Part shown: one piece after another, positions 1-64,000 of the stretch
Position numbering within the stretch: the stretch's first letter is position 1
How the letters are laid out: each line of letters starts with the position of its first letter
NCBI GenBank assembly: GCA_902544065.1
Contig: CACCAS010000004.1
Span: 64,219 to 128,218 of the forward strand
Source: an uncultured Pelagibacteraceae bacterium
Lineage (GTDB): Bacteria; Pseudomonadota; Alphaproteobacteria; Pelagibacterales; AG-422-B15
Reading direction: 5' to 3'
DNA length: 64,000 nucleotides
The notes under the pieces: generated by a model
What the model was told of the DNA's origin: nothing
The model's input: only the letters and a program-made list of their open reading frames with translations
The model's database searches: none
Translations under genes and position numbers: made by a program

Positions 1-1257
1 TTGATTAGATCTCTTCCTGAAACATATATTATAAATAAAAATAAGGATATTTTATTTCAGGCATTTGAAAACAATATGCCTTTTTACGATCCTCCTTTGT
101 CTTCTTTTAATAGGGCTGATAGCGGAGAAATGACAATTATGTCTTCAACTCAATTAAATAAAGTTTATGCATTGATTAAACTAAATAATTTTGATGACTA
201 TTATTTATATGCTGGAAGATCAATGGATGGTAATGTAATTAGTGCATTAAACGAAACAGTTTCAGCAAAAAATCAATATATATTTTTAGAAACAAGCAGA
301 GATAAGATAAGTCTCGTATTTATATTACTTTATGTAATAGTATCTTTAATTTTGATTTTAATTTCTATTATTATAGGAATAAATTTTGCAGACAGAATTG
401 TAAAGCCTATATCAAGTATCATAACTGCCACAAACAATATAAGTAAAGGGCTGTACGATGATAAAATAAAAAAAAATAATGACTATATAGAGTTAAATAG
501 ACTCGCAGACTCATTTAATCAAATGAGTGGGGATATAATCAAGCAACGAAATCAAATTATTGTTTCTAAAAAACATGAAACATGGTCAGATATTGCAAGA
601 AGAATAGCTCACGAAATTAAGAATCCATTAACTCCAATTCAATTATCCGCAGAACGTCTTGAAAAGAAAACTATGAGATTAAAGATCAAAAACAATGAAA
701 TAAACGAGTGCATTGAAACAATACGCCGTCAGGTTAATGAGATAGGATACTTGGTTGATGAGTTCTCTAGTTTTGCTAGATTGCCAAACCCAGATTTAAA
801 AAATAATAATATATCTAATATAATATCTGAAGTTGTATCTGATTACGAAAATAACAATAAAAATATTAAGTTCATAAACAAACTTCATTCTGATCAAATT
901 CATTTGAATATAGATAATTCACAAATATCAAGAGTCTTTCAAAACTTAATTGTTAATTCAATTCATTCAATTGATGAAAGTAAAAAAAATGAAGGTGAAA
1001 TAATATATTTGTCGAACGAGACTGATAATAATGTTGTAATATCATTAATAGATAATGGTGTTGGACTAAAATATGAAAAGGAAGATCTTATAAAGCCTTA
1101 TTTTACAACTAAAAAGAAGATTGGCGGTTCAGGTCTTGGTTTGGCAATTGTAGAAAAAATATTATTTGATCATCATGCCGATTTTATTCTAGCAAATAGA
1201 AATGATGGCGTAATAGGTGCTGAAGTCAATATTACTTTTGAAAAGATTGCAACATGA
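1..1257 (+). CDS. ntrY: Two-component sensor histidine kinase NtrY, C-terminal 418 aa (5' end lies upstream of window)
   Basis: TM segment plus HAMP-like linker, H-box HEIKNPLTPIQLSAERL, G-box GGSGLGLAIVEKI; ATGA overlap with ntrX; conserved alphaproteobacterial ntrYX-trkA order. Confidence 0.85.
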   Translation: MIRSLPETYIINKNKDILFQAFENNMPFYDPPLSSFNRADSGEMTIMSSTQLNKVYALIKLNNFDDYYLYAGRSMDGNVISALNETVSAKNQYIFLETSRDKISLVFILLYVIVSLILILISIIIGINFADRIVKPISSIITATNNISKGLYDDKIKKNNDYIELNRLADSFNQMSGDIIKQRNQIIVSKKHETWSDIARRIAHEIKNPLTPIQLSAERLEKKTMRLKIKNNEINECIETIRRQVNEIGYLVDEFSSFARLPNPDLKNNNISNIISEVVSDYENNNKNIKFINKLHSDQIHLNIDNSQISRVFQNLIVNSIHSIDESKKNEGEIIYLSNETDNNVVISLIDNGVGLKYEKEDLIKPYFTTKKKIGGSGLGLAIVEKILFDHHADFILANRNDGVIGAEVNITFEKIAT

Positions 1258-2582
1258 GAAATATATTAGTTATTGATGATGAAGTTGATATTTGTAACAA
1301 TATTAAAGCTATTCTTGCTGATGAAGGATTTAACATACATATAGCACATAATTCAGATGATGCTTTTAGCTATATAAATGAGAATGCATATAACCTTATC
1401 ATATTAGATGTTTGGTTAGATAATTCCAAGTATGATGGTTTAGAAATTCTAAAAGAAATAAGAAAAAATGAAACTGTACCAATTATAGTAATATCAGGGC
1501 ATGGAAATATAGAAATGGCTGTTTCCGCGATAAAAGATGGAGCAAGTGAATTTATTGAAAAACCTTTCAACACTGAAAGATTACTACTTTCAGTTAACAG
1601 AACCATAGAACTTCATGAAGTAAAATATGAGAATAGGATCTTAAAAGAAGGAAGTATTTTTGATTATAAATTTATTGGTAAGTCTTCAGCCATTATAAAA
1701 ATTAAACAACAAATTACAAAAGTTGCGCCTACTTTAAGTCGAGTTATGATTTATGGAGAGTCTGGAACAGGAAAAGATATAATAGCAAAAGAAATACATA
1801 AATATTCAACAAATAAAAATGGTCCATTCATAATCTTAAATGCTGCCTTAATGGACCCTGATAATTTAGAAAGTGAACTCTTTGGAATACAGGGAAATAA
1901 TATAAATAAGATCGGCCATCTAGAAAAAGCTGAGAACGGGACGTTATTCATTGATGAAGTTGGAGAGATGCCTCTCCAAACTCAAGCTAAAATATTAAGA
2001 GTACTCACCGATAAAAACTTTACGAAAAGAGGGGACAATAAATTAATAAAATTGAATTGTAGAATTGTATGCTCTTCCACTAAAAACCTAGAACAATTAA
2101 CCAATGAAGGCTCTTTTAGAAAAGATTTGTTTCATAGACTGAATGTTGTAACTATAAAATTACCGACCTTAAATGAGAGATCTGATGATATCGACTCATT
2201 AATAGATTATTACACTGAAATGTTTTCTAAGGAAAATAATCAAAAATATACAGATCTTAAGCCAATAATTAAAACAAAGTATATTAACTATAACTGGCCT
2301 GGCAACATAAGAGAATTAAGAAACGTTATTGAAAGATATTCGATTTTAGGAGAAAAATATGACGATAATATTGCAACTGAAAAAATAGAAGATTTTCAGA
2401 ATAAAAATGTAATTTCTTTGCCCTTGAGAAATGCACGTAAGCTTTTTGAAAAGAATTATCTTCAATCTCAAATTAATAGATTTGATGGAAATATATCAAA
2501 AACTGCAGCATTTATAGGAATGGAAAGATCTGCGTTACATAGAAAATTAAAGCAATTGGGGATTACAGAAGAGGATAAATAA
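1254..2582 (+). CDS. ntrX: Response regulator NtrX (REC + AAA+ + Fis-type HTH)
   Basis: N-terminal receiver (ILVIDDE, LIILDVWL), Walker A GESGTGKD, C-terminal HTH (ISKTAAFIGMERSALHRKLKQLG); no GAFTGA loop, as in NtrX. Confidence 0.85.
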   Translation: MRNILVIDDEVDICNNIKAILADEGFNIHIAHNSDDAFSYINENAYNLIILDVWLDNSKYDGLEILKEIRKNETVPIIVISGHGNIEMAVSAIKDGASEFIEKPFNTERLLLSVNRTIELHEVKYENRILKEGSIFDYKFIGKSSAIIKIKQQITKVAPTLSRVMIYGESGTGKDIIAKEIHKYSTNKNGPFIILNAALMDPDNLESELFGIQGNNINKIGHLEKAENGTLFIDEVGEMPLQTQAKILRVLTDKNFTKRGDNKLIKLNCRIVCSSTKNLEQLTNEGSFRKDLFHRLNVVTIKLPTLNERSDDIDSLIDYYTEMFSKENNQKYTDLKPIIKTKYINYNWPGNIRELRNVIERYSILGEKYDDNIATEKIEDFQNKNVISLPLRNARKLFEKNYLQSQINRFDGNISKTAAFIGMERSALHRKLKQLGITEEDK

Positions 2583-3973
2583 TGAAGATAATTATATGTG
2601 GCGCAGGAAAAGTTGGAACGAGTATAGCAAAACATCTTGTTGATCAAGGCAGCGATGTTACAGTAATAGATAGTTCGCATAAACTCATTGATGATCTAAG
2701 AGAGAAAGTTGATCTCAAGACAATTATTGGATCAGCATCAAATCCATCAGTATTAAAAAATGCAGGTGCTGAGGTCTCTGATATGATTATAGCCGTTACG
2801 TTGCAAGACGAAATAAATATGGTTGCATGCCAAATGGCACATACTTTTTTTAAAATCCCTAGAAAAATTGCGCGCTTAAGAACAGAAGACTTTTTGAATC
2901 CTATTTGGCGAGATCTTTATAATGCTGATAATATGCCCATTGATCTCATAATAAGTCCAGAACTAGAAGTTGCAAGGTCTATAGAGAGGCAATTAAAGGC
3001 GCCAGGGGCTTATGATGTTGTCCCTTTTTTAAATGATGAAATTGAGCTTCTAAGTTTGGTAATTAACGACAAGTGCCCTTTAGTTGATACGAGTCTAATA
3101 AATATACATGAACTTTTTCAAGAAAATACGGATATTGAAAAAAACCTTAGAGCTTCAATATTAGGAATTAGTAGAAATGAAAAACTCTTCATACCGAAAA
3201 AGCAAGAAATATTAATACAAGGAGATCATGTTTACATATTAGTAGATAAAAATCATGTGAAAAGAGCAATGAGTGCATTTGGATATGATGAAAAGCCAAT
3301 TAAAAAAATAATAATTATTGGAGGCGGAAATATTGGATTTAATTTAGCAAAAGATTTAGAAAAATATCAGTCTGATATATCTGTCAGTATAATCGAGAAT
3401 AATGAAGATAGGTCAAAGTATATTGCTGATCAGCTATCCAATACATTAATTTTAAATGGCGATGGTTTAGATCAAGACTTGCTAGATGAGGCTAATATTA
3501 AAGATGCAGACTTATTACTAGCACTCACAAATGATGATGAAACAAATATTATTATTTCTGCAGTTGCTAGAAAAAATAATTGCGAGTCCATAATTATTGT
3601 TAATAATTCTGAATATAACAAACTAAAAGATGTCTTGGGGATTAGTAAAGTTGTTGATCCAAGAAAAATTACTGTGTCGAAAATACTGAAACATATACAT
3701 AAAGGGAAGATTGAGTCTGTATTTTCGATCGATAATAATCAGGCAGAAATTATTCATGCGAAAGTGCTAAAGAGTTCTAAACTGATAAATAAGTCTATTG
3801 AAGACGCTGAACTCCCTGATGGTTTAAGAATTGGTTTAATAAAAAAACAAGATAAGATAATTATACCCGAAAAAGATACTAAAATTGATCTGAATGATGA
3901 AATATTATTTTTGTGTATGTCTGAAGATATTAAAAAAGCTGAAGAGTTATTTCAAGTTAGAAATGAGTATTAA
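2582..3973 (+). CDS. trkA: Trk potassium uptake system NAD-binding protein TrkA
   Basis: Two tandem Rossmann TrkA-N motifs (GAGKVG, GGGNIG), each followed by a TrkA-C-like region; TAATG overlap with ntrX. Confidence 0.9.
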   Translation: MKIIICGAGKVGTSIAKHLVDQGSDVTVIDSSHKLIDDLREKVDLKTIIGSASNPSVLKNAGAEVSDMIIAVTLQDEINMVACQMAHTFFKIPRKIARLRTEDFLNPIWRDLYNADNMPIDLIISPELEVARSIERQLKAPGAYDVVPFLNDEIELLSLVINDKCPLVDTSLINIHELFQENTDIEKNLRASILGISRNEKLFIPKKQEILIQGDHVYILVDKNHVKRAMSAFGYDEKPIKKIIIIGGGNIGFNLAKDLEKYQSDISVSIIENNEDRSKYIADQLSNTLILNGDGLDQDLLDEANIKDADLLLALTNDDETNIIISAVARKNNCESIIIVNNSEYNKLKDVLGISKVVDPRKITVSKILKHIHKGKIESVFSIDNNQAEIIHAKVLKSSKLINKSIEDAELPDGLRIGLIKKQDKIIIPEKDTKIDLNDEILFLCMSEDIKKAEELFQVRNEY

Positions 3974-4824
3974 TGAGTAGAGAGGCTTTCGTTAATGGAG
4001 AATATACTGCATATAAGAAATCCTATATTCATATTGAAGATAGAGGGTATCAATTTGCAGATGGTGTATACGAAGTATTTGCCATATTAGATAGTAAAAT
4101 TGTAGATTATGAGGGGCATATTGAAAGATTATATAGATCTCTTAACGAACTAAGAATTACTTCACCAATTCAAAAGAAATCTTACAAATTTCATATTAAA
4201 GAAATTATTAGACGAAATATAATTAAAGATGGTCTAGTGTACCTGCAAGTTACACGTGGGGTTGCCAATAGAGACTTTAAATTTCCCAAAAATACAAAAA
4301 GCTCAATTGTTATTATAGGCAGAGGTATACCGTCAAATTATTATAATGATAATTTTAATAAAGGTATAAATATAAAGACAACTAAAGATTTAAGATGGAA
4401 AAGAGTTGATATTAAATCTTTAAATTTACTTCCACCAGTTTTAGCTAAGCAATATGCAATTGATAATGATTGTGAAGAGGCATGGCTTTTAGATGAGGAT
4501 GGCTATATTACTGAGGGAAGCTCAAGCAATGCTTGGATCGTAAAAAATAAAAAAGTAATTACCAGACCTGTTTCCAATTCGATACTTAATGGCATAACAC
4601 GCTCTTCACTTATTAAATCTCTAATGAAGGTAGGATACCAGTTTTCTGAAAGAAGATTCAATTTAAAAGACATCAAAAATGCAGATGAAGCATTTATCAC
4701 AAGCGCAACCCAGTTTGTTATGCCTGTAATTACAGTCAATAATACCAAAATTGGTAATGGTGATGTAGGCAAATTTGCAAGATTATTTAAAGAAATTTAT
4801 TTTAATTCTATAAGCCTATCTTGA
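3973..4824 (+). CDS. dat: Class IV (fold-type IV) PLP aminotransferase, D-amino-acid/branched-chain type
   Basis: EDRGYQFADGVYE N-terminal motif, length 283 aa, position between trkA and hflX as in other alphaproteobacteria. Confidence 0.7.
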   Translation: MSREAFVNGEYTAYKKSYIHIEDRGYQFADGVYEVFAILDSKIVDYEGHIERLYRSLNELRITSPIQKKSYKFHIKEIIRRNIIKDGLVYLQVTRGVANRDFKFPKNTKSSIVIIGRGIPSNYYNDNFNKGINIKTTKDLRWKRVDIKSLNLLPPVLAKQYAIDNDCEEAWLLDEDGYITEGSSSNAWIVKNKKVITRPVSNSILNGITRSSLIKSLMKVGYQFSERRFNLKDIKNADEAFITSATQFVMPVITVNNTKIGNGDVGKFARLFKEIYFNSISLS

Positions 4825-5894
4825 ATAAAACTATCTCCCATATTGTTCATTTAAATATAGATGCCGATCCAAAATTTATTTCAGAAGAAATGTTATCTGA
4901 AATCGAGAATTTAGTTGTTAATCTAGACATAATTATTAAGAAAAAAGAAATAATAACTATAAATAAAATAAATTCATCAACATTAATTGGAGAAGGAAAT
5001 CTAATTAAAATTGATAATGATATCAAGAAAAAAAATATAAATTTATTAGTTGTTAATAACAACCTTACACCTGCTCAACAAAAGAATTTAGAAAATAGAC
5101 TCAAAATAAAAGTAACTGACAGAACAGGTATTATATTAGAGGTGTTTGCTAAAAGAGCAAAATCGAATGAGGGCAAAATGCAAGTGCAACTCGCTGAATT
5201 AATTTATAGAAAATCAAGACTTGTGAGAGCTTGGACACATTTAGAACGACAAAGAGGTGGCACAACTTTCATAGGAGGTCCAGGGGAACTTCAAATTGAA
5301 TTAGATCGACGATTAATACAAGAAAAAATTCTAAGTATCAAAAAAAGACTTAGTAGAGTAAAGCAAAGAAGATATGTTCAGAGGAATTTAAGGAAAAACA
5401 ATAATTTTAAAACAGCTGCTTTAATTGGATATACAAATGCCGGTAAGACATTGCTTTTTAATAAACTAACTAAAAAAAAACAATCAAGTAGGTCAAGATT
5501 GTTTGAAACGTTAGACACTAAAATTAGCAGGGTATATTTAGGAGAAAATACTTACATAGGACTTATAGATACTGTAGGTTTTATAAATAACATTCCAACG
5601 TCACTAATTGAGTCATTCCAGGCAACACTAGAGGAAGTTAATAAGGCTGATATATTACTTAATATTGTTGATATAAATGATTTAAATGCAAAGCAGAAAA
5701 TTAGAGTAACAAAAAACATACTCAAAGATACAGGGGTAGAGAAAAATAAAATATCAGAGATGATAACTATTTATAATAAAATTGACCTAAAGGGATTTAA
5801 AAGCTCACATCAGTATAAGAAAAATTATATTAGCGCGTTAACAGGTGAGGGTGTTTCTGAATTGAAGAGGACCTTAAAGAACTTTCTTATTTAA
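4821..5894 (+). CDS. hflX: GTPase HflX
   Basis: HflX N-domain (GKMQVQLAELIYRKSRL, GGPGELQIELDRR), G1 GYTNAGKT, G3 DTVGF, G4 NKID; TTG start in TTGA overlap with dat. Confidence 0.9.
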   Translation: MNKTISHIVHLNIDADPKFISEEMLSEIENLVVNLDIIIKKKEIITINKINSSTLIGEGNLIKIDNDIKKKNINLLVVNNNLTPAQQKNLENRLKIKVTDRTGIILEVFAKRAKSNEGKMQVQLAELIYRKSRLVRAWTHLERQRGGTTFIGGPGELQIELDRRLIQEKILSIKKRLSRVKQRRYVQRNLRKNNNFKTAALIGYTNAGKTLLFNKLTKKKQSSRSRLFETLDTKISRVYLGENTYIGLIDTVGFINNIPTSLIESFQATLEEVNKADILLNIVDINDLNAKQKIRVTKNILKDTGVEKNKISEMITIYNKIDLKGFKSSHQYKKNYISALTGEGVSELKRTLKNFLI

Positions 5895-6630
5895 CTTCAT
5901 TAATAAATAAAGTGATAGCTCCGCTGTTTGCTTCGTAACCATAAAAATCTTTTTTATCATTATTATTATATATTACTTTGATAGAATCAGAAGATGCAAA
6001 AACATCTTCATCTTCGTTAATTTTATAACCACCCAGCTTTATTTGATTTGCTTCACAATGTATGAGATTATCTGAAATAGTTTTGTCATTTTTTTTAAAT
6101 GTAACATCATATCTACGTTTGCCATCAAAAACTCTAAAAGTTTTTTCACAATTATTAATATTTTCGTAGTTCAATATATTTAAAAAAAAGCTAGAAGGAT
6201 CAATTGTATTAATAAGCATGCCATCTTCAATTTTAGTTAATTTGCTTTTATCGGGCTCTGGAATTAAAGTTAGTTCGGAGATATTTGAGTCATTGTATTT
6301 TATCTCAACAAATTTTTCTTTTTCTTTTCTTATATACCGATATTTATAATGAAGCGGCTTATAAAATCTGTCTATGACACCTGAAATACTTCCGTCACCA
6401 TTAACTTTATTAATAAAATCAACAATATTATTTGTTCTAATACTAAAGTTATACTCATAACTATTATCTTCGATCTTGAGAACTGTATCTATACTCATAA
6501 CAGGTATTTTAGGGAGAATTGATAATTTAGCCTCAACAACAAAATTTCTTTCTTCAATAAATGGATCTGCTAGAGTAGTAGCTGATGTAAATAATGAAAA
6601 AATAATAAATATATACCTAGTTAATAGCAT
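5887..6630 (-). CDS. Secreted hypothetical protein (DUF3108-like)
   Basis: N-terminal signal peptide MLLTRYIFIIFSLFTSATTLA; beta-rich repeat-poor sequence; family assignment is from memory only. Confidence 0.5.
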   Translation of the reverse strand: MLLTRYIFIIFSLFTSATTLADPFIEERNFVVEAKLSILPKIPVMSIDTVLKIEDNSYEYNFSIRTNNIVDFINKVNGDGSISGVIDRFYKPLHYKYRYIRKEKEKFVEIKYNDSNISELTLIPEPDKSKLTKIEDGMLINTIDPSSFFLNILNYENINNCEKTFRVFDGKRRYDVTFKKNDKTISDNLIHCEANQIKLGGYKINEDEDVFASSDSIKVIYNNNDKKDFYGYEANSGAITLFINEVK

Positions 6631-6634
6631 TAAA

Positions 6635-7690
6635 ATGAAAATACTTCATATATCAAATTTTGTCCAAAAACAAAAAGGAAGATTACAGTGGAATCATTGT
6701 TTTAAAATAAACAATGGCTTCATTAGAAATGGTCATAACGTATGCACATTTAGTGATAGAGACATGAGTCGGATGAATTTATTAAATAAATTGAATAATA
6801 ACAAAAACTTAAATAAATACTTAATAGAAACATTCAAAAATTTTTTCCCAGACTTGGTGGTTTTAGGACACGCAGATAAAATCCATCACGAAACACTAAA
6901 TGAGTTTAGATCCATTAATAAAAATATAAAAATTATAGAATGGAATGTTGATAATTACTTTTTAGACAACACTGAACAAAAGTTAAAATCAAGATCACAT
7001 CTTATCGACGCTTATTTTATAACTAATGCTGATGAAGCTATTAGATCTTGTTTAAATGAAAATAATTCAATTTCTTTTTTCCCAAACATATTTGATAAAT
7101 CAATTGAAAATTTAAGAATTTACGAAAACCATTCATACGATTATGATGTATTTTATGCTTTGAGTTATGGGGTAGGTACAGGAAAAATTAGATATAGTAA
7201 ATCAGATTATCAAAGAGAGATTTTTCTTGATCACATAACTAAAAATTACCCCAAAATAAAAACAAATTTTTATGGCTATCTAGGAAAACAACCGGTATGG
7301 GGAAATGAATTTGAAAAAGAATTAAATAAATCTCCAATCAGCCTGAACTTAAGTAGAAAGCCATACTTAAAATTTTACAGCTCTGACCGAATATCTCAAT
7401 ACCTAGGAAATGGTTCATGTATTTTTATTGATATAAATTCAAAACTGGATGAATTATTTACAAATGAAGAAGTAATTTTTTTCGATTCAAACGATGTTAC
7501 AAGTCTTGGGAAAAAATTACATGACGCATTAGAAAATATTGATAATGTAAGATCAATTGCTAAAAAAGGCTGGGAAAGGGGTCACAAATACTATAATGAA
7601 ATAATAATAACAAATTATTTTATAGATATTGCTTTTAACGGAAAAGCTACACAAGAATATAGTTGGCCTCTTCATACTTTTAAAAAATAA
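6635..7690 (+). CDS. Glycosyltransferase-like protein (CgeB/Glyco_trans_1_2-like C-terminus)
   Basis: Start moved to ATG 6635 (MKILHISNF); the longer ORF from 6476 would overlap the divergent gene. C-terminal region resembles GT1-type domain. Confidence 0.5.
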   Translation: MKILHISNFVQKQKGRLQWNHCFKINNGFIRNGHNVCTFSDRDMSRMNLLNKLNNNKNLNKYLIETFKNFFPDLVVLGHADKIHHETLNEFRSINKNIKIIEWNVDNYFLDNTEQKLKSRSHLIDAYFITNADEAIRSCLNENNSISFFPNIFDKSIENLRIYENHSYDYDVFYALSYGVGTGKIRYSKSDYQREIFLDHITKNYPKIKTNFYGYLGKQPVWGNEFEKELNKSPISLNLSRKPYLKFYSSDRISQYLGNGSCIFIDINSKLDELFTNEEVIFFDSNDVTSLGKKLHDALENIDNVRSIAKKGWERGHKYYNEIIITNYFIDIAFNGKATQEYSWPLHTFKK

Positions 7691-7729
7691 GCCTTCTAGT
7701 AAGGAATTAAAAGACTTATTTAATTTTGA

Positions 7730-8167
7730 TTATTTCTTTGGATACCAAACCTGGCCAAGAATAATTAATAACACGACAATCAAGAATAGTGTTGGAAGTG
7801 CACCGGGGTAGGAAGGCACATCACCACTACTTATCATAGTTCTCACATAATCAATGAAATTATCAGTCGTAGGAGACACTTCAAATCCTGCCGCTTTAAT
7901 TCTTTCAAAAGTTGCTGCTGTGTTTGTATAGGTAGCAGTACTTTCGGTATATGATATGAATGAAAATATTACTACAATAACACCAAAAGCTGATGAAACT
8001 ATTTTAGCAAATAGATTTGTTTCAGGTGAATTTCTTGTTGCGACCGCAATTCGCATTGCAAGCCATATTGCTAGTATTGAGCCTATACCAATCATTGCTC
8101 CTGAAATTCTACCAAGCGAAAATATATTCCAAACAGCCAATTGATATTCTAATGATCCAAATTCCAT
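7730..8167 (-). CDS. Hypothetical membrane protein (3-4 TM)
   Basis: Long ORF with hydrophobic segments, preceded by a 198-bp very AT-rich spacer; no recognisable family. Confidence 0.45.
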   Translation of the reverse strand: MEFGSLEYQLAVWNIFSLGRISGAMIGIGSILAIWLAMRIAVATRNSPETNLFAKIVSSAFGVIVVIFSFISYTESTATYTNTAATFERIKAAGFEVSPTTDNFIDYVRTMISSGDVPSYPGALPTLFLIVVLLIILGQVWYPKK

Positions 8168-8365
8168 TTTGTATCCTTTTCTTCAAATTAAAAGAATAAA
8201 GGGTAGATCATGTTGATATTAATAATATACTAATTATTCCTATTAATTTTATATTCGTATAATATATATTATGTTAAATTATAATTATTAAACAAATACA
8301 ATAACATAGTTATATTTATTAAATTAAAAAATTAATAAATATAAATTTATGGTTTTATATCAGTA

Positions 8366-9247
8366 CTATATTTTATATTTATAATGTAATTTATTAAGTA
8401 CATAAATATATAGATAATATATTCTTGCTAATAGATGAATAAATATCAGTTTAAATGTAATTTTTGGTTCAATTAATGGTCCAATATATTCAGAATCGCT
8501 TTTTAGATAATACTTTTTAAATAATTTAATAGTTATTTTCCACTTTAATAGAAAAAGCCTTCCACCTTTTCTTCCTGTTTCCGTCACAATTTTATCATTA
8601 TCTCTATAACCGCGAGTAACTATTGAGCCAAAATGATATACTCTGAATTTTGATATGCCTTTAAATATTCTTACATTTTGCTTCCATAGTTTCATGTTTA
8701 AGTCAGGATCAGATCCCGTCCCCGGATTAAATTCCTCACTCATCCCACCTACTTTATCCCAATATTCTCTATGTATTAAATGCGGTGCCCATGTAGAACC
8801 TTGAAAGTCATTGAATTGCGCATTGTCATATGTTTTTAAAAAAAGTTGCTTATCAAAAGTATCGTAAGTGTCACCACAATCATTGCTAATTTGCCCCTTA
8901 TGCAACATGGTTCCAGATAAGTAAAAAGCATTATGTCCTATTTTTTTTACCTCATTATATAGAATTTCATCCCATTTTGGACAGAAATAAAAGTCATCAT
9001 GAGCGTAAAGCAAGTAATCGAAAGAAGCCTTTTTTGCTGACAAATTTAAACCAGTACAAATTCCACTATTGTAATCAGTATAAGTATATTCAATATTATT
9101 TTTCCTAAGAAAATCTATTGTGCCATCTGAGCCAATATTGACATGCACTATTATCTGGTGATTGTAAATTGAATTTTCATTGATACTTTCAATTGCTAAC
9201 TTCAAATAGTTTAGATTATTGAATGAAGGGATGAGTATTGAAAACAC
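8366..9247 (-). CDS. Family 2 glycosyltransferase
   Basis: N-terminal FSILIPSFNNLNYLKLAIESI and acidic AHDD motif typical of GT2. Confidence 0.7.
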   Translation of the reverse strand: MFSILIPSFNNLNYLKLAIESINENSIYNHQIIVHVNIGSDGTIDFLRKNNIEYTYTDYNSGICTGLNLSAKKASFDYLLYAHDDFYFCPKWDEILYNEVKKIGHNAFYLSGTMLHKGQISNDCGDTYDTFDKQLFLKTYDNAQFNDFQGSTWAPHLIHREYWDKVGGMSEEFNPGTGSDPDLNMKLWKQNVRIFKGISKFRVYHFGSIVTRGYRDNDKIVTETGRKGGRLFLLKWKITIKLFKKYYLKSDSEYIGPLIEPKITFKLIFIHLLARIYYLYIYVLNKLHYKYKI

Positions 9248-9249
9248 AA

Positions 9250-9636
9250 CTAATAATTTTTATATAATTTTATTTCTTCTATTTCAGATCCAAGTAACTT
9301 ATTGATGTCTCTTTTGATAACTGCCCTTCTATCATTAAATATATAAACCTTTCTTGCTAGGCTAATAAAATTCTTATCAAATTTGTTTAATTTTTCACAT
9401 TTTCTTTTTTGATCTTCAATATACCAAAGTTTTTGATTTATTAATTTTAGAGAATTATACTTCTTTTTGATAACTACACTTAAGAGCTTTTTTTCCCTAA
9501 CAATTCTTCTTAATTTAGATAATTCATGTTTAATTATTTTAAGGTCATTTTTATTTTTAATTTTTTTTGTTTTAATATCTAAAATAGATATTTTATCAAA
9601 AAGTTCTCCGACTGATACTGGCACATTTATTAACAT
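9250..9636 (-). CDS. Hypothetical coiled-coil protein (DUF6165-like)
   Basis: 128-aa ORF, 2 nt upstream of the GT2 gene; VSVGELFDKISILDIK N-terminus; family call from memory. Confidence 0.45.
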   Translation of the reverse strand: MLINVPVSVGELFDKISILDIKTKKIKNKNDLKIIKHELSKLRRIVREKKLLSVVIKKKYNSLKLINQKLWYIEDQKRKCEKLNKFDKNFISLARKVYIFNDRRAVIKRDINKLLGSEIEEIKLYKNY

Positions 9637-9637
9637 A

Positions 9638-10429
9638 TTATGATACTGACGATGCCTTCACTTTTTTAAATAAATTAAAAAAATTATTTGAAGTAATTTC
9701 TTGCACTTCTTCTGTACTAATATCAAGAATATCAGAAATTTGTTTAATTGTATGTATTATGTAACTTGGCATATTTGTCTTTCCACGATTTGGCACAGGG
9801 GCTAAAAACGGAGAGTCAGTTTCAACTAAAATTTTATTTTTATCTACAATTGAAACAATTTCTCTTAAATTTGATGAATTTTTAAAGGTAATAATACCGC
9901 TAAACGAAACATAGAAACCAATATCTATCATTTCTCGTGCAAACTTTTCCGATCCCGTAAAACAATGTATGACACCTGTGAGATTATGATTTTTTTTGTA
10001 CGAATAAAGAATTTCTTTCGTCTCTTTTTCTGCGTCTCTGCTATGAACAATAATAGGCAAATGATTTTCAAGCGCTTTTTCTATATGTTTCTCAAAAGAG
10101 TCTATTTGACTTTTTTTATTACTATGATTGTAATAAAAATCTAGCCCTGTCTCCCCTACTGCTATTGTTTTTTCATTTTCTAAAATTATCTTATTGATTT
10201 TATCAAATATATCTTGATCTAAACCTTCTGTTTCATGTGGATGTATTCCTACACTGTTATAAATGCGCTTATATTTATCACTTATATCTAAGATCTCTTT
10301 AAATTCTGACTCTTTAGTAGCTATATTTAATAAAAGACTAACATTTTCAGCAATGCAGATTTCGATAAGTTCATTAACAGGTATTTCATACCGGCTAGCT
10401 AATAAATGACAATGACTATCAATGATCAT
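9638..10429 (-). CDS. tatD: TatD-family metal-dependent hydrolase/DNase
   Basis: IDSHCHL start motif, GIHPH, GETGLDFYY, conserved His/Asp ligands; overlaps metG by 4 nt. Confidence 0.9.
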   Translation of the reverse strand: MIIDSHCHLLASRYEIPVNELIEICIAENVSLLLNIATKESEFKEILDISDKYKRIYNSVGIHPHETEGLDQDIFDKINKIILENEKTIAVGETGLDFYYNHSNKKSQIDSFEKHIEKALENHLPIIVHSRDAEKETKEILYSYKKNHNLTGVIHCFTGSEKFAREMIDIGFYVSFSGIITFKNSSNLREIVSIVDKNKILVETDSPFLAPVPNRGKTNMPSYIIHTIKQISDILDISTEEVQEITSNNFFNLFKKVKASSVS

Positions 10430-11955
10430 TCTTGAATCCTTGTAAATAAATGATTTACATTCGATATATTATTTCCAACTATATTATGGTTATTGATCGT
10501 TTTAAATGAGAATTGACATTCATCAATTCCAATTGTTTGAAGTATTTTTATTGAAGTTTGAGGAATAATTGGATTAATAAAAAAAGCTATATTTCTAATT
10601 TGTTCAGTTGTAACGGCTAATACATTTAAAAATTCTTCTTTATCACTTTTTTCTAATTCCCATGGTTTACTATCATTAAAATATTTATTCACTCTTCCAA
10701 TATGCACCCATACAAGCCTGATATAATCATGAATTTTAAATTCATCTATCATTTGTGATCCTTTAATTATTACCTCTTCGCTCGATTTTTCTAATATTTC
10801 TTCATTAGGGCCTTTGCTTGTTCTACCGGGAATAATTGACTCAAGTTTTTTTTCTATCATTGTAAGTGATCTCTGGCATAAATTTCCGAGGTCATTCACT
10901 AAATCGCTATTAATCCTATTCACCAAGGCTTTAACTGAAAAATCTCCATCATTGCCAAACGGAACTTCTCTTAACAAGAAGTATCTAAATTGATCAACAC
11001 CGTAATTATTAATTACTTCTATCGGATCAATTACGTTTCCTAAGGATTTAGAAATCTTATTACCTTCGTTTGTCCACCATCCATGTGCAAATATTTTATT
11101 TGGTAATTTTAAATCGGCTGCCAATAAAAAGGCAGGCCAGTATACACCATGATGTCTCAATATATCTTTTCCCACTATATGAACAACATTGTTCCAGTAG
11201 TCACTTAGCCCATTTTCTGAGTCAGCTAGATAATTAACACCATTTGCATAACAAGTTAGAGCATCTAGCCAAACATACATAATATGATCATCATCTGTTG
11301 GAGTTTTAATCCCCCAGTTAAATGATGTTCTAGATACTGACAAATCATTTAAACCAGACTCAACAAATTTAATTACCTCATTTCTTTTAGATCTTGGACT
11401 TATAAAATTTGGGTTTTTTTTGTATAAATCTAATAATTTATCAGACCATTCCGATAGTTTAAAAAAATATGACTTTTCTGAAATCCAGTCAACGGGCCCA
11501 CCTGTAACAGTTTTAAAGCTTCCATCACTTTGTTTTACTAAATCTTTCTCATTGTAAAAAGTTTCATCATTAATTGAATACCATCCTGTATATTCACCTA
11601 AATATATTTGATTTCTTTCATGCAGTCTGTTCCATAAGAAAGATGCGCCATCAATATGCCTTTGTTCAGTAGTTCTGATAAAGTCATCATTCGACAACTC
11701 TAAAGTAGTTGTAAGGTCTCTAAAAATTCGTGAGTTTTCGTCACACAACTCCAATGGCTTTTTTCCCTTACTTTCAGCAGCTTTTTGTATTTTGAGACCA
11801 TGTTCATCTGTTCCTGTTTGAAATCTTACATCATGTCCTTTAAGACGCATAAATCTTGCTATAAAGTCTGTTGCAACTGAAGTGTATGCATGGCCTATAT
11901 GTGGCTTATCATTAACATAATATATTGGGGTAGTGATATAATATTTATCAGTCAT
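10426..11955 (-). CDS. metG: Methionyl-tRNA synthetase
   Basis: Class I HIGH (PHIGHAYT) and KMSKS-like (KISKSLGN) motifs, 509 aa. Confidence 0.95.
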   Translation of the reverse strand: MTDKYYITTPIYYVNDKPHIGHAYTSVATDFIARFMRLKGHDVRFQTGTDEHGLKIQKAAESKGKKPLELCDENSRIFRDLTTTLELSNDDFIRTTEQRHIDGASFLWNRLHERNQIYLGEYTGWYSINDETFYNEKDLVKQSDGSFKTVTGGPVDWISEKSYFFKLSEWSDKLLDLYKKNPNFISPRSKRNEVIKFVESGLNDLSVSRTSFNWGIKTPTDDDHIMYVWLDALTCYANGVNYLADSENGLSDYWNNVVHIVGKDILRHHGVYWPAFLLAADLKLPNKIFAHGWWTNEGNKISKSLGNVIDPIEVINNYGVDQFRYFLLREVPFGNDGDFSVKALVNRINSDLVNDLGNLCQRSLTMIEKKLESIIPGRTSKGPNEEILEKSSEEVIIKGSQMIDEFKIHDYIRLVWVHIGRVNKYFNDSKPWELEKSDKEEFLNVLAVTTEQIRNIAFFINPIIPQTSIKILQTIGIDECQFSFKTINNHNIVGNNISNVNHLFTRIQE

Positions 11956-12898
11956 ATTTTAGTTTATGAAATAATGAAATAATCAAATTTTCAAAGTCAA
12001 GATTTAAAGCAATGTTCTTTTTATTAAAAGAGTCAATTAATGCATATACATTCAATAATTTTATAACTAAATTATTTTCATTGTTATGACAAAGTTTTTT
12101 AATTTCATCATTAATCAGTAGTTGTAAATAGTTAAAAAAAACAGGAGTTGCTTGATCTACGTTTTTAAAGTTATGTAAGTAATCAATATAATGATTTGCA
12201 GTATTGGCCTTTACCTTCTCTTGATTGGTCAAAAGTGTCTTAAAATGATCATTAATCTCATAAAAATTATATTCTATAAACTGTTTGGTTAAATATGAGG
12301 AGCCATTTGTTATTTGATATAAGTAATTCAAATATTCTTTATTTTCAGAGTCTTTATAATAATTTGTAAAATTATCGTAGTTTAACTTTCCAAAAAATAT
12401 TCTACTTGATCTTGATACAATGGTTTTTAAGCATTTACTCTTATTTTGATTAACTATAATAAAATGATTATTTCTATTGGGCTCTTCAATTATTTTAAGA
12501 ATTGAATTAGCAGCATCTAAAGAAAGATCATCTATCAAATTTATAATACATACTCTTTTTTGGTTATACTCATCTTTGGTTGAAAAAAAATCATTAACAT
12601 ATTTTACATCTTCCCTATAAAGTTTCTTTTTAAACCTTTGCTTATCTTCAAGAAATACAGGTTCAATTTTTAAAATAAAATTAGAGTCCTCATGAATAGA
12701 TTTTAGTAAGTAATCTTCAAATGCGTCACGATTTTCAAATAATTTCTTTGATATAATTAATGAAGCAAGATTTTTAGCAATGGTTGAAATAATATCAGTA
12801 TCTTGTCCTGTAAGAATTATTGAATTAGGCAATTGAGACTTAAATATTTTATATAAAGCTCTTACTTCACTTGAATAGAGATTTCTATTATCTTGCAT
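11948..12898 (-). CDS. holB: DNA polymerase III delta-prime subunit
   Basis: AANSILKIIEEPNRNNHFIIV and TIVSRS motifs; tmk-holB-metG order. Confidence 0.75.
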   Translation of the reverse strand: MQDNRNLYSSEVRALYKIFKSQLPNSIILTGQDTDIISTIAKNLASLIISKKLFENRDAFEDYLLKSIHEDSNFILKIEPVFLEDKQRFKKKLYREDVKYVNDFFSTKDEYNQKRVCIINLIDDLSLDAANSILKIIEEPNRNNHFIIVNQNKSKCLKTIVSRSSRIFFGKLNYDNFTNYYKDSENKEYLNYLYQITNGSSYLTKQFIEYNFYEINDHFKTLLTNQEKVKANTANHYIDYLHNFKNVDQATPVFFNYLQLLINDEIKKLCHNNENNLVIKLLNVYALIDSFNKKNIALNLDFENLIISLFHKLKYD

Positions 12899-13517
12899 TT
12901 ATTTTACTTGATACTTCATTCCAGATAATGTTTTGAATTAGTTTAATATCTTGATTTGCATTAATTAATATAAATTTCTTTTTATTTAACCTAGCTATAG
13001 CTTTAAATGCTTTACGAATTTTATTATGAAAGCCTAAAGGCATATTTTCGTAACGTGTTTCAGTATTTGATTTTCTTTTAGACCTTTTGAGGCCAATTAT
13101 TGGATCTATATCTAATATAAAAGTTAAACCAGGCGTTAAATTATTAGTTATTATTTTATCAAGCTTTTTTATAAGATCTATGTCAACATTTTTCCCATAT
13201 CCTTGATAAACTAAGGTAGATTCCTTAAATCTATCACATAAAACCCATTTATTATTTTTTAAACTTGGAGCTATTACCTTATCTATATGATCTTTACGGG
13301 CCGCGTATAAAAGTAAAGTTTCTACTACCCCACTCCATTTATTCCTTTTGCCTTTTACAAGCAAATTTCTGATCATCTCAGCTTCAATTGTACCACCAGG
13401 TTCCCTCGTGGTGATTACATCTCCATATTTAGCAAGTCTTTTTGCTAGCAGTTTAATTTGTGTCGACTTACCTGATCCTTCCCCGCCTTCAAATGATATA
13501 AATCGTGGCTTGATCAC
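12888..13517 (-). CDS. tmk: Thymidylate kinase
   Basis: P-loop FEGGEGSGKST, DRF motif (CDRFKEST), 209 aa. Confidence 0.95.
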   Translation of the reverse strand: MIKPRFISFEGGEGSGKSTQIKLLAKRLAKYGDVITTREPGGTIEAEMIRNLLVKGKRNKWSGVVETLLLYAARKDHIDKVIAPSLKNNKWVLCDRFKESTLVYQGYGKNVDIDLIKKLDKIITNNLTPGLTFILDIDPIIGLKRSKRKSNTETRYENMPLGFHNKIRKAFKAIARLNKKKFILINANQDIKLIQNIIWNEVSSKINAR

Positions 13518-13520
13518 AAA

Positions 13521-14657
13521 TTAAATAAATAGATTTATCACTGAGCTGTAAATATAGGAGAAGAATCTTGAAAATATATTGCTTCTATTTACATCGTTTA
13601 CAGACACTACATCAAAATATTCAGGATCTTCATTTGGAATATCAACTTTTATTTTTCCAATAATATCACCTGAGGTTATTGGAAATTTGATATCTTCAAA
13701 TAATTCAATTTCATAATCAAATTCTTTGTCTTTTGTTCTTGGAACTGTCAGAACTATATCGTTAACTGCGCCAATTAAAGAGCTGCTTTCATTAGAGCCA
13801 GGAATTTTTATATTTGCAAATTCTGTAAAATCTTCAAAAAGTTTAATATTCTCGAACTCTCTAAACGACCATGTAATAAGTCTAGATGAGCCCTGAGATC
13901 TTTTTTGCGTACTGCTAAATCCGTTTGTTACAGATATAACGCGTCTATCACCATCTTTTGCGGAGGCTGCAAGCCCATAACCCGAAACAGATAAATGCCC
14001 TGTTTTTAATCCATCAACGCCCATATTTTTATACAAGAGAGGGTTCCTATTCTTTTGCTTTATATTTGACCATTCAAATTCAGTTTCAGCAAACATATGA
14101 TAATATTCAGGGTAATTATTAATCAAATATTGAGATAAAATTGCAATATCATACGCTGTAGAAAAATTATTTATGTCATGCATACCTGTAGAATTAGTAA
14201 ACTTTGTATTGGTCATCCCAATATCTATTGCCTTTTCAGTCATCATTTTAGCAAAAGATTCTTCTGTTCCAGCAATATTTTCTGCAACAACTATGCATGC
14301 GTCATTACCAGACTGAACTATAATACCCCGTAATAGATCTTCTACTCTTATGTTTTTGTCCACTTCAACAAACATTGATGAACCTTCTCTTTCTTTCCAT
14401 GCTTTTTCTGATACTAAAAAAGTGTCATCAAGTGACAATGTGCCGTTAGACAATTTTTCAAAAACTATTAATGTCGTCATAATTTTCGTCATTGATGCTG
14501 GATAGGTTTTTTTGTCTTTGTCTTTTTCAAATAGTATTTTTCCAGTTGTTGCGTCAATAACTACTGCGGTTTCAGCATCGGTATCTATGTAAGAAGCAAA
14601 TGCTAATACTGAGTTAAGTAAGAAAATTGATAAGATTGTTAAAATGTATCTATGCAT
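13521..14657 (-). CDS. D-alanyl-D-alanine carboxypeptidase (PBP5/6-type, peptidase S11)
   Basis: Signal peptide; SxxK (SMTK), SxN (SGN), KTG motifs. Confidence 0.9.
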   Translation of the reverse strand: MHRYILTILSIFLLNSVLAFASYIDTDAETAVVIDATTGKILFEKDKDKKTYPASMTKIMTTLIVFEKLSNGTLSLDDTFLVSEKAWKEREGSSMFVEVDKNIRVEDLLRGIIVQSGNDACIVVAENIAGTEESFAKMMTEKAIDIGMTNTKFTNSTGMHDINNFSTAYDIAILSQYLINNYPEYYHMFAETEFEWSNIKQKNRNPLLYKNMGVDGLKTGHLSVSGYGLAASAKDGDRRVISVTNGFSSTQKRSQGSSRLITWSFREFENIKLFEDFTEFANIKIPGSNESSSLIGAVNDIVLTVPRTKDKEFDYEIELFEDIKFPITSGDIIGKIKVDIPNEDPEYFDVVSVNDVNRSNIFSRFFSYIYSSVINLFI

Positions 14658-14666
14658 AGAATATTA

Positions 14667-15503
14667 TTATATTAAATATATTGATAAATCTTCATATTTT
14701 TTAAATGTTTCATCATTAAGATCTATTAACAATGACTCTACATCGCTATAGGGTCCAATTAGAACCTTATATTCCTTATTGCCTGACAGGTTTTGGCTTT
14801 CATAAATCCTTACATCATAGTTTGATAGATCTTTTTTTATTTTTTGAGCACTTTCTTTGAATGCAAAGCTAGCTATATTAATAAAAATCTTATTATATAA
14901 ATTTTTATTATTAATATTTTTATTATTAGCAGACAATTCATTTTTTTCTTTTTCAATTACAACAACACTTGATACTGGAGCTTCCACAACTTTTTTTTCT
15001 TCGTCATAAGTAAATGCCTTAGAAAGAACAAAACTTTCATTAGAATCTATAAGAGATATTTTGACTAGGTCGCCATGTTGATTCATGCCTAGTTTTCTAA
15101 AAACAGCTTCAGATAAACTAACTACTTTAATCGAAGAAAATGCTTCTCGATGATTTACTCTTACCAATGCAGATTTGCCATTATTAAGGTTCGTAACTTC
15201 AATAATTGATGGCAATGGCAATGATCTATGAGCTCCTGATAGCGTATCATTATGATAGTATTCTCCATTCTTAGTTTTACTACCGTTTTTTAAACTTGTT
15301 TCCAATTGTGCTAAGCCAATTTCTTCAAATGTTTTAAAATCATAAGGGTAATACCATTTGCCATTTACTTGATATGGCTCTTCTATTAATTTCTCAACTA
15401 TTTTAATATTATTTTTATTATTGTCTTCAATTACGAGTGGGACAACATTTGCGATAGTACAATTAGTAAGAATTAAAAAAATTATTAGTAAAGAAATTCG
15501 CAT
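14667..15503 (-). CDS. rlpA: Septal ring lytic transglycosylase RlpA-like (DPBB + SPOR)
   Basis: N-terminal lipoprotein-like signal (LTNC), double-psi beta-barrel region (AHRSLPLPSIIEVTNLNNGKSALVRVN), C-terminal SPOR-like region. Confidence 0.8.
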   Translation of the reverse strand: MRISLLIIFLILTNCTIANVVPLVIEDNNKNNIKIVEKLIEEPYQVNGKWYYPYDFKTFEEIGLAQLETSLKNGSKTKNGEYYHNDTLSGAHRSLPLPSIIEVTNLNNGKSALVRVNHREAFSSIKVVSLSEAVFRKLGMNQHGDLVKISLIDSNESFVLSKAFTYDEEKKVVEAPVSSVVVIEKEKNELSANNKNINNKNLYNKIFINIASFAFKESAQKIKKDLSNYDVRIYESQNLSGNKEYKVLIGPYSDVESLLIDLNDETFKKYEDLSIYLI

Positions 15504-16498
15504 TAATAATATTCAATCATATCAGACAGCATACCAACTGATAATCCAAAGAAGATAGATCTGTTCCATTTCATTATAACTTTAAAATTTTCGTAAACCA
15601 AAAACTTTCGGCCTTCATCACCCTCTGGATAAACTAAGTATGCCTGAATATCTCGGAGTGGTAATCTTTCCCCATTCTTTTTTAATATACCCAAAGCAGC
15701 CCATTCACGAAGAGATTTTGATATATTAATTTCTTTAGCAGACGTTGTGATAAAATAATCCGGAATAGATTCTGAAGTCATAACTTCTCTGCCCCATGTT
15801 AAATCATCATTCCAGCCAGACTCTTTTAAATAATTTGATGATGAGGCAAATACATCTGACAAATTAGTCCAAATATCTTTCTTGCCATCTTTATCAAAAT
15901 CTGTTGCGTAATTTAAAAAGCTTGATGGCATGAATTGATTTTGACCCATGGCTCCTGCCCATGAACCCATCATTTCATCACCAGTAATGTGTCCTTGGTC
16001 AATGATTGTTAACGCGTTTATTAGTTCGTCTGTAAAAAACTCTCTTCTTCTTAGATCGTGTGATAACGTTGATAAAGAGCGAATTACATTAAATGAGCCT
16101 GTATAAGTACCAAAACTTGTTTCTATACCCCATAAAGCTAATATAAATCGGGGTTGTACACCAAACTCATTATATATTTTCAACAGTAAATCCTTATGTT
16201 CACTGTATAACTTCTTGCCTTTAAGCATTCTACTTTTTGGCGTCGTATTATTTAGATACTCATCTAGTGTAAGTGTAAATTCTGGCTGAGATCTATCGAG
16301 TTCTAAAACTCTTTCGTTGATAACAATGTCTTTTAATGATAAATCAATAGTTTCCTCTGATATCCCCTCTTTAGTGGCAATATTTTTAATGTTTTCAAGC
16401 CATTCAACAAAGCTATAGTCTTCATCTGCTTGCAAAGATGACAGATTAATTATAGTAAAGATCATTAAGATTGATGATAATTTAAATTTTAAACACAT
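15503..16498 (-). CDS. Lytic murein transglycosylase (MltB/Slt35-like)
   Basis: Signal peptide; ALWGIETSFG catalytic Glu motif, GAMGQNQFMPSSF motif. Confidence 0.85.
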   Translation of the reverse strand: MCLKFKLSSILMIFTIINLSSLQADEDYSFVEWLENIKNIATKEGISEETIDLSLKDIVINERVLELDRSQPEFTLTLDEYLNNTTPKSRMLKGKKLYSEHKDLLLKIYNEFGVQPRFILALWGIETSFGTYTGSFNVIRSLSTLSHDLRRREFFTDELINALTIIDQGHITGDEMMGSWAGAMGQNQFMPSSFLNYATDFDKDGKKDIWTNLSDVFASSSNYLKESGWNDDLTWGREVMTSESIPDYFITTSAKEINISKSLREWAALGILKKNGERLPLRDIQAYLVYPEGDEGRKFLVYENFKVIMKWNRSIFFGLSVGMLSDMIEYY

Positions 16499-16524
16499 AT
16501 CTACCTATTAATAGCATAATTTTT

Positions 16525-17496
16525 ATGAAAGATATAAAATCACTTGTAGATTTAATTGGTAATACACCAATAGTTCAAGCTAAAAATATAGATGCAGGTA
16601 AATGTAATCTCTTCTTAAAGATGGAAAATATGAATCCTGGCTCTTCTATAAAAGACCGCGTTGCGCTCCAAATAATAAATGATGCAGAAAAGAATGGAAA
16701 TTTGGTAAACGGATCAACAGTTGTTGAGGCGACAGCTGGCAATACAGGCCTTGGATTAGCACTAATAGCTTTGTTAAAAGGTTATAAAGCGAAAGTCATA
16801 ATATTAGATAAAATGAATCAAAATAAGATTTTTCATTTAAAATCTCTTGGTGCTGAGGTAATGCTTGCAAAAAGTGATGTAGGCCCTGATAGCCCAGAAC
16901 ATTATGTAAATATGGCTAAAAGAGTTGCCGCTGAAACTGACAACTCATTTATGGCTAATCAATTTACTAACAAATCAAATCCTCTAGCTCATGAAATGAC
17001 TACAGCTCCAGAAATATTTAAACAAATGGATGGAGATGTAGATGCAATTGTCTGTGGCGTTGGCACTGGCGGGACTATTTCTGGTATTGGCAAATTTTTT
17101 GAGATGAATAATCCTAAAACCGAAATGGTTCTTGCTGATCCTGAGGGTTCAATTGTAAAAGATGCGGTTGAAAAAAAACCTTTAAAAAATGCTGATTACA
17201 AGTGGTTAGTTGAAGGTATTGGAGAAGATTTTCTTCCCGATACACTAGATCTAAAATACATAAAAAAAGCTTATTCAGTGAGCAATGAAGAAGCTTTTCA
17301 AACAATTCGCACACTTGCATTAAAAGAGGGTATATTAGGTGGATCATCGAGCGGAACTCTTATTTGTGCCGCATTAAAGTATTGTCATGAACAAAAAGAA
17401 AAGAAAAATGTTGTTACATTTGTTTGTGATAATGGTGAAAAATATTTAAATACGGCGTATAATAGTGAATGGCTAAAAGAAAAAAATCTGATTTAA
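16525..17496 (+). CDS. Cystathionine beta-synthase / cysteine synthase family PLP enzyme (MccA-like, no Bateman domain)
   Basis: PLP-Lys motif SSIKDR, GTGGT loop, CBS-type VEGIGEDFLP motif. Confidence 0.8.
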   Translation: MKDIKSLVDLIGNTPIVQAKNIDAGKCNLFLKMENMNPGSSIKDRVALQIINDAEKNGNLVNGSTVVEATAGNTGLGLALIALLKGYKAKVIILDKMNQNKIFHLKSLGAEVMLAKSDVGPDSPEHYVNMAKRVAAETDNSFMANQFTNKSNPLAHEMTTAPEIFKQMDGDVDAIVCGVGTGGTISGIGKFFEMNNPKTEMVLADPEGSIVKDAVEKKPLKNADYKWLVEGIGEDFLPDTLDLKYIKKAYSVSNEEAFQTIRTLALKEGILGGSSSGTLICAALKYCHEQKEKKNVVTFVCDNGEKYLNTAYNSEWLKEKNLI

Positions 17497-18635
17497 GAAA
17501 AATCAATCAATTCGATACATTGTCTGTGCATGCGGGAATTAAGAGTGATCCACTTACAGGCGCTGTAATGACTCCTATTTATGCCACATCAACATTTGCA
17601 CAAGATACGCCGGGGAAAGATAAGGGGTATGAATATTCAAGATCTCAAAATCCAACGCGTGAAGTTTTAGAGGCATCATTAGCTGAGTTAGAAAATGGAT
17701 ATAAAGCTTTTGCCTTTGCATCAGGCGTTGCTGCTCAAACAGCAGTAATTGATCTTTTGAAGCCAGGAGATCATGTTATTGCATTTGATGATTTATATGG
17801 TGGAACATTCCGACTGTTTAACGAAATTAAAGCTAAATCATCACACATCGATTTCACTTTTGTTGATCTAAATACGAACTTTAGTAAACATATCAAAAAA
17901 AATACAAAGATGATATGGGTAGAAACGCCCACTAACCCACTTTTGAAAATTGCTGATCTAAAACGCATTTCACGCATAGCAAAGAAACACAAGCTTTTAA
18001 CTGTTTGTGATAATACTTTCGCAACACCAATCAATCAAAGACCTTTGGATTTCGGTATTGATATAGTAAATCATTCAACGACCAAGTACATAAATGGCCA
18101 CTCTGATGTTATTGGTGGATCGTTAGTCATAGGTAAAAATAAAACATTAGAAAAGAAGCTTGCATTGATACAAAACTCAACAGGAGCAGTACCAAGCCCG
18201 TTTGATTGTTTTTTAGTCCTAAGAGGGATTAAGACTCTTTCACTCAGAATAAAAAAACATAATGAAAATGGGATTAAGGTTGCAAGGTTTTTAAAAAGTC
18301 ACAAAAAACTATCTGACGTCACTTACCCTGGACTAACTAACCATAAACAAAGTGAAATTGCCAAAAAACAGATGAATGGTTTTGGTGGAATGATTACATT
18401 TATTCATAGCGGTACAATGTCAGATATTTCAAAGTTCATGAAAAAACTTAAGATATTCACTATTGCAGAAAGTCTAGGCGGAGTTGAGTCACTTATAGAA
18501 TCTCCTGCATTAATGACACATGCTTATTTAGAAGATAAGTCATACAATCAAGTGCCCAAAAAATTAGTTAGACTTTCTGTTGGCATAGAGGATTCAGAAG
18601 ATTTAATTAATGATCTAATGCAAGCTTTAAAATAA
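17469..18635 (+). CDS. Cystathionine gamma-lyase/synthase family PLP enzyme (MccB/MetB-like)
   Basis: Cys/Met-metabolism PLP family; PLP-Lys motif STTKYINGHSD; 28-nt overlap with the upstream gene. Confidence 0.85.
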   Translation: MAKRKKSDLRKINQFDTLSVHAGIKSDPLTGAVMTPIYATSTFAQDTPGKDKGYEYSRSQNPTREVLEASLAELENGYKAFAFASGVAAQTAVIDLLKPGDHVIAFDDLYGGTFRLFNEIKAKSSHIDFTFVDLNTNFSKHIKKNTKMIWVETPTNPLLKIADLKRISRIAKKHKLLTVCDNTFATPINQRPLDFGIDIVNHSTTKYINGHSDVIGGSLVIGKNKTLEKKLALIQNSTGAVPSPFDCFLVLRGIKTLSLRIKKHNENGIKVARFLKSHKKLSDVTYPGLTNHKQSEIAKKQMNGFGGMITFIHSGTMSDISKFMKKLKIFTIAESLGGVESLIESPALMTHAYLEDKSYNQVPKKLVRLSVGIEDSEDLINDLMQALK

Positions 18636-19529
18636 TTAAGGTGTACTCAAAATAGCATTTACAATTGAAGACAGTCGTGAATTTGAAGTATCGGACCTGC
18701 TAGTTATGACAACAGGAGATATGCCTCCTGTAACAAAGCCCCCTGCCGTACAGTTCATAAAATTGACCATAATCTTTACTAATGAATTTCCCGTTTCAAC
18801 ATTTGGCACAACAATTATATTTGCATTCCCAGCAACATTATTATTTATTCCTTTAATTTTAGCCGCTTCAGATGATATTGCGTTATCAAAAGCAAATGGA
18901 CCATGAATGTCTGTAGTTGGATGTTTTATTCTGGCCCATTCAACTAAATCTTTCGCATCAACTGAGCTTTGCATTTGTGATAAAACTTCTTCAGTGGCAG
19001 ATAGAATAGCTATTCTTGGGACGAAATTTGGAAGTTTTGAAGTAAATTCAATAACGTTATTAATAATATGTTTTTTTGTTTCAATACTTGGATTAATATT
19101 TATTGCACCGTCTGTGATTATTAAAGGATCTCTAGTATCATCTGGAAAAGTCATGAACCATATATGACTTAGTCGCCTCCCTTTAACTAAGAGTTTATAT
19201 TCAGATCTAATATACTCTGACATTAAAACATCTGTATGCAAATGACCCTTAACGATTAAATAAGGGTTTTCTATACGATCACTTGCTAATCTGCATGCGA
19301 TCTTTGAGGACTCTTCTTCATTAGATGAATTAATAATTTCAGTCTGCAAATCCCAGTTTAGATCATCCAATAATGCGGCAATAATATCTTTGTTTCCTAT
19401 TAGGAGTGGTTCTAAGATTCCCATTTCAAAAGACTCTTTAATTGGTTCTAGGGAGACTTTGTTAGTAGGGTTTACAATTAATGAGTCTTTTTTTATGTTT
19501 TTATCAATAAAATCAATATTTTGTATCAT
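18636..19529 (-). CDS. Phosphate acetyl/butyryl-transferase family protein
   Basis: PTA_PTB-like C-terminal region (GNANIIVVPNVETGNSLVK, GGISPVVITSRSD). Confidence 0.7.
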   Translation of the reverse strand: MIQNIDFIDKNIKKDSLIVNPTNKVSLEPIKESFEMGILEPLLIGNKDIIAALLDDLNWDLQTEIINSSNEEESSKIACRLASDRIENPYLIVKGHLHTDVLMSEYIRSEYKLLVKGRRLSHIWFMTFPDDTRDPLIITDGAININPSIETKKHIINNVIEFTSKLPNFVPRIAILSATEEVLSQMQSSVDAKDLVEWARIKHPTTDIHGPFAFDNAISSEAAKIKGINNNVAGNANIIVVPNVETGNSLVKIMVNFMNCTAGGFVTGGISPVVITSRSDTSNSRLSSIVNAILSTP

Positions 19530-19843
19530 TTTTTTAAATTATATTTTTTCAAATTAAACCAACACCTAAAAATAAATGTCTTAAGTACTGATATTATTTC
19601 ATATTTTTAAAATAATTTAATAAATAAGCTCCAATTATTATTATTAATAAGATTGCAGAAAACGAATAAAAAATCATTGATAGATCTTGGAATAACGAAA
19701 CAAAAAAACTGACCATGATATCTAAAATATCAGAGTTAATGCCCAGTAAAGTAAATAAAAGAAAGAAACAGTAACTAGGCCGCCTATTATCCAGTCCAAC
19801 ATAGTACTATACTTAACACATAAAGGCTTATATTTATACATTT

Positions 19844-21049
19844 ATGCGAAAAGACTATGATTTAATAATATATGGCGCAACAGGATTTACTGGCCGTTTG
19901 GTGGTGGAGTATTTGGATAAACATTATTCTGATATCAATTGGGCAATCGCCGGCAGAAATGAAGAAAAACTAGATAAGATATCAAGTAGCACCGCCTATA
20001 AACCTAAATATTTCATTGCTGACAGTAAAGATATGGCAGGTTTAAATAAGATAGCCGCTCAAACAAATGTCATAGCTTCTTTGGCAGGCCCTTTTAATCG
20101 ATACAGTGATAAATTAGTAGGATGTTGTGTAAAAAATAATACCCATTATGTAGATATTACTGGTGAAAATATATGGGTTAGAGATTTAATAGATAAACAT
20201 CATGAAGAAGCAGAAAAAAAAGGAATTAAGATCATTCCTTCATGTGGCTATGATTCAATTCCATCAGATATGGGGTGTTTTTATTTACAAAGATCTCTTG
20301 ATGAAAACTTATTGTCTGTTGATGGTTATCATCGTGGAGGTGGTGGTGTAAGCGGTGGAACCATTGAAAGTGCTTTTACAATGAAAAATTATAAAACAAA
20401 CTACTCAATCGGACACCCTTTCCTATTAAATAGTAAAGATTTCATAGAAAAACAAAATAAAGAAGCTAGTAAAGACACATTTAAAATAAAGTACATAGAC
20501 AGTATTAAATCATGGTCCGCCCCTTTTGTTATGTCTATTGCTAATACAAGAGTTGTCAGAAGGAGTGTTGAATTACATGAGCTTAATCAGTCAGGTTATG
20601 GATCGGACTTTACTTATAAAGAGTTTATGAATGTTAAAAAGTATTCTTCTGCCCTAATGGTATCAATTGGACTGGCTGTACTTGGATTAATGATTATAAG
20701 TCCAATAAGTTCTTTGTTTAGAAAACTATTTACAAAGCCAGGTGATGGACCTGATAAAAAAACACGTGATAACGGATGGTTTGAAAGTATATTTATTGGC
20801 AAAAATACTAATAATGAATATTATAAGTTGAGAATTTATGGTGATGGCGATCCTGGCTACAAGACAACAGCAAAATTCATATCTGAGTGCGCATTATGCT
20901 TAGTTAAATCTGATGGATTTTTAGAAAATACAAATAAAGGTGGCGTATTAACTACTGCAACTGGGCTTGGAGACCATCTCATAAAGCGACTTAAAAACGC
21001 AGATATTCTCTTTGAAGGGCCTGATAAGATAGTAAATACAAGGACATAA
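19844..21049 (+). CDS. Saccharopine dehydrogenase-like NAD(P)-binding oxidoreductase
   Basis: N-terminal Rossmann GATGFTG, 401 aa, internal TM-like segment as in this family. Confidence 0.7.
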   Translation: MRKDYDLIIYGATGFTGRLVVEYLDKHYSDINWAIAGRNEEKLDKISSSTAYKPKYFIADSKDMAGLNKIAAQTNVIASLAGPFNRYSDKLVGCCVKNNTHYVDITGENIWVRDLIDKHHEEAEKKGIKIIPSCGYDSIPSDMGCFYLQRSLDENLLSVDGYHRGGGGVSGGTIESAFTMKNYKTNYSIGHPFLLNSKDFIEKQNKEASKDTFKIKYIDSIKSWSAPFVMSIANTRVVRRSVELHELNQSGYGSDFTYKEFMNVKKYSSALMVSIGLAVLGLMIISPISSLFRKLFTKPGDGPDKKTRDNGWFESIFIGKNTNNEYYKLRIYGDGDPGYKTTAKFISECALCLVKSDGFLENTNKGGVLTTATGLGDHLIKRLKNADILFEGPDKIVNTRT

Positions 21050-21162
21050 GTATCAACCCTAAATAGATGCTTATAATAGTATAAAATATACATAATTATA
21101 GTGCATAACATTTAGTTATATTCTAAGATTTTACAGAAATTTACACTGGAGTTTTTAAAAAT

Positions 21163-21444
21163 ATGGGTCAAGATGAAAATGGTATTTTTGTTATGAATAA
21201 AAACCAATCTTCACATGTAAGCAATGAAATTCAAACTGCTATTGTACAAAAGGTCAAAGAACTATCTAAATTAAGAAAAAGTATTGAACTTGATTTAAAA
21301 GCAATTGCTTCAATGACGAAAATTTCAACAAATCATTTAAAAAATATAGAATCTTTCAAATTTGAAAAATTACCTCCTAACCCAATGAGAAATTCATTTA
21401 TTGATCAATATTGTTCTGTAATTGAAAAAGCAAATAATAATTAA
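21163..21444 (+). CDS. Small helix-turn-helix protein resembling the RodZ N-terminal HTH only
   Basis: LKAIASMTKISTNHLKNIESFKFEKLPPNPMRNSFIDQY resembles the RodZ HTH_25 region; no TM or C-terminal domain. Confidence 0.4.
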   Translation: MGQDENGIFVMNKNQSSHVSNEIQTAIVQKVKELSKLRKSIELDLKAIASMTKISTNHLKNIESFKFEKLPPNPMRNSFIDQYCSVIEKANNN

Positions 21445-21451
21445 ATCTATC

Positions 21452-21907
21452 CTAAGGATAATCTCTTTTTAATAGCTTATTATATAAATAAGCAAATATA
21501 ACTAACATAAGCGCACCAATTGCTACTGGGAATAAAACAAACAATATTCCTTGCCCTGTTAAAATAACAATAATTGGATTAGCACCTGCTGGTGGATGTA
21601 TCGTGTTAGTAATAATCATTACAAATATTGCAAATCCTACAGATAGTCCAAGCGCTAGAAAATGATCTCCTATTACATATAATATTATAACACCTGATAA
21701 AGCAGATAATATATGTCCAAGTAAAATATTAGTTGGTTTTGCTAATGGACTCTCGTGCACAGCCATCACTAAAACCATAGAAGCACCAAATGGCGGAATC
21801 AGCCAAATACTGCCATCAAATAAATTTTCTAGAAATGCTAAAAGACTTATGAAAATTAATGCTCCAAGTGCACTCAATAATGCATTGATTATTTTGTTAT
21901 TATTCAT
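21452..21907 (-). CDS. HPP-family membrane protein
   Basis: Four TM segments and the eponymous HPPAGA motif. Confidence 0.75.
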   Translation of the reverse strand: MNNNKIINALLSALGALIFISLLAFLENLFDGSIWLIPPFGASMVLVMAVHESPLAKPTNILLGHILSALSGVIILYVIGDHFLALGLSVGFAIFVMIITNTIHPPAGANPIIVILTGQGILFVLFPVAIGALMLVIFAYLYNKLLKRDYP

Positions 21908-21909
21908 TA

Positions 21910-22320
21910 ATGATAACTATGATGATTAAGTTATACATTACAACATTTATATATTTTATTATTATTGATTTAATTGGCATTAGTTTATTTGTAAGAAAAG
22001 TTTATGAAAAAAACTTACCAAAAGATGTCAAATTAGATTTCAATTTGCCAGTTGCATTGATTTTTTATTTTATTTTTGTATTTGGTTTAGTTTATTTTGT
22101 CATAGCTCCAAATAAAGATAATGGTGTTTCATCAATTATAATGCCTTCTATTATTTATGGGCTCGTTACTTATGCAACTTACGCACTAACTGTAAAAGCT
22201 GTATTTAATACACTCAATACACAAATAATTGTGTTTGATATAATATGGGGAATGTTATTGTGCCTATCAATATCAATCCTCACTATTTATACTGTTTCTA
22301 AATTTGAGTTTCTGAATTAA
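21910..22320 (+). CDS. DUF2177-like membrane protein
   Basis: About 130 aa, 4 TM, YATYALT and DIIWG motifs; start may be one of the ATGs at 21910-21924. Confidence 0.55.
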   Translation: MITMMIKLYITTFIYFIIIDLIGISLFVRKVYEKNLPKDVKLDFNLPVALIFYFIFVFGLVYFVIAPNKDNGVSSIIMPSIIYGLVTYATYALTVKAVFNTLNTQIIVFDIIWGMLLCLSISILTIYTVSKFEFLN

Positions 22321-22361
22321 AGATTGTCATATATTTTAATTCTAATAAATTAAAAATTCGT

Positions 22362-22451
22362 GGAGAGGTGGCTGAGTGGTCGAAAGCATCAGTCTTGAAA
22401 ACTGACGAGGGAGCAATTCCTCCGTGGGTTCGAATCCCACCCTCTCCGCCA
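22362..22451 (+). tRNA. tRNA-Ser (anticodon UGA), CCA encoded
   Basis: Acceptor stem GGAGAGG/CCTCTCC, anticodon loop cTTGAaa, long variable arm, T-arm GGTTCGAATCC, discriminator G + CCA. Confidence 0.95.
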
Positions 22452-22486
22452 TATACTTCAAATAAATTTGATTTAGTAATATTTAT

Positions 22487-24187
22487 TTACCGCTGAACAG
22501 TCTGATAATTTGGGCTTTGCCACGTTTGCAACTCTATGCGCGTTAAGGGTTTAGAGCCTAATATTTCATCACTAATTTTCTCAGCAATCATTATTGTAGG
22601 CGCGTTTGTATTGCCATTAGGAGCAAAAGGCATAATAGAAGCGTCAACAACTCTAAGACTAGTGATACCGTGAACTTTGCCTGAATTATCTACTACTGCA
22701 TATTTGTCTGTTTTTAAACCCATACGCGCAGTGCAAGCTAAATGCCATTGGCTAGTCGTGTGCGAATTTAGTTTGGCATCAAGGTCAGCATCTGATTTAC
22801 AATTATCACCAGGAAAAATCTCTTCACCCTTTAAATCAGAAAATGATGGTTGGTCTAATAATTCGCGAACTAAATGAATTCCTTTACGCATTAACTCCCT
22901 ATCACGCTTATCTTTTAAATAATTAACTAAAATACGTGGTGGATCAGCAGGGTTATTTGAGCGCAATTCAATCTTACCTCGACTATGCGTTCGCATTAAA
23001 CCAACATGCACCTGAAACGCATGCTCATTTAATGGCTGCCATGAATTATCATCCATTGCAATTGGTGAAATACATAATTGTAGATCTGGATACTCAACTC
23101 CTGGCCCAGACCTAATACATGCAACTGAATCAAAGTGATTAGATGCGCACATCCCTTCTTTAGTTAAAAGCCATTGAATGCCAGCGCCTATGCTATTTAG
23201 TCTTTTTGTCTTTGGCCATAATGTAACCGGTTTTAAGCATTTATATTTTATCATAAAATCAGGATGATCCTGAAGGTTTTGCCCAACACCAGGCATGTCA
23301 GCTATAAGATTAACGCCCATTGATTTCAGATGATCCTTCGGACCAATTCCTGAAAGCATTAGTATATGTGGAGATCCAACCGCACCAGCACAAAGAATGA
23401 CTTCTTTTTTTGATTTTATATTAAATATTTTATTTTTATTATCTTTAAAGCAAACTCCTGTTGCCTTGTTATTCTCAAGAATTAATTTGCATACAAGTAC
23501 TTTTGTAATAATAGTTAGATTTTTTCTATCACGTACTGGGTCAAGATATCCGCGTGATGTACTCCATCTTTCTCCTTTGAATACAGTCCGATCAAAAATG
23601 CCAAAACCTTCCTGGCAATATCCACTAATGTCATCTGTTTCTTTGTATCCTGCTTCTTTTCCTGCTTTAATAAAGGCAATAGAAAGCGGATCTTTGGGTA
23701 CGCTTCTATGCACTCTTAAAGGTCCAGAGTCGCCTCTAAAATCATCTCCACCACCGCTATAGGACTCCATTTTTTTAAAATAAGGCAAAACATCAGCGTA
23801 ACCCCAGCCGTCACAACCCATTTGTCTCCAGCCTTCATAGTCCAATGAATTTCCCCGAATAAATACCATGCCATTTATTGATGAAGATCCACCAAGAGTT
23901 TTGCCGCGATCATGTTGAAGCTGTCTTCCTGCAAGCTCAGGTTCTGGTTCGCCTTTAAATGCCCAATTATGTTTTGTACTTTTAAGGTTTAATAAGACGG
24001 CACCGGGCATTTTCAATGTTATGGATTTATCTTCCCTGCCAGCCTCAAGAAGAAGAACACGGTTTTTTGGATTTTTTGACAATCTATTTGCTAATACACA
24101 CCCAGCTGAGCCAGCGCCAACTATGATATAATCATATTCAGTCTCTATATTTTTCATTGTAAATTCGTTTTTTTTAGTGTTCATCAA
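22487..24187 (-). CDS. betA: GMC-family FAD oxidoreductase (choline dehydrogenase-like)
   Basis: DYIIVGAGSAGC FAD motif, GMC signatures (GGSSSINGMVFIRG, active-site His region near the C-terminus); true start may be the MKNIETEYDY Met at 24157. Confidence 0.8.
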   Translation of the reverse strand: MMNTKKNEFTMKNIETEYDYIIVGAGSAGCVLANRLSKNPKNRVLLLEAGREDKSITLKMPGAVLLNLKSTKHNWAFKGEPEPELAGRQLQHDRGKTLGGSSSINGMVFIRGNSLDYEGWRQMGCDGWGYADVLPYFKKMESYSGGGDDFRGDSGPLRVHRSVPKDPLSIAFIKAGKEAGYKETDDISGYCQEGFGIFDRTVFKGERWSTSRGYLDPVRDRKNLTIITKVLVCKLILENNKATGVCFKDNKNKIFNIKSKKEVILCAGAVGSPHILMLSGIGPKDHLKSMGVNLIADMPGVGQNLQDHPDFMIKYKCLKPVTLWPKTKRLNSIGAGIQWLLTKEGMCASNHFDSVACIRSGPGVEYPDLQLCISPIAMDDNSWQPLNEHAFQVHVGLMRTHSRGKIELRSNNPADPPRILVNYLKDKRDRELMRKGIHLVRELLDQPSFSDLKGEEIFPGDNCKSDADLDAKLNSHTTSQWHLACTARMGLKTDKYAVVDNSGKVHGITSLRVVDASIMPFAPNGNTNAPTIMIAEKISDEILGSKPLTRIELQTWQSPNYQTVQR

Positions 24188-24238
24188 TGCTTTTTAACTA
24201 GTGCATAGTAAGCTATTATTCAAATAAAAATCTACTAA

Positions 24239-25183
24239 ATGAAGGAAAATAATTTTCTTGCAATAACATATATCATGCTTGGCATGACAGCATTCGCATT
24301 GCAGGATACTGTCATAAGATTGCTTGCTGTTGATATTTCAATTCTACAGGTAATGTTTGCTCGCAGTGTTGTTGCATTAATTCTCTTAACTCTCTTTTTA
24401 AAAATTACTAAAAAAGACATTATATTTAAAACCGAGTTTCCTAAATTATCAATCTTTAGAACAGTAATGTTTATTTTAGCTTTTGTTTTCTATTATATAG
24501 GTCTTCATTATTTAACTTTTGCTGAAGCTACGGCACTATTTTTTACAGCGCCATTTTTCATTACGATATTTTCAGGAATATTTTTGAGAGAAAAGATTGG
24601 ATTAATAAGGTGGGCAATCATTGTTTATGGTTTTATTGGCGTATTGTTCATTGTCTCACCCAACATTAACTCATTCAATATATACATGATCTACCCTATT
24701 CTTTGCGCTGCTGGTTATTCTGCAAACATGATAATTATTAAATACACATCTGAAAAAGATAATGTTTATACTCAAACATTACATGTTTATATCGCCACGA
24801 TAATTATTTGCCCTATAATTACATTTTCAGGAATATTTTTAGACTTTGGTAATTCGAATAGTGAAGTTTTGAATTTTCTTTTTAGAGATTGGTTTTTTAA
24901 CGATCCAAAGTCCTTATTCATGATATTTGTTGTAGGAGTGTCTGTAATATTTGGATTTATTTTCCTCTTTAATGCATATAGGCATGGAAGGCCTTACATT
25001 ATAGCACCGTTTGAATATATATTTTTGATATGGGCTGTTATATTGGGTTGGTTTATATGGAGTGAAACGGTAGACCTTAAAACTTGGACTGGTATTGCAA
25101 TAATTGTTTCTGCTGGAATATTTATTTTATATAGAGAAAAAGTAAAAGATCAAAATATTACTACTGATCAACCAATCAGATAA
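24239..25183 (+). CDS. EamA/DMT-family transporter
   Basis: 10 TM, two EamA-like halves, 314 aa. Confidence 0.8.
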   Translation: MKENNFLAITYIMLGMTAFALQDTVIRLLAVDISILQVMFARSVVALILLTLFLKITKKDIIFKTEFPKLSIFRTVMFILAFVFYYIGLHYLTFAEATALFFTAPFFITIFSGIFLREKIGLIRWAIIVYGFIGVLFIVSPNINSFNIYMIYPILCAAGYSANMIIIKYTSEKDNVYTQTLHVYIATIIICPIITFSGIFLDFGNSNSEVLNFLFRDWFFNDPKSLFMIFVVGVSVIFGFIFLFNAYRHGRPYIIAPFEYIFLIWAVILGWFIWSETVDLKTWTGIAIIVSAGIFILYREKVKDQNITTDQPIR

Positions 25184-25669
25184 TTAATCTCTAAAATTTA
25201 CAAATTGTAATGGCAGCTCTAGTTTCAATTCATTAATCTTAGACATCACATCTTGTAAATTATCTTTTTTAGCACCGCTAATTCTCAACTCATTGCCTTG
25301 AATTTTTGCTTGGACCTTTAATTTTGTATCTTTAATCATTTTGGTAATCTTCTTTCCCATTTCTTGATCAATCCCTTCTAGTAAATCGTACTTCTGTCTA
25401 ATGGTATTACCAGAAGCGTTTTCCGAAGATTTAAATTTTACTGCTTTTGGGTCAATTTTTCTTTTTATTAAGTGCGATGTAAGTATTTCTATTACTTGTT
25501 TTGCCTTCATATCATCTTCTGTTAAGAGAGTTACGATATTGTCTGAACGCTCTAATTTTGATATGGATCCTTTAAAATCATATCTTTGAGTTATTTCTTT
25601 CATTGCATTAGATACTGCATTATCAATTTCTTGCATTTCTAAGCGACTAACGACATCAAAACTTGGCAT
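25184..25669 (-). CDS. yajQ: YajQ-family nucleotide-binding protein (UPF0234)
   Basis: MPSFDVVS start, 161 aa, typical YajQ pattern. Confidence 0.9.
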   Translation of the reverse strand: MPSFDVVSRLEMQEIDNAVSNAMKEITQRYDFKGSISKLERSDNIVTLLTEDDMKAKQVIEILTSHLIKRKIDPKAVKFKSSENASGNTIRQKYDLLEGIDQEMGKKITKMIKDTKLKVQAKIQGNELRISGAKKDNLQDVMSKINELKLELPLQFVNFRD

Positions 25670-25671
25670 GA

Positions 25672-26802
25672 TTATATAACCTCATTGTCATAAAATTTTT
25701 TTATTTCTTCATCACTGTAGCCAATTTCTCTCATAATATCATTATTATCTTGACCAATTTCAGGTGCCTTTTTAATTTCAGCTTTATTATCAGAGCTAAA
25801 TCTAGGTGCAGGTGCTGGTTGAATTACTCCATCCACATCAATAAAGTTGTTTCTATCAATCATATGAGGATGGTCTTTAGCTTCATTTATTGATAATACA
25901 GGTGCGTAACATACATCAGAACCCTCAAACAATTCATTCCATTCACTTATATTTTTAGTTTTAAATATAGTTTCTAATTTTTCTTTTAACTTCGGCCACT
26001 CGTTCATGTCCAATTGATTACTAAATTCACTCTGAAGCTCTAATTTTTCAATTAGCAGCTGATAAAATTGAGGCTCAAGTGAGCCTAGAGATATAAATTT
26101 ATGATCTTTTGTTTCATAGACTTGATAAAATGGAGCTCCCCCATCAAGCAAATTCATTCCTCTCTTATTAACGTCCCAAAGACCTGATTGTGATAAGCTA
26201 TAAAAAATTGACGTGAGAGTTGAAACACCGTCTATCATAGCCGCATCAACTACCTGCCCTTTGCCAGTTTTTGAAGCTGATAATAATGCAGCACAAACTC
26301 CAAAAGCTAAAAACATAGTGCCTCCTCCATAATCACCAATAAGATTTAAAGGCACTGTTGGTTTCTCAATAATTCCAATTGAATGTAGCGCGCCAGCCAG
26401 TGCAATGTAATTAATATCATGACCAGCAGCTTTGGATAGCGGACCCGTTTGCCCCCAGCCAGTAATCCTGCCGTATACCAATTTAGAATTTATTTTCATA
26501 CAGTCGCTAGGTCCTATACCTAGTTTTTCAGTAACGCCTGGCCTAAAACCTTCTATTAATGCATCAGCGCTTTTAATAAGGCTATTAAATATATCGAGAG
26601 ATTCTTTATTTTTAAGATTCAAACTAAAAGATTTTTTATTTCTTCCTGTAATATCATATTTTGGCTTTGTATGAGGTAATGCTGTTTTTTTTCGATCAAT
26701 TCTTATAACCTCAGCGCCTAGATCTGCAAATAACATTCCACATAATGGACCTGGGCCAATTCCAGATAATTCAATTATTCTATATCCACTGAGTACACCC
26801 AT
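25672..26802 (-). CDS. Family III CoA-transferase (CaiB/BaiF; alpha-methylacyl-CoA racemase-like)
   Basis: N-terminal L(S)GYRIIELSGIGPGP...LADLGAEVI motif, catalytic Asp region GHDINY. Confidence 0.85.
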   Translation of the reverse strand: MGVLSGYRIIELSGIGPGPLCGMLFADLGAEVIRIDRKKTALPHTKPKYDITGRNKKSFSLNLKNKESLDIFNSLIKSADALIEGFRPGVTEKLGIGPSDCMKINSKLVYGRITGWGQTGPLSKAAGHDINYIALAGALHSIGIIEKPTVPLNLIGDYGGGTMFLAFGVCAALLSASKTGKGQVVDAAMIDGVSTLTSIFYSLSQSGLWDVNKRGMNLLDGGAPFYQVYETKDHKFISLGSLEPQFYQLLIEKLELQSEFSNQLDMNEWPKLKEKLETIFKTKNISEWNELFEGSDVCYAPVLSINEAKDHPHMIDRNNFIDVDGVIQPAPAPRFSSDNKAEIKKAPEIGQDNNDIMREIGYSDEEIKKFYDNEVI

Positions 26803-26810
26803 ACCGTTGA

Positions 26811-29180
26811 TTATAGCGAGGCCAATTCTTTTGCAAAGCTAAAACCTTTATATATTCTCTGTTTATCGGAGATTTTATTAAAATTATAAACAAGTGTTTG
26901 GTCAGTTCTTAATTTAATATCAAATTTGTTAAGATTTATAAAATCAATCAATTTGTCGCTCTTATCAAATTTATTATTTCTAAATTTAATGGTTAGACCT
27001 TTCTTCCCAAGATCAAATTTTTCTATACTTAATTGTTTACACAAAATTCTTAATTCAGTGATTTTGAATAAGTGATTAACTTCATTAGGCATTAATCCAA
27101 ATCTTTCTTCCATTTCTTTCTTAACTTCAGTCAGTTCACTATTAGTATTTAAATATGCTAATTTTCTATAAAAGAATAATCGTGTATTTAAGTTTGGTAT
27201 GTATTTTTCAGGAATTAAAACACTTAAACCTAAATTGAGCTGTGGAGACCAGTCATTATCAATTGAATCGCTATCATTTTTCAGTTCAATTATTTTGTCT
27301 TTTAAAAGACGATGATATAACTCTAATCCAATTTCTTTTATATGACCTGATTGTGCGTCACCAATTATGTTACCAGAACCTCTCATATCAAGATCATGAC
27401 TTGCTAAATTAAAGCTTGACCCCCTGCTATTGAATTTTTTTAGTAAAGAAAGTCTTTTAAATGAATTTTCAGTAATACCGTTAATATCTTTCACGGTATA
27501 ATAGCAGAAAGCCTCAATATTTGACCGTCCAATCCTCCCTCTTAATTGATAAAGTTGTGATAATCCAAACTTATCTGCATTATGAATAATCATAGTATTA
27601 GTTTTTTGCAAATCTAAACCTGACTCAACAATCGTTGTGCATAACAATAATTGAAATTCATTATTGTAAAAATCAATCATGGTATTCTTAAGTTTTTTGG
27701 GCGGCATTTGTCCATGAGCAATCTTATATTTTAACTCAGGCATTGTCTTTTTTAGAAAATCATCAACTTCTTTCAGTTCTTTAATTCGAGGACATACGTA
27801 ATAAATTTGTCCATTTCTATTTAGTTCTTTTTGAATGGCATCTTTAAGATCTTGTTCATTAAAATTTATTACTTCTGTCGCTATTGATTGCCTATTTAAA
27901 GGCGCAGTAGAGATAATGGATAAATCTCTTAATCCCACCAAAGACATTTGAAGAGTTCTTGGAATTGGTGTTGCGGTAAGGGATAATACGTGAATATCTG
28001 ACCGCAAATTCTTAATTTTTTCTTTTTGAGAGACACCAAAATGTTGCTCTTCATCAATAATCAGCATGCCCAAATTTTTAAATTTAATTTTATTACCTAG
28101 TAGTGCATGTGTGCCAACAACTATATCAAGCTCGCCATTATTTATTTTTTCTAAAGTTGAACTAGTTTCTGAGGCTGAAACTAATCTTGATAACTGACCT
28201 ATTTTAATTGGAAAATTTTTAAATCTTTTAATAAAGTTTTCGTAATGTTGCTGACACAGGAGTGTCGTTGGAACAATGATTGCTACTTGAGCGCCATTTA
28301 GTGCTACATTGAATGCACCTCTAAGTGCAACCTCTGTTTTGCCAAAACCCACATCGCCACATATCAATCGGTCCATAGGAGCACCATGACTTAGATCTGC
28401 TAAAATATCTGAAGTAGCATTAACTTGATCTTCTGTATCTTGGAACTCAAATTCATTTATAAAATTAGAATAGTAAGGTTCTTGTATCCTGTATTTTTTT
28501 CCTTTTTTTAATGATCTTTTAGCTGCAATGGCTATTAATTCCTCAGCTATTTCCTTAATTTTGTTTTTTGCACTAGCCTTTCTAAATTGCCAATGTGAAT
28601 TGCCTAACTTATCAACTTGTACATACTCATTGTTGCCACCGTATTTACTCAATAATTCTATATTTTCGACAGGAACATAAAGTTTATCATCATTAAAATA
28701 ATTTAACTCAATACAATCATGACTATTCCCAAGAACTTCTAATTTCTTTAAGCCTCGAAATTTACCAATTCCATGGTTAGCGTGTACTATTAAGTCATTG
28801 TCCTCAAAACTACTTAGGTCTGATAAAAAAGTGTCGGCTTTAATTGATCTCTTTCCTTGATTAAAAGCAAATTCATTAAATGGCCGAATAACTGCTCTGC
28901 TAATTTTTTGTATAGTTTTTTGAGTCTTTAAATCAAATTCTTCAAACTTATCTATGTCGTTTCCAAATAAATTTATTCTTATTGGTTTTGCAAATTCTGA
29001 TGGAAAGATATCAATAACATCTCCTTTAACAGAAAATTCGCCAGGTTCACGTATTGAACTTACCCTGACATATCCATTGGTTGATAAATAATTGAGTGTT
29101 AATTCGTAATCGAATTTATTATCTAAATTAATATTTAAGTTTGACAGTTTAGATGGTGTAACTAGTGCTTCTGGTGGCAT
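26811..29180 (-). CDS. mfd: Transcription-repair coupling factor Mfd, unusually short (789 aa)
   Basis: D2-like EPGEFSVKGDVIDIFP, RNAP-interaction region LIVHANHGIGKF...KLYVP, SF2 motifs GDVGFGKTEVA, DEEQHFG, TATPIPRT, QLRGRIGR, TRG motif and C-terminal D7-like region. Confidence 0.9.
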   Translation of the reverse strand: MPPEALVTPSKLSNLNINLDNKFDYELTLNYLSTNGYVRVSSIREPGEFSVKGDVIDIFPSEFAKPIRINLFGNDIDKFEEFDLKTQKTIQKISRAVIRPFNEFAFNQGKRSIKADTFLSDLSSFEDNDLIVHANHGIGKFRGLKKLEVLGNSHDCIELNYFNDDKLYVPVENIELLSKYGGNNEYVQVDKLGNSHWQFRKASAKNKIKEIAEELIAIAAKRSLKKGKKYRIQEPYYSNFINEFEFQDTEDQVNATSDILADLSHGAPMDRLICGDVGFGKTEVALRGAFNVALNGAQVAIIVPTTLLCQQHYENFIKRFKNFPIKIGQLSRLVSASETSSTLEKINNGELDIVVGTHALLGNKIKFKNLGMLIIDEEQHFGVSQKEKIKNLRSDIHVLSLTATPIPRTLQMSLVGLRDLSIISTAPLNRQSIATEVINFNEQDLKDAIQKELNRNGQIYYVCPRIKELKEVDDFLKKTMPELKYKIAHGQMPPKKLKNTMIDFYNNEFQLLLCTTIVESGLDLQKTNTMIIHNADKFGLSQLYQLRGRIGRSNIEAFCYYTVKDINGITENSFKRLSLLKKFNSRGSSFNLASHDLDMRGSGNIIGDAQSGHIKEIGLELYHRLLKDKIIELKNDSDSIDNDWSPQLNLGLSVLIPEKYIPNLNTRLFFYRKLAYLNTNSELTEVKKEMEERFGLMPNEVNHLFKITELRILCKQLSIEKFDLGKKGLTIKFRNNKFDKSDKLIDFINLNKFDIKLRTDQTLVYNFNKISDKQRIYKGFSFAKELASL

Positions 29181-29437
29181 TACAGTAAAGTATAATCCTT
29201 AAGAAGAGTGAATACTCTATTATTTAAAGACTCTGGAATTTCTTTTTTATTTAATGCATATTGATAAATATCGTTATCATCCATTTCAAGTATTGCTTCA
29301 AGCATTACAAGCTCATCTTCATTAAATAAAGATAGGTACTTATGTGCAAATTTTCCCAAAATAAGATCCATTTCCTTGGATCCACGATGAGTGGACTTGT
29401 ACAATAGTTTTTTTTTAAATGTTGATAAATCTTCCAT
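29180..29437 (-). CDS. sdhE: FAD assembly factor SdhE (DUF339)
   Basis: RGSKEMDLILGKF (RGxxE) motif, 85 aa, conserved position between mfd and recG. Confidence 0.8.
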   Translation of the reverse strand: MEDLSTFKKKLLYKSTHRGSKEMDLILGKFAHKYLSLFNEDELVMLEAILEMDDNDIYQYALNKKEIPESLNNRVFTLLKDYTLL

Positions 29438-29467
29438 ATTTTTTAATTTATTTGATACATTAGATAT

Positions 29468-31525
29468 ATGAGGCCTAAAATCTTATACAAGCTTTTTTCA
29501 AATATAATATCACTTAAAGGCATTGGACCAAAAAATGCTAAGGTTATAGAAAGGTTATGTGGCAAATATGTTATAGATCTCTTATTTCATAAGCCATCTA
29601 CATATATTGATAGAAGAAACAGTCCAAAAATAATTGATCTTGAAGAAGGCAAAATTGCAACAATCATAGTTACGATAGATAGTCATTCACCTTCATTCAA
29701 TAAAAGGATGCCCTATCGCATTAATTGCACGGACGATACTGGAGCTATTTCAATCGTATATTTTAACTTGCGAGGACCTTATCTAAAAAAAATATTTCCG
29801 GTAGGAAGGCAGAAAGTAATTAGTGGTAAATTTGAGAAATTTAATGAAAACTTCCAAATAACGCATCCCCAACATGTAGTAGACTTAGAAAATCTAGATA
29901 GTGTCAAAAAAATTGAGTGTATTTATCCACTTACTGCTGGATTGACATCAAAAACTATACAAAAATCTATAAATTCAGCTTTATTTAATCTTGATACTCT
30001 TCCAGAGTGGATACCCGACGATAAAATTAAAACAAATAATTGGCCAAATTGGAATGAAGCTATTAAAAAAATACACAACCCTGTTAATACATCAGACTCG
30101 GTTAATTCTCTTTTCCTTGAAAGATTAGTTTTTGATGAGCTATTAGCTCAGCAACTAACAATACGTCTTATAAAAAACAAAATTAGTCATACTCAGGGCA
30201 TAGCTATAAGAAGAAATAATAAATTAATAAAAAAATTGGAAGAAAATCTTAATTTCAGTCTCACCAGTGATCAATTAAAAACTATAGAAGAGATTTCAAA
30301 CGATCAGTCAAAGCCGAACAAAATGCTTAGACTGTTACAGGGAGATGTTGGGAGCGGGAAAACAATTGTGGCTTTGTTTGCCATGATGCAATCTTTAGAA
30401 AATAACAAAAGATCTATACTCATGGCGCCAACAGAAATACTTGCTGAGCAACATTTCAATACAATAGTAAAAATCGTTAACTCAATGGATCTTACATGTT
30501 CATTGATAACGTCGTCAACAAAAGATAATCATAATTTTGATGCAGATATTTTGATTGGTACTCATGCTCTATTTCAAGAGAAAGTATCTTTTGTTAATAT
30601 TGGCTTGGTTGTGATAGATGAGCAGCACAAATTTGGTGTTCACCAAAGAATCTTACTTAATGAAAAAGCAGGAAATGAATGTGATGTATTGCTTATGACA
30701 GCAACTCCTATTCCAAGAACGTTAGAGCTTGCTGCTTATGGAGACACTGATATTTCTAAAATTATGGAAAAACCAAAAAATAGGAAAGAAATTAATACTA
30801 AATCAATAAATATAAATAAAGTTGAAGATCTGAAGAACAGTCTTAATAAAATAATTAATAAAGGTGAAAAAATCTATTGGGTTTGCCCTTTAGTCGATGA
30901 ATCTGAAAAACTTCAATTACAATCTGTAAATGAAAGACTAAAAGATCTCAGAAATTATTATAGCGATTATTCAGTTGAAATTGTGCACGGACAAATGCAG
31001 CAAGAAGATAAGAATTCAGTTATGCAAAAATTTAAATCTGGAAAAGTTAATATATTAGTCGCTACTTCAGTAATAGAAGTCGGCATAGACGACCCTGATG
31101 CTACTGTAATTATAATTGAAAATGCAGAGAGATTTGGTCTTTCACAGCTTCATCAATTACGAGGAAGAGTCGGAAGAGGTGAGAAAACCTCAACCTGCAT
31201 TTTATTGTTTAACGGTCCTCTTACTGAAAATGCTAAACGAAGAATAAAAATTATGAAACAAACCAACGATGGATTCAAAATTGCTGAGGAAGACCTGGAT
31301 ATAAGAGGTGCAGGAGAAATTCTTGGATCCAAGCAAAGCGGCGTGCCAAATTTTAAACTGTCAAACCTTGATAAACATAAACACCTCTTAGAAGAAGCGA
31401 GGGAAACAGCAATCAAAACCATTAAGGATGATCCTGAATTAAAAACACCGCTTGGAAAAGCGCAAAGAGTGCTGCTTCATTTGTTTAGAAACGATGTCGC
31501 AATTGATTATCTTAAAACAGGATAA
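29468..31525 (+). CDS. recG: ATP-dependent DNA helicase RecG
   Basis: Wedge/OB N-terminus, GDVGSGKT, DEQHKFG, TATPIPRT, QLRGRVGRG, TRG hairpin. Confidence 0.95.
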   Translation: MRPKILYKLFSNIISLKGIGPKNAKVIERLCGKYVIDLLFHKPSTYIDRRNSPKIIDLEEGKIATIIVTIDSHSPSFNKRMPYRINCTDDTGAISIVYFNLRGPYLKKIFPVGRQKVISGKFEKFNENFQITHPQHVVDLENLDSVKKIECIYPLTAGLTSKTIQKSINSALFNLDTLPEWIPDDKIKTNNWPNWNEAIKKIHNPVNTSDSVNSLFLERLVFDELLAQQLTIRLIKNKISHTQGIAIRRNNKLIKKLEENLNFSLTSDQLKTIEEISNDQSKPNKMLRLLQGDVGSGKTIVALFAMMQSLENNKRSILMAPTEILAEQHFNTIVKIVNSMDLTCSLITSSTKDNHNFDADILIGTHALFQEKVSFVNIGLVVIDEQHKFGVHQRILLNEKAGNECDVLLMTATPIPRTLELAAYGDTDISKIMEKPKNRKEINTKSININKVEDLKNSLNKIINKGEKIYWVCPLVDESEKLQLQSVNERLKDLRNYYSDYSVEIVHGQMQQEDKNSVMQKFKSGKVNILVATSVIEVGIDDPDATVIIIENAERFGLSQLHQLRGRVGRGEKTSTCILLFNGPLTENAKRRIKIMKQTNDGFKIAEEDLDIRGAGEILGSKQSGVPNFKLSNLDKHKHLLEEARETAIKTIKDDPELKTPLGKAQRVLLHLFRNDVAIDYLKTG

Positions 31526-32194
31526 TTATTTTGTTGGAGGGACAACCATACCTGCAGAAACAACTAATTTTATTGCATCCTCAACAGACATATCAAGTTC
31601 TACAGCATCTTCCTTGGGTATAAAGAGTAAAAAACCCGATGTTGGATTTGGTGTTGTCGGAACGAATACATTGACCATATCGATCTTTTTACGATCTTTT
31701 ATTTCACCCTTAGTTTCACCAGTCATGAAGCCTATCGCATAGATGTCTTTCCTTGGATACTCAATTAAAACAACTTTTTGATAAGCTGCATCTGCATTAG
31801 AAAATGTTTCAGTGATTTGTTTTATCGCTTTGTAAACATTTCCTGCAAATGGTATTCTGGTAATGAGGTTATCAAAGTAACCAAGTATTGCTTTTCCAAA
31901 TAAGGTTGAAAAAATCAATCCAATTAAAATAAATGATAAAAAAGCAATAATTAGTTCTAATCCAGGTATTTCGTACCCAATTATTTCTGGAAGCAGCCCA
32001 TTGGGATTAAATCTTTGAGGTACTAATCCTGCAATAAATTCAACTATAAATATAGTTATGTATATTGTAGCCCCAATTGGCGCTGAGATTAATAATCCGG
32101 TAAAGAAATACCTTTTTATAAAATTTACGAAGCTATTTCCTTTTTTCTTATCTAATTCTGACATAAGCTTATTCTTGGAATAGTAGAATATCAC
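31526..32194 (-). CDS. DUF502-family membrane protein
   Basis: Two N-terminal TM segments and the PTTPNPTSGFLLF motif. Confidence 0.75.
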   Translation of the reverse strand: MIFYYSKNKLMSELDKKKGNSFVNFIKRYFFTGLLISAPIGATIYITIFIVEFIAGLVPQRFNPNGLLPEIIGYEIPGLELIIAFLSFILIGLIFSTLFGKAILGYFDNLITRIPFAGNVYKAIKQITETFSNADAAYQKVVLIEYPRKDIYAIGFMTGETKGEIKDRKKIDMVNVFVPTTPNPTSGFLLFIPKEDAVELDMSVEDAIKLVVSAGMVVPPTK

Positions 32195-32219
32195 AGTTTT
32201 TTAATTAGGGTAATTAATA

Positions 32220-33722
32220 ATGGCTATATTTGCAGAGTATACGAATTATGACGGTGTTGGATTAAGTGAGTTAATAAAGAAAAAAGAGATTTCTCCTATC
32301 GATCCCTTAGACTCAGCAATTGACCTCATTGAAAGATTAAATCCAAAGCTCAATGCTGTTCACAGGACCATGTATCACTATGCATTTGAATCTATAAATA
32401 GGAATACTGAACTCAAAGGACAATTTGCAGGTGTTCCAATGCTATTAAAAGATATGGACAGCTCGCTTGCTAATTACAACATGATGCAAGGAAGCAAATA
32501 CCTAAAAAATACCAAAATGAACTATGATAATGAATTAACCAGACAGTTTCGAAACACTGGGGCATTAATATGCGGCAAGTCAGCAACGCCAGAGTATGGA
32601 CTAATGATCACTACAGAGCCCCTTGAATTTGGACCAACAAGAAACCCTTGGAACCCAAATTTAACTACTGGAGGTTCCTCAGGTGGAGCGGCTTCAGGTG
32701 TAGCAGCAAGAATGGTTCCTTTTGCACACGCGAGTGACGGAGGAGGATCAATTAGAATTCCTGCAGCATCTTGTGGATTAATTGGATTAAAACCAAATAG
32801 AGCACGAACTTCATTTGGACCTTCACATGGTGACAAATGGGGAGGATTAACTCATTCAGGCATTGTATCAAGAACAGTTCGTGACACTGCTCATATGTAC
32901 GATGCAATTTTTGAAAACAGTGTGGGAGACCCCTACTCAGTTCATTATGAAAAGGGATCGTTAATTAAATCTTTGAATGATAGGAAAAAATTAAAAATTG
33001 GATTCAATCTCAAAAGCCCAGTAGGCATAAATCCATCAAAAGATGCCGTAGAGGCCATAAATTACAATGCAAAACTCTGTGAAGATTTAGGGCATGATGT
33101 TGAAGAAATGAATTTTACTTATGATGGTCGTTTAGCTTCAAGGGCATTTACAGTAATTATAACATCTCATGTAAGTCAAATGTTCAATGAGTTAAAAGAC
33201 GTTGTGGGCAGAAAATATAGATCGCATGAAGTTGAAACCGCTACAAGATTATTTGATTATTTAGGTAAAAGTTTTAGAGCAAGTGATTATACTTGGGCCC
33301 GATATACGATGCAATCGATTGCTCGTTCAGTAATGCAAGCGACTGATAAATATGATGTTGTTTTAACCCCTATTATTTCACAGCATCCACCTGAAATTGG
33401 AAAAATTAGACCTGACAAACAATCAAAAATAATTAGTGAAATTATAATGAAGTTAAAACTCGGTTTTGTGTTCAGAATTAAACCAATACGCGATGCTATT
33501 TTGAATGGTCTTGCGCCTCAAAGCCTTTGGTATGCTCCAGATGCGCTACTTCAAAATATTACTGGTCAACCTTCAATTTCTATTCCGACTTATTGGTCGA
33601 AAGATAATATTCCCTTAGGAGTTCAATTTGCTTCAAGATATGCTGATGAACATACCCTTATATCATTAGCAGCTCAACTTGAAGATGCAGCACCATGGAT
33701 ACAGAGAATACCAAATCTATAA
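32220..33722 (+). CDS. Amidase-signature family amidase
   Basis: GGSSGGAA signature and Ser-cisSer-Lys context, 500 aa. Confidence 0.85.
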   Translation: MAIFAEYTNYDGVGLSELIKKKEISPIDPLDSAIDLIERLNPKLNAVHRTMYHYAFESINRNTELKGQFAGVPMLLKDMDSSLANYNMMQGSKYLKNTKMNYDNELTRQFRNTGALICGKSATPEYGLMITTEPLEFGPTRNPWNPNLTTGGSSGGAASGVAARMVPFAHASDGGGSIRIPAASCGLIGLKPNRARTSFGPSHGDKWGGLTHSGIVSRTVRDTAHMYDAIFENSVGDPYSVHYEKGSLIKSLNDRKKLKIGFNLKSPVGINPSKDAVEAINYNAKLCEDLGHDVEEMNFTYDGRLASRAFTVIITSHVSQMFNELKDVVGRKYRSHEVETATRLFDYLGKSFRASDYTWARYTMQSIARSVMQATDKYDVVLTPIISQHPPEIGKIRPDKQSKIISEIIMKLKLGFVFRIKPIRDAILNGLAPQSLWYAPDALLQNITGQPSISIPTYWSKDNIPLGVQFASRYADEHTLISLAAQLEDAAPWIQRIPNL

Positions 33723-34394
33723 ATTTTTTCTTTTGATCTGATCATTAAAGCAAAATGTTAACGAAAAGATGCTAATAACATGTATGCTCGCAATAGCTTT
33801 TTGCATTAATACATTTTGAACCAAAAGCTCTTCATTAAGTCGTGGACTGCCAGCATTTAATTGATAAATTACGTATATTGCTGTGGAAATAAGAAAAATA
33901 ATATTAACTATAGTATATTTATTATCTGCATCACTTAAGAAAAAGGCAATAACAAAGAAAGCTGATGCTGGGATGAGCCATCTAAATGCATTAATAGCAA
34001 AAAATGCGTGTGCTTCTCTGTATAGATCGTGTGGTGTAAGCGCTACACCAGCGAAGAAAACCATTCCTATAAAAAATAATACAGCCGCGATGTATGCACA
34101 TACATATGACGTTTTATTTTCTCTAAACAAAGATGGAATAAAAAAACTTGATATACCTACCAACAAAAAACAAAAAAGAGCTGTGTTAAAGAAAAAAGAT
34201 GAAATGCTATTAATGTCTCCCGCAAATGTAATGTACCCCCCTAATTCACTTAAAAAATTATGACTAAATGAGTACCCAACTTGATTAGGATTATGAATAT
34301 TGCCACCAGGAAAAAAGAAAGAAGCAATTATTACCGAGGTAACAAAAAAAATTGATACGAAGCGAATAACATAAACTGTCCAAAATTTTGTCAT
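33717..34394 (-). CDS. Uncharacterised polytopic membrane protein, tandem paralogue 3 of 3 (DUF998-like?)
   Basis: Shares MTKFW..V.R, PGG..(x)VGYS..NFLSELG, F.PxLFRxNK and GVALTPxDxY motifs with the two upstream genes. Confidence 0.6.
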   Translation of the reverse strand: MTKFWTVYVIRFVSIFFVTSVIIASFFFPGGNIHNPNQVGYSFSHNFLSELGGYITFAGDINSISSFFFNTALFCFLLVGISSFFIPSLFRENKTSYVCAYIAAVLFFIGMVFFAGVALTPHDLYREAHAFFAINAFRWLIPASAFFVIAFFLSDADNKYTIVNIIFLISTAIYVIYQLNAGSPRLNEELLVQNVLMQKAIASIHVISIFSLTFCFNDQIKRKNL

Positions 34395-35102
34395 CTATTG
34401 ACCGTCCTTAATGAGCTTGTTGAGTCCAAAGGTGAATATAATTATTGTTGTAATCATGAGAGTTATCATGATTTTCTGAAGTACTACATTAAATATTAAA
34501 AAATCCATTGTATAAACTTCAAGAAATCGAACGCGATCATTTAATGCATCTATAGGTTGAAAGTCTCCAAGATAATAAGAATAAATGCCTACTGCAACAA
34601 ACAGTAAAATCCCACCTGATGCATAAAAATTAGACAGTGGGCTAAATATGAAAGCAAAAATATAAAAAAAGATTGCTACGGTATAAAGATTAAATGCCGC
34701 AGTCGTTGTGAATATATGAGCATCAAAATAAATATCCCCTGGAGTTAAGGCAACCCCAACAAAAAATATACATGCAGGGAACATAAATAATGTTCCTAAA
34801 CAAGCAAAAATAAATGATGCTTTATTGTCTCTAAATAGCTTTGGAATAAATAAAAACGCTACACCCTGTAGTAAAAGCATATACATGGCTGTATTCCAAA
34901 AAAAAGATGAAAAGAAGTTAAGATCTCCAGACATTGTTTTATGAAAACCAAGTTCGCTTAAAAAGTTTTTATGAAGAGAATAGCCAACTTGATCAAGCTC
35001 TATATGATTTCCCCCAGGGTAGAGCAGCATTGCGATAACAACGGCTATTACATAATAAACGGAAGCAATCCGAAGAACATCTACACACCAGAATTTAGTC
35101 AT
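34395..35102 (-). CDS. Uncharacterised polytopic membrane protein, tandem paralogue 2 of 3
   Basis: Same motif set; abuts the next gene with 0-nt gap. Confidence 0.6.
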   Translation of the reverse strand: MTKFWCVDVLRIASVYYVIAVVIAMLLYPGGNHIELDQVGYSLHKNFLSELGFHKTMSGDLNFFSSFFWNTAMYMLLLQGVAFLFIPKLFRDNKASFIFACLGTLFMFPACIFFVGVALTPGDIYFDAHIFTTTAAFNLYTVAIFFYIFAFIFSPLSNFYASGGILLFVAVGIYSYYLGDFQPIDALNDRVRFLEVYTMDFLIFNVVLQKIMITLMITTIIIFTFGLNKLIKDGQ

Positions 35103-35805
35103 TTATCAAACGTCTATATCCAAATGTAAAAATTAATATGCTTACCATTGATATTATAGTGATAATTTTTTGCCAAACCACAGAAATGATAAAACGATTG
35201 TAATCAATAAAATCACCAACATTTTCTAACTCAAATGGATTAAAATCTGGTGGAGGTTCACTTGTTTCAAAGATTGTGTACAGAGCGACATTTATAAAAT
35301 AGATAAAGGCAACAATTGTATATTTATTGCTGATCTTGCTAAGCAAAAAAGCGATAGTCATGAATAGAACACCCATTGTTTGTGCATTAAATGCAAAAAT
35401 AACAAACCAAACATGCTCTTCGAAGTAAATGTCAGCAGGCGTCAATCCTACCCCAATAAAAGAGAGCCCCGCTATAACAAATAATGCTGCTGCAATGATT
35501 GAGAGAATATAACTATTTTTGTTGTCCTTAAATAATTTTGGGACGAAAATGTGTGTTACTGCACATAGCCCTAATACCAATAAAGAACTATTAAATAAAA
35601 AGCTTGATAGATAGTTTTGCGTTCCATCTTTAGTAAACGTGATTCCCAAGTCACTAAAAAAATTTTCAGAAAATGAGTATATTTCAAGTTGAGGGTTAAA
35701 CAGAGTTCCCCCAGGAAACAATGCCATGGCTAGCGCATTTGTAACAATAAAATAGAGAACCATGAATCTTAGGGCAAAGACAGGAATATAGCCAAAATTT
35801 AACAT
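35095..35805 (-). CDS. Uncharacterised polytopic membrane protein, tandem paralogue 1 of 3
   Basis: More divergent copy (FPGGTLFNPQLEIYSFSENFFSDLG, FVPKLFKDNKNSY, GVGLTPADIYFEEH); 8-nt overlap with paralogue 2. Confidence 0.6.
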   Translation of the reverse strand: MLNFGYIPVFALRFMVLYFIVTNALAMALFPGGTLFNPQLEIYSFSENFFSDLGITFTKDGTQNYLSSFLFNSSLLVLGLCAVTHIFVPKLFKDNKNSYILSIIAAALFVIAGLSFIGVGLTPADIYFEEHVWFVIFAFNAQTMGVLFMTIAFLLSKISNKYTIVAFIYFINVALYTIFETSEPPPDFNPFELENVGDFIDYNRFIISVVWQKIITIISMVSILIFTFGYRRLIND

Positions 35806-35811
35806 TGAAAC

Positions 35812-35892
35812 TTAACTACTGAAACTTGATATGAATATAAAGGCCACAAAAGCAGCAACCATTATGTACATTATTTTATTGTCTAGATTCAT
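35812..35892 (-). CDS. Possible 26-aa single-TM micro-protein (MNLDNKIMYIMVAAFVAFIFISSFSS)
   Basis: Non-overlapping 3' part of track ORF 35812..36048; stops 6 nt before paralogue 1 start. No SD, and could be chance in AT-rich DNA. Confidence 0.2.
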   Translation of the reverse strand: MNLDNKIMYIMVAAFVAFIFISSFSS

Positions 35893-35915
35893 GAACGAAA
35901 TATAATGTTTATTAC

Positions 35916-36257
35916 ATGGAAAATCCAGCCAGATATACAAATTATAAAGATTTTTTTCCCTACTATTTACGTGAGCATAGTAAGAAAAATACTCGCATTC
36001 TTCATTACATTGGAACAGGATTAGCCCAAATAATACTTTGGAGTGCAATTATTACTCAAAGTTGGTTGTATATTCCGCTCGCACTAGTGTGCGGATATAC
36101 GTTTGCATGGATAGGACATTTCTTTATTGAACATAATAAACCTGCGACATTTAAATATCCATGGTGGTCTCAAATTGGTGACCATCATATGACATGGCTT
36201 ATGTTAACGGGCAGATTAAAAAAGAGGCTTAATGAAGCAGGAGTCTCCGGAAGTTAG
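35916..36257 (+). CDS. Mpo1-like / DUF962 membrane protein
   Basis: YYLREHSKKNTRILHYIGT and WIGHFFIEHNKPATF motifs characteristic of DUF962. Confidence 0.7.
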   Translation: MENPARYTNYKDFFPYYLREHSKKNTRILHYIGTGLAQIILWSAIITQSWLYIPLALVCGYTFAWIGHFFIEHNKPATFKYPWWSQIGDHHMTWLMLTGRLKKRLNEAGVSGS

Positions 36258-36685
36258 ATACTAACAACCGTTCCCAAAAAGAAAATAAATAAAATTGTTT
36301 GAGAGAATAGCCACAAGCTTCCTCTAACTGATGTATTTATAAAATATATATGCCATATAGAATGGATAACTCTTAATAAAAAGTATAGCCATGCACAAGC
36401 TATTAAAAAAGTGTTCGATAAATCAAGAATAATTATAAGACCAACTAAGAAATAAAAAATAATGGTAAATTCAAACAAATTACTAATATTATTTTTTAAC
36501 AATCTTAATTTTAATGAAGCGTCCTCATAGGGCTCCCTCGGAATACCACTCTCTTCCCACTCTTTAGATTTCCTTGTTAAATCAACAGAGGCAATGGTAT
36601 GCAACAAGCCCACCGCAAATGTTAATACAATTAATCCAAAAGTTGGGAAAAGAATGTTTTCAAACATCACATCATAACAGAGCAA
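36254..36685 (-). CDS. MAPEG-like membrane protein, copy B
   Basis: 4 TM; NNISNLFEFTIIFY and LRVIHSIWH motifs paralogous to the upstream gene. Confidence 0.5.
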   Translation of the reverse strand: MLCYDVMFENILFPTFGLIVLTFAVGLLHTIASVDLTRKSKEWEESGIPREPYEDASLKLRLLKNNISNLFEFTIIFYFLVGLIIILDLSNTFLIACAWLYFLLRVIHSIWHIYFINTSVRGSLWLFSQTILFIFFLGTVVSI

Positions 36686-37104
36686 GCTCTATAAGCCATC
36701 CAACCAAGAATGATGGTTGATGGTAGCCAAAATAGAGTCCGCACAGGAATTGCAATCCCAGGAATCACTTTATTATAAAAAATGTGCGTAACCGTATGCG
36801 CAACTCTTAACCAAAAAAACCACGTGGCCAACAACACAAAATAACCATCAACATTGCCTGTTACATAGATCATGATGCACACGACATAGAAAAAGATCGG
36901 AAATTCAAATAAATTAGTCAGATTTCTCTGACTGTTTTGAATAATTTCACCACCATTATCAAATGTGGGAATTTTAAAGTCTTCTTCTTTACTTTTTTTA
37001 TCGATAATAATGGATTTAAGCCTCAGAGTAGTCCCAAAGGCAAATACCGCTAAAGAGAGCCATAACATATTGATGACAGGCTCAAAAATTAATTCAGGCG
37101 ACAT
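36667..37104 (-). CDS. MAPEG-like membrane protein, copy A
   Basis: 4 TM; QRNLTNLFEFPIFFY and LRVAHTVTHIFYN resemble MAPEG motifs; AAGGAG SD 7 nt upstream. Confidence 0.5.
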   Translation of the reverse strand: MSPELIFEPVINMLWLSLAVFAFGTTLRLKSIIIDKKSKEEDFKIPTFDNGGEIIQNSQRNLTNLFEFPIFFYVVCIMIYVTGNVDGYFVLLATWFFWLRVAHTVTHIFYNKVIPGIAIPVRTLFWLPSTIILGWMAYRACSVMM

Positions 37105-37189
37105 AACAAACTCCTTGATTGAAATAAGAATCCAGTAAATTATATATATATCTATATTTTAAACCATATTTAATGAAAGGAGGTGGTCT

Positions 37190-37288
37190 ATGTCTATCAG
37201 TAGTATAGAGGAGCTTTGCTCGAGTAGTGAGATTCCATGTGATTGTAGATATGGAAACCTCCACTTTTTGAGTGGAGCTCCGTTTTAA
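37190..37288 (+). CDS. Candidate 32-aa protein MSISSIEELCSSSEIPCDCRYGNLHFLSGAPF (alternatively part of a structured sRNA)
   Basis: Near-perfect SD AAAGGAGGTGG (37176-37186) 6 nt from GGAGG to the ATG, TAA stop, then strong terminator 8 nt downstream. The region is visibly more GC-rich than its surroundings. Confidence 0.3.
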   Translation: MSISSIEELCSSSEIPCDCRYGNLHFLSGAPF

Positions 37289-37295
37289 CTACAGT

Positions 37296-37325
37296 AAGCC
37301 CCCATTAACTTGGGGGCTTATTTTT
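37296..37325 (+). terminator. Rho-independent terminator (bidirectional position between convergent units)
   Basis: AAGCCCCCA / TGGGGGCTT 9-bp GC-rich stem, 6-nt loop, followed by ATTTTT; the T-run overlaps the stop codon of the convergent thioesterase gene. Confidence 0.65.
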
Positions 37326-37692
37326 ATATATTTAGATTAGGTTTAAATTTTCTTGTCTTATTTTTATCATTGATAGCAATGTATGAAAATTCCCCCACTG
37401 CCACATCAACTTCCTTTTGATTCATTTCAGATCTTTTTGCAGTAATCTTAAAAATCATTTTAGATTGCTTAACACCTACAACAGATCCATAAACATTAAT
37501 AAATTTACCAACGTGCATTGGGTTTTTGTATTTAACTTTTGACTCAACAAGTACTGCATTACCCTTTGATACCAACTGAGTCATGTAAATTCCTGCATGA
37601 GCCATCTGTTTAACTACCCAAGCTCCATGTGCTGTGCCATAAGGGTTACTATCGGGTGGTTGGCAAATATTTCTTATGATGAGCTTATCCAT
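37324..37692 (-). CDS. Hotdog-fold acyl-CoA thioesterase (YciA-like)
   Basis: 122 aa; PPDSNPYGTAHGAWVVKQM and NPMHVG regions resemble YciA-type thioesterases. Confidence 0.7.
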   Translation of the reverse strand: MDKLIIRNICQPPDSNPYGTAHGAWVVKQMAHAGIYMTQLVSKGNAVLVESKVKYKNPMHVGKFINVYGSVVGVKQSKMIFKITAKRSEMNQKEVDVAVGEFSYIAINDKNKTRKFKPNLNI

Positions 37693-38047
37693 AATTTTTT
37701 CTATAATAGTTTATTAAATATATCGCTGACAAACAACCAACTATATTTGCAACTCCTTCCATCATCACAAAATCGCGAAAAGGAATAAAAAAATGTATAA
37801 ACTCAATGAAAATACTTGTGATCAGAGCCAGGCTAATGCCAAATACAAAATCATTGTTTTTATTATTAGCCAACTGTGCCAGGGCGCCAAGTATGAAAAA
37901 TGAGATAAAGTGTATTCCATAATCACTAATTAAATTTGCCACTTCTCTTACTGTAGAGTCAACGGGCACAGGTCGCACATATGAGTAATAAAGATAAAAT
38001 AAATAAAAAAAGAAGATTAGTCGTAGAGGATTTGCTAAAATGCTCAT
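37685..38047 (-). CDS. VanZ-like membrane protein
   Basis: 120 aa, 4 TM, overlaps the thioesterase gene by 8 nt; family call tentative. Confidence 0.5.
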   Translation of the reverse strand: MSILANPLRLIFFFYLFYLYYSYVRPVPVDSTVREVANLISDYGIHFISFFILGALAQLANNKNNDFVFGISLALITSIFIEFIHFFIPFRDFVMMEGVANIVGCLSAIYLINYYRKNYG

Positions 38048-38073
38048 GAACGTACTATAAGTTTATATATAAA

Positions 38074-38751
38074 ATGAGCAATATATTAATCATAGGAGCT
38101 AATCGAGGCCTAGGGCTTGAGTTTGTAAAGCAATACAACAAAACAAACCATAACATCATTGCAACCACTCGAAATAAAGATAGCTCAACAGAGTTGAATG
38201 AAATTAACAATATCGATGTCGCTGAACTTGACTTAACTTCTGATGCAAGCGTGAATAATTTTGTAACAAGTATCGAGTCTCTAAAAATTGACATACTCAT
38301 TCACAACGCAGGTATTTTTAGTGATGAGCAATTAAAAGAAGATCTTGATATAGATGTCTGGATGAATGAGATGAGAATAAATGCCGTGATACCTATAATT
38401 CTTGCACGAAAATTAAAAAATAACTTAAAAATGGGGTCTGATAAGAAAGTGGTTTTTATATCCAGTCAAATGGGAAGCATTGATGATAATTACTCTGGTA
38501 GATTTTATTTTTATCGCTCATCAAAATCAGCTCTTAATTCTGCGGCAAAAAGTTTATCTATAGATTGGAAAGAAGATGGTATATCTGTCCTAATTTTGCA
38601 CCCAGGATGGGTAAAAACAGATATGGGTGGCACAAGTGCCAAATTAGAAATACCAGAAAGCATTACCCAGATGATCAATGTTATAAACGAACTAAATCTT
38701 GATAACTCTGGCTCATTTTTAAATTATGAAGGAAAAAAACTTGAATGGTAA
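38074..38751 (+). CDS. Short-chain dehydrogenase/reductase (SDR)
   Basis: Cofactor motif IGANRGLG, NAG motif, catalytic YRSSK (YxxxK), 225 aa. Confidence 0.85.
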   Translation: MSNILIIGANRGLGLEFVKQYNKTNHNIIATTRNKDSSTELNEINNIDVAELDLTSDASVNNFVTSIESLKIDILIHNAGIFSDEQLKEDLDIDVWMNEMRINAVIPIILARKLKNNLKMGSDKKVVFISSQMGSIDDNYSGRFYFYRSSKSALNSAAKSLSIDWKEDGISVLILHPGWVKTDMGGTSAKLEIPESITQMINVINELNLDNSGSFLNYEGKKLEW

Positions 38752-39371
38752 AAGATCATACAAACGATAAACCTGATTTCTATAATGATCTTGATAAGAC
38801 TTATGAAAATATTTGGGATCAACTCATAATTGGTAAATCAAAGTCAAAATCTGAATTACATCAAGGTTATGTTTCAACATTTAATGACTCATTTCCATCG
38901 ATTAGAACAGTTGTCTTAAGGCATGTTGATAAGAAAAATAATACCATAAGTTTTCATACGGATATCCGATCCAGTAAAATTGATGAAATCAAAAAAAATA
39001 ATTCAGTAACCATGCTGTTTTACGATCATGGCAAAAAGATACAAATTAAAGTATCGGGAAAAGCTGAAATCAATCATAAAAACGATAAAGCAAAATTAGC
39101 CTGGGATAACTCAAGGTCATTTAGTAAAAAATGTTATGTTGTTGAAAAGGCGCCTGGAACCCCTTCTGATGAACCAACATCAGGATACCTGCCAGAGCAT
39201 GAAAATGAACTACCGGACGATGATCTTTTACAAAACGGTTACAACAACTTCACTTTGGTAGAAATTCAAATTCACTCAATTGAGTGGCTTTATTTGCATC
39301 GTCAAGGTCATCGCCGAGCATTGTTTACATCCACAAATGGCAGTTTAAACAAGGAATGGCTAACGCCATAA
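38745..39371 (+). CDS. Divergent PdxH-type (pyridoxamine 5'-phosphate oxidase-like) FMN flavoprotein
   Basis: Aligns by eye with the PdxH core (RTVVLRHVDKKNNTISFHTDIRSSKIDEIKKNNSVTMLFY) and PdxH C-terminus (IEWLYLHRQGHRRALF...EWLTP); 7-nt overlap with the SDR gene. Confidence 0.7.
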   Translation: MVKDHTNDKPDFYNDLDKTYENIWDQLIIGKSKSKSELHQGYVSTFNDSFPSIRTVVLRHVDKKNNTISFHTDIRSSKIDEIKKNNSVTMLFYDHGKKIQIKVSGKAEINHKNDKAKLAWDNSRSFSKKCYVVEKAPGTPSDEPTSGYLPEHENELPDDDLLQNGYNNFTLVEIQIHSIEWLYLHRQGHRRALFTSTNGSLNKEWLTP

Positions 39372-39407
39372 TAGTGTCTAAATAAAGCAAGAAAAGGTTA
39401 AATAGTT

Positions 39408-40244
39408 TTGAAATATTTGTCAGAAAATAGATATAAAGGAGAGATAAAAGGTTTGGTATTAGACTGGAGTGGAACTACTGCTGACGCATACGTGATTGCT
39501 CCAACTATAGTGTTTGTTGAGGTTTTTAAGAAACAAAAGGTTGTAATCTCCATGGAAGAGGCAAGAGAACCCATGGGTTTACGAAAAGATTTACATATAA
39601 AAGCACTCACAGAGAACGCTGAAATAAGAAAGCGCTGGAACATAGTACATGGTAAAGACCCACAAATGTCTGATGTTGAAAATATGTACGCAGATTTTGT
39701 TCCACTGCAGCTTAAATGCTTAAAACAATACTCAAAATTATTACCCGGAACAGCAGAAGTAATTAAACGGGTTCAAAATAGCGGTATAAAAGTTGGTTGC
39801 ACAACTGGTTTTGTGCGGTCAATGGTTAATATTTTAGAGGAAGAATCAGCAAAACAGGGATATGTCCCTGATGCGTCAGTTGCAGGTGATGATGTTAAAA
39901 ATGGCGTTCGGCCCCTTCCCCACATGTTATATAAAAATTTAGATATAATGAATATAGAATCCATTCAATCAGTTATAAAAGTTGATGATACTGTTTCAGG
40001 AATTGGAGAAGCAATTAATGCTGGTTGTTGGGGTGTTGGTGTAACGAGATATTCGAATTATATGAATATAAATTCCTTAGAAGAAGCTGATGAACTGAGT
40101 AAAGAAGAAATTGATATGAAACAAGGATATGCAAAAGATCTGCTTTATAAAGCAGGTGCGCATTACGTAATAGAAACTATTGCAGATATCGAGGCCGTTA
40201 TTGATGATATTAACAAAAGGCTTTCACGTGGTGAAGGGCCTTAA
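39408..40244 (+). CDS. phnX: Phosphonoacetaldehyde hydrolase (phosphonatase)
   Basis: HAD nucleophile motif LDWSGTT, EEAREPMGLRKDLHIKALTE (Schiff-base Lys region), KVDDTVSG; aligns along its full length with remembered Bacillus PhnX; TTG start. Confidence 0.85.
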   Translation: MKYLSENRYKGEIKGLVLDWSGTTADAYVIAPTIVFVEVFKKQKVVISMEEAREPMGLRKDLHIKALTENAEIRKRWNIVHGKDPQMSDVENMYADFVPLQLKCLKQYSKLLPGTAEVIKRVQNSGIKVGCTTGFVRSMVNILEEESAKQGYVPDASVAGDDVKNGVRPLPHMLYKNLDIMNIESIQSVIKVDDTVSGIGEAINAGCWGVGVTRYSNYMNINSLEEADELSKEEIDMKQGYAKDLLYKAGAHYVIETIADIEAVIDDINKRLSRGEGP

Positions 40245-40756
40245 AAGTTGATTACAAATTTTTCTTGTTCCTCTGTTTCAATTGTACCTGGCCGGCAATT
40301 CCTTACATGATTTATGCATTGCTTTGAATCTAGTCCTAGTGCCTTTAAAATAAGTGAAGCAAACATTCCAGATCTACCTAATCCAGCATAACAATGCAGG
40401 TAAACATTTTTATTGAGTTCTAACTGAGTAACACAATCTCTGATAATTTGACTATATTCATTTTTTTTAATCTGAGCTGGAATACCATAGTTTTTTATGG
40501 GCATGCTGTAGGCCCTAACATTCTTCTCCTCTAGATCTTTATGGAACTGATTAATTTCAAAATTTCTAATTTCATTAAGTTCTATCAATGAAACAACGAG
40601 TGATATATTTAAGTCGATGATAATGGTTAAATCTTTTTTATAAGTAAATTTATCAAATCTAGAATTACTGATACCTGGACAACTGGATATAACCAAATTA
40701 CCAAGATTTTTTTTTGCTTTAACAATTTTCGAAAGCTTTATTTTAGTAAAGTTCAA
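40241..40756 (-). CDS. Cys-based dual-specificity phosphatase, KAP/CDKN3-like
   Basis: PTP loop HCYAGLGRSG (HCx5R), downstream RPGTIETEEQ motif; TTG start in TTGA overlap with the upstream HD gene; no signal peptide. Confidence 0.7.
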   Translation of the reverse strand: MNFTKIKLSKIVKAKKNLGNLVISSCPGISNSRFDKFTYKKDLTIIIDLNISLVVSLIELNEIRNFEINQFHKDLEEKNVRAYSMPIKNYGIPAQIKKNEYSQIIRDCVTQLELNKNVYLHCYAGLGRSGMFASLILKALGLDSKQCINHVRNCRPGTIETEEQEKFVINF

Positions 40757-41352
40757 ATATAGGACTTTGTAATAAAAGGATGAAAGAATGAAATAGCTTC
40801 AGTTTTCTTTCCCCTAATTTTTGCATTGTCATCATACTTTCGAAGTCTTACTGCATCTTCAAAATATTTATGACTTTCCAGTTTTCGAATAGCATCTTTG
40901 TTTAAATATCCGCCTTGAAGTTTAAAACTTCTTTTGGAGCCATCTGAAAGACCGTCATAATAATCTGATTGAACGGAACATAGATATCTCTTTGCAATAA
41001 CGTGCATTTTAATTGGGTAAGTAACTTCTTCAGGGAAATACTTGGATAAAAAAGATGCAGCAACGTTTTCATGATACTTGTCATTGTTTAAAAAATCATG
41101 GCTATTTACATCTTCGCCAGTCAACATATGCCCTAAATCGTGAAATAATGAAGCAGTAATAAATTTATCACTTTCATTATTTTCTTTAGCTAAGGTTGCG
41201 CACTGAAGAGCATGTTGTAATTGAGTAATCTCTTCGTCATAAAAACTGCACGAACCTCTTTGATCAATAATTTCACATAAAACATTGGTACGCTCAATAA
41301 TTGAAGCTGAATTTAATTTATTTTCTAGAGATTGGATTTTATCTAATTGCAT
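40753..41352 (-). CDS. HD-domain (MIOX/PhnZ/TmpB-type) phosphonate-degradation oxygenase-like protein
   Basis: QLQHALQCA, SLFHDLGH, HVIAKRYL, YYDGLSDGSKRSFKLQGG, LRKYDDNAK: the ligand and motif pattern of PhnZ-type diiron oxygenases. Confidence 0.75.
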   Translation of the reverse strand: MQLDKIQSLENKLNSASIIERTNVLCEIIDQRGSCSFYDEEITQLQHALQCATLAKENNESDKFITASLFHDLGHMLTGEDVNSHDFLNNDKYHENVAASFLSKYFPEEVTYPIKMHVIAKRYLCSVQSDYYDGLSDGSKRSFKLQGGYLNKDAIRKLESHKYFEDAVRLRKYDDNAKIRGKKTEAISFFHPFITKSYI

Positions 41353-41397
41353 GATTTAAATGATTAATTATATTTTTTTTAATGTCAATAATTTGAG

Positions 41398-41447
41398 CTG
41401 TAACATTAGTGTAATAAATTGCAAAATATCTGTCATAAAAATGCAAC
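41398..41447 (+). promoter_or_regulatory. Tandem Pho boxes (PhoB sites) upstream of phnC
   Basis: CTGTAAC-atta-GTGTAAT-aaat-TGCAAAA-tat-CTGTCAT-aaaa-ATGCAAC: 7-bp direct repeats at 10-11 bp phasing, ending 40 nt before the phnC ATG. Confidence 0.7.
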
Positions 41448-41486
41448 TTTGATTTAATTTTTTTGTATTACTTTTCATTCATACTA

Positions 41487-42290
41487 ATGATCAAAGTAGA
41501 GAAATTAAATAAGTATTTTGGTGACAACCGTGCAGTAAACGATGTCACATTTGAAATTAATAAACCTGAAATGATTGGTATCATTGGCAGATCTGGTGCT
41601 GGAAAGTCAACATTACTGAGAATAATGAATCGTCTAACCGACGCAACTAGTGGATCTATTTTTATTGAAGGTAGAAATATACTTTCATTAACAAAGAAAG
41701 ACAAACGAGCATGGCAAAAAGATTGTGCCATGATATTTCAGCAATTCAATCTTGTGCCCCGTTTAGATGTTTTAACAAATGTAATTCTTGGAAGATCAAA
41801 TATTCAAGGTACTTTACGATCAAGCTTAAAACTTTTCACTAAAGATGAACGCGTTGATGCATTGATGGCTCTGGATAAATTGGGAATGGCTGAAACCGCG
41901 CTGCAAAGAGCAGAGACTTTATCTGGTGGACAGCAACAAAGGGTTGCAATTTGTAGAGCTATGATGCAGCAACCAAAAATGATTTTAGCCGACGAGCCTA
42001 TTGCATCGCTAGACCCTCTTAATGCCCGACTTGTAATGGAATCACTTAGAAATATTCATAGAGAAAAGCAGATTACTGTTCTTGCAAATCTTCATACTCT
42101 TGATACCGCTAAAAATTATTGTGACAGAATCATTGGCATGAGACTTGGGGAAATTGTTTTTGATGATGTACCTTCAAGTTTAAAAGATGATGTTGCTAGA
42201 GAAATTTATGGCGCTGAAGCTGAAGAAGCATTTGAACCAACAGTTACTTCAACTTCACTTGGTGACGAACAGTTTGCAGAGGCAGGATAA
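41487..42290 (+). CDS. phnC: Phosphonate ABC transporter ATP-binding protein
   Basis: Walker [10 protein letters not shown], signature LSGGQQQRV, Walker B ILADEP; start set at ATG 41487 (MIKVEKL) rather than TTG 41463. Confidence 0.9.
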
Positions 42291-42343
42291 TGTTAGCCTT
42301 TTCAAAAAAAAAACTTAACAACTAACAAGGAGATATACTAAAA

Positions 42344-43303
42344 ATGATTAAAAATTTAGTAAGGTCTATTATTGCTTGTTCATTCCTATTTGTGTCTGCA
42401 AATGCATACGCATGGGATGTATCTGGCTATAAAGGGCCAACAATGGACTTGAGTAAATATCAACCTGAAATGAGACTTGGATTTTTAGGCGATGAATCAG
42501 CTCAAGACATTATTAAGAATAATGCATGTCTAAAGGAATATGCGGAAGTTGCATATGGAGTACCAGCTAAAATTTATACTTTTAAAGATTATGCAGGAAC
42601 AATGGAGTCAATGCTTGGTGGCAGCTTAGACTATGCTTGGTTTGGCTCATCAGGATATGCGGGTATATATCTAGAAGATCCTACCGCTACTGTACCAATT
42701 TTAACCAGAATGCAGCCAACAGGAGATATGGGCTATTATTCAGTCATGGTTACAAGAGCAGACTCAGGTATCAATTCAATTGATGATTTAAAAGGTAAAT
42801 CTTTTGGATGGGCTGATCCTAATTCAACATCTGGTTATCTAATACCATCAATCGAATTAAAAGCTGCAGGAATGGATCCAGACTCATACTTTGGCTCTAC
42901 ACAATTTTCAGGTGGTCATGAAAATAACGTTTTGGCAGTTCTTAATGGTGATATCGATGCAGGTGTGACATGGGTATCTGGAGTTGGTGAATGGAGCGAA
43001 GGTTACTCTTCTGGAAATCTGAGAAAAATGGTTGATAAAGGACTATTAAATATGGATGACATCAAACAGATTTGGTCATCTGCTTTGATACCAAATGGAC
43101 CGATTGTAATGCCAACTAATATGCCTGTGAGAGCGCATCAGGTCATGGTAGGCATGAAGCAGTGGATCCATGAAAATGACCCACAATGCAGCGAGAATGT
43201 TGCAAATGGAGTTGTTAAAGCTTGGGTGCCAGTCGACCATAGTTTCTATGAAACTATTGTAGCTGCTCGTAAAGCTAAAATTGAAGCTAAAAAAGCCGAA
43301 TAA
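42344..43303 (+). CDS. phnD: Phosphonate ABC transporter periplasmic binding protein
   Basis: Signal peptide, PhnD-type motifs (DPNSTSGYLIP, HENNVLAVLNGDIDAG); GGAG SD upstream. Confidence 0.85.
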   Translation: MIKNLVRSIIACSFLFVSANAYAWDVSGYKGPTMDLSKYQPEMRLGFLGDESAQDIIKNNACLKEYAEVAYGVPAKIYTFKDYAGTMESMLGGSLDYAWFGSSGYAGIYLEDPTATVPILTRMQPTGDMGYYSVMVTRADSGINSIDDLKGKSFGWADPNSTSGYLIPSIELKAAGMDPDSYFGSTQFSGGHENNVLAVLNGDIDAGVTWVSGVGEWSEGYSSGNLRKMVDKGLLNMDDIKQIWSSALIPNGPIVMPTNMPVRAHQVMVGMKQWIHENDPQCSENVANGVVKAWVPVDHSFYETIVAARKAKIEAKKAE

Positions 43304-43327
43304 ATTTCGGTAGTTGTTTGCTAACTT

Positions 43328-43353
43328 AAGAGGATGGCATGCCCCATCCTCTT
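43328..43353 (+). promoter_or_regulatory. Intercistronic stem-loop after phnD
   Basis: Perfect 10-bp stem AAGAGGATGG/CCATCCTCTT with 6-nt loop, 25 nt after the phnD stop; no adjacent U-tract. Confidence 0.5.
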
Positions 43354-43367
43354 AATTAGCAGTTTAT

Positions 43368-44234
43368 TTGGAGGAAACATTGCAATCATCATTGCCAGAA
43401 AATTTAATTAAAATTGAAAATAATTTAAAATCTCTTACAAGAACAAGATCAATTTATTCTTTTCTCTCAATTGCGGCATTGATAGCAGTTATTTATTCGG
43501 GTTTAATTGTAGCAGAAACAGGAAATGCGACTAGCATCTGGGTTGGATTACCTAAATTTTTCGATTACCCAGTTGATCTATTTGTTGGGTCATGGGAATA
43601 CGGCTATAGATGGAATTTATTGTTACTTGAATACCTTCCAGATTTAATAAGCACTATTAATATGGCTCTATTTTCAACAGCAATGGGTACGTTGCTAGCC
43701 TTTTTTTTAAGTATTTTTTCAAGTCGTAATCTAATCAAAAGTAAAACTACTGTATTAATATTTCGACGCATCATGGATATATGCAGATCGTTTCCAGAAT
43801 TAGTTATTGCGCTTGTTTTGTTGTATCTACTGGGAAAGTCAGCACTGCCTGCTGTAATTGCCATCATAATTCATACCGCAGGAGCTCTTGGCAAATTGTT
43901 TTCAGAAGCTATTGAGAATGTCGACAAAAATCCAATTGAAGGTCTTGAGTCCTGTGGAGCTTCATGGTTTACCAGAATAAGATTTGGTGTGGTAACTCAG
44001 GCACTCCCTCTATTTCTAACTTACACAATTTTAAGATTTGAGATTAATATAAGGGCTTCAACTATTTTGGGATTTGTTGGCGCTGGAGGTATCGGTGAGC
44101 AACTTTACACTAATATACAGTGGAAATATGAAGCTGACACTATTGCAATAATGTTTTTACTTGTGTCTACGATCATTGCATTGGATTACTTATCAAGTTA
44201 TTGGCGAAAATCATTAATAGGATTGAAATCATGA
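43368..44234 (+). CDS. phnE: Phosphonate ABC transporter permease (short form)
   Basis: 6 TM, EAA-type loop SEAIENVDKNPIEGLESCGASWFTRIRFGVVTQALP; TTG start. Confidence 0.85.
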   Translation: MEETLQSSLPENLIKIENNLKSLTRTRSIYSFLSIAALIAVIYSGLIVAETGNATSIWVGLPKFFDYPVDLFVGSWEYGYRWNLLLLEYLPDLISTINMALFSTAMGTLLAFFLSIFSSRNLIKSKTTVLIFRRIMDICRSFPELVIALVLLYLLGKSALPAVIAIIIHTAGALGKLFSEAIENVDKNPIEGLESCGASWFTRIRFGVVTQALPLFLTYTILRFEINIRASTILGFVGAGGIGEQLYTNIQWKYEADTIAIMFLLVSTIIALDYLSSYWRKSLIGLKS

Positions 44235-45640
44235 ACAGGTCTGAAATTATTAAAAATTATTCAGATATAGTAGTTACTAAATTTTCATCTAAAATGTGGT
44301 CAACTTTTTTAGTGCTCGGGATTATAGTGTATTTAATCATAGCAATTTTAAGCCTCGACATATTGCAGATTCATAAAAAATGGAGTCCTGAAAGAGCTTC
44401 TTTGTTTGCCCTCGACACATATGCACATAAAGACCATGTCACAATGAAATGGAGTGAACCAGATGATATAATTATATCCTTTGAAGGAAGCAGGTGGTCT
44501 CAGTATGTTGGCCCCTATCAAAAAAGTGACGGTCTTCCAGAAAGGTATCCTGAATGGACTTCCATAGGTCCAGAGGGTGAAACAAAAATAAGTTTTAAAA
44601 ATGGAGGGTTTGCAAATCTATACGATGATAAAGTTACAATAGAAAACTGGCCAGACACCAAAGAAACACTTGTTTTTCGTCTTGATGCACAAGGTAAGCC
44701 TTACGTTGAAAATGTAGATAATCTCCCAAAATGGATAAGGGTAACGGAAAATAAAATAGAGGTTAGACCATCTCTTTACGAAAGAGTTCAAGTTTATTCA
44801 AAAAAAGTTGAAGTACATAGGTACAATCTTGGTTGGAACTATTTCTGGTTTGACTTTGACAGTCCTTTAGAACCATATGGAATTTGGAATGCTATTTCAC
44901 TTTCATTCTCAGGCGATAGAGTTGACCCCAATATTTCAAATTTTTCGCTTCTAATTCAAGAATTTCTAAATAATGATATGTGGCATCATGGACAAATATT
45001 GTGGGCTTTATTAGAGACAATTTTTATGGCTCTATTGGGCACCCTACTAGCAGCTCTTCTGGGTTTTCCTCTGGCATTTTTTGCAGCTTACAATGTAACG
45101 CCTTTTAAATTTGTTCGAACGATATTAAGACGGTTATTTGATACATTAAGAGGCATCGATTTTTTGATTTGGAGCTTAATTTTTTTAAGAGCCTTCGGAC
45201 CAGGACCATTTACTGGAATATTTGCTATTGCAATTACAGATACAGGAACTCTTGGAAAATTAATGTCTGAAGCAATAGAAAACACTGAAGAAAAGCAACA
45301 AGAAGGTGTAGAGTCTACGGGAGCGAATAAAACTCTTCAACACAGATTTGGAATTATACCTCAAATACTTCCTATTTTTATTTCCCAAACTCTTTACTAC
45401 TTAGAATCAAACACGAGAGGAGCTGTTATTATAGGTGCCATGGGCGCAGGCGGCATAGGTTTACAATTACTTGGAGCAATAAATACGGGTACCAGTTGGG
45501 AAAATGTTATGTATATGTCATTATTGATTTTAGGAGTTGTTATTTTCATGGATACAATGTCCGCAAAAGTAAGAAGAGCTTTGATTGGTGATGAAACGCT
45601 AGGAGCAGAATTACAATTGGCAAAAATGGCAAAAAAATAA
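44231..45640 (+). CDS. phnE: Phosphonate ABC transporter permease (long form with about 215-aa extracytoplasmic insertion)
   Basis: ATGA overlap with the first phnE; one TM, then a hydrophilic Trp-rich domain, then a canonical PhnE core with loop SEAIENTEEKQQEGVESTGANKTLQHRFGIIPQILP. Confidence 0.85.
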   Translation: MNRSEIIKNYSDIVVTKFSSKMWSTFLVLGIIVYLIIAILSLDILQIHKKWSPERASLFALDTYAHKDHVTMKWSEPDDIIISFEGSRWSQYVGPYQKSDGLPERYPEWTSIGPEGETKISFKNGGFANLYDDKVTIENWPDTKETLVFRLDAQGKPYVENVDNLPKWIRVTENKIEVRPSLYERVQVYSKKVEVHRYNLGWNYFWFDFDSPLEPYGIWNAISLSFSGDRVDPNISNFSLLIQEFLNNDMWHHGQILWALLETIFMALLGTLLAALLGFPLAFFAAYNVTPFKFVRTILRRLFDTLRGIDFLIWSLIFLRAFGPGPFTGIFAIAITDTGTLGKLMSEAIENTEEKQQEGVESTGANKTLQHRFGIIPQILPIFISQTLYYLESNTRGAVIIGAMGAGGIGLQLLGAINTGTSWENVMYMSLLILGVVIFMDTMSAKVRRALIGDETLGAELQLAKMAKK

Positions 45641-45693
45641 TTTTTTTTTTGAGATCTTAATATTTTTTTAACAATCTATTTGTACAATTAATT

Positions 45694-46131
45694 ATGACCA
45701 AATTTATTCAATTCTTTTTAATAACGTCGTACATGTTATCATCTCTTGCTCTTGCAGACAGTCATGAAGACAATACAATTGGGCAAGCTGGAAGTGACTA
45801 TTCTACCAATACTGAAAGTACATACGAGAGCAATATAGGAAACTGTGAAGATTTAAGTATATTAATGCTCCGTGGATCAATTAAAAACGATATACAGCGA
45901 GCTGACCCAGATTCAGCAACGAAAGCACATAATTTAATGCTTGAAGGAATGGAATTGTGTAATAAAAATCAAAACGTCCTTGCAAAAATGAAATTGAAAG
46001 AGGCTCAAACTATAGCGAGAGAAGGCAATGTTGCCGGACAAGATATGAGAATTGGAATTGTTAATGAGTCAGACGAACTGCAAGAAGAGACAGAAAATGA
46101 AAAAGAAAAGTCATGGTGGCAGATTTTTTAA
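45694..46131 (+). CDS. Secreted hypothetical protein (145 aa, helical, acidic C-terminus)
   Basis: Signal peptide MTKFIQFFLITSYMLSSLALA; no recognised family. Confidence 0.5.
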   Translation: MTKFIQFFLITSYMLSSLALADSHEDNTIGQAGSDYSTNTESTYESNIGNCEDLSILMLRGSIKNDIQRADPDSATKAHNLMLEGMELCNKNQNVLAKMKLKEAQTIAREGNVAGQDMRIGIVNESDELQEETENEKEKSWWQIF

Positions 46132-46476
46132 CTACACCTCTTCTAATAACGTACAAAAGCCAGGATCACTACCATTAAAAAAAGTTTCTATATTAGAAGA
46201 ACAGTGATTAATCACACATTGGTCTGACTCATAAAAATAATCATCAATATTTTTAGCTGATTTAATATTCTGCAACATACAAAGACTATACTCATTGAAG
46301 TTACTGCTAGGATGAGTATTAAAATATATTTCACAATTAATTATTGTCTCATCGTACCCTATTTCTAGAGATGAAGTGTTTTGAAAGTAAGCTATACAAC
46401 TCTTAAAGTCGTCAGCATAGATGTTTGTGCTCAGCAGAATTTTAAAAATGAACATTATTAGTACGAATCGTTTCAT
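46132..46476 (-). CDS. Secreted Cys-rich hypothetical protein (114 aa, 6 Cys)
   Basis: Signal peptide MKRFVLIMFIFKILLSTNIYA; six Cys in the mature part; no recognised family. Confidence 0.5.
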   Translation of the reverse strand: MKRFVLIMFIFKILLSTNIYADDFKSCIAYFQNTSSLEIGYDETIINCEIYFNTHPSSNFNEYSLCMLQNIKSAKNIDDYFYESDQCVINHCSSNIETFFNGSDPGFCTLLEEV

Positions 46477-46513
46477 GTAATATTATTGTAATATTTCTTA
46501 ACATTTTTGTAAT
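46475..46513 (+). promoter_or_regulatory. Candidate Pho box(es) upstream of the MFS gene
   Basis: ATGTAAT-atta-TTGTAAT (11-bp phasing), then an exact repeat of the 11-mer TTGTAATATTT 21 bp later (46486 and 46507); a further TTGTAA at 46549. Confidence 0.45.
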
Positions 46514-46608
46514 ATTTAAAAATTGGTAAACAATCTATTTTTTAACTATTGTAAAAATAACAAATTTATTCAATGACTTATAAAAACAAATACTAAACAG
46601 GCATCAAG

Positions 46609-47820
46609 TTGAAAGAAAATAATAGTTTATTTCCTGTTCATACTATTGGAATTGTAACAATCATTGGTTACGGATTTTTATTCTATACTATTGCCCCATT
46701 AAAAGAGTATATCTCACTGCACACCAATTTAAGTGAGGAATTAATTCTCACAATGTTTAGTTTAGCACTGTTATTTCAAGCCCTATTAGCGCCTCGGATT
46801 GGAAAATGGTCAGACCATCATGGAAGCCTAATCGTAATTAAATACGGCCTGTTATTAGGTATGATAGGCTCAATTTTTATTGGAATAACAGAGATTGATT
46901 TATTTATTTTCAAAAATGTATTGTGGGTATTTATTTCTATGTTTCTAATTACCTTGGGGCTTGGTATGTCAACCTATGAGGTAGCGTTTAATGCGGCAGT
47001 CCAAATGGATGAAATCAATTCTAGAAAAAATATTTCAATAATTACTTTTTATGGAGCGGTAGCAAGCACTATTACCTGGCTTTCAATTTATCCACTTATA
47101 TACAATGTAGGTTTATTCTATACGTGTTTATTTACTTCAATTATTTTATTAATTGGCTATGTACTTGTGTCCTCAAAGGAAATGAAATACAAATCAAATA
47201 TAGAATACTTAAATGAAAGTAAGTTATTATTTAATTGGAATGAGCTAAAGAAGACACAAAAGAAATCATTTTTTTATATTACAATATCCTCTTCTTTACA
47301 AAATTTCTTTTTTGTAGCATTTACCCTTGCATTAGTAAATTTTTTTACAGAAACATTTAATGACATTAGTATCGCGGTTGTACTTGCGAGTATATATGGC
47401 CCGTTTCAACTTGTAGGAAGATACTTGGAAATGAAAATTGGAAAGCATTACGACGCAAGATATACAGGCTTAATAGCCTTTTTGTTTGTAATTTTTTCAA
47501 TTTTTACAGCTCAATTTACAAATAATATTTTTGTTGCCGCAATTAGTATGGCTTTTTTCGGAATGGGTCACGGTGTTTTAACAATAACATATGGTTATGT
47601 CACCAATATGTATTTTGAGTCACAAATTTATGGCCAAGCTAAAGGGTGGATGGCCCTTTCAAGGAGCATTAGCTTTGCCGTAGGTCCAGCATTAGGTGCA
47701 CTTCTTTTTGCGTATAATTTAAACTTATTTACGATTACGATTGTAACAACTGCAATCCTATCAGCGTTTTCTTTCTCACTAATAATTTTCGAGAAACCTA
47801 CAAATCAAATGCACAAATAA
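46609..47820 (+). CDS. MFS-type transporter, substrate unknown
   Basis: About 12 TM, 403 aa, TTG start; embedded between phnE and phnF. Confidence 0.7.
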   Translation: MKENNSLFPVHTIGIVTIIGYGFLFYTIAPLKEYISLHTNLSEELILTMFSLALLFQALLAPRIGKWSDHHGSLIVIKYGLLLGMIGSIFIGITEIDLFIFKNVLWVFISMFLITLGLGMSTYEVAFNAAVQMDEINSRKNISIITFYGAVASTITWLSIYPLIYNVGLFYTCLFTSIILLIGYVLVSSKEMKYKSNIEYLNESKLLFNWNELKKTQKKSFFYITISSSLQNFFFVAFTLALVNFFTETFNDISIAVVLASIYGPFQLVGRYLEMKIGKHYDARYTGLIAFLFVIFSIFTAQFTNNIFVAAISMAFFGMGHGVLTITYGYVTNMYFESQIYGQAKGWMALSRSISFAVGPALGALLFAYNLNLFTITIVTTAILSAFSFSLIIFEKPTNQMHK

Positions 47821-48522
47821 TTATAATTTGCTTACTTCTAATTGAATTTTACTTCCAACGAAATAACTATCACTTATCTCAATTGGTTTGTTATTAATAT
47901 CTGTATTTATTGCTTTTGTATGTATTAACGGGTCTCCGATATTTATTTTTAAATATTTGGATTGTACATTATTCGCACTCTCTGCTGATACTGTTGTTTT
48001 TTTTCTATATATTTTTTTTAATCCATATTTATTAAAGGACAATGTCATAGAGCCAGTTTTACGAAAAAATAAATCAAAATTTTTAAATCTTTTTTCTGGG
48101 ACTAATCTTTCTGTTAAAATAAGTGGAATACCATTAGCTTTAGAGATTGTATAAATATAGAAAACTGAATCATTTTTTTTTAAATTAAATTCTCTTATTT
48201 CATTGCTGTACCCTTTTCTCTTATCTATAGAAATAATATCTACAGCAATATCAGTAGTCTCTTGATTTAAATTATGTGATGCCCTTACTGTTTTTCCGAT
48301 TTTATAATTTATTTTCTTAGAGTTGAGAAAATATCCTAAACCTCTTCTCGAATAAATGATATTTTCTTTTTTAAGGGCCTCGATTCCACGTCTAACTGTA
48401 TGCCTATTCACCTTAAAAAGCTTAGCATAATAGTTTTCAGAATAGATTTTTTCCCCTAATCGAAGCTTACGATCAATAATATCTTTTTTTATTGAGTCCC
48501 TTATTTCTTCCCAGGCAAACAT
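47821..48522 (-). CDS. phnF: GntR/HutC-family regulator (PhnF-like)
   Basis: N-terminal winged HTH (YSENYYAKLFKVNRHTVRRGIEALKKENIIYSRRGLGYFL) + UTRA-like C-domain; divergent from phnG. Confidence 0.8.
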   Translation of the reverse strand: MFAWEEIRDSIKKDIIDRKLRLGEKIYSENYYAKLFKVNRHTVRRGIEALKKENIIYSRRGLGYFLNSKKINYKIGKTVRASHNLNQETTDIAVDIISIDKRKGYSNEIREFNLKKNDSVFYIYTISKANGIPLILTERLVPEKRFKNFDLFFRKTGSMTLSFNKYGLKKIYRKKTTVSAESANNVQSKYLKINIGDPLIHTKAINTDINNKPIEISDSYFVGSKIQLEVSKL

Positions 48523-48529
48523 TTAGCTA

Positions 48530-48547
48530 TTGTAACATATTTTTAAT
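48530..48547 (+). promoter_or_regulatory. Possible weak Pho box upstream of phnG
   Basis: TTGTAAC-atat-TTTTAAT: the first half-site is good and the second has one mismatch to the local nTGTAAT consensus. Confidence 0.3.
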
Positions 48548-48575
48548 AATTAAATTGAAACGAATCGTCATAATT

Positions 48576-48603
48576 AGTATAGTATACTTGTATAGTTGTA
48601 TAG
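48576..48603 (+). promoter_or_regulatory. Candidate PhnF (HutC-type) operator
   Basis: Perfect palindrome AGTATA-G-TATACT (48576-48588), then tandem TTGTATAG-TTGTATAG (48588-48603), ending 6 nt before the phnG ATG. Confidence 0.45.
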
Positions 48604-48609
48604 ATTAAT

Positions 48610-49041
48610 ATGGAAAGAAAATTTTGGCTTAGTACATTGGCTACATGCAATGATGCCCACCTAACTTCTCTTTGGGAAAAATTTGGTATTGAGGTAAATT
48701 TCACATGGCTTAGAAAACCGGAAATAGGCAGTATAATGTGTCAAGGAAAAATTGGAGTAACAGGAAATAATTTCAATTTTGGTGAAGTTACTATTACCCG
48801 TTGTCAATTGAAAACCTCACAAGGAAAAATTGGTCACGGATACGTGCAAGGAAGAAATAAATATAAGGCTGAAATTGTTGCTATATGCGATGCTTTACTG
48901 CAAACAAATAAAAGAGATTTTTTAATCAAAAATATAATACGCCCTCTAGTTGTAAGCGATAAAAATTTAAAAAAGGATGTAATGTCAAAATCAGAGTCAA
49001 CAGCTGTCGATTTCTTTACATTGGTGCGAGGTGAAACTTGA
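48610..49041 (+). CDS. phnG: C-P lyase core complex subunit PhnG
   Basis: Size and position; FNFGEVTITRC motif; first gene of the phnGHIJKL block. Confidence 0.85.
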   Translation: MERKFWLSTLATCNDAHLTSLWEKFGIEVNFTWLRKPEIGSIMCQGKIGVTGNNFNFGEVTITRCQLKTSQGKIGHGYVQGRNKYKAEIVAICDALLQTNKRDFLIKNIIRPLVVSDKNLKKDVMSKSESTAVDFFTLVRGET

Positions 49042-49042
49042 A

Positions 49043-49597
49043 ATGATTAATACAAATGAAAACGAGTCTATTATAAAAGCCGATGCATTCAGAGCTATAT
49101 TGTTTGCAACTTCTTATCCTGGATCAATTGAAAAGTTTTTAGAGATAAATAAACCTAAACAAATTTCTACATCTTCAGCTTCTATTTTGTCCACTATGTG
49201 CGATCACACCAGCACCATTTATATTGGAAAATCATTAGATACTAAATCCTTAAGAGATTGGGTAGCCTTTCATACAAACTCTAAAATAGTAGATAAAAAA
49301 TTTGCAAATTTTGCAATTGGTACTTTCCATGACATGTTGCCCCTTACAGAGTTCTCTAGAGGATCAGACGAGTTTCCGGATAGATCATGTACATTAATAA
49401 TTGAGACACCCTTTAAATCAGACAATGTAAGTATTTCGGGGCCCGGTATCAAAGGTAGCAAAGATATCTACTTACCTCATGCGAATAAAATAAGTGATGT
49501 AAATAACTACTTCCCCCTTGGTATAGATTTCTATTTTACCAATAAAAGCAATTTTTTTTGCATTCCAAGATCAATAAAAATTAAAAAGAAAGGATAG
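49043..49597 (+). CDS. phnH: C-P lyase core complex subunit PhnH
   Basis: FRAILFATSYPG motif; ATG 49043 preferred (GAGGTGA SD 9 nt upstream) over in-frame GTG 49031. Confidence 0.85.
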   Translation: MINTNENESIIKADAFRAILFATSYPGSIEKFLEINKPKQISTSSASILSTMCDHTSTIYIGKSLDTKSLRDWVAFHTNSKIVDKKFANFAIGTFHDMLPLTEFSRGSDEFPDRSCTLIIETPFKSDNVSISGPGIKGSKDIYLPHANKISDVNNYFPLGIDFYFTNKSNFFCIPRSIKIKKKG

Positions 49598-49602
49598 TTT
49601 CT

Positions 49603-50673
49603 ATGTATGTAGCTGTTAAAGGTGGTGAAAAAGCAATTGAAAATGCTCATAATTGGCTTTCAGAAATAAGGAGAGGTGATGTTAATGTTCCCAACCTCGA
49701 AATTGATCAAATTAAAGAACAGTTGACATTGTCTGTTGAAAGGGTCATGTCAGAAGGATCATTATATGATACTGATCTAGCAGCTCTCGCCATAAAACAA
49801 TCAAGAGGTGACCTTATTGAAGCCATCTTCTTAATCAGGGCCTATCGTACAACTCTACCAAGATTTGGAACATCCCCCCCTATTAAAACAGAAGATATGG
49901 TATGCATGAGAAGAATCTCAGCAACTTATAAAGATATTCCTGGAAAACAAAAATTGGGGCCTACATTTGATTATACACACAGACTTTTAGACTTTAGTTT
50001 ACTGGCTGAAGGCAATATACCTAAGGCAGAAAAACGAAAAGTATTAAAGGAAAAAATACCTCACGTACTGAGATTTTTAAATAAAGAAGGCCTTATTCAA
50101 AAAGAAAAAAATAATAATTATCAGCCAAAAGACATCACAAGAAATCCACTTGAGTTTCCAGCTAATAGAAGTGAGAGGTTACAATCACTTTCTAGAGCCG
50201 ATGAAGGATTTCTTCTTGCTTTAGCTTATTCAACTCAAAGAGGCTACGCTAGAAATCATGCTTTTGTAGGTGAATTAAGAATTGGTTATGTAAAAGTTAA
50301 GTACAACATTCCAGAATTAGACATTGAGATCGATATTGCAGAAATAATTGTTACTGAGTGCGAGAGTGTAAATCAATTTCAAGGAAGCAAAAAAACACCC
50401 GCACAATTTACACGAGGATATGGATTGACATTTGGTCAATTAGAAAGAAAGGCAGTATCAATGGCCCTAGTCGATAGGGCATTAAGGTGGAAAGAAATTG
50501 GTGAAGAGTTTGTCGGAGCTCCTGCTCAGGATGAAGAGTTTGTATTGTCACATTGTGATAATATACAGGCAACTGGGTTTTTGGAACATTTAAAGTTACC
50601 CCATTATGTTGATTTTCAATCAGAGCTGGAATTGGTTAGAAGAATTCGTAAAGAGTATGAGAAAAACAAATAA
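49603..50673 (+). CDS. phnI: C-P lyase subunit PhnI (nucleosidase/ribosyl-transfer component)
   Basis: MYVAVKGGEKAI start, AIKQSRGDLIEAIFLIRAYRTT motif. Confidence 0.9.
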   Translation: MYVAVKGGEKAIENAHNWLSEIRRGDVNVPNLEIDQIKEQLTLSVERVMSEGSLYDTDLAALAIKQSRGDLIEAIFLIRAYRTTLPRFGTSPPIKTEDMVCMRRISATYKDIPGKQKLGPTFDYTHRLLDFSLLAEGNIPKAEKRKVLKEKIPHVLRFLNKEGLIQKEKNNNYQPKDITRNPLEFPANRSERLQSLSRADEGFLLALAYSTQRGYARNHAFVGELRIGYVKVKYNIPELDIEIDIAEIIVTECESVNQFQGSKKTPAQFTRGYGLTFGQLERKAVSMALVDRALRWKEIGEEFVGAPAQDEEFVLSHCDNIQATGFLEHLKLPHYVDFQSELELVRRIRKEYEKNK

Positions 50674-51547
50674 CGTAATTAAGATTAAAGATTTCAAAGT
50701 AGACAAAGGTCTACCTTTTGATCAAGAATATAATTTTGCGTATTTAGATGAGAATACAAAAAAAATGATAAGACGTGCAATAATAAAAGCTTTATGTATT
50801 CCAGGTTATCAGGTTCCTTTTGCCTCTAGGGAAATGCCTATGCCATATGGATGGGGAACAGGTGGAGTCCAAGTTACTGCGAGCTGCTTAACAAAAAGAG
50901 ACACTTTAAAAATAATAGATCAGGGAGCTGACGATACTACCAACGCTGTATCAATAAGAAATTTTTTCAAAAAAACTTCAAATATTAAAACTACTGAAAT
51001 TACTGAAAAAGCAACACTGATACAAACTAGACATAGAATTCCTGAAACACCATTAAAAAAGAAACAAATATTTGTTTATCAGGTACCCATCCCTGAACCC
51101 TTGGCCTTTCTAGAACCTAAAGTATCTGAAACAATAAAAATGCACTCTCTTTCCGAATATGGCGCAATGCACGTAAAGCTCTATGAAGATATATCAAAAA
51201 ATGGGCATATAGAAACCGCTTACGCTTATCCAGTAAAAACTAATGATCGTTATATAATGGATCCATCCCCAATACCAAAATTTGATAATCCTAAAATGAA
51301 TAACTCACCAGCGATACAGCTATTTGGTGCTGGAAGAGAACAAAGAATTTATGCTATTCCACCATATACAAAAGTTAAAAGTCTCGATTTTGAAGACTAC
51401 CCATTTGACCCATTTAAAGCTGAACACGCGTGTGATATTTGTGGATCAAAGAATACATATTTAGATGAGATTATTGTTGATGATGCGGGAAATAAATCTT
51501 TTATTTGCTCAGATACAGATTTTTGTAATAAAAGAAAAAATAAATGA
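50657..51547 (+). CDS. phnJ: C-P lyase radical-SAM catalytic subunit PhnJ
   Basis: YNFAYLDE, MPMPYGWGTGG (glycyl-radical Gly region), C-terminal four-Cys cluster CDICGS...CSDTDFC; start at ATG 50657, 17-nt overlap with phnI. Confidence 0.9.
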   Translation: MRKTNNVIKIKDFKVDKGLPFDQEYNFAYLDENTKKMIRRAIIKALCIPGYQVPFASREMPMPYGWGTGGVQVTASCLTKRDTLKIIDQGADDTTNAVSIRNFFKKTSNIKTTEITEKATLIQTRHRIPETPLKKKQIFVYQVPIPEPLAFLEPKVSETIKMHSLSEYGAMHVKLYEDISKNGHIETAYAYPVKTNDRYIMDPSPIPKFDNPKMNNSPAIQLFGAGREQRIYAIPPYTKVKSLDFEDYPFDPFKAEHACDICGSKNTYLDEIIVDDAGNKSFICSDTDFCNKRKNK

Positions 51548-52314
51548 TAATCCCTCTTTTAAAAGTTACAAATTTAAGCAAATCTTATGATAATATTGTT
51601 GGATGTAAAAATATTTCAATGTCACTATATCCAGGTGAAGTATTGGGCATTGTCGGTGAGTCTGGTTCTGGTAAAACAACCTTAATTAACTGCTTATCCG
51701 GCAATCTTGAGCCTGATAGAGGAAAAATAATTTTCAATATTAACAACAAAGAAACCGACTTTTTAAATATATCAGAGTCAGAGAAAAGAAAATTTATTAG
51801 AACAGATTTAGCTTTTGTTCATCAAAACCCACGTGACGGATTAAGATTAAATGTATCAGCAGGTGGTAATATAGGCGAAAAATTAATGTCTGTTGGCTAT
51901 AGACATTATGGAAATATAAGAAGCTTAGCAACAAAATGGATGAATAAAGTTGAAATAGACAAAAGTAGAATTGATGATCTACCCATTACTTTCTCAGGTG
52001 GAATGCTTCAAAGACTTCAAATAGCAAAAAATCTAATAACAAGCCCAAATGTTATTTTTATGGATGAACCAACTGGTGGGCTAGATGTTTCAGTTCAAGC
52101 TCGTGTTCTTGATTTGATAAGATCACTTGTTAATGAGTTGAACCTTACAGTAATTATTGTATCACATGATTTAGCCGTTATCAGATTACTTGCAGATAAA
52201 ATGATTGTCATGAAAAACGGTACTGTAATCGAGTCTGGTTTAAGCGATCAGGTACTTGAAGATCCTCAGCAAGAATATACACAGCTATTAGTAAGTTCGG
52301 TGTTACACGTTTAG
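51544..52314 (+). CDS. phnK: C-P lyase ATP-binding subunit PhnK
   Basis: ABC ATPase motifs GESGSGKTT, FSGGMLQR, FMDEPTGGLD; ATGA overlap with phnJ. Confidence 0.9.
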   Translation: MIIPLLKVTNLSKSYDNIVGCKNISMSLYPGEVLGIVGESGSGKTTLINCLSGNLEPDRGKIIFNINNKETDFLNISESEKRKFIRTDLAFVHQNPRDGLRLNVSAGGNIGEKLMSVGYRHYGNIRSLATKWMNKVEIDKSRIDDLPITFSGGMLQRLQIAKNLITSPNVIFMDEPTGGLDVSVQARVLDLIRSLVNELNLTVIIVSHDLAVIRLLADKMIVMKNGTVIESGLSDQVLEDPQQEYTQLLVSSVLHV

Positions 52315-52315
52315 T

Positions 52316-52990
52316 ATGATTGAGGTAAAAAAAGTTAATAAATCGTTTACTTTATTTAACCAAAATAACGCGAAGATAACAGTTTTTAAAAATTTAAATT
52401 TTGAGGTTAATCCAGGTGAAATTGTAGCCCTTAAAGGACCATCAGGCATAGGTAAATCAAGTATTTTAAAGATGATTTATGGAAGTTATATAATTGATAA
52501 GGGTGCTATAATTATAAATAATAAAAATATTGCCACTCTATCGGCTCAGGAAATACTTAAACTTAGAAAAACTTCAATTGGGTATGTGAGCCAATTTTTA
52601 AAAGTGATACCCCGTATTTCTGCTTTGGATGTAATAATGGAACCATTATTAAATTCAGGTGATAATAAAAATAATGCTTATAAAAAATCGATAAAACTTT
52701 TAAAGGACTTAAATATTGAGAAGAATTTGTGGCACTTATCTCCGCTAACTTTTTCTGGGGGCGAGCAACAGAGAATTAATATCGCACGAGGTTTTATAAA
52801 AGACCTTCCTTACTTGTTACTCGATGAGCCAACTGCAAGTCTTGACAGTAGAAATCGTGATATAATTATCAATTTAATTAAAGCGAAATCTAATAGAGGC
52901 GTATCAATTATTGGAATCTTTCATGACGAATATTCTCGAAAAAAGTTGAATGTAAGAGAGATTGATCTAAACATTGAAACAAAGCATTAA
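52316..52990 (+). CDS. phnL: C-P lyase ATP-binding subunit PhnL
   Basis: ABC ATPase motifs GPSGIGKSS, FSGGEQQR, LLDEPTASLD. Confidence 0.9.
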   Translation: MIEVKKVNKSFTLFNQNNAKITVFKNLNFEVNPGEIVALKGPSGIGKSSILKMIYGSYIIDKGAIIINNKNIATLSAQEILKLRKTSIGYVSQFLKVIPRISALDVIMEPLLNSGDNKNNAYKKSIKLLKDLNIEKNLWHLSPLTFSGGEQQRINIARGFIKDLPYLLLDEPTASLDSRNRDIIINLIKAKSNRGVSIIGIFHDEYSRKKLNVREIDLNIETKH

Positions 52991-53525
52991 AAGAAACGGC
53001 AAGGCTTTTATCGTCTTAGGTCCATCAGGATCTGGTAAAAATACCCTTATAAATGGAGCCTGTAAAAATATCGATAATCTAAAGGCGATCAAAAGATACA
53101 TTACAAGAACTAAAATAGATATTAATGAAGACTATAACCCTATTGATGAAAAAATATTTACACAAATGAAGAGTGAAAATTTATTTTGTACAACATGGAA
53201 TGCAAATAATTGCAATTATGGTATTCACAAAGATGCAATTGATGATCTTAAAGATGGAAAAAACATAATATTTGCTGGATCTAGAGAATATATAAATAAT
53301 ATATTATATGATATATCCTCTTCTATCGTTATACACATAAATGCTACTAGCAATTTATTGAGTCAACGAATTTTTGATAGAAAAAGAGAGAACGAATTCG
53401 AAATCAACTCTCGAATAAAAAGAGAAAATTATAATTTACCAACAAGTACAAAATTTGTAGAAAATAATAGCAGTATTGATCAAGGTATTATGAATTTAAC
53501 TGCATTAATTAAAAGTTTAATTTAA
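52974..53525 (+). CDS. phnN: Ribose 1,5-bisphosphate phosphokinase PhnN
   Basis: Guanylate-kinase-like P-loop GPSGSGKNT, 183 aa, TTG start, 17-nt overlap with phnL. Confidence 0.8.
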   Translation: MKQSIKRNGKAFIVLGPSGSGKNTLINGACKNIDNLKAIKRYITRTKIDINEDYNPIDEKIFTQMKSENLFCTTWNANNCNYGIHKDAIDDLKDGKNIIFAGSREYINNILYDISSSIVIHINATSNLLSQRIFDRKRENEFEINSRIKRENYNLPTSTKFVENNSSIDQGIMNLTALIKSLI

Positions 53526-54225
53526 ACCTTTTTATTTCCTCAAAATGGCCATTTTTATTTTCACCAAGTAAACTAATTTCATTAAATTCAATTACATTAT
53601 TTGATATTTTGTAAATTAATTTTTCTAGTTCTAATTTTTGTTTGTTAGATAATTTATTGTTATTTTGGTTCATTAGCGTCATATGAAATTTAAACTGATC
53701 AAAGACGAATGGATATCCCCACTCTTTTAAATATTTGTTTTGCTTAATAGTTAAAGAATCAGGGATCCTTTTTTTTATTTCTGTTTTATTTAGCTCTGCC
53801 CTAAAAGTATCTAGATGTTTAACAAGATCATTCTCAAGGTTTATTAATAATTTGTTTGGTTTTCTGCTAGTTATGAAAGTAAATTTTTTACTATAAACAA
53901 TTTTTAAACCTTGTATCTTAAATCTACTATGTTGTGCTGCTATATGGCTAATAACATCATAAAAATTTTTTGTTTTAACATTTCTTTTAAGTCTAAATGG
54001 TGCCTTTAATGTTGCGTGAAACCCATACTTTGCAGGCTGTTCACAATAGTCTTTAAGTTCATCAAAGAATGTAAAACCTCTATTAATAAAATATTTTTGA
54101 CGTCTTGTTAGTGATATTTTTTTCTTTTTATTGATATCTCTACCTAAAAGGTTTTTTCCGAAGTTTTCTAAACTCGAGTTTTTTTTAGGCAAAAAGTAAA
54201 TTGCCACTCTTTTGTAATTAGTCAT
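53509..54225 (-). CDS. DUF1045-type 2H-phosphoesterase associated with phosphonate metabolism
   Basis: Two HxT motifs (YGFHATLKAPF and FKFHMTLMNQ) diagnostic of the 2H superfamily; sits where phnP would be. Confidence 0.75.
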   Translation of the reverse strand: MTNYKRVAIYFLPKKNSSLENFGKNLLGRDINKKKKISLTRRQKYFINRGFTFFDELKDYCEQPAKYGFHATLKAPFRLKRNVKTKNFYDVISHIAAQHSRFKIQGLKIVYSKKFTFITSRKPNKLLINLENDLVKHLDTFRAELNKTEIKKRIPDSLTIKQNKYLKEWGYPFVFDQFKFHMTLMNQNNNKLSNKQKLELEKLIYKISNNVIEFNEISLLGENKNGHFEEIKRFKLNF

Positions 54226-54274
54226 AATACTTTAACAATAATCTAATAAATTAGTAATATCTTGTTAAATAAAT

Positions 54275-55417
54275 ATGAATGAATTTGTAATAAAAAATGC
54301 CCATATTGTTTGTCCGGACGAATCTTTTATGGGCCATGTTTACATTGCAAACGGTATAATAAAGGATTTAAGTAAAGGAAATTATACAGGAAATTCTGCT
54401 TTCGATTTAAACAAGGATTTCTTAATTCCTGGTTTAATCGAACTTCATACAGATAATATCGAAAGACATTTAACACCCAGGCCAAAAGTAGAATGGCCAA
54501 TTATAAACGCATTGCTAGCTCATGATAGAGAATTGTCTTCCGTCGGTATAACCACGGTATTTGATGCACTTAGAGTTGGATCGATACCAAAAGGGAACCT
54601 TCAAGGTGAATATAAAAAATATGCTAAAGCAACAGCTGACCAAATTTCAACTTTAAAAAAAAATAAACTTTTTAAAATTGACCATTATATTCACTTGCGT
54701 GCAGAAACCGCATCTGAAACGTTAGCAAATGAACTTGATGAGTTTGATGAATCAAGCAACGTTAAAATGATAAGCATTATGGACCATACACCGGGACAAA
54801 GACAATTTAGAAATACAGATAAATATAAGGAATATTTAGCGGGTAAATATCAACTATCTGATGAAGAAATGGAAAATCACTTCTCTAAATTAAAAGCACT
54901 GCAGTCAAAAAATAGTGAAATACATATAAAGAAAATATCTGAAGCACAAATGAGATTTCAATGTGTTCTTGCGAGTCATGATGACACTACTATAGAAGAT
55001 GTATTAAGTTCAAAAAATCTAGGAGTTTCAATAGCAGAATTTCCAACCACAATCGAAGCAGCAAAAGAGTCGCAAAAAGAAGACATGAAAATTATCATGG
55101 GTTCGCCAAATTTAATGAGAGGTGGGTCACATTCTGGAAATATTTCAGCTCAAGAACTCATAGACGAAAATTGCCTTGATATTTTTAGCTCTGACTATAT
55201 CCCGTCATCCCTACTTTCTTCAGCTGTCAAATGGGGTTTAGAGTCCGGTAATATGCCAAAAGCAATTGCCTCTATTTCAAGAAACCCAGCAATAGCTACA
55301 CAGCTTCTAGACCGAGGTAGTATACAGTGCGGCATGAAGGCGGACCTAGTTAGTTTCAGTATTTATAACAATTTACCAATAGTAAAAAAAGTATGGGTAT
55401 CTGGACAAGCGATATAA
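54275..55417 (+). CDS. phnM: Ribosyl-methylphosphonate 5-triphosphate diphosphatase PhnM (amidohydrolase fold)
   Basis: GLIELHTDNIERH metal motif, SIMDHTPGQRQF, ASHDD motifs. Confidence 0.9.
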   Translation: MNEFVIKNAHIVCPDESFMGHVYIANGIIKDLSKGNYTGNSAFDLNKDFLIPGLIELHTDNIERHLTPRPKVEWPIINALLAHDRELSSVGITTVFDALRVGSIPKGNLQGEYKKYAKATADQISTLKKNKLFKIDHYIHLRAETASETLANELDEFDESSNVKMISIMDHTPGQRQFRNTDKYKEYLAGKYQLSDEEMENHFSKLKALQSKNSEIHIKKISEAQMRFQCVLASHDDTTIEDVLSSKNLGVSIAEFPTTIEAAKESQKEDMKIIMGSPNLMRGGSHSGNISAQELIDENCLDIFSSDYIPSSLLSSAVKWGLESGNMPKAIASISRNPAIATQLLDRGSIQCGMKADLVSFSIYNNLPIVKKVWVSGQAI

Positions 55418-56056
55418 TTAATCGTAAAATCGAAGAATAAAATATGCAATTAAGAGTCCAATTAATTGCATAAAAATAAACATTAACACGTGCTGTGGAT
55501 CTATACCGGTAAATGTGTTGGTAAATGATCTACTGATCGTGACAGCTGGATTGGCAAATGACGTTGAAGATGTGAACCAATAAGCCCCAGTTATATATAA
55601 AGCCACCGCTATTGCTGGATCTCTTTTTGCCTTTAGTGTGAGCACAATTGTAATTAATAAGCCTATTGTTGCAACCACTTCAGAGACATGAATATTAATT
55701 CCTGTTCTTTCTTTAGTTGAAAATTCAATAAATAAATCATCAAAAATATAATTTGCTAAAATGACTCCAGAAGTGCCACCCACTAGTTGAAAAATGATAA
55801 ATAATATCATCGTTACGTTATTAATATCTGATTTAAATCTAAAATAAAGTGTAACAACTGGATTAAAATGAGCTCCAGATATAGGACCAAATATTGATAT
55901 TATCACGTAAAGCATTGCTCCTGTTGCTATTGCATTAGCAAGCAATACAACACCTTCATTTGTAGGAGATAGATTTTCGGCCATTATCCCTGATCCTACT
56001 ACCGAGAAAACAAGTAAGAGTGTACCCAGATATTCAGAAAGTATTTTTTTAGGCAT
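55418..56056 (-). CDS. MIP-family channel (AqpS/GlpF-like, likely arsenite/neutral solute channel)
   Basis: Two half-helix motifs HFNPVVT and ANPAVT, 6 TM, 212 aa; start abuts the arsC stop. Confidence 0.8.
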   Translation of the reverse strand: MPKKILSEYLGTLLLVFSVVGSGIMAENLSPTNEGVVLLANAIATGAMLYVIISIFGPISGAHFNPVVTLYFRFKSDINNVTMILFIIFQLVGGTSGVILANYIFDDLFIEFSTKERTGINIHVSEVVATIGLLITIVLTLKAKRDPAIAVALYITGAYWFTSSTSFANPAVTISRSFTNTFTGIDPQHVLMFIFMQLIGLLIAYFILRFYD

Positions 56057-56485
56057 TTATTTAAGCAAATTTTCTTTTATTAATTGATCAATATAATCAA
56101 ATGTAGATCTAAAAAACTTTTTGTGATCGACTTCGTTTAAGTTCTGTTTAACGGGGTCTTCAATATTGAAATGAAATGTTTTTGGAGCACCCGGCCAGAT
56201 CGGACATGTTTCTTTAGCGGCATTTCCACACACAGTAACGACATAATCCATAGAGGGAGAGTTGGGCTCACCAAATACGTCCCAACTTTTACTATAGAGT
56301 TTCTCAGTCGGTATTTTCATATCATCTAATAAATCGAGTGTTTTAGGATTTATTATTCCTGAAGGTGTGCTACCAGCGCTATAGCCTTTCAGACTTTCAC
56401 TATATTTATAATTGGTAATTGCCTCAGCTATAATGCTTCTGGCTGAATTTTGCGTACATAAATATAAAACATTTTTAATGCTCAT
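56057..56485 (-). CDS. arsC: Arsenate reductase, LMW-PTPase (thioredoxin-coupled) type
   Basis: P-loop CTQNSARS plus downstream Cys pair (VTVCGN, ETCPIW), as in pI258/Bacillus ArsC. Confidence 0.85.
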   Translation of the reverse strand: MSIKNVLYLCTQNSARSIIAEAITNYKYSESLKGYSAGSTPSGIINPKTLDLLDDMKIPTEKLYSKSWDVFGEPNSPSMDYVVTVCGNAAKETCPIWPGAPKTFHFNIEDPVKQNLNEVDHKKFFRSTFDYIDQLIKENLLK

Positions 56486-57168
56486 ATACCAAGAGAATAT
56501 CCAGCAGATCTAATTGTTCTAATTGGGTCGTATTCAAATCCTTCGTTTAATGCTTTTCTTAATCTTCTGATATGAACATCAACTGTTCTAGGCTCGACAT
56601 ATGGACTTGTAGTCCATACATAATCTAATAATTGTTGTCTTGAAAATACTTTACCTTGATTTTCCATTAAAAAACGCAATAAATTAAATTCCGTAGGTCC
56701 AAGACTTATTTCTGTTTTATCCCTGGTGACACGATGCGTTGAAACATCTAATTGAATTCCCTTATAAGTAAGAACTTCATTATAAAAAATAGGTCTTAAG
56801 CGTTTAAGTACTGCTTTAATTCTTGCTACTAACTCATTGACTGAAAATGGTTTTGTTATGTAGTCATCAATTTCAGTTTCAAATGCTCTTAATTTATCTT
56901 CTTCTTCTCCTTTAGCTGTGAGCATAATTAAAGGAATGTTCTTTGTAGTTTTATCTTTACGTACTCGTCTACACAATTCTAACCCAGAAATATTTGGGAG
57001 CATCCAGTCAACAATTATGAGATCGTATTTAATATCACCAAATATACTATCCAATGCGCTATCGCCATCAAAGCATACGTCTACATCAAATCCACTAGCT
57101 GTGAGATTGTATTTTAATAATTCAACTATTGAGACTTCATCCTCAATTACTAGGATTTTAGGTTTCAT
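56482..57168 (-). CDS. phoB: Phosphate regulon response regulator PhoB
   Basis: REC (KILVIEDE, LIIVDWMLP) + OmpR/PhoB winged helix (RTVDVHIRRLRKAL, IRTIRSAGYSL); start chosen at the MKPKIL Met (TAATG junction with phoU); longer ORF reaches 57183. Confidence 0.9.
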   Translation of the reverse strand: MKPKILVIEDEVSIVELLKYNLTASGFDVDVCFDGDSALDSIFGDIKYDLIIVDWMLPNISGLELCRRVRKDKTTKNIPLIMLTAKGEEEDKLRAFETEIDDYITKPFSVNELVARIKAVLKRLRPIFYNEVLTYKGIQLDVSTHRVTRDKTEISLGPTEFNLLRFLMENQGKVFSRQQLLDYVWTTSPYVEPRTVDVHIRRLRKALNEGFEYDPIRTIRSAGYSLGI

Positions 57169-57860
57169 TACACCTTTTCCCACTTAATTCTTTTTTCCGA
57201 CTTACGTTCTAAGGCTTGACCAGTTGTAATGAAGTGAATGTCTTCAGCAATATTTTGAACATAATCTCCTATTCTCTCTATGTTTTTAGCAATCGACAAT
57301 AAGTGTGAACAGCCTGTAATTGTATCTGGGTCTTCTGCCATCGTCTTAAGAAGGTCCCTGTAAATTGATAAATACAATTCATCAATATCGCCGTCTAAAT
57401 CCCAAGCATTAATTGCTAGCGTATCTGATTTTTGAACGAAGGCATCTAAAACATTTTTTATCATTCTTTGAACGTTCTCACCCATATTGACAATTTCTGA
57501 AACCGGCGTGTCGGGCATATTTATTTTTACATTTGCAACTCTTTTAGCAATATTGGTAGCGTGATCACCCATTCTCTCGAGATCGTTTGCAATGCTTAGT
57601 GCCGAAAGTACGGTTCTTAAATCATTAGCAAGCGGTTGCCTCATTGCAATTATTTTGTATGTTAAAGCATCAATTTCCTTTTCTAAGGCATCTATTTTAT
57701 TATCATCTCTTAAAATTTCTTCTGCAAAAGCAGTATCTTTATCACCCAAAGCAACAAGAGAATTGTGAAGCTGTGTTTCAACCAATCCTCCCATTTTAAT
57801 TAATGTACTATTTATTAAATCTAATTGCTCATCATAAGATGAAACTATGTGTTCACTCAT
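57168..57860 (-). CDS. phoU: Phosphate signalling modulator PhoU
   Basis: Two PhoU repeats with the E(R)xGD motif (LERMGDHATNIA, IERIGDYVQNIA). Confidence 0.95.
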   Translation of the reverse strand: MSEHIVSSYDEQLDLINSTLIKMGGLVETQLHNSLVALGDKDTAFAEEILRDDNKIDALEKEIDALTYKIIAMRQPLANDLRTVLSALSIANDLERMGDHATNIAKRVANVKINMPDTPVSEIVNMGENVQRMIKNVLDAFVQKSDTLAINAWDLDGDIDELYLSIYRDLLKTMAEDPDTITGCSHLLSIAKNIERIGDYVQNIAEDIHFITTGQALERKSEKRIKWEKV

Positions 57861-58621
57861 TAACCAAACCTCCCTGTTATATAATCTTGCGTTCTCTGAT
57901 CTGATGGATTTGAAAAGATTGTTTCAGTCTTATCAACTTCAACTAATTTACCTAAATGAAAAAAACCTGTCCTTGATGAAACTCTAGCGGCTTGTTGCAT
58001 CGAGTGTGTAACAATAATTATTGTATATTCTGTTTTAAGATCTGCCATTAATTCTTCAATTCTAGCCGTAGCAATTGGGTCTAAAGCTGAACAAGGCTCA
58101 TCCATTAGAATAATATCTGGATTTACGGATATAGCTCTTGCAATACACAATCTTTGTTGCTGTCCACCCGAGAGGCCTGTTCCCGCATCGTATAATCTAT
58201 CTTTAACCTCATCAAAGAGAGCCGCTTTTTTTAGACTGTTAACAACAATTTCTTCTAAATCAGATTTATGTTCTGCTATTCCATGTATTCTTGGACCATA
58301 AGCTACATTTTCAAAAATAGATTTTGGAAAGGGGTTCGGCTTTTGGAAAACCATACCCACACGTTCTCTTAGTTGTTCAACTTGCATGTCTGGTGCATAA
58401 ATATCGTTGCCATCGATTTCTATTTTTCCTTGTACTTTGCATATATTAATAACATCGTTCATTCTATTTAAGCATCTAATAAAGGTTGATTTACCACATC
58501 CAGATGGACCTATTAAAGCGGTGACTTGTTTTTCTTCCATGTACATGGAAACATCGAAGAGTGCCTGTTTCTCTCCATAATGAACATTTAAGTTGTCCGC
58601 TTTTATTTTTATATTTTTCAT
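57860..58621 (-). CDS. pstB: Phosphate ABC transporter ATP-binding protein PstB
   Basis: [34 protein letters not shown]-terminal [12 protein letters not shown]. Confidence 0.95.
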
Positions 58622-58629
58622 ATTCTATT

Positions 58630-59913
58630 TTACCATTTTGTTTCAAATTTTCTTCTAATTAATACTGCAGCTAAATTCATTAGAATTAAAAATCCAAGTA
58701 ACATCATAATTGTAGCTGAAGTTTTTTCAACATAACCTCTTTCTGCGCTTTCTGACCATAAATAAACCTGAACTGGCAACGAGGCTGACGCATCAAGCGG
58801 CGTTTGTGGAACATCTACAACAAATGCCACCATACCAATTAATAATAATGGCGCAGTTTCTCCAAGTGCTTGAGCAAGACCTATAATTGTACCTGTTAAT
58901 GCACCAGGCATTGCTACAGGAACTACATGATGCATTACTGCTTGCATTTTGGTTGCTCCGACTGCTAATGCTCCTTCTCTTATTGATGGCGGCACCGCCC
59001 TTAATGAGGCTCTAGTTGCAATAATTATTGTTGGTAGGGTCATTAAAGATAAGACTATGCCTCCAACCAGAGGTGTTGACCTTGGCAATCCAAATGTATT
59101 TAAAATAATACCAAGCCCCAATAAGCCAAATACAATAGAAGGTACCGCTGCTAAATTATTAATATTAATTTCAATAAAATCGGTAACTCTATTTTTTGAT
59201 GCAAATTCCTCAAGATAAATAGCTGCAAAAATTCCAATAGGAAAAGACAAAATCAAAACTACCAAAATTGTGAATAAAGAACCTACTATTGAACCTCCTA
59301 CTCCTGCCAGTTCAGGTTCTCGGCTGTCACCCCTCATTAAAAATGGTAGATTGAATTCATAGCTGACAAGCCCCCTATCTACAAGGTCATCAAAAAATAA
59401 AAGTTGAATATCTTTAATTCTTCTTTTGTCTTCATCTAAGTCCCTTGGGTAGTTTCCTTTATTAACCTGATCTACATCGTCGGAGGCAGTTAAATATATT
59501 GTTTCTGTTTCATTTATATTTGACTTATTCGATTTTAAAAATTCTCTTATTTCTTGCTCAAATTCAATACTGAATAATCGTATCAACATTTTCTTATCTT
59601 TTTTCTCTTCAATATCTGGGAAAAGTCCATAAATAGCCTTTTTGGAAAAAGAATACATTGACAGGTTGTTAATATCCTCTGAACTCATTTCAGAAAATTG
59701 TGTCGTGTCTTCAATAAGATTTAAAAAAGGTACATCTACCTGGATAACAGTTCTATAAAATGCTGAATAGCCAGATGAAAATATATTTAGAAATAAAATA
59801 AGCACCCATGCAAGCGCAAAGCTCATTGCACCAATACAATAAATCCTAAATCTTTTCTCTGAATTGAGCCTTTTATTTAAACTATTTATTCTTTGTTCTA
59901 TTCTATCAGTCAT
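58630..59913 (-). CDS. pstA: Phosphate ABC transporter permease PstA (long form)
   Basis: PstA core with the REGALAVGATK EAA loop; long periplasmic insertion after TM1. Confidence 0.9.
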   Translation of the reverse strand: MTDRIEQRINSLNKRLNSEKRFRIYCIGAMSFALAWVLILFLNIFSSGYSAFYRTVIQVDVPFLNLIEDTTQFSEMSSEDINNLSMYSFSKKAIYGLFPDIEEKKDKKMLIRLFSIEFEQEIREFLKSNKSNINETETIYLTASDDVDQVNKGNYPRDLDEDKRRIKDIQLLFFDDLVDRGLVSYEFNLPFLMRGDSREPELAGVGGSIVGSLFTILVVLILSFPIGIFAAIYLEEFASKNRVTDFIEININNLAAVPSIVFGLLGLGIILNTFGLPRSTPLVGGIVLSLMTLPTIIIATRASLRAVPPSIREGALAVGATKMQAVMHHVVPVAMPGALTGTIIGLAQALGETAPLLLIGMVAFVVDVPQTPLDASASLPVQVYLWSESAERGYVEKTSATIMMLLGFLILMNLAAVLIRRKFETKW

Positions 59914-61297
59914 ATCTCTCCGTATATTTTTTTACGACCTGTAAAGCTATAAAATTTAGAGCCAAAGTAACAACGAACAAGGTTAAACCCAAAGCAAAAG
60001 CTGACTGTGTTTTTGGGCTATCAAATTCTTGATCACCGATTAAAATAACAACAATCTGAGTAGTAATTGTAGTTGCCGCATCAAGCGGATTAGCTGTTAA
60101 TTTTGCATTTAATCCTGCAGCCATAACAACAATCATTGTCTCCCCAATCGCTCTTGAGACAGCTAATAGAAATGAACCGACAATACCTGGCAACGCAGCT
60201 GGCAATAATACTTTAACAATTGTTTCCCTTTTGGTTGCTCCCATGGCATAAGAGCCTTCTCTTAAACTTTGAGGTACAGATTTTATTACATCATCAGAAA
60301 GTGATGAAATAAATGGTATTATCATTATTCCCATAACAAATCCCGCAGCTAGAGCGCTTTCAGAAGAAACAGTTAGTCCAGCACCCTGACCGATATCTCT
60401 CACTAAAGGTGCAACAGTTAACGCTGCAAAAAATCCGTATACAACCGTTGGGATACCAGCAAGAATTTCAATAATTGGCTTAGCCCAATCTCTGACTTTT
60501 GGAGAAGCGTATTCAGACATATAAATGGCTGTGAGTAAACCAACTGGGACTGAGACACACATTGCAATTAATGCAATAAGAAATGTTCCAGCAAATAATG
60601 GAACAGCGCCAAATGCATTGGCCAAGTCTCTTGTATCAAGATCTCCAGCTTCTCTTACAAAAACTCTTTGAGGACTCCAATTTAATCCAAATAAAAAATC
60701 GGCTATTGGAACTTGAGAAAAAAAACGCAACGTTTCATATAATAAAGAAAAAATTATTCCAACAGTGGTCATTATAGCGACAAGTGAGCATGTAAAATAC
60801 AAGACTAGTAAAAATTTCTCGACAATCTTTCTAGAATTAAGTTTGTTATTAATATTGAATAATGAGTAAAGAACCAGTAAACCTGACAACCCAAGAACTG
60901 TAACATAAGTTAAATTTTCAATCGTCTTATTAATATAATTTAATTTATTTACAGCACCATCTATAAGAATAGTATTTTCATCAAAAAGTTTTATGCCCAA
61001 TGCAGTGTTTTCGATTTGGGTAAATAATAAACTTAGTTCTGTTTCTGTATAACTGCCAAGTGCTATGAAATCACTTAATACATATTGCTCAATAAAAAAT
61101 GATTTAAACGAAGTAATCATCAACAGTATCAATAACGCCGGCACAAGAGCCCATAGAGCTACGTAGTACCCATAATAATGACTAAGTGATTTAAGATTTT
61201 TTTGATTTGAAGTCCTAAGATTTTTTGCTCTTAAATTTCCTAGAAAATAGCTGGTGATACCAATTAGAATAATTAAAGAAATTAATATAAATCCCAT
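59906..61297 (-). CDS. pstC: Phosphate ABC transporter permease PstC (long form)
   Basis: EAA loop REGSYAMGATKRETI, multiple TM; 8-nt overlap with pstA. Confidence 0.9.
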   Translation of the reverse strand: MGFILISLIILIGITSYFLGNLRAKNLRTSNQKNLKSLSHYYGYYVALWALVPALLILLMITSFKSFFIEQYVLSDFIALGSYTETELSLLFTQIENTALGIKLFDENTILIDGAVNKLNYINKTIENLTYVTVLGLSGLLVLYSLFNINNKLNSRKIVEKFLLVLYFTCSLVAIMTTVGIIFSLLYETLRFFSQVPIADFLFGLNWSPQRVFVREAGDLDTRDLANAFGAVPLFAGTFLIALIAMCVSVPVGLLTAIYMSEYASPKVRDWAKPIIEILAGIPTVVYGFFAALTVAPLVRDIGQGAGLTVSSESALAAGFVMGIMIIPFISSLSDDVIKSVPQSLREGSYAMGATKRETIVKVLLPAALPGIVGSFLLAVSRAIGETMIVVMAAGLNAKLTANPLDAATTITTQIVVILIGDQEFDSPKTQSAFALGLTLFVVTLALNFIALQVVKKYTERYD

Positions 61298-61320
61298 ACT
61301 TCACCATAATGCTTATTCAA

Positions 61321-61351
61321 CAACTGAGACAAGCATAACTTGCCTCAGTTG
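61321..61351 (-). promoter_or_regulatory. Intercistronic stem-loop between pstS and pstC
   Basis: CAACTGAG/CTCAGTTG 8-bp stem extended by CAAG/CTTG after a 1x1 mismatch, 5-nt loop; 18 nt after the pstS stop, no U-tract. Confidence 0.5.
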
Positions 61352-61368
61352 TGGATTAATCAAGTCTT

Positions 61369-62442
61369 TTAGTCTAGATCGAGTGTTTCTAAGTTAGCAA
61401 CTCTTGATCTTATATCAGATGCATCACCATCAGATAATGCAACTAAGCCGATATCAGTTAGATATCCATCTTCGCCCATTGCATCAGGACTTGTGAAAGC
61501 TTCAAGAAACTCTTCAATTCCTGGCACAACACCTACGTGAGCTTTTTTCACATAGAACTGTAATGGTCGTGCAATTGGGTAAGAATAATCCTGGATACCA
61601 GCAAGCGTTGGCTGAATTCCAGTGATCGAAGCAGATTTAATTTTATCTTCGTTAGCCAAAAGATAGCTGTAACCAAAGTAACCAAATCTTTCTGGATCCT
61701 CTGATAATTTTTGAACTATTAAAGTGTCGTTTTCACCAGCTTCAATAACTCTTCCATCTTCTCGCACTACTGCACATTTTTTCTTTGCCTTTTCACCGGC
61801 ATTTTCCCAAAGTGTGTATGCGCCTGCTGCTTTGCAACCTTTTTTCATAATAAGTGAATTCCAAGCATCTCTTGTACCAGATGTCGGCGGTGCAACTAGG
61901 ATTTCAATTTTATGATCAGGTAATGAAGCATCAATGTCAGACCATTTTTCATATGGGTTATCAATTAAATTTCCAGCAATGACATTACCCTCGCCATCTT
62001 TTGCAACATTAGCGGGTACTTTTTCTGCAATTGCTAAAAATAAATGCTCTTGCGTAAAGTCTGCATCGGCAGCATCTAAGCTATGAGCAAGTGTCAAGCC
62101 GTCATTACCAATTGTAATTTCAATTATATCAGTAACGCCATTTTTAGCGCATAATGCCTTTTCTTTACTTTTAATTTTACGAGACGCATTGGTAATATCG
62201 GGGTGATCGGTACCAACTCCAGCACAGAATAATTTCATTCCACCGCCCGTACCAGTACTCTCAATCACTGGTGTATTAAATCCAGTCTTACCAAATCTCT
62301 CAGCAACTACGGTTGCATAAGGGTATACAGTGGACGAACCAACGATTTTTATAGTATCTCTAGCTTGAGAACTGAATGTAAAAATTGATGAAGCGAAAAC
62401 TGCAATAATCATTATTTTGATTAATCTCATTATTTTCTCCAT
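61369..62442 (-). CDS. pstS: Phosphate ABC transporter periplasmic binding protein PstS
   Basis: Signal peptide, IVGSSTVYPY and SGTRD motifs; alternative start at 62430 (MRLIK) would place GGAG 8 nt upstream. Confidence 0.9.
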   Translation of the reverse strand: MEKIMRLIKIMIIAVFASSIFTFSSQARDTIKIVGSSTVYPYATVVAERFGKTGFNTPVIESTGTGGGMKLFCAGVGTDHPDITNASRKIKSKEKALCAKNGVTDIIEITIGNDGLTLAHSLDAADADFTQEHLFLAIAEKVPANVAKDGEGNVIAGNLIDNPYEKWSDIDASLPDHKIEILVAPPTSGTRDAWNSLIMKKGCKAAGAYTLWENAGEKAKKKCAVVREDGRVIEAGENDTLIVQKLSEDPERFGYFGYSYLLANEDKIKSASITGIQPTLAGIQDYSYPIARPLQFYVKKAHVGVVPGIEEFLEAFTSPDAMGEDGYLTDIGLVALSDGDASDIRSRVANLETLDLD

Positions 62443-62478
62443 TAAGGTTTAGAATCATCAATAAATTATTTTGACTTG

Positions 62479-62507
62479 GTTACATTTTTATAACAGTTTT
62501 ATTACAG
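62479..62507 (-). promoter_or_regulatory. Pho box upstream of pstS
   Basis: In the pstS sense: CTGTAAT-aaaa-CTGTTAT-aaaa-ATGTAAC, three 7-bp repeats at exact 11-bp phasing, 36 nt before the first ATG; an extra CTGACAT lies 15 nt further upstream. Confidence 0.75.
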
Positions 62508-62523
62508 TTTTATGAATGTCAGT

Positions 62524-63246
62524 TTATTGTTGATAGTTTAAATAACTGTTTTTATTAAGATATTTAAAGGGAAGATAAATTAATGTGAATATAATAACTG
62601 TTAACACAGCCAAATAAGGAATGTGCATTGGAGGAGATGGAAATATATCTAAAAGTGTGTTCGCGGCAGGCGTTATCATTAAATACCAATAATTTACACC
62701 TTTAAAGAATTGAGAAATATAAATATTTAGTCCATAAATTATAGGTAATAAACAAACGGCAAACAAAAGAACTCGTAAAACTGACCACCAGGTTAATTGA
62801 ACCTTCATACATACACAGGCATATATTACACAAAGCAGTAATAAACCATGACCGAAATAATAAGTAATATACTCTGCATCAGGAAATGAGAAATCCAAAT
62901 CTGGTGTAATGATTGCAAGGAAATTTCCACTTAATCCAAAAAAATAACCCACTTCGAAAAAAAATTTAATCTTTGTATACACATATAATCCCATTGATAT
63001 TGCAGCTATATGGCAAATGTGCAATGGCAATACTTCGTAAATAGAATGATCATAAAATATCACTCGATAAAATGGCTTTATTATCTCATGAGAAATTAAT
63101 ATAAAACCAATTAACAAAAAAATTGATCTAGTTACATTTTTATTATTTATAAATCGAACAAAGAAAGGAAATAAAATTGAAATAGTCACAATTGTGAAAA
63201 TTGTTGCCAAATGATGATAACCAAACAAAACAAATTGAGTCGCCAT
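62524..63246 (-). CDS. Polytopic membrane protein (YwaF/TIGR02206-like, LPLHICH motif)
   Basis: About 7 TM, LPLHICH motif; located between phoR and the pstS Pho box; family call from memory. Confidence 0.5.
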   Translation of the reverse strand: MATQFVLFGYHHLATIFTIVTISILFPFFVRFINNKNVTRSIFLLIGFILISHEIIKPFYRVIFYDHSIYEVLPLHICHIAAISMGLYVYTKIKFFFEVGYFFGLSGNFLAIITPDLDFSFPDAEYITYYFGHGLLLLCVIYACVCMKVQLTWWSVLRVLLFAVCLLPIIYGLNIYISQFFKGVNYWYLMITPAANTLLDIFPSPPMHIPYLAVLTVIIFTLIYLPFKYLNKNSYLNYQQ

Positions 63247-63286
63247 ATCTTATTTTAACCAAGATTTGTTAAACTATTATTGCACC

Positions 63287-64000
63287 TTATGAAATGGGTG
63301 CAATAGGCAATTCTACTGAAAATGTACTGCCTTGATTTATTTCACTTTTTATATCTAAATGTCCTCTGTGCTTATTTAAAATATGTTTAACTATGGTTAA
63401 CCCTAAACCCGTTCCACCGATTTCTTTTGATCTTGCTGCATCTACACGGTAAAAACGTTCAGTTAATCTTGCTAGATGTTTAGGATGAATGCCTTCGCTT
63501 TCATCTTTAACGCTGATTTTTGATACAAGTTGTGGAAATAGCTTTTTATTATCACTATAATCAGTTTGCTTTTTGATTTTTTCTGCCAATATATCTATTG
63601 AGCTGTTTAGTTTTCCATATTTAATCGAATTATCTATAATATTTGTAAAGACCTGTACCAACTCATCTTCATTTCCCAATACAAATAAACCCTCACTAAG
63701 TTGATGGTTGACAATTATTTTAATATTCTTTGTCAATGCGTATTCTTTAAGACTTTCAGCCACATTATCTATTGTTTTCAATAAATTAACTTTTTTGGTT
63801 GGATGAATATGCTCATCAGACTCTATTTTAGATACGACAATTAAATCATCTATCAGTCTTTTCATGCGAATTGTTTCTTTATCCATAATACCAAGAAACT
63901 TAGACATAGATTTTTGATCATCTTTTGCTGGACCTCTTATAGTCTCCAAAAAACCCATGATTGTAGCAAGAGGTGTTTTTAGCTCATGACTTACGTTTGC
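63287..64000 (-). CDS. phoR: Phosphate regulon sensor histidine kinase PhoR, C-terminal part (continues beyond window end)
   Basis: The reading frame stays open upstream of the track Met. H-box ANVSHELKTPLATIMGFLETI spans 63940-64000; N-box and G-box GGTGLGLTIVKHI. Confidence 0.85.
   Translation of the reverse strand, partial: ANVSHELKTPLATIMGFLETIRGPAKDDQKSMSKFLGIMDKETIRMKRLIDDLIVVSKIESDEHIHPTKKVNLLKTIDNVAESLKEYALTKNIKIIVNHQLSEGLFVLGNEDELVQVFTNIIDNSIKYGKLNSSIDILAEKIKKQTDYSDNKKLFPQLVSKISVKDESEGIHPKHLARLTERFYRVDAARSKEIGGTGLGLTIVKHILNKHRGHLDIKSEINQGSTFSVELPIAPIS

Follow-up and report, generated by a model that had tools for sequence, protein, structure and literature searches.

A predicted Cys-based phosphatase, encoded in overlap with a PhnZ-family oxygenase gene in SAR11, recurs in marine phosphorus islands

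The main new result of this analysis is that distant homologues of a small, predicted cytoplasmic Cys-based phosphatase are linked to phosphorus islands in several marine lineages. In the 64-kb stretch of SAR11 DNA that was analysed (the window), the gene of this phosphatase overlaps that of a PhnZ-family HD-domain oxygenase (the HD protein). The distant homologues (26-40% identity) occur in SAR116 and also in other SAR11 and further marine alphaproteobacteria. They were located in 59 loci, and phosphorus genes lie within 6 kb in 28 of these and a phosphonate ABC importer in 22; counted by clusters at about 55% identity, phosphorus genes are found in 11 of 28 and a phosphonate importer in 7 of 28. 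Most commonly, the homologues are encoded 3' of phosphonate permease genes, or beside pst/pho, PHO4, ppk/ppx or plcP-agt-like genes, and in these settings there is no adjacent HD gene. Beside phosphonate importers the phosphatase gene is often the last gene of the operon, and in two clusters it overlaps the PhnU2 permease gene or lies at most 25 nt downstream of it. Other neighbours are TmpAB/plcP-agt-like/phnCDEE, C-P lyase, pst-phoU-phoB, PHO4-PhoU_div and ppk-ppx-SixA genes, and homologues of the pst/pho block of the window (36-69% identity) flank phosphatase homologues in other islands. A preliminary description of the window had proposed a co-occurrence check, and this check shows that in other lineages, too, the phosphatase family is linked to phosphonate genes. 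The phosphatase recurs in phosphorus islands but is not a proven partner of the oxygenase. A related gene set has been described for flexible genomic islands of HIMB59, where ppx, SixA, ppk, a tyrosine phosphatase gene (Wzb), and LpxH-like and RfaG-like genes lie by pst/phoBR (PMC10734472), and by gene set alone this matches locus L026, which carries a phosphatase homologue. The part of that account consulted here takes the tyrosine phosphatase to act on Wzc and to free phosphate only incidentally, and draws no link to phosphonate importers or PhnZ.

The island in the window is a Pelagibacter HTCC7211-type phosphorus island (Table 1). Carini et al. are said to have reported in 2014 on the phosphate-starvation response of HTCC7211. 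Both genes of the pair are present with the motifs that had been described (ORFs, translations), and their divergent orientation to phnC, phnD, phnE and phnE2 was also given correctly. The importer proteins score 321.9 (TIGR02315), 263.7 (TIGR03431) and 237.2 and 242.3 bits (TIGR01097), all of them above the cut-offs, and the ATG at 41487 is the probable start of phnC. The protein of 145 aa encoded after phnE2 had no match in the Pfam scan, and homologues with 30-34% identity are likewise encoded 3' of phnE2 in SAR116 loci. The preliminary description did not include the context on the other side of the pair, i.e. phnX, which adjoins the phosphatase gene, and the C-P lyase cluster, which is 6 kb away. 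phnX and the phosphatase gene lie tail-to-tail, their stop codons overlapping in TTAA, and the C-P lyase cluster and then pst-phoU-phoB follow downstream. Pfam matches to PhnG, PhnI, PhnJ and GntR were obtained on a contig that is 98-100% identical to the window (L002), DUF1045 scored 130 bits, and phnH, phnK, phnL, phnN and phnM were assigned by eye. The name 'phnZX' was already used for HTCC7211 by Grote et al. 2012 (PMC3448164), and an arsC-aquaporin module has been described for the same strain (PMC6426599). An SDR-PNPOx-phnX operon for 2-hydroxyethylphosphonate was considered and rejected: in L001, L020 and L089, SDR and PNPOx reach just 57-62% identity, as against 91-99% for the island genes, and they thus belong to the flank and not to the island.

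Table 1. Positions of the features in the window
Feature	Position	Strand	Basis or remark
phnX, phosphonoacetaldehyde hydrolase	39408..40244	+	TIGR01422, 282 bits, above the cut-off of 220
Predicted cytoplasmic Cys-based phosphatase, DSP/PTP fold, 171 aa	40241..40756	-	Pfam, PDB, AF2 model
TTGA overlap, HD stop TGA and phosphatase start TTG	40753..40756	-	direct sequence reading
Predicted HD-domain diiron oxygenase of the PhnZ family (199 aa), 5' gene of the pair	40753..41352	-	profiles, PDB matches, ligands
11-bp-phased Pho-box-like half-sites, divergent phnC/HD intergenic region	41398..41447	+	position
Phosphonate ABC importer phnC, phnD, phnE, long phnE2	41463..45640	+	divergent from HD gene
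145-aa protein, signal-like N-terminus	45694..46131	+	conserved
phnF-like GntR regulator and C-P lyase cluster phnGHIJKL, phnN, DUF1045, phnM	47821..55417	.	translations
MIP and LMW-PTP-type arsC	55418-56485		by eye from translations
phoB, phoU, pstB, pstA, pstC, pstS	56482..62442	-	by eye from translations

Judged by its sequence, the HD protein belongs to the PhnZ family of diiron oxygenases, and its metal ligands are intact. It contains the motifs QHALQCA, FHDLGH, AKRYL, DYYDGLSDGSKRSFKLQGG and LRKYDDNAK, and it matches the structures of TmpB (6npa, E 2e-30) and PhnZ (4mlm, E 5e-24). The preliminary description had proposed a diiron HD oxygenase and had named ligand loss as a refuting observation; in an alignment of 23 sequences including PhnZ and TmpB, all six iron ligands (H47, H71, D72, H94, H117 and D174) are intact and invariant, and the HMMER alignments to 4mlm and 6npa agree on this set. 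The highest profile score is obtained with the hydroxymethylphosphonate dioxygenase model NF052439 (187.8 bits), which represents GmPhnZ1 of the PhnY*-PhnZ1 oxidative methylphosphonate pathway of Gimesia maris, followed by TIGR03276 (Phn-HD, 177.6 bits) and NF049941 (TmpB, 151.2 bits), and all three scores remain below the equivalog cut-offs of 300, 214.6 and 300, respectively. The nearest relatives of the HD protein outside SAR11 (42-47% identity) match the hydroxymethylphosphonate dioxygenase model best, with 242-271 bits, and the HD protein has the SFYDE loop as well as all metal ligands in common with them. In both of the two relatives that were looked up, a PhyH gene that scores 345-353 bits to methylphosphonate hydroxylase overlaps the HD gene from upstream, whereas the HD gene of the window has no adjacent methylphosphonate hydroxylase gene and overlaps the phosphatase gene downstream. 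PhnZ (HF130_AEPn_1; 4MLM) and TmpB (6NPA) are of the same fold family and have the H...HD...H...H...D set as well as the loop Glu, but they are only 31-32% identical to the HD protein, operate with PhnY* or TmpA, and may differ in the substrate-gating YxxE loop (Y24/E27 in PhnZ, Y30/E33 in TmpB; PMC8177086). The Glu of this loop is invariant in the alignment, E40 of the HD protein corresponding to E27 of PhnZ, whereas the iron-binding loop Tyr (Tyr24 of PhnZ, Tyr30 of TmpB) aligns to Phe37, with Tyr38 at the +1 position; the SFYDE sequence is found in the PhyH-coupled relatives too. As the profile scores are below the cut-offs and the loop Tyr aligns to Phe37 with Tyr at +1, the substrate of the HD protein could differ from any characterised one. 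A metagenome scan with the HD protein as query recovered three loci only. The HD gene and the phosphatase gene are both under purifying selection.

That the window lacks a PhnY or TmpA gene, as had been noted before, agrees with all searches: two hydroxylases of PhyH type and one of TmpA type, used as tblastn queries, gave no match in the 64 kb or in the SAR11 loci, Pfam scans of neighbours and unassigned ORFs in the window detected no 2OG oxygenase, and in 20 SAG loci the surrounding 6 kb are free of PhyH/TauD genes. The accompanying statement that known members of the family need PhnY* or TmpA is too strong. Table 1 of Zangelmi et al. 2021 lists phnZ without phnY* in 15 phnWX and 24 phnWAY clusters, which has been interpreted as direct use of natural (R)-1-hydroxy-2-aminoethylphosphonate, R-HAEP (PMC8154272). 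A lone PhnZ is therefore already known and not new here. As in those clusters, the phnZ-type gene of the window is close to a phosphonatase gene, being only one gene away from phnX, but it is the phosphatase gene that lies between the two, and there is no phnW in the window.

The phosphatase, as far as its sequence can tell, is a small enzyme of the archaeal-PTP/DUSP23 type and belongs to a widespread family. Its P-loop HCYAGLGRSG (H121-C122-YAGLG-R128-S129) has the H, C, G, G and R that are invariant in 16 homologues, and the TTG start is supported by the fact that the homologues align from their first residues (NFTK/NFSR). Pfam assigns PTP-SAK (47.8 bits), Tc-R-P (35.6), Y_phosphatase (35.4), DSPc (31.5) and CDKN3 (PF05706, 24.2), and in sequence the best matches among solved structures are the archaeal SsoPTP and Tk-PTP and human DUSP23/VHZ (E about 1e-9), with which the protein has the HCxxGxGR(S/T)G loop and the RPGxIETxxQ motif in common, although identity is only about 25% and the phosphorus-island setting sets it apart. 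The AF2 model (pLDDT 90.5) was matched by Foldseek with probability 1.00 to KAP, PRL, SsoPTP and VHZ at TM-scores of 0.6-0.8, namely 0.80 for KAP, 0.72 for PRL and 0.69 for SsoPTP. The earlier comparison with KAP/CDKN3 thus holds for the structure, as KAP has the highest TM-score over the full length, but it is weak in sequence, with 20% identity, an E-value of 0.004 to KAP (1fpz), a PF05706 score close to the cut-off of 20.7 bits and no CDK-related context. Four other Pfam phosphatase families outscore PF05706, and membership in KAP/CDKN3 was rejected by sequence. Nor is the family unusual in bacteria, as had been assumed, since 3169 representative clusters match at E < 1e-3 in the full HMMER search; this search was required to find the distant homologues, as a word-index search had returned only copies with at least 97% identity. 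One of the closest relatives, P0128, is on a 913-bp contig beside a MaoC-like gene. A peculiarity of the SAR11 proteins concerns the general acid: the family consensus is PIxD, but the phosphatase of the window has PIKN (Asn89), and Asn is also present in the three other Pelagibacteraceae members, whereas all other homologues have Asp.

The 4-nt TTGA overlap of the two genes was read correctly in the preliminary description, and the same overlap is found without exception in the complete loci of HTCC7211 type, of which 20 are from SAGs and two from metagenome contigs; 20 species-representative genomes of Pelagibacteraceae have kept this tight arrangement. Together with an HD gene within 6 kb in three phosphatase clusters, the conserved overlap means that there may be a functional link. 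In the genotype L001/L089, however, the phosphatase gene is reduced to about 60 nt and phnX is absent, while the HD gene is intact and shows a dN/dS of 0.23-0.29 against that of the window. As this deletion genotype keeps the oxygenase without phosphatase and phnX, the pairing points to co-regulation within the island and not to a demonstrated two-step pathway, and the pathway that had been suggested before is not supported as a dedicated one, as most phosphatase homologues also lack an adjacent HD gene. Locus L041, in which HD and phosphatase genes are adjacent, was considered as an independent case of the pairing and rejected, because its phosphatase falls into the L048-type cluster and its gene order is that of the L048 type except that the four transporter genes which separate HD and phosphatase there are missing, which suggests a deletion.

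As for a common control, the tandem Pho boxes described earlier correspond to an array of Pho-box-like half-sites that lies 46 bp from the HD start, but the frequency of such matches is at chance level. The half-sites are CTGTAAC-, GTGTAAT- and CTGTCAT-like; CTGTAACATTAGTGTAAT (41398-41415) has 2 mismatches to the type found upstream of pstS, CTGTCAT follows at 41430, phased half-sites extend to 41447, and the array resembles the triple site upstream of pstS. The window contains 13 Pho-box-like matches in total, with 12.4 expected from shuffles, and the argument for a Pho box here is thus its position. A scan of the window with the E. coli Pho-box consensus missed the site, and a sigma-70 scan did no better than on shuffled sequence.

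We give an about even chance to the explanation that the pair consists of co-regulated genes of an HTCC7211-type phosphate-starvation island, possibly controlled by PhoB and co-translated, which encode a stand-alone HD oxygenase and an island Cys-phosphatase and not two steps of one pathway. The HD protein would then be a mixed-valent diiron oxygenase that acts on already hydroxylated 1-hydroxyalkylphosphonates, most likely hydroxymethylphosphonate (HMP) and/or R-HAEP, which would be imported by PhnCDEE2; the G. maris enzyme has been reported to cleave both (PMC10574752). Fe1 would hold the phosphonate and the 1-hydroxyl group, O2 at Fe2 would abstract the C1 hydrogen, and C-P cleavage would yield phosphate and formate or glycine, while the C-P lyase and PhnX encoded nearby would deal with unhydroxylated phosphonates. 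The second protein would be a cytoplasmic enzyme of Cys-phosphatase fold that accompanies phosphorus-acquisition islands of marine alphaproteobacteria. Cys122 of the HCx5R loop would attack a bound tetrahedral oxyanion, and Gln164 would place the water that resolves the covalent intermediate. With Asn in place of the general-acid Asp in SAR11, the substrate probably does not need protonation of the leaving group, and it may rather be a phosphoanhydride, an acyl or aryl phosphate, a phosphoramidate or an oxyanion than an alkyl phosphate.

What alternatives exist for this explanation? If the two proteins acted in sequence, the HD protein would cleave the C-P bond of a phosphonate monoester, e.g. 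a glycerol- or sugar-linked hydroxyphosphonate, and the co-translated phosphatase would free phosphate from the resulting phosphate monoester. We consider such a sequence quite unlikely. It would fit to the conserved overlap, to the three clusters with an HD gene in the vicinity, to the 3-nt gap between the two genes in L041 and to a GDPD gene 5' of TmpAB in a phosphatase-bearing SAR116 island, but the L041 adjacency may come from a deletion, L001/L089 keep an intact HD gene without the phosphatase, most phosphatase homologues have no HD gene next to them, Asn89 argues against alkyl phosphate monoesters, and the PhnZ literature cited here gives no phosphonate monoester as substrate of any PhnZ. 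It is likewise improbable that the system follows the classical oxidative route, with a PhnY*-type hydroxylase encoded elsewhere in the genome that acts on methylphosphonate or 2-AEP, the HD protein cleaving its product, and the phosphatase as an unrelated neighbour. The coupling of the closest non-SAR11 relatives to PhyH-type methylphosphonate hydroxylases speaks for this route, and the hydroxylase search covered 64 kb of the genome; yet these 64 kb include the whole phosphorus island, the 20 SAG loci have no such gene nearby either, the hydroxylase gene overlaps the HD gene in the two relatives mentioned, and methylphosphonate is already covered by the C-P lyase of the island.

Other possibilities concern the phosphatase-fold protein, which might not be involved in phosphorus scavenging at all and could be a thiol-based arsenate (oxyanion) reductase or a regulator of the Pho system or of transporters, an idea that we regard as rather doubtful. 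Cys-phosphatase scaffolds have given rise to two known families of arsenate reductases, and a reductase would protect phosphate-starved cells that import arsenate or arsonate analogues via phosphate and phosphonate importers. All SAR11 members have lost the general acid but retained the P-loop, PRL phosphatases, which are a close structural match, act by binding transporters, and several arrangements bring homologues close to arsenic genes (MIP-ChrA-phosphatase in L043, MIP...phosphatase/ChrA in the L032 type, phosphatase...ArsC-MIP in L041, phosphatase...ArsP_2 in L026), others adjoining phoB/phoR. To our knowledge, however, there is no arsenate reductase of DSP fold, the island of the window already has an LMW-PTP-type arsC and an aquaporin, the general-acid Asp, which working phosphatases have, is retained by most of the family, and adjacency to arsenic genes does not discriminate, because these are ordinary residents of phosphorus islands. 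Dimethylarsenate induced phnD 2-fold in HTCC7211 (PMC6426599), which can be counted in favour of a reductase or regulator.

A more far-reaching idea, which we put forward tentatively and hold to be probably incorrect, is that the DSP-fold protein is a dedicated and hitherto unrecognised component of the machinery by which the dominant marine alphaproteobacteria (SAR11, SAR116 and further marine lineages) acquire phosphonates and phosphate, either as a finishing phosphatase for the C-P cleavage products of esterified phosphonates, or as a third, DSP-derived arsenate/oxyanion reductase. If this were true, the Asp-to-Asn exchange in SAR11 would mark a shift in chemistry, and the reductase form would protect cells that import phosphonate look-alikes.

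SAR11 cells with this island dominate phosphate-poor ocean gyres, and global surveys count phnZ-like genes as '2-AEP degradation'. The finding of an HD protein that groups with a hydroxymethylphosphonate-type clade, has no hydroxylase partner and is encoded beside C-P lyase alters the substrates that counts of phnZ genes imply. The phosphatase gene is a conserved gene 3' of phosphonate importers in several abundant marine lineages, and once the substrate of its product is identified, the picture of phosphorus scavenging in the sea would gain a missing step or a protective function.

The principal new result is that homologues of the phosphatase recur in phosphorus islands. A scan of species-representative genomes with the phosphatase alignment gave 59 loci with distant homologues (26-40% identity), which were annotated with a panel of island proteins, Pfam and NCBIfam. 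Phosphorus genes lie ≤6 kb from the homologue in 28 of the 59 loci and a phosphonate ABC importer in 22; at the level of clusters (about 55% identity), the fractions are 11/28 and 7/28, respectively. The transporter-phosphatase arrangement phnT2-phnU2-phosphatase, convergent with PHO4 and PhoU_div, is present at 10 loci (full order: phnW, HD, EamA-phnS2, phnT2-phnU2-phosphatase), and two clusters have the phosphatase gene on the same strand as the PhnU2 permease gene, either overlapping it or beginning ≤25 nt 3' of it. In SAR116, the orders are phnS2, phnT2-phnU2-phosphatase; GDPD-TmpA-TmpB-metallophosphoesterase-GT4-x-phosphatase, convergent with phnE2, phnE, phnD, phnC; and C-P lyase...phosphatase, convergent with phnEEDC. 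Further orders are MIP-phnEEDC, phosphatase, ChrA...phoB-phoU-pst; ppx-ppk-SixA-GT4-metallophosphoesterase, phosphatase; and MIP-ChrA-phosphatase adjoining phoR-phoB. As a "Wzb tyrosine phosphatase" is listed in the same gene set of HIMB59 phosphate islands, island residence of such a gene had already been seen, in passing and without being studied (PMC10734472). A ChrA-family chromate transporter gene adjoins the homologue in two distinct clusters (loci L043 and L032).

Features of the window and of compared loci (L numbers: other genomes or metagenome contigs)
Feature	Sequence	Position	Strand	Remarks
Membrane protein paralogues	window	33717-35805	-	tandem trio, 225, 235, 236 aa; no Pfam match for the single member scanned
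phnX	window	39408-40244	+	TIGR01422, 282 bits (cut-off 220)
Phosphatase gene	window	40241-40756	-	ORF, 171 aa, TTG start
Asn89 codon	window	40490-40492	-	general-acid position
HD-domain protein gene	window	40753-41352	-	ORF, 199 aa
Phased half-sites	window	41398-41447		Pho-box-like
phnE2	window	44201-45640	+	479 aa; PhnE core match confined to residues 228-461
145-aa protein	window	45694-46131	+	signal-like N-terminus; no Pfam match
DUF1045 gene	window	53509-54225	-	between phnN and phnM
pstS-upstream matches	window	62479-62518	-	three, overlapping, CTGTAATAAAACTGTTAT type
Island edge	L020	7349-9359		compared with window 38074-39371
Deletion genotype	L001	1437-2275		window equivalent 40696-40756
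Deletion genotype	L089	345-1142		identical junction
ChrA-phosphatase	L043	3843-6477		MIP-ChrA-phosphatase, divergent from phoR-phoB
ChrA-phosphatase	L032	5992-7718
phnW/HD gene	L041	2712-5952		divergent
phnW/HD gene	L048	1-1058		divergent

In the window (G+C ~31%), the two ORFs contain every motif cited in the preliminary description, and the overlap it reported is read directly from the sequence, with TTGA common to the HD stop (TGA) and the phosphatase start (TTG). Both genes are found in the same arrangement, with 93-100% amino acid identity, in 20 species-representative Pelagibacteraceae genomes (single-cell or metagenome) and also on two metagenome contigs; one additional locus is truncated by a contig end. 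The locus is a phosphorus island of HTCC7211-type SAR11, for which "phnGHIJKLMN and phnZX" had already been given (Grote et al. 2012, PMC3448164). The phosphatase gene lies tail-to-tail with phnX, the stop codons overlapping, and the divergent importer genes upstream of the pair, correctly described before, are phnC, phnD, phnE and a long phnE2, each above its curated cut-off. Then follow a GntR regulator, phnGHIJKL, phnN, DUF1045 and phnM, an aquaporin and an LMW-PTP arsC, and phoB-phoU-pstBACS; phnX, the C-P lyase cluster and the pst/pho context had been absent from that description. phnP is not among the genes recognized in the window. In phnE2, ~220 residues are N-terminal to the PhnE core, and long forms are present too in SAR116 and Rhodobacteraceae-like loci; the 145-aa protein directly after it has homologues (30-34% identity) likewise after phnE2 in three SAR116 loci (L028, L029, L044). 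PhoB control of the pair is plausible from the phased half-sites, which are similar to those upstream of pstS (statistical support was not reached with matches counted window-wide); the pstS-upstream matches give a local consensus unlike the E. coli box.

The island boundary lies just past phnX, between phnX and PNPOx: in L001, L020 and L089, SDR and PNPOx beyond it are only 57-62% identical to the window, island genes 91-99%. As L020 combines island genes of 95-99% identity with a PNPOx of 62% and an SDR of 58%, transfer of the island between divergent SAR11 backgrounds is suggested.

The HD protein matches the PhnZ-family models for hydroxymethylphosphonate dioxygenase (187.8 bits), Phn-HD (177.6) and TmpB (151.2), all three below the curated cut-offs, and the solved structures of TmpB (E 2e-30) and PhnZ (E 5e-24). 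Its metal ligands are retained: H47, H71, D72, H94, H117 and D174 are invariant in an alignment of 23 sequences, as is the loop glutamate E40 (PhnZ E27). The iron-gating tyrosine (PhnZ Y24, TmpB Y30; PMC8177086) is replaced in the alignment by Phe37, the next residue being Tyr38. Homologue identity falls from 91% directly to 50% or less; the nearest non-SAR11 relatives have the SFYDE loop in common (42-47% identity). As their best model is hydroxymethylphosphonate dioxygenase (242-271 bits), and as in both of the two relatives looked up an upstream overlapping PhyH gene matches methylphosphonate hydroxylase, the SAR11 protein is a diverged branch of the clade for methylphosphonate oxidation, without its hydroxylase.

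A stand-alone PhnZ is not new. The preliminary description held that known members need a PhnY* or TmpA partner, which is overstated given phnZ without phnY* in 15 phnWX and 24 phnWAY clusters, interpreted as a route for natural (R)-1-hydroxy-2-aminoethylphosphonate (Zangelmi et al. 2021, PMC8154272); for the G. maris enzyme, cleavage of both this compound and hydroxymethylphosphonate has been reported (PMC10574752). The simplest reading is an oxygenase for ready-made 1-hydroxyphosphonates imported by PhnCDEE2. In other marine alphaproteobacteria (L041, L048, L062, L080), phnW and a PhnZ-like HD gene are divergently oriented, with no phnX, phnA or phnY* within 6 kb; L041 additionally encodes proteins resembling ureidoglycolate lyase and the phosphodiesterase SpdA.

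The phosphatase has the HCx5R(S) loop and RPGxIETxxQ. The proposed likeness to KAP/CDKN3 holds for the fold, as KAP is the best structural match of the confident model (pLDDT 90.5; TM-score 0.80, then PRL and SsoPTP), but not for family assignment by sequence, where small archaeal PTPs and DUSP23 are nearest (E about 1e-9) and KAP/CDKN3 is much weaker (E 0.004; PF05706 24 bits vs PTP-SAK 48). Nor is the family unusual in bacteria, with 3169 representative clusters at E < 1e-3. The general-acid Asp (PIxD) is Asn89 here and Asn in 4/4 Pelagibacteraceae lineages (window, L003, L025, L026), which are only 34-38% identical to each other, while the remaining members compared all have Asp; dN/dS of 0.14-0.30 indicates purifying selection. 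The Asp-to-Asn change in SAR11 argues against alkyl phosphate esters and favours either good-leaving-group substrates or oxyanion chemistry.

Which other readings could explain the pair? A sequential two-enzyme pathway on esterified hydroxyphosphonates would agree with the overlap conserved in the 20 Pelagibacteraceae genomes and two metagenome contigs, but an HD gene is ≤6 kb from the phosphatase in only three clusters. The only other locus with both genes adjacent, L041, was rejected as an independent pairing because it belongs to the phosphatase cluster of the phnT2U2 type and has the same gene order minus the four transporter genes, pointing to a deletion. Moreover, one deletion genotype with identical junction in two independent assemblies (L001, L089) lacks phnX and keeps only ~60 nt from the start of the phosphatase gene, with 1 nt deleted, next to an intact HD gene (91-95% identity; dN/dS relative to the window, 0.23-0.29); the oxygenase is therefore retained without the phosphatase. 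Together with the Asn at the general-acid position, we consider such a pathway improbable. The classical pathway, with the hydroxylase encoded at another genome location, would suit the PhyH-coupled relatives; neither the SAR11 loci nor the window, for which the absence of such a gene had been noted before, yielded a PhyH or TauD relative, and we give this explanation little credence. An arsenate-reductase role of the phosphatase would be compatible with oxyanion chemistry, and a regulatory role is the other form of this reading; the island has an LMW-PTP arsC of its own, and we regard either role as rather unlikely.

The favoured reading is that both genes belong to the island and are regulated together. 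The phosphatase would be an island-associated enzyme of Cys-phosphatase fold, and the HD protein would be a stand-alone oxygenase acting on 1-hydroxyphosphonates.
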